Shown: piece after piece, positions 1 to 32,000 of the stretch
Layout: each line of letters begins with the position of its first letter
Numbering within the stretch: position 1 is the stretch's first letter
Assembly (NCBI GenBank): GCA_029269845.2
Contig: CP149973.1
Location: 1,920,001 to 1,952,000 of the forward strand
From: Opitutia bacterium KCR 482
Lineage (GTDB): Bacteria > Verrucomicrobiota > Verrucomicrobiia > Opitutales > Intestinicryptomonadaceae
Reading direction: 5' to 3'
Length of the DNA stretch: 32,000 nt
Translations under genes and position numbers: made by a program
Notes under the pieces: generated by a model
The model's database searches: none
What the model saw: the letters and a program-made list of their open reading frames with translations, nothing else
Told to the model about the DNA's origin: nothing

Positions 1-1347
1 TTGCGGTTTTTCCGCGTCGCCCACCGCTTTTTCGAGGCCGTATTTTTTCACGGCGGAGTCGTTGGCGTTTACCATCAGCTCCCAATAATTCATGTCGGCA
101 ACGCTCTTTTTTGCGGGTTCTTCCGTGGCGGGCGTCGCGTCTGATTCGGGCGAAGCGGCTTGCGATGAGTTCGCGTCTCCGTTCTCTGGTTGCGTTTCCG
201 ATTGCGCTTCGGTTTGCGCCGCGTTTGCGTCAACCGCGGCTTCCGTTTCCGTTGCGGATTCCGCCTGTTCCTGCGCTTGATGTTCGGCGTCGGGCGTTTC
301 GGACGGGTTTACGGGAATCGCCGTTTCGAAAGATTCGGGGAAGGGCGGCATTCCGAAAAACACCTGCGCGAGCCAGTTTTTAAGCGCGGCTTCGTTTCTG
401 AGCGCGAACCATTCGGGGAGGTCGGCGGGGTTTATGAAATCGGACTCGCCGTTTTGCGACCAGCGCGGCTTTTTCTGCTTTTGCTGTTTCTGCTGCTGGC
501 GGTTGTCGTTGCGGTTGTCGCGCCGCTGTTGCTGGTTTTGCCCGCGTTCCGCGCCCTGCTGGCGGTTGTTGTTTTGCTGGCGGTTTTGCCTGTCGTTGCG
601 GTTGTCGTTGGCGCGCCTGTTGTTTTGGTTGCGGTCGTTGTTGCGGTTGTCGCGCCGCTGTTGCTGCTGGTTTTGGCGGTTGTTGAAGCGGTTAAAATTT
701 TTGTCGCGCGGGTTGCGGCGGTTTTGGGCGTCGCGCGGTTCGTCGTCGTCTGCGGCGTTTTCGTACTCGCGGGCTTCGGCTATTCTGCGCTCGGCGTCGG
801 AGTCGTTGCGGTAGGCGTCGGGGTCGAGGTCTTCGTCTGTCGTGGAAAACGACGTCGGAATTTCGTCGTCGCCGCCGTCCGCGCTGTTTTCGGATTCCGT
901 CGAATCCGCGCCGCTTGCCGTGTAGGCGAAGTCGTCCGACCTGTCGGAGTGCACGAAAATTTCGGACTCGTCGTTGCCGCCGTCCTCCGCGCGTTCGGGT
1001 TCTTCCGATTGCGTAGGGGCGGGGGTGTCGCGCCAAGTAGGCCCGTCGGCGCGGGGGATTTTTGCGCCGCGACCCGCGCCAGACTTTCTCTTCCGCACTT
1101 CGCTGTCGAGCGTTTCGTCGAGCGATTTCGACTGCTGGTTTTGCGCGTCCGCCGCGTTTTGTTCGCCGCCGTGAAATTCGGAAAGCTCCGCCTGCGTTGC
1201 GGATTCCGCCGTTTCGCCGTCGCGGATTTTCCTCGGCCTGCCGCGTTTTTTTGCGGGCTTTTCGGCGTCGGCGATTTCGGGATTCTTGGGTTTTCTGCCG
1301 CGTTTCTTTGCGGGTTCAACGGGTAAATTTTGTTCTTCTTCGTCCAT
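1..1347 (-). CDS. Hypothetical protein, N-terminal 449 codons, continuing past the left edge. Contains AT-hook-like motifs, an acidic tract and an Arg/Asn/Gln/Asp low-complexity tract.
   Basis: Absent from the ORF track because it has no stop in the window. The minus frame is open from ATG 1347-1345 to position 1, and the ATG overlaps the coaE stop (TAATG, 1349-1345). My translation starts MDEEEQNLPVEPAKKRGRKPKNPEIADAEKPAKKRGRPRKIRDGE. A D/E/S-rich stretch follows, then NRQNQQQQRRDNRNNDRNQNNRRANDNRNDRQNRQQNNNRQQ and QNQQQRRDNRNDNRQQQKQQKQKKPRW. It ends SVADMNYWELMVNANDSAVKKYGLEKAVGDAEKPQ at the edge. Codons are GC3-rich like the neighbouring genes. The listed + ORF 190..1326 is its antisense shadow. 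Confidence 0.6.
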   Translation of the reverse strand, partial: MDEEEQNLPVEPAKKRGRKPKNPEIADAEKPAKKRGRPRKIRDGETAESATQAELSEFHGGEQNAADAQNQQSKSLDETLDSEVRKRKSGAGRGAKIPRADGPTWRDTPAPTQSEEPERAEDGGNDESEIFVHSDRSDDFAYTASGADSTESENSADGGDDEIPTSFSTTDEDLDPDAYRNDSDAERRIAEAREYENAADDDEPRDAQNRRNPRDKNFNRFNNRQNQQQQRRDNRNNDRNQNNRRANDNRNDRQNRQQNNNRQQGAERGQNQQQRRDNRNDNRQQQKQQKQKKPRWSQNGESDFINPADLPEWFALRNEAALKNWLAQVFFGMPPFPESFETAIPVNPSETPDAEHQAQEQAESATETEAAVDANAAQTEAQSETQPENGDANSSQAASPESDATPATEEPAKKSVADMNYWELMVNANDSAVKKYGLEKAVGDAEKPQ

Positions 1348-1940
1348 TATGGATTTTTATTTAAACGTGATAGGACAAGCTCTGCCTGCCGTTTTAAAAA
1401 TGCGGTGTCGCTTTCGTTGAAAAGCACGATGTCGGCGAGTTTTGACTTTTGTTCGGGCGGCATTTGGAATGCGTCGCGCCGCGCTATTTGTTCGTCCGAC
1501 ATTCCCCTGTTCGACAGGCGGAATTTCCGCAGTGGTTCGCTACAAAAAACAGTAATGCAGAAATCGAATTTCTTTTCAAGTTTTTTCTCGAAAAGTAGCG
1601 GCACTTCCACCACCGCGATTTTCCCGTCGGGTAGTTTTTCCGCCGCCGCCCGCCATTCCCTTTCGATTGCGGGGTGTATTGCGCGTTCGATTTTCGCGAG
1701 CTTTGCGGCGTCGGAAAAAACCGCCTTTGCAATTTCCGCGCGGTTCGGTTTGCCGTCGGCTCCGTATGCGCGTTCGCCGACCGCGCGTTTGACCGCCGCG
1801 ACCACTTCGGGGTTGTTTTCGAGAGCGGCGTGCGCGAGTTTGTCGGCGTCGAGCACTTTCGCCCCGAGTTCGGCGAAAGCCTGCGCCGCCGCCGATTTCC
1901 CGCAGCCCATTCCGCCCGTCAATGCTATTGTAGTTGCCAT
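1347..1940 (-). CDS. coaE: Dephospho-CoA kinase
   Basis: P-loop at the N-terminus (MATTIALTGGMGCGKSAAAQAF) and about 197 aa, typical CoaE length and layout. I chose the internal ATG at 1940 (M39 of the listed 1347..2054 ORF) because the upstream 38 residues are Arg-rich junk. The stop overlaps the next gene's start. Confidence 0.85.
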   Translation of the reverse strand: MATTIALTGGMGCGKSAAAQAFAELGAKVLDADKLAHAALENNPEVVAAVKRAVGERAYGADGKPNRAEIAKAVFSDAAKLAKIERAIHPAIEREWRAAAEKLPDGKIAVVEVPLLFEKKLEKKFDFCITVFCSEPLRKFRLSNRGMSDEQIARRDAFQMPPEQKSKLADIVLFNESDTAFLKRQAELVLSRLNKNP

Positions 1941-2084
1941 TGTTTTTGTTTCGGAAAGCGTTTTTATTCGGATTGCGCCCATGCGGACTGCGCGTTTTCT
2001 GCGTCCGTTTTTTCTCCGCGCATGCTGTCCGCGCGGTTCGCCCGTTGCCTGCATTTTTGCGGTAGCGCGGGCGCGGAGTTGAGG

Positions 2085-2681
2085 CTACTGCTTGTGCGCC
2101 GCCTTTTGGGCTTTGAGAAAGTCGCGCGTTTCGCGGCGGAGCTTTTTGAGCTTCGGCTCTATCTTGAAAAGCTGGCGCGGTTTGAGCCTGTCGATAAAGC
2201 AGATTCCGTTGAGGTGGTCGAATTCGTGCTGGACGCACCGCGCAAAAAGCCCTTCGCACACGAGTTCGTGGGGAATTCCCTTCGTGTCGAAATATTTCAT
2301 CTTAACGATTTCGCTGCGCTCCACTTCCGCGAAAATTCCGGGGAACGACAGGCAGCCCTCTTCGGCGATTTCCACATACTCGCCTATTTCCTCGACTTCG
2401 GGGTTGACCGCAACGAGCGGCATTGCAAGGTCGAGCGGCAGTTCCTTGCCGTCGAGCTTGAAGCGGCAGGGGGCGTCGGGGTCTGCGCGGCGGCGCATGT
2501 CTATTGCGAACGCGCGTTTGCCGACGTCTATTTGCGGCGCGGCAAGCCCCAGACCGTTTTCTTCGTAGAGGGTTTCGACCAAGTCGCGCCCAAGCTCCTC
2601 GACCGATTCGTCGAAGTTTTCGATTTTCGCCGCCTTAGCTTTGAGGACGGGTTCGCCGAATTTTGTGAGGCGTCTCAGCAT
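2085..2681 (-). CDS. def: Peptide deformylase
   Basis: All three deformylase motifs are present: GLGLAAPQI, EGCLSFPG and HEFDHLNG. Start set at ATG 2681 (MLRRLTKFGEPVLK), which is M43 of the listed ORF 2085..2807. Confidence 0.92.
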   Translation of the reverse strand: MLRRLTKFGEPVLKAKAAKIENFDESVEELGRDLVETLYEENGLGLAAPQIDVGKRAFAIDMRRRADPDAPCRFKLDGKELPLDLAMPLVAVNPEVEEIGEYVEIAEEGCLSFPGIFAEVERSEIVKMKYFDTKGIPHELVCEGLFARCVQHEFDHLNGICFIDRLKPRQLFKIEPKLKKLRRETRDFLKAQKAAHKQ

Positions 2682-2683
2682 TG

Positions 2684-3145
2684 CTATTCCTTGTCCTGCC
2701 GCTCCTCGCGCGGGACTTTTCCGTTTGTGCGCAGCACGAGCACCGGCTCTTTTGTCTTCACCCAGATTTTGTGCTCTTTGTAGAGTTTTGCCGAGCCGAA
2801 TTCGCACGCTTCCGCGATTGTCTTAATGGGCATGCGCCTGCCTTTCGGGGTCAGGTTGAAGTCGTAGACGCCCTTGTGGAGTTTTTCGAGAGCCTCCATC
2901 GGGGCGGCGTCTTCGGGAATCTGGACTACCCAGCCCTGATATTCGAAGCCCGTTTCGCCGATTTTTCCGTAGGGGTCGTTCACAACGATTACAAATTGTT
3001 TTTTTACGGCGGGCTCTTTTTCGCCGTCATTGTCCTTCTGTTTGGATTCGAATTTCAAATCCTCCATAATTTGCGATATTTTGCGGGCGTCCAAATCCGC
3101 CCGTTGGAGAATCATCTGCACCAGTTCAATGTCTACTTTTGCCAT
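2684..3145 (-). CDS. Hypothetical protein (153 aa)
   Basis: Clean ORF whose stop lies 2 nt upstream of the def start, so it is co-directional and tightly packed with def. Host-like codon usage. I recognise no motif. Confidence 0.65.
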   Translation of the reverse strand: MAKVDIELVQMILQRADLDARKISQIMEDLKFESKQKDNDGEKEPAVKKQFVIVVNDPYGKIGETGFEYQGWVVQIPEDAAPMEALEKLHKGVYDFNLTPKGRRMPIKTIAEACEFGSAKLYKEHKIWVKTKEPVLVLRTNGKVPREERQDKE

Positions 3146-3345
3146 GGTTGCAAAGGTAAGTCTATCGGCGCGGGTTTGTCAACATTTTCGGGCGGGCATG
3201 CGCCGATTGCCGCCCGCGTGCGCAAATATGGCTTGCTTTTCGTTGAAAGAAGTCTAAGCCCTAATATCCGAATATTATTGCGCGGTCGGAAAGTCGGGCG
3301 TTTTCAGGCTTTGATTCAGCCGCGGCACGGAAATTCGGATTTATT

Positions 3346-5001
3346 ATGAATTGGCTATCGACTCTGTTTTTCGGAACGGGAATCGCGCACAGCGTTCTCG
3401 TTCTTGCTATCGTCATTGCGCTCGGCGTGGTTTTTGGCAAGGTGAAAGTGGCGGGCATTTCGCTCGGCATCACTTGGATTTTGTTCGTGGGAATCGCGTT
3501 CGGACACTTCAAAATGGGTATCGAACCCAATACCCTCCACTTTATCAAGGAGTTCGGGCTGATTTTGTTCATTTATTCGATAGGCTTGCAGGTCGGCCCC
3601 GGTTTCTTTTCGTCGTTTAAAAAGACGGGTCTGCGGCTCAACTCCATTGCCATGGGCGTCGTCTTCATGGGCGTGATTACAACGTGCGTGGTCTCGTTCG
3701 TCTTCGACATGCCGATGTCCACGATGGTCGGCATTCTGTCGGGCGCGGTGACCAACACCCCCGGCCTCGGCGCGGCGTCGCAAACTTACTTCGACATCTT
3801 CGGAAAGGACGACCCCACAATCTCCCTCGGCTACGCCGTCGCCTACCCGCTCGGCGTAATCGGCGTAATTTCCTCCATGATTATCATCAAGGCGGTTTTC
3901 AGGATTTCATTCGAGCGCGAAATGAAGGAAATCGAAGCCCGCAGCGGCGCAAAAGAGGGCGCGATGAGGATTTCCATTGTCATGGCGAACCCCTCGCTCT
4001 TCGGCAAAAAGGTTGACGACGTAGTGCGCCTTGCCGCAAAGCGTTTCGTGATTTCGCGCGTTTGCGACCGCGACGGACACATCGAAGTTGCGTGCGCCGA
4101 AACCGTCCTGCGCGAGGGCGACAAAATCCTCGTGGTTTGCGACCACAAAGACGCCGACTTCCTCGGCGCGTTCCTCGGCGAGAGAATCGACATGGAGTGG
4201 CAGAAGCTCGATTCGGGGCTTGAAGCGCGCCGCATAATGATTACAAACCACGACGTCAACGGCAAGACGCTCGGCAAGCTTGGGCTTTTCGGCGGATTCT
4301 CGTTCAACATCACGCGCGTGAACCGCGCGGGTATCGACCTCGTAGCCCACCCCGACTTGCAGTTGCAGGTTGGCGACCGCGTGACGGTCGTAGGCTCGTC
4401 GGCGGCGATTGCAAACGTCGAAAAGGTGCTCGGCAACTCCCTCCTGAAACTCAGACAGCCCAACCTTTTCCCGATTTTTCTCGGAATTTTCCTCGGTGTG
4501 TTCCTGGGCTCGATTCCGTTTTCGTTCCCCGGGATTCCGCAACCCGTGAAGCTCGGCTTGGCGGGCGGCCCGCTTGTGGTCTCCATTCTTTTGAGCCGCT
4601 TCGGTTCGCGCTTCAAAATGGTGACGTTTACAACGGTCAGCGCAAGCTTGATGTTGCGCGAAGTCGGCATTGCGCTCTTCTTGGCGGGGGTCGGCATAGG
4701 CGCGGGCGACCAGTTTGTTTCGACCATTCTCAACGGCGGCTACAAGTGGATTGGCTACGGCTTCATAATCACGATGGTGCCGATGTTGACGATGGGCGTC
4801 TTGGGGCGCATTTTGTTGAAGGTTGACTACTTTACGCTTATCGGCGTTTTGTCGGGCAGCACAACGAACCCGCCCGCGCTGGCGTACTCGAACGCGACAA
4901 GCGGCAACGACATGCCCGCGGTAGGCTACGCAACGGTCTATCCGCTGACAATGTTCATGAGAGTATTAACAGCGCAACTACTGATTATATTCGCCAGCTA
5001 A
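3346..5001 (+). CDS. YidE/YbjL-family (AspT/AAE-type) putative transporter with central RCK_C/TrkA_C domains
   Basis: 551 aa. Hydrophobic N- and C-terminal halves (MNWLSTLFFGTGIAHSVLVLAIVIALGVVFG..., ...GSTTNPPALAY...) flank a soluble middle of about 170 aa with two TrkA_C-like repeats (REGDKILVVC..., VGDRVTVVGS...). This matches the YidE/YbjL architecture and length. Confidence 0.85.
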   Translation: MNWLSTLFFGTGIAHSVLVLAIVIALGVVFGKVKVAGISLGITWILFVGIAFGHFKMGIEPNTLHFIKEFGLILFIYSIGLQVGPGFFSSFKKTGLRLNSIAMGVVFMGVITTCVVSFVFDMPMSTMVGILSGAVTNTPGLGAASQTYFDIFGKDDPTISLGYAVAYPLGVIGVISSMIIIKAVFRISFEREMKEIEARSGAKEGAMRISIVMANPSLFGKKVDDVVRLAAKRFVISRVCDRDGHIEVACAETVLREGDKILVVCDHKDADFLGAFLGERIDMEWQKLDSGLEARRIMITNHDVNGKTLGKLGLFGGFSFNITRVNRAGIDLVAHPDLQLQVGDRVTVVGSSAAIANVEKVLGNSLLKLRQPNLFPIFLGIFLGVFLGSIPFSFPGIPQPVKLGLAGGPLVVSILLSRFGSRFKMVTFTTVSASLMLREVGIALFLAGVGIGAGDQFVSTILNGGYKWIGYGFIITMVPMLTMGVLGRILLKVDYFTLIGVLSGSTTNPPALAYSNATSGNDMPAVGYATVYPLTMFMRVLTAQLLIIFAS

Positions 5002-5303
5002 GAACGGCGCGTTATAGCACCGTTGATGCGGCGTTTCCCCGCACTTGCGGACTGCTCGCGTACAATAGTACGCCACGCACCCCGCAATCGCGTGAAAGCC
5101 ACCGCCTGAACGGCACTTTGACGCCCCTAAAAATCAGCGCTAACGCACGAAGACGGCGCGTGAAAGCACTTCCCTAAGGGCGTTTCCCTGTACGCGTAGA
5201 CCGCTCGCGTACGATAAGTACGCCACGCGCCCTCCGCGCACAGGAAAGCTACCCTTATGAAAGCATTTTGACGCGCCTATCAAGTGAGTGCTAACGCACA
5301 AAG
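5002..5303 (+). repeat. Two tandem ~150-nt diverged repeat units (about 5002-5151 and 5152-5303), each an extended imperfect palindrome
   Basis: The units align end to end. Shared blocks include acggcgcg, gcgtttccc, gctcGCGTAC-loop-GTACGCcacgc, gaaagc, tttgacgc and gctaacgcac. Each has an apical hairpin, GCGTACaataGTACGC in unit A and GCGTACgataaGTACGC in unit B. The flanking arms differ in sequence yet pair in both units: TTGCGG/CCGCAA in A and CCTGTACGCG/CGCGCACAGG in B. Each also has a closing stem, GCGTTA/TAACGC in A and GCGT..AGCAC/GTGCT.ACGC in B. Confidence 0.75.
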
Positions 5304-5348
5304 TTTTTTAGGTCGTTTGGGGATAAAAGTTGGGGTGATTGGTTTGCG

Positions 5349-5380
5349 GAGAATCTGCGTTTGCGGATTCCCGTTTTTTT
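5349..5380 (+). terminator. Intrinsic terminator (hairpin plus T7)
   Basis: Stem GAATCTGC/GCGGATTC (5351-5358 with 5363-5370, loop gttt) contains one U-G wobble that pairs only in the + sense RNA. It is followed by ccg and TTTTTTT (5374-5380). Confidence 0.6.
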
Positions 5381-5412
5381 CGCGCAAAGCGCGTCTATTT
5401 TTATTTGTTTTT
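5381..5412 (+). terminator. Second, weaker terminator-like hairpin with a T-rich tail
   Basis: CGCGCaaaGCGCG (5381-5393) followed by tctatttttatttgtttttt. Confidence 0.35.
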
Positions 5413-5442
5413 TGCCGATAAAAATTTTCTCCAATGTAAGTA

Positions 5443-5629
5443 ATTGCCAAGGGCAATACGGACTTAACGGGAAAAGGCGCGGTTATAGCCGCGCCGAATT
5501 ATCACAGAAAGGAACGAAGTTTCGACCGGCGCGGCTCGCCTGTGGGGGTGGAGGCGGAGAAATTTTGCAAAGCAAAATCCGCCTCATGGGGGCAAAGCCC
5601 CCATCTGCGCCGTACAGGCTGCAGCCTGT
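5443..5629. other. Cluster of five perfect hairpins/palindromes (candidate structured RNA or REP-like element)
   Basis: ATTGCCaagGGCAAT (5443-5457). GGCGCGGttatagCCGCGCC (5476-5495). GAGGCGGA..TTTTGCaaaGCAAAA..TCCGCCTC (5551-5585). ATGGGGGCaaaGCCCCCAT (5586-5604). ACAGGCTGCAGCCTGT (5614-5629). No convincing ORF. Strand undetermined because all stems are Watson-Crick. Confidence 0.4.
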
Positions 5630-5633
5630 GAAC

Positions 5634-5661
5634 TTGACTACTTATTTTGGTGTCTTATAAT
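5634..5661 (+). promoter_or_regulatory. Sigma70-like promoter for the 5690 operon
   Basis: TTGACT (5634-5639), a 16-nt spacer, then TATAAT (5656-5661). It lies about 30 nt upstream of the RBS AAAGGA and ATG 5690. Confidence 0.5.
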
Positions 5662-5689
5662 GGATTGAGATTTTAAAGAAAGGATAGAA

Positions 5690-7099
5690 ATGAAAGAGAG
5701 AGCCATGTTTGTAGCGGCGGCGTTTTTTGCGTCGTGCCCGTTTGTTTTTGCCGATTTTGTTTCGGACGTCGAGGACGTCCGTGCGCGGAATTGGAGCGCG
5801 TCCGTTTCGTTCAACGAGGCGGTAAATTCGGCGTCGTCGTATTTTTCGCTGATGAACAAAATGCGCGACAGCTCGCAACAGATACTCGACGACGCCAATT
5901 CGGTTTCGCAAAAGTCGGCGTCCGCGCTCGCGAACTTGGAGTCTTTGGAGGGCGGCTTTTCGGCGTTCAAGACGTCGTTCGAGGCAAACGTGCGCAACTG
6001 CGACGTTTCGGCAAAGTCGCTCGCTGCCGCGCTCAAAGACTTGCCGCTGGGGCGTGAGCGCATCGACCGAATCCGCAAACTCGTCGGCGAAACGCGCAAG
6101 AGCGTCTCGCAAAACGCGGGGGACAATTTTCAGGACAAACGCTATTTCGACTCCGTCGCCTCGCGCTTCGATTCGGCGGTGAACGCGCTGGCATCGGCGC
6201 AGGCTTGGGCGTCGCGCGTGTCGGTCATGGCGTCGGTAAACGCGCCGCGCGTTGAGGGAATAAAATCGACCCTTTCGGCGGCGAAAGACTACATCTCGAA
6301 GACCTCGGAGGCGGAGTCCAAAAACGCAAAATCCGCAAAGGAAGTTTCCGAGACCGTGTCGAAGTTCGCGGAGGAGTTCGGCGCGGCTCTTTCGCGCTAC
6401 GAAGACTTGGGCGAAATCTGCCAAGACGCGCGTTCGCTCGCGCTTTCGGCGGCGTTCAAAACAAACGCGTTCGTGCTCAACACTCTTTCGAAGTCGGAAA
6501 AGTACGGGAGGGAGATTTTCGCGCAGGCGGAAGCCGTAAACCTTTCGTCAATGCCGTCGTACTACCGACCGAGCCTTTCTAAAAAGCAAGAATCCGCCGT
6601 AATTTCGGCGAGGAAGGCGAAGTCGGCGCAACCTTTGTACGCCGAATGCGCGTTGGCAGACGGCGGGGCGGGCGTAGCGTCGCGCGCGAACTTCGCGGTC
6701 GGCGGAGCTTCCGCTCCCGACAAGAGCAAAGTCCGCGCTGAAATAGTCTCCGCCTGCGCCGAAATCGAATTCGTTTCCGCGGAGCTTCGCGCTGCGGCGG
6801 AAACGCTCAACCAGATTGCCTCCTCCGCGGAGGCTTCGCTTTCGGCAATCTCGAACTTGGAGGGCGGGGCGTCGAAAATTTTGCGCTCGTCGATAGACGC
6901 GTACGCGCGGTCTCAGACTCTATCGACCGACATTCTTCTGCTCGGCATAAACATCAAGACGTTTACCGCGCAGAACAAAATTTCGTCCGCAAAAATGGGC
7001 GAACTTTTCGCCGCGTCGAAGTCGGAATTCGAAAAGGCGAAGCGCGGCGCGGAGGCAATCGAGTCGAAACTCGCCGAGCTCTCAAAAGAGGTTAAATAG
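5690..7099 (+). CDS. Secreted Ala/Ser-rich, predicted all-helical protein (469 aa), function unknown
   Basis: Signal peptide MKERAMFVAAAFFASCPFVFA|DF. Strong Ala/Ser/Glu/Lys bias with no long hydrophobic segment. Recurring internal motif (ANLESLEGGFSAF and ISNLEGGASKIL). Good RBS (AAAGGA). Confidence 0.75.
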   Translation: MKERAMFVAAAFFASCPFVFADFVSDVEDVRARNWSASVSFNEAVNSASSYFSLMNKMRDSSQQILDDANSVSQKSASALANLESLEGGFSAFKTSFEANVRNCDVSAKSLAAALKDLPLGRERIDRIRKLVGETRKSVSQNAGDNFQDKRYFDSVASRFDSAVNALASAQAWASRVSVMASVNAPRVEGIKSTLSAAKDYISKTSEAESKNAKSAKEVSETVSKFAEEFGAALSRYEDLGEICQDARSLALSAAFKTNAFVLNTLSKSEKYGREIFAQAEAVNLSSMPSYYRPSLSKKQESAVISARKAKSAQPLYAECALADGGAGVASRANFAVGGASAPDKSKVRAEIVSACAEIEFVSAELRAAAETLNQIASSAEASLSAISNLEGGASKILRSSIDAYARSQTLSTDILLLGINIKTFTAQNKISSAKMGELFAASKSEFEKAKRGAEAIESKLAELSKEVK

Positions 7100-7105
7100 C
7101 CCGAT

Positions 7106-8032
7106 ATGCGCCAGCTCTTTCGGCTATTCGCCGCCGCCGCGGCTCTTTCCGCGTCCGTTTTTGCCTTCGCCGAAACGGGCGATTCGCGCATAGCGGACGC
7201 GGGCGCGAAAATACTTTTGACCCGCGCCGAACGCGGCGATACCGACTCGAAAATGTCGGTCGCCCTCAGCTACGCGCAGGGCGAAAAGGGATTCCCCAAA
7301 GACGCCGCGTCCGCCGCGAAATGGTTTTTGTCGGCGGCGGACGACGGCAACGCCTACGCGCAGAATTTTGCGGCGTCGGCGTACGCAAAAGGCGAGGGCG
7401 TGCCGAAAGACGAACGCCTCGCCGCGGAGTGGTGGAAAAAGGCGGCGGACGCGGGCTATCCCGAGGCGATGTTCAACTTGGCGGCATGCCACTCAAAGGG
7501 CTTCGGTGTGCCGAAAGACTACAAGGCGGCTGTCGAGTGGTGGGTCAAGGCGGCAGAGGCGGGGCACGCCGCCGCGCAGTTCAACGTGGCCGCGCTTTGC
7601 ATAAACGGGAGCTATCTCGAAAAATCGCTTCCGCGCGGAATCGGCTGGCTGAAAAAGTCGGCTGAGGGCGGCAACAGGGACGCCCAAACCGCGCTTGCGG
7701 GATACTACTATCACGGCGTCGGCGTGAACGCCTCGAAGACCGAGGCGGCGCGGCTGTGGAAGTCGGCGGCGGACGCGGGCGACTTGTTCGCGCAGAAAAA
7801 TCTCGCCCTGATGTACCTGCGCGGCGACGGCATTCCCGCCGACAAAAAGGCGTTTGTTAAATACACGCTTCTTGCCGCCGAAAACGGGGACGTCGATTCC
7901 CTCTACAACATGGGCGTTGTTTTCGAGACGGGCGACGGAGTGGAGATGGACACCGAACGCGCGTCGGAGTATTACCGCCGCGCCGCCGCAAAGGGGCACG
8001 CCGAGGCGGTGAAGCGTCTTGAACGCAAATAG
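7106..8032 (+). CDS. Sel1-like (SLR/TPR-family) repeat protein, secreted
   Basis: Signal peptide MRQLFRLFAAAAALSASVFAFA. About seven ~36-aa repeats with the Sel1 signature (A..W..KAA..G...AQ..LA..Y..G.GV..D). Starts 6 nt after the upstream stop, so likely co-transcribed. Confidence 0.88.
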   Translation: MRQLFRLFAAAAALSASVFAFAETGDSRIADAGAKILLTRAERGDTDSKMSVALSYAQGEKGFPKDAASAAKWFLSAADDGNAYAQNFAASAYAKGEGVPKDERLAAEWWKKAADAGYPEAMFNLAACHSKGFGVPKDYKAAVEWWVKAAEAGHAAAQFNVAALCINGSYLEKSLPRGIGWLKKSAEGGNRDAQTALAGYYYHGVGVNASKTEAARLWKSAADAGDLFAQKNLALMYLRGDGIPADKKAFVKYTLLAAENGDVDSLYNMGVVFETGDGVEMDTERASEYYRRAAAKGHAEAVKRLERK

Positions 8033-8271
8033 CGGGCGGCGTCAATCCAGCGGCGTCCGCATTCCGTATCCGCCTTTGCGCAAGCTTTGAATTGCGCGTT
8101 CCGCCGGGTCTTTGCGCCGACATTCCCGACCCGTCCGAGCGTTCGATAGCGCGCCCTCCCCGAAGAACGCGTTATAGTCCGCCCGCCATGCGTGCGCGCA
8201 TGGCGCGGACACAATTACCGCAGTGCACATTTGCAAGAATCATGCATTTTTGCAGGTTGAAAGTTTTGGCT

Positions 8272-8303
8272 AAAAAAACGGCGCGGATTAAAAACCCGCG
8301 CCG
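8272..8303 (-). terminator. Intrinsic terminator of the pnt operon
   Basis: On the minus strand, CGGCGCGG gttttta(a)t CCGCGCCG is followed by TTTTTTT (complement of the A-run 8272-8278), about 20 nt downstream of the pntB stop. Confidence 0.7.
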
Positions 8304-8324
8304 AAATATCATATTTTCGGAATT

Positions 8325-9737
8325 TTATTTGTCCTTGAATTTCGCCACAAGCTCGTTGATTGTGGCTTTCGCGTCGCCGTAAATCATGCGGGTGTTGGGG
8401 CGGAAGAACAGGCTGTTTTCGAGTCCGGAGAAGCCCGCGCCCTTGCCGCGTTTGAGCGCGAAGACGGTCTTCGCCTTGTACGCCTCGATAATCGGCATTC
8501 CGTAAATCGGGCTGCCCTTGTCCTCGGCGGCGGCGGGGTTTACGACGTCGTTCGCGCCGATGACGATTGCCACGTCGGCGGTTTCGAGAATCCTGTTTGC
8601 CTCGTCCATTTCTTTGAGCTGTTCGTAGGGAACGTCGGCTTCGGCGAGGAGCACGTTCATGTGCCCCGGCATGCGCCCCGCGACAGGGTGGATTGCGAAC
8701 GCAACCTCCGCGCCGTTGTTTTCGAGAATTTCGGCAAGCTCCTTGACTGCGTGCTGCGCCTGCGCGACCGCCATTCCGTATCCGGGAATGAACACCACGT
8801 TCTGCGCGGCTTCGAGCACAAAGTACGCGTCGTCAACCGAAATGGGCTTCATTTCGCCCTCCACTTTTTGCGACTTCGAGCCGCCCGATCCGAAGCCCGA
8901 GAACAGCACGTTTCCGAGCGTCCTGTTCATCGACTTGCACATTATCACCGTGAGAATGATTCCGCTTGCGCCCACAAGGCAGCCCGCGACGATGAGCACG
9001 TTGTTGCTGATGACAAAGCCCGCCGCCGACGCCGCCAAGCCCGAGAGCGAATTGAGTAGCGAAATCACAACGGGCATGTCGCCGCCGCCAATCGGCATTA
9101 CCGCCGCAAAGCCGAGCAGCAGCGAGAGCAGAACCGCCGCGAGCATTGCCGCGAAGCCGAGCTGGAAGTCTCCCGAAACCGTGAGAACCGCCGCCGCCGC
9201 GAGCGTGAGAACCGCAAGAGCTGCGTTGAGCGCCTTCTGCCCCGCGAAGGTTTTTGCCTTGCCCGATATTTTGCCCGAAAGCTTGCCCCACGCGTAGACC
9301 GAGCCGGTGAACGTTATGCCGCCGATTGCGATTGTCGCGGCGATTGCGAATTTCGAGAACGTGTCGGGCATGTGCGCGTCGCCCTGAACCATGTCGAAGT
9401 AGTATTCCGCGGCGGCTACAAGCAGGCTTGCGAGGCCTCCGAAGCCGTTGAGAAGCGCGACCATTTCTGGCATGGAGGTCATCTTGACGCGCTTTGCCAT
9501 CACCGCGCCGACGAGCCCGCCGAACAGCAGTCCGCCAGCGAGCAGACCCCACGAGAGCGGGTCGTTGCAGTCGAGAATTTTTTTGTCGAAAAGCGTGATT
9601 ACGACCGCCACCAGCATGCCGACCGCAGAAACAAGGTTGCCCCTGCGCGCCGTTTCCGCCTTGCCGAGCATTTTAATGCCGATAATGAACAGAATCGACG
9701 CAAGAATATAAACAAAATTTACGATAGCAGGATTCAT
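8325..9737 (-). CDS. pntB: NAD(P) transhydrogenase subunit beta
   Basis: About 470 aa. Polytopic N-terminal membrane domain plus a C-terminal NADP(H)-binding domain with PGYGMAVAQAQH and GANDVVNPAA. Start set to ATG 9737 (MNPAIVNFVYILASILF), one nt after the pntAB stop (TAAGATG). Confidence 0.92.
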   Translation of the reverse strand: MNPAIVNFVYILASILFIIGIKMLGKAETARRGNLVSAVGMLVAVVITLFDKKILDCNDPLSWGLLAGGLLFGGLVGAVMAKRVKMTSMPEMVALLNGFGGLASLLVAAAEYYFDMVQGDAHMPDTFSKFAIAATIAIGGITFTGSVYAWGKLSGKISGKAKTFAGQKALNAALAVLTLAAAAVLTVSGDFQLGFAAMLAAVLLSLLLGFAAVMPIGGGDMPVVISLLNSLSGLAASAAGFVISNNVLIVAGCLVGASGIILTVIMCKSMNRTLGNVLFSGFGSGGSKSQKVEGEMKPISVDDAYFVLEAAQNVVFIPGYGMAVAQAQHAVKELAEILENNGAEVAFAIHPVAGRMPGHMNVLLAEADVPYEQLKEMDEANRILETADVAIVIGANDVVNPAAAEDKGSPIYGMPIIEAYKAKTVFALKRGKGAGFSGLENSLFFRPNTRMIYGDAKATINELVAKFKDK

Positions 9738-9738
9738 C

Positions 9739-10023
9739 TTATTTGCCCTTCTTTTTGAACATCGCAAGCATTCTGTCGGTGACCATGTAGCCGCCGACCA
9801 CGTTGATTGCCGCAAGCACCAGCGCGAAGAGACCGAGGATAGTAGCCGCGAGACTTCCCTCCGTTCCCGCCGTGGAAATCATCGCGCCCACGATTGTGAT
9901 GCCGCTGATTGCGTTCGAGCCGCTCATGAGCGGCGTGTGGAGCTGGCTGGGCACTTTCGAGATTAGTTCGAATCCCAAAAACGCCGCGAGCGTAAATATG
10001 AACAGAAGCAGAATTATTTCCAT
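9739..10023 (-). CDS. pntAB: NAD(P) transhydrogenase subunit alpha, part 2 (membrane)
   Basis: 94 aa with three hydrophobic helices (MEIILLLFIFTLAAFLGFELISKVPSQLHTPLMSGSNAISGI...). Sits between pntAA and pntB, as in split three-gene transhydrogenases. Confidence 0.88.
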   Translation of the reverse strand: MEIILLLFIFTLAAFLGFELISKVPSQLHTPLMSGSNAISGITIVGAMISTAGTEGSLAATILGLFALVLAAINVVGGYMVTDRMLAMFKKKGK

Positions 10024-10033
10024 TGTATTCCTT

Positions 10034-11149
10034 TTATTTGAAGCGTTCGTCGGCGATTTGTCCGTCGCGCGCCACGACCGACGCCTTCATAATCGGGTCG
10101 TCGAAATTCGGCGCGAAAGAGCCTTCTGGCGAGAAGTGCGAAATGTAGTTGACGACGTTTGCGCTGTACATTTGGCTTGCGGTTGCGGGCACGGAGGCTT
10201 CGAGGCAGGTGTCGCCTATGATGCTCACTCCGTTGGGGGTGATTACTATTTCGTCGGGCTTCGAGCCTTCGACATTGCCGCCGCTTTCGACCGCCATGTC
10301 CACGATTACGCTGCCGGCTTTCATTCCCATCACCATTTCCGCGGTGATGATGCGCGGTGCCTTTCTGCCGAAAAGTTTTGCGGTTGTAATTATCACGTCC
10401 GACTGCGCGCAGACTTTCGCCATGCCCTTGCGTTGAAGCTCGATTTGCTCCGGCGTAAGCTCCTTAGCGTAGCCTTGCGCGGTCTGCCCCGTTTCGCCGA
10501 GGTCGATTTTCACGAACTTTGCGCCGAGGCTCTTTACCTGCTCTTCGACGACGGGGCGCGTGTCGAAAGCGTCAACCCTCGCGCCGAGACGCTTTGCGGT
10601 TGCGATTGCCTGCAAGCCCGCGACGCCCACGCCGACTATGAAGAATTTGAGCGGGGAAATCGTGCCCGCGGGAGTCATCATCATCGGGAGGATTTTTTTG
10701 AGCGCGTTAGCCGCCTTGATTACCGAGACGTAGCCCGCGAGGTTCGACTGCGAGCTGAGAACGTCCATTTTCTGGGCGATTGTGCTGCGGGGAATCATTT
10801 CGAAACTCGCCGCGGTAATGCCCGCGTCGGCGAAAGTTTTAATAAGCTCCTTTTCGTTGAACGGGTCGAGTAGGCTGAGGTAGAACGCGCCGCGCTTGAA
10901 ATCGGCAATTCTTTCCTTTTCGGGTTTTCTGACTGCGGCGATGAAGTCGGCATTTTTTGCGAAGTCGGCGTCAACGATGTTTGCGCCGGCAGACTTGTAT
11001 TCTTCGTCGGGGAAGCCCGCTTTTGCGCCCGCGCCCGATTCAACGTTGACCGTCCAGCCGATGTTCGCGAGTTTCCGAACGTCGGGCGGAATTACCGCGA
11101 CCCTTGTTTCGCGCGGGTCGCGCTCAGAGGTGATAAATAGGTTTTTCAT
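10034..11149 (-). CDS. pntAA: NAD(P) transhydrogenase subunit alpha, part 1 (soluble NAD(H)-binding dI)
   Basis: The N-terminus MKNLFITSERDPRETRVAVIPPDVRKLANIGWTVNVESGAG parallels E. coli PntA (ERLTNETRVAATP...VESGAG). Rossmann motif VGVAGLQAIATAKRLGA. I chose ATG 11149 over the listed 11164 on the basis of alignment with the PntA N-terminus; either start is possible. Confidence 0.9.
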   Translation of the reverse strand: MKNLFITSERDPRETRVAVIPPDVRKLANIGWTVNVESGAGAKAGFPDEEYKSAGANIVDADFAKNADFIAAVRKPEKERIADFKRGAFYLSLLDPFNEKELIKTFADAGITAASFEMIPRSTIAQKMDVLSSQSNLAGYVSVIKAANALKKILPMMMTPAGTISPLKFFIVGVGVAGLQAIATAKRLGARVDAFDTRPVVEEQVKSLGAKFVKIDLGETGQTAQGYAKELTPEQIELQRKGMAKVCAQSDVIITTAKLFGRKAPRIITAEMVMGMKAGSVIVDMAVESGGNVEGSKPDEIVITPNGVSIIGDTCLEASVPATASQMYSANVVNYISHFSPEGSFAPNFDDPIMKASVVARDGQIADERFK

Positions 11150-11318
11150 GCAAATTCGATTCAAGCACCCGAATTTATTAAAACAAGGAAATTTTTGCGA
11201 AACTTGGAATTTTCTTTATTTGTATTGCAAATTTTGCGTTAACGCGATTTTCCCAAAAACCTCCCAACGCCCGCAATCCGTCCTTTCGAGTTGGTTATAT
11301 ATAAGCTAAAATTGGTGC

Positions 11319-11340
11319 ACAGTATTTGAAATACTGATGT
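11319..11340. repeat. Left copy of a perfect 22-bp inverted repeat (contains the 17-bp palindrome CAGTATTTGAAATACTG)
   Basis: ACAGTATTTGAAATACTGATGT is the exact reverse complement of 11488-11509. Confidence 0.9.
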
Positions 11341-11457
11341 CAAATAAAAAATCACAATACATGTTTAACGCTTTGTATGTGCGATTTACGGAATTTATTT
11401 GAGCTTTACGTTTTCATGCGCGAAAAATAACTTTCGAGCTTCTTTTATCTAATATAT

Positions 11458-11466
11458 TGGTATAAT
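11458..11466 (+). promoter_or_regulatory. Extended -10 promoter element (TGgTATAAT)
   Basis: TGG TATAAT at 11458-11466 with no good -35, consistent with an extended -10 promoter. It lies 22 nt upstream of the right palindrome and about 170 nt upstream of the small ORF at 11633. Confidence 0.4.
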
Positions 11467-11487
11467 GTTGTTGTGTTTTTTAGAAAA

Positions 11488-11509
11488 ACATCAGTATTTC
11501 AAATACTGT
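11488..11509. repeat. Right copy of the perfect 22-bp inverted repeat (candidate operator)
   Basis: ACATCAGTATTTCAAATACTGT is the reverse complement of 11319-11340. The two copies are 147 bp apart. Confidence 0.9.
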
Positions 11510-11632
11510 ATCCGTTATTCGCAGTAAATTTTTACTCTGCAAAAATCGGACAGTAAAAGTTGTTCCTAACAACTTCTGGCTAAATTATGTGTGCTGTCGT
11601 TTTATTGATGAATCTATACAAAAAGGCAAAAT

Positions 11633-11881
11633 ATGAAAAAACAAAGTGATAATTTAAACAATTATACATGTGCATTATGCAAACGCGGATTTCCAAAACC
11701 AAAAGTAAAATATATGGGTTCATTCTTGCTTGAAATTGCATTATGGATTGTGGCGATTGCTTTTTTGGGGTATTACGGTTTAATTATAGGCGTGATTTTT
11801 TCGTTAATGAGGCTTTTTTCTCGTAAAAAAGTCTGTCCGCATTGCGGAAGCGAAAATTTTTATAAAACTGAAGATTTTTAA
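11633..11881 (+). CDS. Small membrane protein with a split zinc ribbon (LITAF-like topology), 82 aa
   Basis: CALC knuckle (res 13-16), a ~30-aa hydrophobic segment (FLLEIALWIVAIAFLGYYGLIIGVIFSLM), then a CPHC knuckle (res 68-71). RBS AAAGGcaaaatATG is identical in style to the RBSs of the BMC shell genes in this window. Codons are strongly AT-rich, unlike the rest of the window. Confidence 0.6.
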   Translation: MKKQSDNLNNYTCALCKRGFPKPKVKYMGSFLLEIALWIVAIAFLGYYGLIIGVIFSLMRLFSRKKVCPHCGSENFYKTEDF

Positions 11882-11972
11882 TTTTTTTCTTTCTTCTATT
11901 TCTCTATTCGTAAACGTATATGTTTTTCGATAATGTTTGACTTTGTTGCGAAAACGGCTCATACGTTTGAGT

Positions 11973-13304
11973 ATGAAGAGGTTTATTGCATCTATTGCTT
12001 GTTTGGGGGCTTGGGCTGCGGTTTTCTCGGCTTCGGCTTTTGCCGAAAAATACATCACGCGCGACCAGCCCGTCGCCGACACTTTCATTAAAAAATACGG
12101 AAAGTCGTTTTACGTTGTCTCGCAAATCGGAGACTCGAAAGTGCCCGACGTTCTCGAACGTCTCGACCGCAAGGGCAGGGTGGCAAATGCCCTCGAATGG
12201 TCGCGCGAGGCGCGGGGGCAGATTCTCGAATTTTTTGACTCGCAAGTTTACGGCGCGATTCCCCCGCGCCCCGATTCCCAGAAATTCGAGCTTATAGAAT
12301 CGTCCGACGACGCCCTCGGCGGCATTGCCCTGCGCAGGCAGTACAGAATTACCGTTTCGGGAGCGGGCGGCTCGCTCTCGTTTGTGGCTCTTGTGTATCT
12401 GCCTAAAAACGGCGGCGCGAAAACGCCCGCGTTCATCTGCCCCAACTTCGACGGCAACTTTGTCGTTTCGCCCGAAGACGGAATCGCGACGGAAAACTAT
12501 GCGGCGACTCTTTCAGAAAAGAAACGCGCCCAGCTCCGCGCGGAAAAATCGACGCGCATTCCCGTTGCCGACATCGTTTCGCGCGGCTACGCAATCGCAA
12601 CGTTCTGCTACATGGACGTCTATCCCGACCGCAAGGGCGCGGCGGCGGCGGACGAAAGCGTCTACAAGATTTTCGGCAAAAAATTCGACTCGCGCCCCGC
12701 GATTGTCGCTTGGGCGTGGGGGAACATGCGCGTAGCCGACCTGCTTGAAACGCTGCCCGAAATCGACATGTCGAAGCTTGCGGTCGTCGGGCACTCGCGC
12801 CTCGGCAAGACCGCTCTGATTGCGGGCGCGCACGACCTCCGCTTTGCCTATGTCTGCTCGAACAACGCCGGCTGCATGGGCGAGGCTCTTACGCGCCGCA
12901 ACTACGGGGAATCGGCGGCGTCGATGGTAGACTTTAACTTTCCTTACTGGTTTTCCGCAAACTTCAAGAAGCACGCGCACGACGTTTCGTCGATGCCCGT
13001 CGACCAGCACCACCTTGTGTCGCTGATTGCCCCGCGCATGCTCTACACCACGAGTTCCTCCGAAGACTTCTGGGCCGACCCCGAAGGCCAGCTGCTCGGT
13101 CTGATAAACGCCGCGCCCGCGTTCGCGCTTTTCGGGGCGAAGAATTTTCCGACCCTCGACGCGCTCGAAATAGACTCGCCCTTCCACGGCGACATCGCCT
13201 ACCACATCAAGAGCGGCAGGCACAGCATAACGCCCTACGACTGGAAGAATTTTATGGACTACGCCGAAAAGCGCGGCTGGAAGCCCGTCCCCCCGAAAAA
13301 ATAA
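11973..13304 (+). CDS. Secreted alpha/beta-hydrolase, CE15-like (glucuronoyl esterase family)
   Basis: Signal peptide MKRFIASIACLGAWAAVFSASAFA. N-terminal W..EARGQILEFFDSQVYG..PPRP pattern and nucleophile motif VVGHSRLGKTAL, both of which I associate with bacterial CE15 enzymes. Start set at ATG 11973 (M13 of the listed ORF). Confidence 0.6.
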   Translation: MKRFIASIACLGAWAAVFSASAFAEKYITRDQPVADTFIKKYGKSFYVVSQIGDSKVPDVLERLDRKGRVANALEWSREARGQILEFFDSQVYGAIPPRPDSQKFELIESSDDALGGIALRRQYRITVSGAGGSLSFVALVYLPKNGGAKTPAFICPNFDGNFVVSPEDGIATENYAATLSEKKRAQLRAEKSTRIPVADIVSRGYAIATFCYMDVYPDRKGAAAADESVYKIFGKKFDSRPAIVAWAWGNMRVADLLETLPEIDMSKLAVVGHSRLGKTALIAGAHDLRFAYVCSNNAGCMGEALTRRNYGESAASMVDFNFPYWFSANFKKHAHDVSSMPVDQHHLVSLIAPRMLYTTSSSEDFWADPEGQLLGLINAAPAFALFGAKNFPTLDALEIDSPFHGDIAYHIKSGRHSITPYDWKNFMDYAEKRGWKPVPPKK

Positions 13305-13322
13305 GGCAGGAGAAAAAATATT

Positions 13323-14684
13323 ATGAAAAAACTTTCTATGTTTCTGATGTCGCTCTCCGCGTCCGCCCTGTTTGCGGCGGAGGCTGGCGAGCTTTACAAC
13401 CCCGACATGCCCGAAAAATCGTGCATGAAATTCAACAGGGTCGAAAAGGTCGCGATAAACTATGCGGAGGCGAAAGCCGACATCTACAAGAAGCTCGACA
13501 TTCTCGACAAAATAGGCGGGGGAGGGCGCGTCGAAACAGCCAAGCAGTGGCTCGACGGGGAGCGTCCGAAAGTCGTGAAATTTTTGGAGGAGGAGTATTT
13601 CGGCAAAATGCCTCCGCGCCCCGAAAAGCTCGAATTCAAGCTTGTCGAGTCGTCCGAAGACGCGCTCGGCGGAATCGCAAAGCGCAGGCAGTACAAGATA
13701 ATTTCCACCGACAAAAACGGAACGCACATTTTCAACGTTCTCATGTACTATCCGAAGTCGGCTTCGCGCGAAAATCCCGTGCCCGCGTTCATCTACACCA
13801 ACTACAACGGCAACCACATGACGGTTTCCGAGCCGGAAGTTCTGCTGCCCGAAGAGGGCACTTGGCTTTCGAACAGCAAAAGGGGGAAAATTACAGACAA
13901 CCGCGCCCACGATTACCAGCGCGGAACGGGCGCGCCGCGCAATCCGTTCAAGGACATCGTCTCGCGCGGCTACGCTGTCGCCACGTTCTGCTACTGCGAA
14001 ATCTACCCCGACAAGGAGCACATTCTCTCCGAAAACGAATCCGTGTTCCGCATCTTCGACAAGTCGGCGGTGGACAAGGATCCGCGCTGCATAGCCGCGT
14101 GGGCGTGGGGCGACTGCCGCGTCCTCGACTTGCTCGAAACCCTGCCGTTTATCGACCGCTCGAAAATCGGCGTCGCGGGGCACTCGCGGCTCGGCAAGAC
14201 CGCGCTGCTTGCGGGCGCGTACGACACGCGTTTTGCGCTCGCGGTCTCGAACAGCTCGTGCTGCGGCGGGGCGTCGATGAACAGGCGCAACTACGGCGAG
14301 AACCTGAAATTTGCGGCGACGTATTTCCCGTGCTGGTACAAGCCCAAAATGAAAGAGTATGCCGAAAACATAGAGAGCATGCCTATTGACGCCCAGCATA
14401 TGCTTGCGGCGATGGCTCCGCGCATGGTCTACGTTTTGAGCGGAACCAAGGACATTTGGGCCGACCCGAAAGGCGAGTTCATGTCGCTTGCCGAGGCCGG
14501 CAAAATCTACGCGCTTTTCGGCGCGAAAAAAATGGCGACTCCCGACGACTTGCGCGTAAAAAAGCCGTTTGTCGGCGACGGCTTCGGATATGTGCTGTAC
14601 GACGGACCGCACCAAATCGACGCGTACAACTGGAAGTGCATAATGGACTTCACCGACGCCCACGGCTGGACGAAGCGCAAATAG
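13323..14684 (+). CDS. Secreted CE15-like esterase, paralog of the preceding gene
   Basis: Signal peptide MKKLSMFLMSLSASALFA. Same motifs as its neighbour (ERPKVVKFLEEEYFGKMPPRP, VAGHSRLGKTALLAGAYD) and colinear with it along the whole length. Confidence 0.6.
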   Translation: MKKLSMFLMSLSASALFAAEAGELYNPDMPEKSCMKFNRVEKVAINYAEAKADIYKKLDILDKIGGGGRVETAKQWLDGERPKVVKFLEEEYFGKMPPRPEKLEFKLVESSEDALGGIAKRRQYKIISTDKNGTHIFNVLMYYPKSASRENPVPAFIYTNYNGNHMTVSEPEVLLPEEGTWLSNSKRGKITDNRAHDYQRGTGAPRNPFKDIVSRGYAVATFCYCEIYPDKEHILSENESVFRIFDKSAVDKDPRCIAAWAWGDCRVLDLLETLPFIDRSKIGVAGHSRLGKTALLAGAYDTRFALAVSNSSCCGGASMNRRNYGENLKFAATYFPCWYKPKMKEYAENIESMPIDAQHMLAAMAPRMVYVLSGTKDIWADPKGEFMSLAEAGKIYALFGAKKMATPDDLRVKKPFVGDGFGYVLYDGPHQIDAYNWKCIMDFTDAHGWTKRK

Positions 14685-14713
14685 TCCGCTTTTTTTAACC
14701 GCAGTTTTTTCAA

Positions 14714-14746
14714 AATCCGCAGCGTACGTTGTTGCGGATTTTTTTT
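14714..14746 (+). terminator. Intrinsic terminator
   Basis: AATCCGCA gcgtacgttgt TGCGGATT followed by T-run 14739-14746, 30 nt after the esterase stop. Confidence 0.75.
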
Positions 14747-14799
14747 GACACGCCCGCGCCGTTCCGAAATAATAAAATTCAGCTTATTCTGTAATAGAC

Positions 14800-16785
14800 A
14801 TGGAAAATAGGGATTTCGACAAAATGGGAAGAAGAAAGTTTCTGAGCGCGTCGACAATGTCGCTTCTCGGATACTCCTTCATGGTAAGTCTGCCCGCCAA
14901 GGCGGAAGACGCCGCGGGCGGCGAAAAGGCGGGAATTACGCCGCTCGGCAAAAAGATAGAAAGCTCGCTTGCGGGCAGGGCGTTCGACGCTTCGGGAGAG
15001 CCGAACATGGAGAAAATCGGCCTCGACTGCGACGTGCTCGTTGCGGGCGGCGGCCTTGCGGGCGTGTGCGCGGCGATAGCATCGGCGCGGGCTGGGGCGA
15101 AAACGATTTTGGTTCAGGACAGGTCGAGGCTCGGCGGCAATTCAAGCTCCGAGGTGCGCATGCACCCGCTCGGAATTTGGAGCCACAAGGTCGGCTGGCG
15201 CGAGGCGGGAATTTTGGAGGAAATCAAGCTTGAACACTCCGTCAAGAACCCCCAGATGTCGTGGGAAATGTGGGACTTGGTTTTGTACGACAAATGCGTG
15301 TCGGAAAAGAACCTCACCCTTCTGCTCGACACTTCCGTATACCTCGCCGAAACGGCGGACGGGCGGATAAAATCAGTCATGGCGCGCAGCGACCACTCGC
15401 TCAAAATCTACAAAATTTCCGCCAAGCAGTTTGTGGACTGCACGGGCGACGCGCGAATCGCCATGGAAGCGGGCGCAACGCTGATGTCTGGGCGAGAAGG
15501 CTCCAAAAAATACGGCGAGGAGCTTGCCGACATCTACGAGCTCGGCAAGCACCTGTGCGCGTCGGTAATCTACACTTCGAAAGACTGCGGCAAACCCACG
15601 CCGTTTACGCCGCCCTCGTGGGCGAAGAAAATTACGGCGGAGGACTTGAAGTTCCGCGACCCCCGCGCGAGCGGCTTCGGCATGGGCTACGCGTTCATTT
15701 CGCACGGCGGCATGGCGGACACTTTGCGCGACACCGAAGTGCTGCGCTTCGAGCTGCTGTCGATAATTTTGGGCGTGTGGGACTACATCAAAAACAGCGG
15801 AAAATTCCCCGAAACCGCAAACCTCGCCCTCGACTCCGTCGGAATGATTCCCGCAAAGCGCGACACTTACAGGGTGCTCGGCGAGCACATTTTCACCGTC
15901 CACGACATCAAGGGCAAGTGGCGCGAAATGCCCGACCAAATCGCCGCCGCGGGCTGGGCTTTGGAGGACCAAACCTCAAAGGGCTTCTACGCCGAACGCC
16001 ACAAAAAGCCCGCGATTTTCGCCGGGAAGATAGACTACTACAACATACCGTTCGGCTCTCTTGTGGCAAAGGATTTTCCGAACCTGCTCATGGCGGGGCG
16101 CGACATCAGTTGCAGCCACATGGCGTTTTCCTCGACGCGCATAATGAACACCTGCGCGACGACGGGGCAGGTGTCGGGCACGGCGGCGGCGTTGTGCGCG
16201 GCGGAGGGAATTTCGCCGAAAGACATTTTGAAGTCTCCCGAAAAATTTTCGGCGTTCCAGCAGCGCATGCTCCGCGACGGCGTGATTATCGCGGGCGTCA
16301 AAAATTCCGATCCGCTCGACTTGGCGCGGTCTGCGAAGATTTCGGCGAGCTCCTGCGCGGCGTCCGCCAAGCCCGAAAACGTTGTTTCGGGAATGTTCTA
16401 CGACGCCCTCGGCAGCTGCGAAAACCGCTGGATTGCACCGATTATAGACAAGCCCGCGCTCAAGCTCGAATGGGATTCGCCGAAGGAGATTTCCAAAATA
16501 ATACTCAACCTCGACACGGGTTGCCGCATGCTCACAATTACGCGCCAGCCCAACTTTTTCAAAAGGCTCGCGCTCGGCGCGCAGCCCGAATGCCTGCGCG
16601 ACTACCGCATTGTAGCAACCCTCGCCGACGGCTCTAAAAAGACGCTTGCGGAAGTTAAGGGCAACTACCAGAAGCGCGCGGAGCACGATTTCGAAAAAGT
16701 CGCCGCAAAGTCGGTCGAGCTTGAATGCCTTGCCACAAACGGCTCCGACACCGCCTCTGTCTTCGAGGTGCGCGTCTATGCGTAG
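14800..16785 (+). CDS. Tat-exported FAD-dependent oxidoreductase (FAD_oxidored-type) with a C-terminal beta-sandwich-like domain
   Basis: Twin-arginine signal (MGRRKFLSASTMSLLGYSFMVSLPAKA). Dinucleotide fold DVLVAGGGLAGVCAAIASARAGAKTILVQDRSRLGGN. 661 aa. The start could instead be ATG 14824. Confidence 0.75.
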   Translation: MENRDFDKMGRRKFLSASTMSLLGYSFMVSLPAKAEDAAGGEKAGITPLGKKIESSLAGRAFDASGEPNMEKIGLDCDVLVAGGGLAGVCAAIASARAGAKTILVQDRSRLGGNSSSEVRMHPLGIWSHKVGWREAGILEEIKLEHSVKNPQMSWEMWDLVLYDKCVSEKNLTLLLDTSVYLAETADGRIKSVMARSDHSLKIYKISAKQFVDCTGDARIAMEAGATLMSGREGSKKYGEELADIYELGKHLCASVIYTSKDCGKPTPFTPPSWAKKITAEDLKFRDPRASGFGMGYAFISHGGMADTLRDTEVLRFELLSIILGVWDYIKNSGKFPETANLALDSVGMIPAKRDTYRVLGEHIFTVHDIKGKWREMPDQIAAAGWALEDQTSKGFYAERHKKPAIFAGKIDYYNIPFGSLVAKDFPNLLMAGRDISCSHMAFSSTRIMNTCATTGQVSGTAAALCAAEGISPKDILKSPEKFSAFQQRMLRDGVIIAGVKNSDPLDLARSAKISASSCAASAKPENVVSGMFYDALGSCENRWIAPIIDKPALKLEWDSPKEISKIILNLDTGCRMLTITRQPNFFKRLALGAQPECLRDYRIVATLADGSKKTLAEVKGNYQKRAEHDFEKVAAKSVELECLATNGSDTASVFEVRVYA

Positions 16786-16857
16786 GCGAACGCGGAATTT
16801 TGCTTGCAAAATTTTGTGTTTGTGTGGGATGATATCGAAAACAAATTTCCGGATTCA

Positions 16858-17778
16858 ATGAAAAGTATAATCGCAGGCATTATGGCGTCGTTTGCGGCGC
16901 AGTTTTTGCTATGCTCGTGCTTCGTCGAAAAAACCGTGCCTCCACGCGAAAATGCGGAGTGCCGCGCGACGGCAAACGTAGCGTCGTTCAACATGCTCTA
17001 TTTCGCCGACAAGCCCTATTGGGAAAAACGGCGCGCGCAAATTCCCGCGCTCATGAAATACCACGAGTTCGACATATGCGGCTCGCAGGAGCTGTCGATA
17101 GAGCAGGCGGAGTGGATTTTATCGCAGCTCGGCTCTGCCTGGGCGGCGGAATTCAACAACCCGAAAATCGAGCCGAACGGCAAAAGCTGGGCGATGAACG
17201 TCGTCATTTTCTACAAGGCGTCGCGCTTCGAACGTCTCGACGGCGGCACGTTCTGGTTCGGTCCGAACCCGTATCCGCCCGAAAAGCGGACGGTCGGCTG
17301 GGGCGTCGGCGGCGAAAAGCAGAACCGCTTTTGCGCGTGGATAAAACTGCGCGACAAACTTTCGGGGCGCGAGTTTGTGTTCTTCGACCTCCACCTGAAC
17401 AGCCGCAACAAGCCCGACAGGGAAAAGTCCTTCGATTTGCTCGTTTCGGAAGTGCCGAAAATCGCAGGCAAAACGCCTTTCGTAATCGTGGGCGATTTCA
17501 ACACGCGCGAAAAGGAAATGATAGACAAGTTCGAGTCGTCGGGGCTTCTGCGCAACTCGCGCGACATCTCGCAAACGCCGCACTACGGCCCCGAACCCAC
17601 TTACATAGGCGTCAAGCCCGACCCCAAGCGCTGGCTGTCGCGCCCGATAGACTTCGTGTTCGTCTCGAACGGAATGGAGGTGCTCAAACACGCGCACATT
17701 TCCGACACTTTCGAGGACGTGCGGCTGTCCGACCACATGCCCGTTCTCGCGAAAATCGTCCTTCCCGCGACGCGCTGA
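16858..17778 (+). CDS. Endonuclease/exonuclease/phosphatase (EEP) family lipoprotein
   Basis: Signal plus Cys (MKSIIAGIMASFAAQFLLCSC). Internal VIVGDFN and the C-terminal catalytic motif LSDHMPVLAKI are typical of EEP enzymes. Start set at ATG 16858 (M19 of the listed ORF). Confidence 0.75.
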   Translation: MKSIIAGIMASFAAQFLLCSCFVEKTVPPRENAECRATANVASFNMLYFADKPYWEKRRAQIPALMKYHEFDICGSQELSIEQAEWILSQLGSAWAAEFNNPKIEPNGKSWAMNVVIFYKASRFERLDGGTFWFGPNPYPPEKRTVGWGVGGEKQNRFCAWIKLRDKLSGREFVFFDLHLNSRNKPDREKSFDLLVSEVPKIAGKTPFVIVGDFNTREKEMIDKFESSGLLRNSRDISQTPHYGPEPTYIGVKPDPKRWLSRPIDFVFVSNGMEVLKHAHISDTFEDVRLSDHMPVLAKIVLPATR

Positions 17779-17856
17779 AACCGCGCGGGGGCACGGCGTT
17801 AAATGGCAATTTATTGGCTTGATTGCCATGGCGTTTGTGTTTTGATTGAAAACAAT

Positions 17857-18909
17857 ATGGCATCTAAGAAAATCTTTATCATGGGCGTCAACGGGTTTAT
17901 CGGCTCGTCGCTCGCGTGGAAAATCCTCCAAAAGACCGAATGGGAAATCGTCGGCATGGACTTGGGCACAAATAAAATCGGGCACTGCCTCGGCAACCCG
18001 CGCTTCGCGTTCTTCGAAAAAAATATCTTCACCGACAAAGACTGGATTGAAGAACAAATAAAAGAGTGCGACGTCGTTGTGCCGCTCGTGGCAATCGCGA
18101 CACCCACGCTCTACGTCAAAGACCCCCTGCGCGTATACGAGCTGGACTACGAGTCGAACATCGACATCGTGAAAAAATGCGCAAAGTACGGCAAACGCAT
18201 CGTCTTTCCCTCGACTTCGGAAGTCTACGGCATGTGCCCCGACCGGAATTTCGACGAGTACAATTCGCCGCTCGTCCTCGGTCCCGTCCCGAAAGAACGC
18301 TGGATTTACTCGTGCATCAAGCAGATGCTCGACCGCGTAATCTGGGCGTACGGCAACCACGCGGGGCTGAAATTCACGCTCTTCCGCCCCTTCAATTTCA
18401 TCGGCCCGAAACTCGACGACATCACCGCCCCGAAGGAAGGCTCGTCGCGCGTGCTCACGCAGTTCGCGCACAACATCATCAACGGCAAGCCGATTAAGCT
18501 CGTAGACGGCGGAGCGCAAAAGCGCAGCTTCACGTTCATCGACGACGGCATAGAGTGCCTGCTCAAAATTTTGGAAAACAAGGACGGCTGCGCCGACGGA
18601 AAGATTTTCAACATCGGCAACCCCTACATGGAATTTTCAATCAAAGAGCTTGCCGACATGCTCGTGGAGCTTTTCGGCGAATATCCCGAATACGCCGAAC
18701 GCGCGAAGAACGCGAAAATCGAAAGCGTTTCGAGCGAGGAATACTACGGCAAGGGCTATCAGGACGTGTCGCGGCGCATGCCGTCGATTGCCGAGGCCGA
18801 GAAAGTTCTCGGCTGGAAACCGACCACCGACCTGCGCACCGCGCTAAAACTTACGCTCGACTACCACCTGCTCAAAAAGGACTACGAGCTTGGCGAAACT
18901 TCGAAATAA
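17857..18909 (+). CDS. UDP-glucuronate oxidative decarboxylase, homolog of the ArnA C-terminal dehydrogenase domain (stand-alone)
   Basis: Colinear by eye with the E. coli ArnA C-terminal domain: IFIMGVNGFIGS, KECDVVVPLVAIATP, DPLRVYELDYE, RIVFPSTSEVYGMC, RWIYSCIKQMLDRVIWAYG, FTLFRPFNFIGP, YYGKGYQDVSRRMPSI. No N-terminal formyltransferase domain, since the upstream gene ends at 17778. Confidence 0.85.
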   Translation: MASKKIFIMGVNGFIGSSLAWKILQKTEWEIVGMDLGTNKIGHCLGNPRFAFFEKNIFTDKDWIEEQIKECDVVVPLVAIATPTLYVKDPLRVYELDYESNIDIVKKCAKYGKRIVFPSTSEVYGMCPDRNFDEYNSPLVLGPVPKERWIYSCIKQMLDRVIWAYGNHAGLKFTLFRPFNFIGPKLDDITAPKEGSSRVLTQFAHNIINGKPIKLVDGGAQKRSFTFIDDGIECLLKILENKDGCADGKIFNIGNPYMEFSIKELADMLVELFGEYPEYAERAKNAKIESVSSEEYYGKGYQDVSRRMPSIAEAEKVLGWKPTTDLRTALKLTLDYHLLKKDYELGETSK

Positions 18910-18912
18910 CGT

Positions 18913-19800
18913 ATGAAGCTTGCCGTAAAAGTCGACATCGACACATACCGCGGGACGCGCGAGGGCGTTCCAAACCTCTGCAAACTTTTTAGGAAACACG
19001 GCGTTCCCGCGACGCTGCTGTTTTCGATGGGCCCCGACAATACGGGCAAGGCGCTCCGCAGGATTTTCAGGAAAGGGTTTCTGAAAAAGTGCCTGCGTTC
19101 GAATGTCGCGGGCAACTACGGGCTGAAAACCCTGCTCTACGGCACGCTGCTCAAAGCCCCGCGCATAGGCAAGCTTTGCGCCGACCAGATGCGGGCGGCT
19201 CGCGACGACGGCTTCGAATGCGGAATCCACTGCTGGGACCACTTCAAATGGCAGGACTATCTTCCGACAATGCGCCCGACGGAAATCGAGGCGGAGTTCA
19301 CAAAGGCGCGCGTCGAGTTCGAAAAAATCTTCGGCTACGAACCCAAGTTTTGCGGCGCACCCGGCTGGCAGATTACGCCCGACGCGCTCGAAGTGGAGGA
19401 CGGCGCAAACCTCCTCTACGCTTCCGACGTGCGGGGCGGCTTGCCGTTTGTGCCCACAATGGGCGGCAGAAAATTCAAAACGCTTCAAATTCCCTCGACA
19501 CTGCTGACGCTCGACGAAGTCTTGGGGCTTACGCCGCTCGAAAAAGTCGCCGACACGCACATTGCGGAGATGCGGAAAATCGGGCACTCGGTAATGACCG
19601 CGCACGCCGAGCTTGAAGGCATGGCGTATTTGGAGTGGTTCGACGCATTCCTTTCGAAAGTAAAATCGGAGGGCGCGAAATTTTACTCCCTTGCCGACTA
19701 CGCCAAGGAGATTCTGGCGAATCCGCAAACCGTGCGCACAGCCGAAATCAAAATGTCGCCGTTCACGGGGCGTTCGGGGACGCTCGCGGTTCAGTCCTGA
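18913..19800 (+). CDS. arnD: 4-deoxy-4-formamido-L-arabinose-phosphoundecaprenol deformylase-like (polysaccharide deacetylase family)
   Basis: The N-terminus KVDIDTYRGTREGVPNLCKLFRKHGVPATLLFSMGPDNTGKAL..LRSNVAGNYG parallels E. coli ArnD (RIDVDTFRGTREGVPRLL...FFSVGPDNMGRHL...LRSNAASLYG). Also has the HCWDH motif. Starts 3 nt after the previous stop. Confidence 0.85.
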   Translation: MKLAVKVDIDTYRGTREGVPNLCKLFRKHGVPATLLFSMGPDNTGKALRRIFRKGFLKKCLRSNVAGNYGLKTLLYGTLLKAPRIGKLCADQMRAARDDGFECGIHCWDHFKWQDYLPTMRPTEIEAEFTKARVEFEKIFGYEPKFCGAPGWQITPDALEVEDGANLLYASDVRGGLPFVPTMGGRKFKTLQIPSTLLTLDEVLGLTPLEKVADTHIAEMRKIGHSVMTAHAELEGMAYLEWFDAFLSKVKSEGAKFYSLADYAKEILANPQTVRTAEIKMSPFTGRSGTLAVQS

Positions 19801-19881
19801 TTTTTTTTTGAAAAATTTTTCTTTATTTCGAACAAAACCGTCCGATTACTGTCAGCAAATTTAGAAAGGAATAAATTTCGT

Positions 19882-20142
19882 ATGAAATCATTGGTATTGG
19901 CAACTATGTTGGGCGTTGCCGCGCTGTTTGTTGCGGCGTGCAACTGTCCGTCGAAATGCGCTCAGGCAAATCCCTCGTGCGCAACTGTTTGCAAGTGCAA
20001 TCCCTGCACGTGCAATCCCTGCGTTTGCAAGGATAAATGCGTTTGCAATCCCTGCCCCGCCGCCGCAAAATGCCCCGCGAAAGCTCAGGCATGCGCGAAC
20101 GCCAAGGCGGAGTGCGCAAAAAGCACATGTCCCGCAAAGTAG
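19882..20142 (+). CDS. Cysteine-rich (metallothionein-like) lipoprotein, 86 aa
   Basis: Signal peptide with lipobox MKSLVLATMLGVAALFVAA|C. The mature 67 aa contain 17 Cys in CxC/CxxC patterns with three CNPC repeats (KCNPCTCNPCVCKDKCVCNPCP), no aromatic residues and no His. RBS AAAGGA sits about 12 nt upstream. Followed by a strong terminator. Confidence 0.7.
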   Translation: MKSLVLATMLGVAALFVAACNCPSKCAQANPSCATVCKCNPCTCNPCVCKDKCVCNPCPAAAKCPAKAQACANAKAECAKSTCPAK

Positions 20143-20165
20143 TTTTTTTTCATAATAATCCCAAA

Positions 20166-20199
20166 GCGGTGTCGGAATTTTCCGATACCGCTTTTTTTT
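20166..20199 (+). terminator. Intrinsic terminator
   Basis: GCGGTGTCGG aatttt CCGATACCGC (one G-U pair, valid only in + sense) followed by TTTTTTTT. Confidence 0.8.
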
Positions 20200-20247
20200 C
20201 GGAAAATCCGTTGACGCGCTCCGCCTAAAAAATCTAATCTTTTCGGC

Positions 20248-21153
20248 ATGGATTTTACGGCGATAGATTTCGAAACCGCCAACGCAAGCCGCGCGTCGAT
20301 ATGCGCGGTCGGGCTTGTGCGCGTCGAAAACGGGGAGGCCGTGGAGCAGTTCCACAGGCTTGTGAACCCGCAGTGTTCGTTCAATTTCTACAACACGGCG
20401 GTTCACGGAATAACCGCGTTCGACGTCCGCGACGCCCCGTGCTTCTGCGATGTCTACGAAGACATGAAGCCCTTTCTTGCCGACAACGTCGTTGCGCACA
20501 ACGCGGCGTTCGACATCTCTTGCCTTCGCTCTTCGCTCGAACGCTACGACATCGCCGCGCCCGACTTCGACTATTTCTGCACGCTTTGCATAAGCCGTAA
20601 GGTGCTCGCAAACCTGCCGAGCCGCAAGCTCGACGTTCTTGCGCAGTACTACGGACTGGGCGACTTCAACCACCACAACGCGCTCGACGACGCCAGAATT
20701 TGCGCCCAGCTTTTCGGGATATTCTCCGACAGGTGCGACGTTGCGCCGCTGAAAAAAAGCTTCCGCGAAAAGACCGTCCGCCGCTCTAAGCCCGACGTTT
20801 TCGAGTCGGCTCGGCGAACCCTCGACCGCGCCCGAAAACACGAGGAGCGGCGCGCCTTGCACACCCCGCAGACCGACTTGGAGTTCGACTACTCGCCCGT
20901 GGATTTTTCGAAGACATTTGTCGTAAGCGGCGATTTCGGCGAAATGGGAGCACAGTACGTGGAGGGGCTGATTGCGCGGCAGGGCGGACGCATTCGGCGA
21001 ACAGTGGACGCCGAGACCGACTACGTTGTCGTGGCGGACAGCCCGTCGGCGGCGTGGGGCGCGGGCGAGTACGGGCGCGAGATTGACGCGGCTCTTGGCT
21101 ACGGACGCGCAAAGTTTTTGAGAATGTCGCACTTATTGCGCGAGATTATGTAG
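20248..21153 (+). CDS. DEDDh 3'-5' exonuclease (DnaQ/epsilon-like) with a C-terminal BRCT-like domain
   Basis: ExoI AIDFETAN, ExoII VVAHNAAFDISCL, ExoIII HHNALDDARICAQLF. The C-terminal ~90 aa (FVVSGDFGEMGAQYVEGLIARQGGRIRRTVDAETDYVVVAD) looks like a BRCT domain. Confidence 0.8.
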   Translation: MDFTAIDFETANASRASICAVGLVRVENGEAVEQFHRLVNPQCSFNFYNTAVHGITAFDVRDAPCFCDVYEDMKPFLADNVVAHNAAFDISCLRSSLERYDIAAPDFDYFCTLCISRKVLANLPSRKLDVLAQYYGLGDFNHHNALDDARICAQLFGIFSDRCDVAPLKKSFREKTVRRSKPDVFESARRTLDRARKHEERRALHTPQTDLEFDYSPVDFSKTFVVSGDFGEMGAQYVEGLIARQGGRIRRTVDAETDYVVVADSPSAAWGAGEYGREIDAALGYGRAKFLRMSHLLREIM

Positions 21154-21236
21154 GGCGGGCAGGGCGCGAAAATTTTTTCGAAAAAAAAGCTTGCGCGGAA
21201 CTTGAAAATCGTTTGTATGTCCAACCTATTAAATGT

Positions 21237-21313
<77 letters not shown>

Positions 21314-21319
21314 ATTTTA

Positions 21320-21346
21320 AAACCGTCCGTTTGGACGGTTTTTTTG
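21320..21346 (+). terminator. Intrinsic terminator after the tRNA
   Basis: AACCGTCC gttt GGACGGTT followed by a T-run (to about 21345). Confidence 0.8.
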
Positions 21347-21412
21347 TGTTTATATTTTTGAATGTGTTTGAGCTTGGGCGGTGTTAGCCAGCGGATTGTA
21401 GTGGCGGGCGGC

Positions 21413-21829
21413 TTAGGCAAGCCCGCAGTCGAGCAACAGGCGCGTGTCGGCGAGGATTTCTCCGATTCTTCCGAACGCAGCGGCGGCAAGTTCCGCAATC
21501 CGAATCTACCCCGCCCGCGCGGGAATGCCGGCAAGTCCCCTGTTTTGCATTGCGGCGAAAATGCCGTCGGCTCTGTCCGCGCTCCGCAACAGGAGCGAAA
21601 CTATCATGTGCGGAAAATGCCGCATTCTGATTTTCGGGTGCGACGGCGACCTCAGCACGCACGCCCTGCGCATTATCGATGCTTCCTCGGCGAGAGTGCG
21701 GAGGTATCTTGCCGTGAGCAGAAGTTGGAGCGCAACCATTTTCGGAACTTTCAGTTTTGCCAGTGCCGCCTACGGCTTGCCCGAAAAAACACCTAAATTC
21801 CCAAAATGGGTACATAATCCATATGTCAT
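21413..21829 (-). pseudogene. Possible decayed gene (139 codons, two in-frame TAG), perhaps a four-helix-bundle (23S rRNA IVS-type) family remnant
   Basis: The minus frame has GC3-rich, host-like codons from ATG 21829 to TAA 21415-21413 but is interrupted by TAG at 21772-21770 and 21508-21506. The translation contains ...IVSLLLRSADRADGIFAAMQNRG...*IRIAELAAAAFGRIGEILADTRLLLDCGLA. This loosely resembles the QLLRS..SI.AN..EA ... ET.YWL.LL pattern of that family. TAG is a genuine stop elsewhere in the window (def). Confidence 0.25.
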
Positions 21830-21956
21830 TTTCCGTTTTGGGTGCTAAATTGCGCATTTTTGGTTTAATTTAGGTTTTTGGGGATTTTTTTTAAAAAATG
21901 TCTTGAAATCTGTTTGAAAGTGTTGTCTATTGTTCGAGGTTTGAATTTCAACAGCT

Positions 21957-22631
21957 ATGAATCTTTATAAAGATACTCCGCGCACAAAAATAGAACAGCT
22001 TGTTCGCGAAACGGTATACAAAGAACTGAACCTGCCCGTTCCGCACCCCGCGGAAGGGCCGAATCCGTTGGTCGTGAACGTCAGCGCGCGCCACGTGCAC
22101 CTCACGCAGGAGGCGGTCGAGGCTCTGTTCGGCAAGGGCTACCAGCTCAACGTCCACAAATGGCTCTATCAAAAAGGGCAGTTTGCCGCAAAGGAATCCA
22201 TTACCCTCATCGGTCCGCGCAGCAGGGTTATTTCCAACCTGCGCATTTTGGGCCCGTGCCGCAAGGAAAGCCAAGTCGAGCTTGCCCTGACCGACGCCCG
22301 CGCATTGGGCTTCGACGTTCCCCCTAGAAACAGCGGCGACTTGAAGGGAACGCCCGGCTGCATGCTCATGGGCCCCGCGGGCTTTTACGAAATGCCCTTC
22401 GGGGTAATCCGCGCGGCGCGGCACGTGCACATGAGTCCCGCCGACGCCGAATTCTACGGCGTGAAAGACAAGGACATGATGAAGCTTCGCGTCTACGGCG
22501 AAAACTCCATTGTGTTCGAAAATCTCCTTTGCAGGGTTGATTCCGCGCTAAAACTCGAAGTCCACATCGATACAGACGAGGGCAACGCGTGCGACCTCAA
22601 CCCGCACTCGCTGTGCGAGCTTGTGAAATAA
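21957..22631 (+). CDS. pduL: Phosphate acyltransferase PduL (BMC-associated phosphotransacylase)
   Basis: Two PduL half-domains, each with an RHxH motif (VSARHVHLTQE and AARHVHMSPAD), and HIDTDEGNA near the C-terminus. The N-terminal amphipathic segment TKIEQLVRETVYKEL lies ahead of the core. Confidence 0.9.
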   Translation: MNLYKDTPRTKIEQLVRETVYKELNLPVPHPAEGPNPLVVNVSARHVHLTQEAVEALFGKGYQLNVHKWLYQKGQFAAKESITLIGPRSRVISNLRILGPCRKESQVELALTDARALGFDVPPRNSGDLKGTPGCMLMGPAGFYEMPFGVIRAARHVHMSPADAEFYGVKDKDMMKLRVYGENSIVFENLLCRVDSALKLEVHIDTDEGNACDLNPHSLCELVK

Positions 22632-22672
22632 TTTTCAATCTAAAAAAACAAATTCAATACGAAAGGCAAAAT

Positions 22673-22942
22673 ATGAGTCAGTCATTGGGAATGATAGAAA
22701 CCCGCGGTTTTACCGGTTGCGTTGAAGCGACCGACGCGATGGTCAAGGCGGCGAACGTCGAACTCGTCAAGCAGGTGCAAATCGGCGGCGGATACGTCAC
22801 GGCGATTGTGCGCGGCGACGTCGGCAGCGTAAAGGCGGCGGTCGAAGCGGGCAAACAGGCGGCGCAGGCGGTCGGCGAACTTGTGGGCGCGAACATCATC
22901 GCAAGCCCGCACCCGACGCTTCTCGAAAAAATGGGTCTCTAA
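22673..22942 (+). CDS. BMC-H shell protein (Pfam00936, PduA/EutM-like)
   Basis: MSQSLGMIETRGFTGCVEATDAMVKAANVELV..IGGGYVTAIVRGDVGSVKAAVEAG is the canonical BMC-domain signature. Start at ATG 22673 with RBS GAAAGG; the listed ORF begins upstream at 22589. Confidence 0.93.
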   Translation: MSQSLGMIETRGFTGCVEATDAMVKAANVELVKQVQIGGGYVTAIVRGDVGSVKAAVEAGKQAAQAVGELVGANIIASPHPTLLEKMGL

Positions 22943-22972
22943 TTTCAACACCTCGAAAAGGAATTTTACTAT

Positions 22973-23248
22973 ATGAAACAGGCATTGGCAATGGTTGAAA
23001 CCAAGGGTTTTGTTGCGGCTATGCAGGCTGCCGACGCGGCTGTCAAGGCGGCGAACGTGGAACTTTTGGGCTGGAAAAAAGTCGGAAGCGGCCTCGTGGC
23101 GGTATTCTTCACGGGCGACGTGGCATCGGCAAAGGCGGCGTTGGACTCGGCGGTCGAAGCGGCGGGCCGCATCGGCGAAGTTTCGTCCGCCGACGTAATC
23201 GCGCGTCCGCACGACGACCTCTCGAAACTCGGCTGCTTCTCGTTCTAA
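22973..23248 (+). CDS. BMC-H shell protein
   Basis: MKQALAMVETKGFVAAMQAADAAVKAANVELLGWKKVGSGLVAVFFTGDVASAKAALDSA. Confidence 0.93.
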   Translation: MKQALAMVETKGFVAAMQAADAAVKAANVELLGWKKVGSGLVAVFFTGDVASAKAALDSAVEAAGRIGEVSSADVIARPHDDLSKLGCFSF

Positions 23249-23261
23249 CAGGCAGGATACC

Positions 23262-24434
23262 GTGAAAAGAATTCTGATAGCAAACGTAGGTTCGACAAGC
23301 TACAAGTACACGGTTTTCGACGTGTCGGAAACGTGCAAGGAGCTTGTGCGCGGGGGAATCGAAAGAGTCTCCGACTACGAACTTGCGATTGCGCGCTCGC
23401 TTGAAGACTTGGCGGGAAAGGGCATTCCGAAAGAGTCGATTGACGCCGTTGCGTTCAAGACGGTCTTGGGTAAAGACCTGTCGGGACTGCGCGACGCCGA
23501 CTCGAAAGTGCTCGACGCCCTCGAAGCCATGAGCTACGTTGCGCCCGCGCACAACCCGCCCTACGCGGCGGCGATACGCGCGTTCGCAAAGGTTCTTCCG
23601 TCGGCGCGGGGCGTGGTGCTGTTCGAAACGTCGTTCTACCGCTGGGCGGACGCGGCGTGGAAACGCTACGCCGTGCCGAAAAGCTGGGACGAAATCGGAA
23701 TTCGCAGAAACGGCTTCCACGGGGCGAGCCACAAATTCGCCGCCGAACGCGTCGCGGAGCTTTGCGGAGAGGCTGAGGCCGCCGAAAGCGCGCGCATGCT
23801 GTACGTCAACGACGGGCCGATGAAGCTTGCAAAACCGTTCAGAATGGTGAACTGCCACTTGGGCGGGTCGTCGTCGGTTTGCGGCATACTAAACGGCGCG
23901 GCGGTCGGTTCGAGCATGGGCTTCACGCCCCAGAGCGGGCTTCCCCAAAACAACAGAGTTGGCGACTTGGACTCGATGGCGATTCCCTTCGCAATGAAAA
24001 CGCTGGGAATTACCGCCGAAGAGGCGGCGTCGGAACTGTCCAAAAAAGGCGGGCTTCTCGGAATAAGCGGCGTCTCCAACGACATGCGCGACGTCCGCGC
24101 GGCGGCGGAGGCGGGCAACCGCGACGCGGAGCTTGCGATAGACGTTTTGGCGTACGCGGCGAGATCGTACATCGGGCAGTTCATGGCGCAAATGGGCGGC
24201 TTGGACGCAATCGGGTTCAGCGGCGGAATAGCCGAAAACAACCCGTGGCTCAGGGCTAAGATTCTCGATCCGCTCGCGGGCTTGGGCGTCGTAGTGGACG
24301 CGGAGAAAAATTCGAAACTCGTAAAGGCGGAGGGCGTGTTCTCTTCGCCGGATTCAAAAATCAAGGCGGTCGCGGTCGTCGCAAACGAGGAAATCGTGAT
24401 AGCGCGCGAGGCCGCTGGGTACTTGAAAAAATAA
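23262..24434 (+). CDS. ackA: Acetate/propionate kinase family (acyl-phosphate kinase of the BMC pathway)
   Basis: GTG start. ILIANVGSTSYKY N-terminus, NGFHGASHKF, VNCHLGGSSSVCG and GGIAENNPWLR are ASKHA acetate-kinase motifs. 390 aa. Confidence 0.88.
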   Translation: MKRILIANVGSTSYKYTVFDVSETCKELVRGGIERVSDYELAIARSLEDLAGKGIPKESIDAVAFKTVLGKDLSGLRDADSKVLDALEAMSYVAPAHNPPYAAAIRAFAKVLPSARGVVLFETSFYRWADAAWKRYAVPKSWDEIGIRRNGFHGASHKFAAERVAELCGEAEAAESARMLYVNDGPMKLAKPFRMVNCHLGGSSSVCGILNGAAVGSSMGFTPQSGLPQNNRVGDLDSMAIPFAMKTLGITAEEAASELSKKGGLLGISGVSNDMRDVRAAAEAGNRDAELAIDVLAYAARSYIGQFMAQMGGLDAIGFSGGIAENNPWLRAKILDPLAGLGVVVDAEKNSKLVKAEGVFSSPDSKIKAVAVVANEEIVIAREAAGYLKK

Positions 24435-24462
24435 AATTTAATAACTAAAAAAAGGCAAAAAA

Positions 24463-24753
24463 ATGGCAAACGCAATCGGTATATTGGAAACACAGGGAAT
24501 GGTAGCCCTCGTAAAGGGCGTAGACGCAATGCTCAAAGCGGCGAGCGTAAGCTTGGCGGGGCAGTACAAGGACGTCGGCAGCGCGTACATGAGCGCGGCG
24601 GTCGTCGGCGACGTTGCGTCGGTAAAGGCGGCGGTCGAAGCGGGAGCTACGGCGGCGGGCGAAGTCGGCAAGGTTTGCAGCGTGCACGTAATCGCGCGTC
24701 CGAACGAAAACACCGAAGCCATTCTCGCGCCCAAAGCGGCTTCCAAGAAATAA
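24463..24753 (+). CDS. BMC-H shell protein with a short Lys/Ala-rich C-terminal tail
   Basis: MANAIGILETQGMVALVKGVDAMLKAASVSL..VGSAYMSAAVVGDVASVKAAVEAG, with tail ...NENTEAILAPKAASKK. Confidence 0.92.
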   Translation: MANAIGILETQGMVALVKGVDAMLKAASVSLAGQYKDVGSAYMSAAVVGDVASVKAAVEAGATAAGEVGKVCSVHVIARPNENTEAILAPKAASKK

Positions 24754-24771
24754 AAACGGAAACGTTCCGAC

Positions 24772-25083
24772 ATGTATCTTGCAAAGGTCATAGGGCAGGT
24801 TGTAGCCACACAGAAGGACGACAAGCTCAGAGGCAGCAGACTTTTGGTGCTGCGTCCGTTGCAGATTGACGGCGAAAAGCCCGCAAAGCTCGTCGAGAGC
24901 AGGAGCGCGATAGTCGCGGTGGACAACTGCGGCGCGGGGACGGGGCAGATTGTCCTGTTCGCGTCGGGGTCGAGCGCGCGTCAGGCGGAGGGCATGAAGG
25001 CTCTTCCTGTTGACGCGGCGGTCATCGGGCTTGTAGACAGCGTTGAGGCGTTTTCGCAGGAGGTTTTCAAAGTCGAAAAATAG
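24772..25083 (+). CDS. BMC-P pentamer vertex protein (EutN/CcmL, Pfam03319)
   Basis: MYLAKVIGQVVATQKDDKLRGSRLLVL...VDNCGAGTGQIVLFASGSSAR...VDAAVIGLVD. Confidence 0.9.
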   Translation: MYLAKVIGQVVATQKDDKLRGSRLLVLRPLQIDGEKPAKLVESRSAIVAVDNCGAGTGQIVLFASGSSARQAEGMKALPVDAAVIGLVDSVEAFSQEVFKVEK

Positions 25084-25146
25084 GCGGCGCAAGCCGCGCT
25101 ACCAAATTGGGAACGCGGCGGCGCAAAAATTTAAGGAAGGCAAAAC

Positions 25147-26592
25147 ATGGGCATAAATTTGGACGAAGCTGCGCTCAGACAGATAGTGCGCGGCGTAATC
25201 GAGCAAATGGGCGGGGCGCAGGGCGCGCAGCAGTGCCGCTGCGGCGGCGCGGCTCCCGCAATAGTGCATTCAACCCCCATGAACGGGATTTTCCCCGATG
25301 CAAAGTCGGCGGCGGAGGCAGCGTTCGACGGGTACAAACAACTTTGCAAGGGTGGTTTCGAAGCCCGCAAGGCGGTAGTGGACATCGTGAAGTCGATGAC
25401 GGTCGCCAACGCGAAAGAGTGGGGCACTTTCGAATACAACGAAACGAAAATCGGCAAGCTCGAACACAAAATCGGCAAGCTTGAAATCGTGAAACTCGTC
25501 CCCGGCGTCGAGTGGATTCGCCCCGACGCGTACAGCGGCGACCATGGAATCATGCTCGAAGAGTACACACCCTACGGGGTCGTCGGCGCGATTACGCCCG
25601 TCACGCACTCGATTCCCACGATTGCCGGCAACATCATCAACATGGTCGCCGCGGGCAACGCGATAGTTTTCAACCCGCACCCCGGCGGCGTCAAGAGCGC
25701 GGTGAAGGCGATTTCGGCGTTCAACGCGGAAATCGAAAAACGCCTCGGCATACGCAACCTTATTTGCTGCGTCGGCAACCCGACGCTCGAATCGTTCGAC
25801 GCAATCTGCAAGAGCGATTTGGTATCTATAATGTGCATTACGGGCGGCCCTGGGGTCGTCAAGGCGGCGATGCTTTCGGGCAAAAAGTCCATTTGCGCGG
25901 GTCCGGGCAATCCCCCCGTGATTGTCGACGACACTGTCGATTTGAACAAGGCTGCCGCCGACATCATCGCGGGAGGCTGCTTCGACAACAATCTGCTTTG
26001 CATAGGCGAAAAGGAAATCTTCGTCCTCGAAAGCGTAGCCGACGCGTTCATGCGCGCGCTCGACGCGCAGGGAGCGGTTAAAATCGGCGGAAGCGCGCTC
26101 GACAGGCTCACCGACGCCGTGTTCGCAAAGAAGGACGGCCGCTACGTTCTCAAACGCGACTTGGTCGGCAAAGACCCGCAGGTTCTGGCGCAGGCGGCAG
26201 GCGTTTCGGTTTCGGCGAACGCGCCCATGCTCTACGCGCAGACCGACGCAAACCACCCGTTTGTGGTCGAAGAACAGATGATGCCGATGATTCCCGTGAC
26301 GGTTGTGAAAGACTTCGATTCGGCGGTTGACGCGGCGATGAAGGCGGAACACAACTACAAGCACAGCGCGATAATCCACTCGCTGAACGTCGGCAGAATG
26401 ACGCAAATGGCGCGGGCGCTCAACACCACGCTTTTCGTCAAGAACGGGCCTTCCACATGCGGCTTGGGTCTGGGCGGCGAGGGCTACCTTTCGTACTCGA
26501 TTGCCACGGCGACGGGCGAAGGCATATCGAACCCCAAGACGTTTACGCGCCGCCGCAGGTGCGTAATGGTGGACAACCTCAACATATTCTAA
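25147..26592 (+). CDS. CoA-acylating aldehyde dehydrogenase (PduP/EutE-like) with an N-terminal encapsulation-peptide-like helix
   Basis: ITPVTHSIPTIAGNIINMVAAGNAIVFNPHP, ICAGPGNPPVIVDDT and the catalytic-Cys context FDNNLLCIGEKE. The N-terminus LDEAALRQIVRGVIEQM is followed by a Gly/Ala/Gln linker. Confidence 0.9.
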   Translation: MGINLDEAALRQIVRGVIEQMGGAQGAQQCRCGGAAPAIVHSTPMNGIFPDAKSAAEAAFDGYKQLCKGGFEARKAVVDIVKSMTVANAKEWGTFEYNETKIGKLEHKIGKLEIVKLVPGVEWIRPDAYSGDHGIMLEEYTPYGVVGAITPVTHSIPTIAGNIINMVAAGNAIVFNPHPGGVKSAVKAISAFNAEIEKRLGIRNLICCVGNPTLESFDAICKSDLVSIMCITGGPGVVKAAMLSGKKSICAGPGNPPVIVDDTVDLNKAAADIIAGGCFDNNLLCIGEKEIFVLESVADAFMRALDAQGAVKIGGSALDRLTDAVFAKKDGRYVLKRDLVGKDPQVLAQAAGVSVSANAPMLYAQTDANHPFVVEEQMMPMIPVTVVKDFDSAVDAAMKAEHNYKHSAIIHSLNVGRMTQMARALNTTLFVKNGPSTCGLGLGGEGYLSYSIATATGEGISNPKTFTRRRRCVMVDNLNIF

Positions 26593-26637
26593 ACAAAACG
26601 GCGCGTTCGGCGGAGCGTCGGACGCGCCAAGACAAAA

Positions 26638-26895
26638 ATGCAGCTTGCGAAAATAGTCGGAAACATCGTGATGTCCCACGCGCATTCGAGCGTGTCGGGC
26701 AACGCGCTGCTCGTCTGCCAGCCCATCGACGAAAACGGGGCGGAGGCGGGAGAGCCTATTGTCGCGATAAGCCCCTTCGGGGGCGGCGCGGGGTCGCGGG
26801 TGCTGGTGCTCGCCGACGGCAGCGTCGCGGCGGAGTATGTGGGCGACAGCCACACGCCGATTCGCAACTCGATAGTCTGCATTTTGGACGACTGA
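26638..26895 (+). CDS. BMC-P pentamer vertex protein
   Basis: MQLAKIVGNIVMSHAHSSVSGNALLVCQPID...GGGAGSRVLVLADGS...IRNSIVCILDD. Confidence 0.88.
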   Translation: MQLAKIVGNIVMSHAHSSVSGNALLVCQPIDENGAEAGEPIVAISPFGGGAGSRVLVLADGSVAAEYVGDSHTPIRNSIVCILDD

Positions 26896-26903
26896 TTTTT
26901 TAC

Positions 26904-27203
26904 ATGAAACTGGCAAGGGTAATAGGCAGGGTTGTTCTCTCGAAGAAAGACGCAAATCTTCCGAGCGGGTTCCTGCTGCTTGCGTCGCCGCTCGACAGGT
27001 CGCAGATGTCGGGGGCGGACTCGTCGGAGCTTTCGAAGCGGACGAAAAACCTCGTGGTTTTCGATTCGTTCGGGGCGGTTCGCGGCGACGTCATAGGCTA
27101 TGTCGAAGGGGCGGAGGCAACCGCGCCTTTCGAAACGCCCGCGTGCGTGGACGCGTACAATGTCGGCATAGTCGAGACTTTAAACTACAATCCGAATTTA
27201 TAA
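26904..27203 (+). CDS. BMC-P pentamer vertex protein (third paralog)
   Basis: MKLARVIGRVVLSKKDANLPSGFLLLASPLD...VDAYNVGIVETL. ATG at 26904, inside the longer listed ORF 26457..27203 whose upstream part overlaps the aldehyde dehydrogenase out of frame. Confidence 0.85.
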   Translation: MKLARVIGRVVLSKKDANLPSGFLLLASPLDRSQMSGADSSELSKRTKNLVVFDSFGAVRGDVIGYVEGAEATAPFETPACVDAYNVGIVETLNYNPNL

Positions 27204-27215
27204 ACACAGACAAAG

Positions 27216-28265
27216 ATGAAAAGAGTATACACGGCAAAAGACATCGAAGAACTCAAACTAAACGGCGGAAGCGTTCCCGCCGGCGCAATCCTCACCCCGC
27301 AGGCGAAAGAGCTTCTCGCGGGCGGAGCGTTCGTCGCGTCGCAACCGAAACCGCAGGCGGCGGTGCGCAAAGAGTACACCGTTCCCGTCAAGGAATACAA
27401 GTGGGTTTCGGGGCAGGACCCCAAGACGCCCGAAGAAATCGAAAAGTTCTTCCGCTCGCCCGAAATCGAAAAACTCAAAAGGCTGATTGTAGACTTGGGC
27501 AGACGCTCGTACTCCAAAAACTACAACGACGGCAACGGCGGCAATTTCAGCGTCAGAGTGGGCGACAACCTCGTGCTCTGCACGCCCACGATGATTTCGA
27601 AAGGCTCGATGTCGCCCGAAGACATGTGCCTTGTGGACATGGAGGGCGTTCAGCTTGCGGGCAACAGAAAGCGCACAAGCGAAGTCCTCGCGCACATCGC
27701 GATTATGAAACGCCAGCCCATGGCAAAGGCGTGCTGCCACGCGCATCCGCCGCACGCAACGGCGTTCGCGATTTCGGGTAAAACGCCGCCGCGCTGCGTC
27801 AACCCCGAAGCCGAAATCTTCATCGGTCAGGTCGGCCTTGCCGACTACGGCACGCCCGGAACGCTCCAAATGGCGAACGCAGTCGGCGAATGCGGCGTCA
27901 ACCACGACTGCGTTTTCATGGTAAACCACGGCGTCATGACCTGGGCTAACGACATCGAAACGGCCTTCTGGAAAATGGAAAACGTGGAGGCGCACTGCTT
28001 TACGTCGCTGCTGGCGTTCCAAATCGGCGGGCCGAGAAGATTCTCCGATTCGGAAGAAGCGGAGGTTCTCAAAATCAGAAAGTCGCTCGGCATGGTAGAC
28101 CAGGCGAACCTCAAAGAATGCAACCTTTGCGACGTTCCCGAAAACAGGGGAGTTGTCTGCAACGCAAAGTCGCCCGCACGGCAGAACGACGCGGGCTTCG
28201 ACTGCGACGCCGAAAAACTCGTCGCAAAAATCACGCAAATGATAGTCGCGGAGCTTAACAAATAA
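27216..28265 (+). CDS. Class II aldolase (fuculose/rhamnulose-1-phosphate aldolase family) with N- and C-terminal extensions
   Basis: The core begins near res 75-95 (EIEKLKRLIVDLGRRSYSKNYNDGNGGNFSVR, cf. FucA ..GTAGNVSVR). Metal-binding His motifs CCHAHPPHATAF and MVNHGVMTW. The C-terminus ends in the amphipathic DAEKLVAKITQMIVAELNK. Confidence 0.88.
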   Translation: MKRVYTAKDIEELKLNGGSVPAGAILTPQAKELLAGGAFVASQPKPQAAVRKEYTVPVKEYKWVSGQDPKTPEEIEKFFRSPEIEKLKRLIVDLGRRSYSKNYNDGNGGNFSVRVGDNLVLCTPTMISKGSMSPEDMCLVDMEGVQLAGNRKRTSEVLAHIAIMKRQPMAKACCHAHPPHATAFAISGKTPPRCVNPEAEIFIGQVGLADYGTPGTLQMANAVGECGVNHDCVFMVNHGVMTWANDIETAFWKMENVEAHCFTSLLAFQIGGPRRFSDSEEAEVLKIRKSLGMVDQANLKECNLCDVPENRGVVCNAKSPARQNDAGFDCDAEKLVAKITQMIVAELNK

Positions 28266-29185
28266 TGAAAGTTTCAATCATAGGAGGCGGCGGCAGGGTA
28301 GGCTCGTGCGCGGCGTTCGCGCTCGAATGCATGGGTCTTGTATCGGAAATCCAGATTATCGACGCCAACGCGGAGGCGGCGGAGGGCGAAGCTCTCGACC
28401 TGCTCCACGGCTCGGCGGTTCTGGGCGGACAGCGCATCAACACGGGGTGCTACAAACGCGCCGCCGACAGCGACATGTTCATAATCACGGCGGGGCTCCG
28501 CCGCAAGCCCGACGAAAGCAGGCTCGACCTCATCAACCGCAACGTATCGCTCTTCCGCCAGATTCTGGCGTCGATAAAAGAGGGCGGCTACAAGCGCGAC
28601 GCGTTCGTGTTCGTGGTGTCGAACCCCGTGGACATTCTCACATACATCGCCGCGCAGGAGCTTGATTTGCCGCGCGAGCGCGTAATCGGCTTGGGCACAA
28701 TGCTCGACACCTCGCGCTTCCGCGCACTGATTGCGAAGGAACTGAAAGTGCCCGCAACTCAGGTCAACGCTACGGTGCTCGGCGAACACGGAGACTCTAT
28801 GTTCCCCGTGTGGAGCGCGGCGTCAATCGCGGGGCTTCCGTTCAAGGGCTTTGAAGGCTTCGACCTCAACTTCCAGAACAGGATTTTCGAACGCACGCGC
28901 CAGAGCGGCGCGGAGGTTATCAAACGCAAAGGCGGCGCGGGATACGCAGTCGGGGCGTCGATAGCGGCGGTGGTCAGGGCGATTCTGCTGGACACGCGCG
29001 AAATTCTCCCCGTTTCGACAGTGCAGACGGGCGCGTACGGACTGCGCGACGTTTCGATAAGCGTTCCGACAGTCGTAGGGGCGGCGGGCGCGCTGAGGCA
29101 TGTGGAGCTTGAACTCTGGCCGAAGGAGTCGCAGGCGCTGCTGAACTCGGCAAACTCGCTCAAACAGACCTTGGCAAAAGTCTAA
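28265..29185 (+). CDS. LDH/MDH-family 2-hydroxyacid dehydrogenase with an MDH-type specificity loop
   Basis: MKVSIIGGGGRVGS Rossmann motif, ITAGLRRKPDESRLDL substrate loop, NPVDILTY, LDTSRFR and GEHGDS (catalytic His). The ATG overlaps the aldolase stop (TAATG at 28263-28267). Confidence 0.88.
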   Translation: MKVSIIGGGGRVGSCAAFALECMGLVSEIQIIDANAEAAEGEALDLLHGSAVLGGQRINTGCYKRAADSDMFIITAGLRRKPDESRLDLINRNVSLFRQILASIKEGGYKRDAFVFVVSNPVDILTYIAAQELDLPRERVIGLGTMLDTSRFRALIAKELKVPATQVNATVLGEHGDSMFPVWSAASIAGLPFKGFEGFDLNFQNRIFERTRQSGAEVIKRKGGAGYAVGASIAAVVRAILLDTREILPVSTVQTGAYGLRDVSISVPTVVGAAGALRHVELELWPKESQALLNSANSLKQTLAKV

Positions 29186-29208
29186 AAAACAAAAAATACA
29201 CTTTCAAC

Positions 29209-29243
29209 AGCCGCAACGGAATACCCCGCCGCGGCTTTTTTTT
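29209..29243 (+). terminator. Intrinsic terminator of the BMC operon
   Basis: AGCCGC ..16-nt loop.. GCGGCT followed by TTTTTTTT (29236-29243), 24 nt after the dehydrogenase stop. Confidence 0.6.
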
Positions 29244-29363
29244 GCGCCCATGCGCCGCAACCTTTGCGGCAAAACGACCCGCAGTTTCTCTCATGCTCGG
29301 AGCGGAGGTTTTTGCGGGCAGGCGGCGGGCGGGCTGAAAACGTTCGACCGCAAAGAAGCGTCC

Positions 29364-29405
29364 GAAAAAAAACGCCCGACTGCTTGAAAGCGTCGGGCGT
29401 TTTTT
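29364..29405. terminator. Bidirectional intrinsic terminator between convergent transcription units
   Basis: A-run (29365-29372), stem ACGCCCGAC tgcttgaaagc GTCGGGCGT, then T-run (29400-29405). It reads as hairpin plus U-tract on both strands. Confidence 0.7.
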
Positions 29406-29627
29406 CAAGAATCTTTTTTCAAGATTCAGACCCGCTTTGCGCGGGGCGCATTTCTTTTTTTGAAGCCGATTCAGAGTCGTCCGAACCGCATTCGCTGAAA
29501 GAAGCGAAGAACAGCAGCGTAGCCATTTTGAACTTCTCCATGTCGGGCATTTAAAGCCCGCAGCATTTTTTTGTAAAGCAAATTCTTTGAAAAATTTTTT
29601 GCTGCGGCGTCCGAATTTTTTGCGCCT

Positions 29628-30761
29628 TTATTTTGCGAAAAAGGCTTCGATGGAATCCACTACCCAGTCCTGCTCGTCGGGCGTGATTGCCGAGTATATG
29701 GGCAGGCGCAGCATTGTCTGCGACAGCTTTTCGGCGACGGGCAGCGGTTTGTATTCGCAGCCGAGCTTTTTCGTCATCGGGCATGTGTGCAGCGGCGCGT
29801 AGTGCGACAACGCCGAAATCTCGCGCGATTTCAGGAACGCCGCAAGCGACTTCGCAGTTTCGGGGCTTTCCGTTAGAATGAAGAAAATATGCGCGTTATG
29901 TTTGCATTCCGCGGGAACATGCGCCAGCGAAATCTTCCCCGCGCGTTCCAGCGGCAGAAGCCTTTCGCGGTAGTAGTTCCACGCCGCCACGCGTTCGTCG
30001 GTGAGTTTCTGCGCGGCTTCGAGCTGCGCCGCGAGGAACGCGGTGATAAGCTCCGACGGAATGTAGCTGCTGCCGTAGTCAATCCAAGTGTATTTGTCGA
30101 TTTTCCCCTCTACGAACTGGATTCTGTTTGTGCCCTTTTCCCTGATGAAGCAGGCGCGGTCGATGAGGGATTCGTCGTTGCAAAGGAGTGCGCCGCATTC
30201 GCCCGCGATTACGTTCTTTGTGCTGTGGAAGCTGAGCGCGCCGAGGTCGCCGATAGTGCCGAGGTGTCTGCCTTTGTAGTAGGCGCAGAAGCCCTGCGCG
30301 GCGTCCTCCACAACCCTGATTCCCGCGCTTTTTGCGGTTTCCATAATTGTGTCCATTTCGCACCCGACGCCCGCGTAGTGGACTGGCACGACCGCCTTTG
30401 TGCGCTTTGTGAGCAGTTGCGGAATTTGCGATTCGTCGATATTGAGAGTGTCGGGGCGAATGTCGCAGAACACTGGTTTTGCGCCGCGCAGAACGAACGC
30501 GTTTACGCTCGAAACGAATGTGAACGTCGGCACGATTACCTCGTCGCCCGATTTGATGTCGCATAGGAGGGCCGCCATGTCTAGGGCGGAGGTGCACGAT
30601 GTCGTAAGGAGGGCGGCTTTCGCCTTTGTCGCGGCGCGGAGGGCGGCTTCGCATTTTTTCAGGAACTCGCCGTCGCCTTGGAGGTGTCCGGAGGCTATCG
30701 CTTCTTTTATATATTCTACTTCGCGACCCGCGAGCGGTATTTTGTTGAAATTTACTTTCAT
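29628..30761 (-). CDS. wecE: dTDP-4-amino-4,6-dideoxygalactose (sugar 4-keto) transaminase, DegT/DnrJ/EryC1 family, WecE-like
   Basis: Colinear by eye with E. coli WecE: GDGEFLKKCE, LTTSCTSALDMAALLCDIKSGDEVIVPTFTFVSSVNAFVLRGAKPVFCDIRPDTLNIDE, VPVHYAGVGCEMDTIM, VVEDAAQG, FSFHSTKN (PLP Lys), IREKGTNR, VDKYTWIDYGSSY. Confidence 0.8.
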   Translation of the reverse strand: MKVNFNKIPLAGREVEYIKEAIASGHLQGDGEFLKKCEAALRAATKAKAALLTTSCTSALDMAALLCDIKSGDEVIVPTFTFVSSVNAFVLRGAKPVFCDIRPDTLNIDESQIPQLLTKRTKAVVPVHYAGVGCEMDTIMETAKSAGIRVVEDAAQGFCAYYKGRHLGTIGDLGALSFHSTKNVIAGECGALLCNDESLIDRACFIREKGTNRIQFVEGKIDKYTWIDYGSSYIPSELITAFLAAQLEAAQKLTDERVAAWNYYRERLLPLERAGKISLAHVPAECKHNAHIFFILTESPETAKSLAAFLKSREISALSHYAPLHTCPMTKKLGCEYKPLPVAEKLSQTMLRLPIYSAITPDEQDWVVDSIEAFFAK

Positions 30762-30971
30762 GTGGACCCGAAATATTTGTTTTCGGATATTGTACCCAAA
30801 CCGCTCCGATTTAAAGCAAAATATGCACTTTTTTGGGGGCTTGCGCCGCGGCGACGGCGCGCGTTTTTTTTATTAGTCCGACCGCATGTTAAAAATTTTT
30901 CCATATAAGTTTGACACGCCGCCTATAAAGGTATAATCTTCTTCCGAACCCCGAAAGGAAAGGCATTACAA

Positions 30972-32000
30972 ATGAACAGTCTTAACATTGGCAGCAGTGC
31001 GTTCTTCGACAGATTTTTCGGCGCGTGGTGGGGCGCGTTCATAGGCGACGCAATGGCGTTGCCCGTACACGGGTATTCCTCCGAACGCGCAATCGCCGCC
31101 GACTACGGCAAAATTGCCGACTATGTTCCGCCGCTCGATTTCCACCCCGAAAGCGTTTTGCACGCGCTTCCGATTCCCCAGCTTCCGCCGGAATTCGACT
31201 ACATCGGCAAGCGCCGCGCGTCGCTGTGGCGCAAGCGCGGCACGCACCCGCACATCGGAATGCGGGCGGGGGCGAGCACGCTTCCACTCGTGCTTGCGCT
31301 CCACTTGGGCGCGTCGATGGCGTCGGCGGGCGGCTTCGACATCGACGCGTGGCTTGAACGCTACGCTGCCGTGATGACTTCCGAAGACGGGCACGCCGAC
31401 ACATTCATTCCGTCGATTCACCGCAGGTATTTCGAAAATCTTGCCGCGGGGAAAAATCCCGAAACGAACGGCTGTCCCGACGCCCACATGAGCGACATCG
31501 CAATCTTCGCGCCGCTCCTGTTTTCGACGCTGAAAAATCCCGACAAGAGCAGCATGGACATCTTCCGCGCCCTCAAAAAATTCACGATAGGCGAGGGCGC
31601 GTCGTCGGGGGCGTTTTTCCTTTCCGAAATTTTGGCGAAAGTTTTGCGCGGCTCGTCGATAGAGGAGGCAATCTACAAAAACATGACGCCCGACCGCCAC
31701 GTCAGCCTTGCCTTCCCCTACCGCAGGTGGATTAAAAACCGCGACGACTACGACGCCATAAGGGCGACGGGCAGGTTCGCCGCGATAGAGGAGGCGATTC
31801 CCCTCACGCTTTACATCTCGCTGAAATACGGCACGGACGTGATAACCGCGACCGTCGTCAACGCGAATATCGGCGGAGAAACGACGGGGCGCGGCGCGTT
31901 AATCGGCATGCTCGCGGGGGCGCAGTGCGGGCTTTCGCACATTCCGCGCAACTACATCGACGCGCTCGAATACGCCTCCGAAATTCAGGCTGTGGGCGAG
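30972..32000 (+). CDS. ADP-ribosylglycohydrolase-family protein (partial, continues past the right edge)
   Basis: Absent from the ORF track (no stop in the window). ATG 30972 is preceded by AAAGGAAAGG. My translation is MNSLNIGSSAFFDRFFGAWWGAFIGDAMALPVHGY.......NANIGGETTGRGALIGMLAGAQCGLSHIPRNYIDAL, matching the N-terminal G.a.GDA.g.P and C-terminal N.GGDtD..gAi.G.l.GA..G...IP layout of PF03747. The listed minus ORF 30966..31700 is its antisense shadow. Confidence 0.7.
   Translation, partial: MNSLNIGSSAFFDRFFGAWWGAFIGDAMALPVHGYSSERAIAADYGKIADYVPPLDFHPESVLHALPIPQLPPEFDYIGKRRASLWRKRGTHPHIGMRAGASTLPLVLALHLGASMASAGGFDIDAWLERYAAVMTSEDGHADTFIPSIHRRYFENLAAGKNPETNGCPDAHMSDIAIFAPLLFSTLKNPDKSSMDIFRALKKFTIGEGASSGAFFLSEILAKVLRGSSIEEAIYKNMTPDRHVSLAFPYRRWIKNRDDYDAIRATGRFAAIEEAIPLTLYISLKYGTDVITATVVNANIGGETTGRGALIGMLAGAQCGLSHIPRNYIDALEYASEIQAVGE

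Follow-up and report, generated by a model that had tools for sequence, protein, structure and literature searches.

Metallothioneins were defined here operationally, as proteins of <10 kDa in which Cys makes up about 15–33% of the residues in CxC, CxxC or CC arrangements, with few or no aromatic residues and His, and which carry much metal in metal-thiolate clusters. To our knowledge, all described metallothioneins are cytoplasmic. Among bacterial proteins, SmtA/BmtA and MymT are small, Cys-rich and buffer Zn(II) or Cu(I), and Csp1 is the sole well-described case of an exported protein whose Cys thiolates store many Cu(I) ions outside the cytoplasm (PMC7558416). Plant metallothioneins have a conserved C-terminal metal-binding motif, GANCKCNPCNC (PMC11151532). 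In chlamydiae, OmcA is a 9-kDa Cys-rich lipoprotein of the disulfide-cross-linked outer membrane complex (PMC2811131). We analysed a stretch of 32,000 nucleotides from Opitutia bacterium KCR 482 (hereafter the window), which carries a gene for a small, very Cys-rich predicted lipoprotein. Judged by its sequence, this protein is best described as a metallothionein-like variant that is exported and anchored by a lipid; the main alternative is a structural role similar to that of OmcA.

Export signals and transcription unit

The gene and its signals lie at the following positions of the window.

19830..19853, + strand: promoter-like element GAAC-N16-TGTC, ending 28 nt 5' of the ATG
19865..19870, + strand: ribosome-binding site (RBS) AAAGGA, 11 nt 5' of the ATG, read from the sequence
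19882..20142, + strand: coding sequence of the Cys-rich lipoprotein precursor, 86 aa, stop codon included (ORF translation)
19882..19938, + strand: predicted signal peptide, residues 1-19, with K2 and then a hydrophobic core
19930-19941, + strand: codons of the lipobox V-A-A-C, in agreement with a PROSITE PS51257-style rule
19939..20139, + strand: mature chain, 67 aa, with the predicted lipidated Cys (C+1), 16 further Cys and the C-terminus CPAK
19990..20055, + strand: CxCNP tandem-repeat core (unit of 15 nt = 5 residues), encoding CKCNPCTCNPCVCKDKCVCNPC and containing three TGCAATCCCTGC copies
20163..20199, + strand: intrinsic terminator with a 14-bp stem and a 4-nt loop (hairpin 20163-20194), then T8

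The 86-aa translation of ORF 19882-20142(+), MKSLVLATMLGVAALFVAACNCPSKC...CPAK, is split at the lipobox into MKSLVLATMLGVAALFVAA and CNCPSKCAQANPSCATVCKCNPCTCNPCVCKDKCVCNPCPAAAKCPAKAQACANAKAECAKSTCPAK. We used a regular-expression form of the PROSITE PS51257-type lipoprotein rule, which combines a positive N-terminus, a hydrophobic core, the pattern [LVI][ASTVI][GAS]C and a Cys at position 15-35. The window protein satisfies it through K2, the hydrophobic core L4-A19 and V17-A18-A19-C20, so that the VAA/C lipobox of a preliminary description, made from the sequence alone, is confirmed at C20. The shorter relatives of clade B (see below) match the same rule, and the protein that occupies the same position at locus L010 does not. 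No twin-arginine (RR) motif was found. The Cys-rich lipoprotein is thus shown to bear predicted signals for export and lipidation.

The RBS and strong terminator noticed in that description are also present, as AAAGGA and as the 14-bp hairpin followed by T8. This hairpin starts 20 nt 3' of the ORF and has a minimum free energy of -27.5 kcal/mol; a search of Rfam around the gene returned sub-threshold matches only, all on the terminator. Across the ten orthologous loci, which belong to three diverged lineages, the GAAC-N16-TGTC element is kept every time (10/10) with its spacing unchanged while the remaining spacer diverges, and its distance to the ATG ranges from 22 to 30 nt. In the alignment of these upstream regions, the RBS is invariant as GAAAGG. 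A strong hairpin terminator is found in all ten loci, and the hairpins of clade B and L010 have another sequence at the same place as the clade A terminator. The terminator is therefore conserved as a feature and not as a sequence. With its own element, RBS and terminator retained in all ten loci, the Cys-rich lipoprotein gene is shown, at the level of predicted signals, to be an independent monocistronic transcription unit.

An ECF-sigma promoter, and hence stress induction, was considered for GAAC-N16-TGTC because of its likeness to described examples such as tGTTAC-N16-CGTC and the -35 element GGAACTT (PMC3397946). We dropped this assignment because the same element stands at 21198-21221, 15 nt 5' of a tRNA-Met gene, where it is also conserved in clades A and B, and because its frequency in the window shows no enrichment (3 occurrences vs 0.9 expected, or 31 vs 24 with one mismatch). 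The conservation of the element upstream of the gene argues for a promoter of its own and nothing beyond that. Its occurrence before a tRNA gene as well is a hint that expression may be strong and constitutive, and not induced by metal.

Composition of the mature chain and predicted structure

The mature chain (about 6.7 kDa) has 17 Cys among its 67 residues (25.4%), the others being A14, K9, P8, N6, S3, T3, V3, Q2, D1 and E1. It contains no His, Phe, Trp or Tyr. Successive Cys are spaced by 1,3,6,3,1,2,1,2,1,3,1,2,5,6,6,4 residues, i.e. as CxC, CxxC and CxxxC, with spacings of 4-6 residues towards the C-terminus. The preliminary description had given the same chain length, number of Cys, spacing types and absence of His and aromatic residues, and was accurate throughout. 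Lys adjoins Cys all along the mature chain, whose net charge is +7 in the window protein and +5 to +7 across all relatives. In a six-frame translation of the window, this is the sole stretch of such Cys density in a coding frame; all further matches at the threshold of 7 or more Cys per 40 aa come from ORFs that are out of frame. The operational sequence features of a metallothionein are all found here (67 aa, 25.4% Cys, mostly CxC/CxxC spacing, no aromatic residue, no His). The cytoplasmic location that is typical of metallothioneins, without formally defining them, is replaced by a signal peptide and a lipobox.

The Cys module of the protein, in its peptide form CKCNPCTCNPCVC, is encoded by a tandem repeat. 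The threefold occurrence of TGCAATCCCTGC claimed from the first reading is confirmed: the 32-kb window has exactly three copies (19996, 20011 and 20044), each lying within ORF 19882-20142. Tandem Repeats Finder reported a period of 15 nt with 2.2-3.8 copies, about 3.8 of them at 19996-20055.

For the Cys-rich lipoprotein, no confident fold is predicted. AlphaFold2 reached a mean pLDDT of 65 when run on the single sequence, and of 46 when supplied with a 7-sequence family alignment. Residues 46-60, which are Ala/Lys-rich, were alone consistently modelled as a helix, at low confidence, and a Foldseek comparison of the model with the PDB gave nothing below E=6.6.

Conservation and selection

Gene calls on many gut metagenome contigs include an identical or nearly identical protein, and its counterpart in a GenBank metagenome-assembled genome is MDY5582996.1 from Candidatus Merdousia sp. 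(Opitutales, Intestinicryptomonadaceae). The relatives form two clades: clade A, of 86 aa (window, L001-L006, L088 and L093), and clade B, of 83 aa (L007, L009, L103, L122 and P0130). Protein identity between the two is 54-61%, and the third CNPC unit of clade A corresponds to a 5-residue insertion relative to clade B. Against relatives, the window gene has a dN/dS ratio of 0.1-0.35; the ratio is 0.10-0.37 within clades and about 0.15 between them, where synonymous sites are saturated. Cys columns are preferentially kept, as 14 out of 18 are invariant across both clades, compared with 19 out of 52 among the remaining columns of the mature chain (Fisher p=0.005). Both clades also retain the C-terminal Lys (CPAK). 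This is a real gene, on which purifying selection acts.

The number of free Cys nonetheless differs among natural variants, which have 16, 15 or 14 of them. Most variants of both clades have 16 free Cys, at positions that partly differ (column 30 vs column 60). An odd count of 15 was found in two independent lineages (L009; P0004/7/8), and two Cys have been lost together in L007/P0130. These gains and losses occur via single G-to-A or G-to-T changes (column 30 N/Y/C, column 39 C/F, column 41 C/Y), and the 0-3 aromatic residues of the relatives come from such C-to-Y or C-to-F changes. Taken together, the selective retention of Cys and their variable number (16/15/14) would be easier to reconcile with adaptable thiolate clusters than with a single, fixed disulfide knot.

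The GC content of the ORF equals that of the window (0.56), and its GC3 is 0.62 vs 0.74-0.77 in the flanking genes. In a check for horizontal transfer, no repeats flanking the Cys-rich ORF were seen.

Distribution of the family

We searched for relatives in several sequence collections. From 5.8 billion proteins, a word-indexed search with the single sequence retrieved its own cluster only, and a profile search added the clade B cluster and a fragment, nothing else. When 1.84 billion representatives were searched exhaustively with phmmer, the one match beyond the family's own clusters was a eukaryote-like low-complexity protein (P0009; E=1e-4). It was rejected as a homologue, having only the CxCNPCxC module in common with the lipoprotein in a low-complexity context. 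No family of Pfam or NCBIfam and no PDB sequence matched the protein at E<=10, and tblastn against plasmids gave no match. The family as found here amounts to two clusters at 90% identity. Both come from Merdousia-like gut Opitutales, and the gene always sits between an ArnD-like gene and an exonuclease gene. On the evidence of these searches, the family is an orphan and does not extend beyond a single genus-level clade.

Using the upstream ArnD-like gene as an anchor, we then surveyed the locus in 80 species-representative genomes. The Cys-rich lipoprotein was limited to loci with an ArnD identity of 84% or more (L006, L007 and L009). At L010 (ArnD 77%), the same upstream element is followed, at the same position, by a different exported protein, rich in Cys, Ala and Pro, which is not a lipoprotein. 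At L011 (ArnD 73%), arnD directly abuts the exonuclease gene and there is no Cys-rich ORF. The other loci (L008, L012-L021) carry other genes, such as those for enolase, a methyltransferase-like ORF or Sel1-repeat proteins. By this pattern of presence, replacement and absence, the locus carries a fast-evolving exported Cys-rich gene, which arose within a small lineage of gut Opitutales.

Genomic neighbourhood

Upstream of the gene are found two glucuronoyl esterases, an FAD oxidoreductase, an Exo_endo_phos protein, an NAD epimerase/dehydratase and the ArnD-like deformylase. Downstream are an RNase T-type exonuclease, tRNA-Met and a bacterial microcompartment (BMC) locus of the Planctomycetes/Verrucomicrobia type, encoding PTAC, BMC shell proteins, acetate kinase, EutN, aldehyde dehydrogenase, class II aldolase and lactate/malate dehydrogenase. 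Extended flanks, of ~10 kb on the left side and ~3 kb on the right, add Rho, CoaE, peptide deformylase, a CBM9 protein, ADP-ribosylglycohydrolase and ferredoxin. Neither metal-homeostasis genes (CopA, Cus, CsoR, CueR, ArsR/SmtB) nor genes for an ECF sigma/anti-sigma factor or Dsb proteins are present in the window and these flanks. The preliminary description had proposed to look for metal-related neighbours of homologues; there are none, as no homologue was found outside one genus-level clade and no metal gene lies within ~50 kb.

We also considered an operon link to the upstream arn-like genes, with a role in lipid A modification. It was rejected, given the promoter-like element and terminator of the lipoprotein gene itself. 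It is further countered by L011, where arnD abuts the exonuclease gene, and by the Sel1-repeat gene or enolase found elsewhere at this place. The genomic context is without functional hint.

The CxCNPC module in other proteins

The core octet CKCNPCxC of the lipoprotein is identical to a stretch of the plant metallothionein motif GANCKCNPCNC. This likeness is short and of low complexity, and is thus probably convergent. To follow the module beyond annotated proteins, we scanned metagenomes at the DNA level with a degenerate pattern for CNPCxCNPC, which detected >120 loci, and analysed these in frame. The extended form CxCNPCxCNPCxC was found in many unrelated small ORFs without a signal peptide. 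One of them is a marine family of ~24-31 aa, MTTKVNMCKCNPCTCNPCKCKGIK, encoded directly 3' of the gene for the Fe-S scaffold IscU at 10 out of 10 loci; a second family, of 49 aa and also leaderless, comes from soil contigs that have a high GC content and look actinobacterial. There are also module-bearing peptides of 16-24 aa, e.g. MKDCKCNPCNCNPCNC, and repeat proteins resembling ciliate metallothioneins (L173). A few other exported proteins also carry the module (L126, L096 and L133). None of these peptides and proteins is represented in Pfam or NCBIfam. Leaderless peptides are expected to stay in the reducing cytoplasm, and the recurrence of the module among them argues for a set of thiolate ligands and not for a disulfide scaffold. 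The scan thus exposed several conserved, unannotated micro-ORF families, and their common Cys module raises the value of tests at the peptide level.

Comparison with described Cys-rich proteins

With plant type 1-3 and other CxC/CxxC metallothioneins, the mature lipoprotein shares a size of ~6-7 kDa, 25% of Cys in CxC and CxxC, the absence of His and aromatic residues, and Lys beside Cys. Further points in common with plant metallothioneins are the CKCNPCxC octet, a modular evolution based on repeats and the absence of a predicted autonomous fold. In contrast to these proteins, the lipoprotein has a Sec signal and a lipobox, and it matches no metallothionein family of Pfam at E<=10. SmtA/BmtA (Pfam PF02069, Metallothio_Pro) and MymT are likewise small, bacterial and Cys-rich. 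The lipoprotein differs from them by the absence of sequence match, His and a zinc-finger-like core, by a much higher Cys density, by its predicted export and by the absence of an adjacent metal-sensing repressor. The earlier remark that it does not resemble SmtA/BmtA or MymT is thus supported, as neither Pfam nor NCBIfam gave a match at E<=10 and phmmer detected no such relative. Csp1 is a rigid, pre-folded four-helix bundle of ~120 aa, lined with Cys and exported by the Tat pathway, whereas the lipoprotein has 67 residues and a Sec/SPase II signal. With regard to the Csp1/Csp3 family (DUF326), the lipoprotein shows no Pfam match, no RR motif, no four-helix bundle in AlphaFold2 and no sequence or fold match in the PDB.

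Considering the whole protein, chlamydial OmcA is by analogy its nearest architectural counterpart, with no detectable homology. Both are very Cys-rich lipoproteins of nearly equal size from hosts of the PVC superphylum, located in the envelope (a prediction in the present case). Unlike OmcA, whose disulfide cross-links are with OmcB and MOMP, the lipoprotein has CxCNP repeats, lacks OmcB/MOMP partners in the window and is dispensable among close relatives. It gave no match to the OmcA family (Pfam PF03503, Chlam_OMP3) at E<=10, and no chlamydial protein appeared in the exhaustive phmmer search. Some likeness to Braun's lipoprotein Lpp is also visible, namely a small size (58 aa in Lpp vs 67 aa here), a short transcription unit of its own, an Ala/Lys-rich helical segment and a conserved C-terminal Lys, the residue by which Lpp is joined to peptidoglycan. 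However, Lpp has Cys only at the lipidated position and forms a continuous coiled coil, while the helix of the lipoprotein covers just residues 46-60, at low confidence. No match to the Pfam LPP model was found and no continuous heptad coiled coil is predicted.

A putative metal-thiolate sink in the envelope

We tentatively rank first, at somewhat less than an even chance, the explanation that the protein is a metallothionein-like metal-thiolate sink of the envelope. The precursor would pass through Sec, receive its lipid on Cys20 and stay tethered in the cell envelope. The other 16 thiols, which are densest in the CxCNP tandem-repeat core, would act as in a metallothionein: in the reducing, anoxic gut, a chain without hydrophobic core or fold of its own could wrap soft metal ions as metal-thiolate clusters, whose charge the neighbouring lysines may offset. 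Cu(I) would be the likeliest metal, Zn(II) and Cd(II) being possible. Such an envelope sink or buffer would catch thiophilic metals ahead of the cytoplasm. In this scheme, we infer the reduced state of the thiols, metal binding, the nature of the metal and the physiological role.

Several observations favour this reading. Metallothioneins often evolve modularly by repeats, and the core of the lipoprotein has grown by gain and loss of 15-nt units. The absence of a confident predicted fold, the motif evidence, the pairing of Lys with Cys and the tolerance of odd Cys numbers point in the same direction. The patchy presence of the gene (absent at L011, replaced at L010) makes an accessory stress or detoxification gene likelier than a core structural protein. 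The reading would also be physiologically sensible, if one reasons from established copper biology: when oxygen is absent, Cu(I) is stable and persists, and the oxygen-dependent detoxification systems and oxidases that deal with periplasmic copper cannot work. Against it, no metal gene was found in the window and flanks, and known bacterial metallothioneins are usually beside or under the control of a metal sensor. The promoter-like element common to a tRNA gene also speaks against it. Finally, the mostly even count of 16 free Cys and the double loss in L007/P0130 would also fit paired disulfides. The metallothionein-like character proposed from the first reading is therefore upheld in part: composition, the CKCNPCxC octet, the recurrence of the module in leaderless peptides and the variable number of free Cys agree with it, and the lack of metal-related neighbours does not.

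Alternative explanations

The main rival, which we rank second and consider unlikely, is a disulfide-cross-linked envelope lipoprotein like chlamydial OmcA. The preliminary description had itself listed a disulfide-knotted surface peptide among the options, and the rival is a serious one. The protein might provide tethering like Lpp, and its intra- or intermolecular disulfides would stiffen or seal the outer membrane, e.g. on exposure to oxygen between hosts. The overall design agrees with that of OmcA in the PVC-superphylum host, the lipoprotein signal, the abundance of Cys and a mature size of ~7-9 kDa. An even 16 free Cys in most variants despite differing positions, as well as the double loss in L007/P0130, would be natural for paired Cys. 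A small monocistronic unit with a good RBS, a strong terminator and a tRNA-type element is compatible with an abundant constitutive protein, and the C-terminal Lys kept in both clades and the helix predicted at 46-60 recall Lpp. However, neither Chlam_OMP3 nor LPP of Pfam matches at E<=10, an OmcB- or MOMP-like partner gene is absent from the window, 15 free Cys occur in two independent lineages (L009; P0004/7/8), and no confident compact fold was obtained with AlphaFold. Moreover, the gene is missing or replaced in the close relatives L008, L010 and L011, which is unexpected for a load-bearing component of the envelope, and the CxC-xx-CxC-xx-CxC run is typical of metal-thiolate proteins. In a further, improbable explanation, the protein would be a sacrificial thiol buffer of the envelope of a strict anaerobe living near the mucosa. 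Such a buffer would scavenge oxidants (O2-derived species, HOCl), electrophiles or sulfane sulfur/polysulfide at the surface of the cell, metal not being the physiological ligand. Very dense thiols on a flexible, apparently unstructured chain, predicted to be exported and membrane-anchored in a gut anaerobe (Candidatus Merdousia), would suit this role, as would the tolerated variation in Cys number and the absence of metal genes nearby. Yet the conserved CxCNPC register and the pairing with Lys fit the geometry of clusters better than a bulk thiol. Stoichiometric scavenging without recycling would be costly, and no reductase or recycling partner (DsbD/CcdA, a thioredoxin-like lipoprotein or Msr) is adjacent in the window and flanks.

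A function as a surface interaction peptide, either a cationic Cys-rich adhesin acting by disulfide exchange with host mucins or a defensin- or bacteriocin-like antagonist, seems very improbable to us. The conserved net charge of +5 to +7 would be in line with it, together with a neighbourhood for the use of host or plant glycans (glucuronoyl esterases, BMC locus) and with the rapid change of sequence between lineages and the replacement at the locus, as in interaction or arms-race genes. Nevertheless, dN/dS is well below 1 with no diversifying selection seen, the lipid anchor speaks against a released toxin, and genes for immunity, processing or export are not adjacent. That the ORF is non-functional, arising by chance or as a recent product of repeat expansion, is essentially excluded. 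An orphan family in one genus-level clade, with a tandem-repeat core and a GC3 of 0.62 vs 0.74-0.77 in flanking genes, could have suggested it. Such an ORF would not explain a dN/dS of 0.1-0.35 with saturated synonymous sites between clades and Cys preferentially kept, nor the retention of signal peptide, lipobox, RBS, promoter-like element and terminator at 54-61% protein identity.

Significance

Metal buffering by bacterial metallothioneins is so far known from the cytoplasm alone, and the metal-thiolate reading, if true, would fill the missing compartment. In its strongest form, the lipoprotein would be the first natural metallothionein working outside the cytoplasm, guarding the envelope of an anaerobe against Cu(I)/Zn with a core that is a widespread unannotated module; taken as a whole, we regard this claim as rather doubtful. 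If the protein is instead a disulfide armour, the principle of OmcA would extend to Verrucomicrobia, with a bearing on the evolution of the envelope in the PVC superphylum. With relatives detected only within its own genus-level clade, the lipoprotein may be the first envelope metal-thiolate protein of its kind, its chemistry being putative. Gut microbes meet high dietary Cu and Zn. Should the metal-thiolate reading prove true, a flexible, lipid-anchored metallothionein-like protein would add a layer to the metal defence of the envelope in anaerobes.

Turnover of the Cys-rich gene at the arnD locus

Besides the exported Cys-rich lipoprotein gene of the window, the following genes were noted.

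L010 4965-5258 (+), positional orthologue of the lipoprotein gene, located 3' of arnD and preceded by the same upstream element
L025 1101-1511 (-), gene for a secreted Cys-rich protein of a different kind, in another gut Opitutales MAG
Window 7106-8032, gene for a Sel1-repeat protein

The L010 product, from a more distant gut Opitutales MAG, is a 97-aa exported protein that is not a lipoprotein and is rich in Cys, Ala and Pro, with CPAxC repeats. Its coding sequence and that of the lipoprotein gene are almost unalignable. The Cys-rich gene at the arnD locus undergoes fast turnover. Whereas the arnD-adjacent slot holds the Cys-rich gene in the window, a secreted Sel1-repeat protein is encoded directly 3' of arnD in many related Opitutales (L013-L021). 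The L025 gene adjoins an rpoZ-like gene, away from the arnD locus; its protein displays the motifs CKCPSDKNC..., CKCPGANCTC... and CNCGSACVC..., and the ORF is cut off by a 100-N scaffold gap.

A promoter-like element shared with tRNA-Met

The GAAC-N16-TGTC element is common to the upstream regions of the lipoprotein gene and of a tRNA gene in the window.

Window 21198-21221, GAAC-N16-TGTC element upstream of tRNA-Met
Window 21237-21313, tRNA-Met (CAT)

The copy located 5' of tRNA-Met is kept in the two lipoprotein-family lineages of gut Opitutales (clades A and B) and is degenerate in the more distant relatives L010 and L011. In these Opitutales, GAAC-N16-TGTC is possibly a form of promoter that typifies the lineage.

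Other loci of the window and of contig L206

Window 21957-29185, complete bacterial microcompartment (BMC) locus of the Planctomycetes/Verrucomicrobia type
L206 11249-12470, site of a CbiQ-like gene next to PTAC
Window 17803-19800 and 29628-30761 (-), arn-like genes for lipid A (L-Ara4N) modification, scattered
Window 11937-13304 and 13323-14684, pair of tandem paralogues matching GCE_fung

The BMC locus encodes PTAC, BMC shell, acetate kinase, EutN pentamer, aldehyde dehydrogenase, class II aldolase and lactate/malate dehydrogenase, a gene set consistent with the use of fucose or rhamnose. On the L206 contig, which encodes a DegT protein identical to that of the window, PTAC is flanked by the CbiQ-like gene instead of the block formed by tRNA-Met, the exonuclease and the Cys-rich gene, which suggests that the edge of the BMC locus has been rearranged at the strain level. 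The arn-like set comprises an NAD epimerase/dehydratase, an ArnD-like deformylase and a DegT-type aminotransferase; neither a formyltransferase nor ArnT was identified within the window. Each of the tandem paralogues gives a match to GCE_fung, the fungal-type family of glucuronoyl esterases, with E values of about 1e-32 to 1e-34.

Cys-rich proteins outside the lipoprotein family

The exhaustive search with the lipoprotein yielded P0009 as its sole non-family match (E=1.2e-4). This 175-aa protein of the representative library is acidic, of low complexity and eukaryote-like, with an MGQ N-terminus and two modules, CKCDPCTCTPCTC and CTCNPCTCNPCNC. Two families were found in metagenomes.

L086 1073-1168 (+), marine metagenome micro-ORF (~24-31 aa, MTTKVNMCKCNPCTCNPCKCKGIK)
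L163 7152-7301 (+), leaderless 49-aa Cys-rich ORF (MSQSPVPQESACGCANRGCTCNPCRCNPCGCGGHKQDVR...)

The marine family (L086, L113, L128, L162, L168, L175, L180, L181, L183 and L199) is without match in Pfam or NCBIfam, and an IscU/NifU-type Fe-S scaffold gene lies directly 5' of the micro-ORF in 10 out of 10 loci. The IscU part shares 73% DNA identity with a NifU-like gene of phage C48C1. The 49-aa ORF is carried repeatedly by high-GC, actinobacterial-looking soil contigs (also L105, L115, L117, L134, L140, L153, L155, L160, L165, L178, L182 and L205). With no match in Pfam and NCBIfam, it is a candidate for an unannotated family of bacterial metallothioneins.
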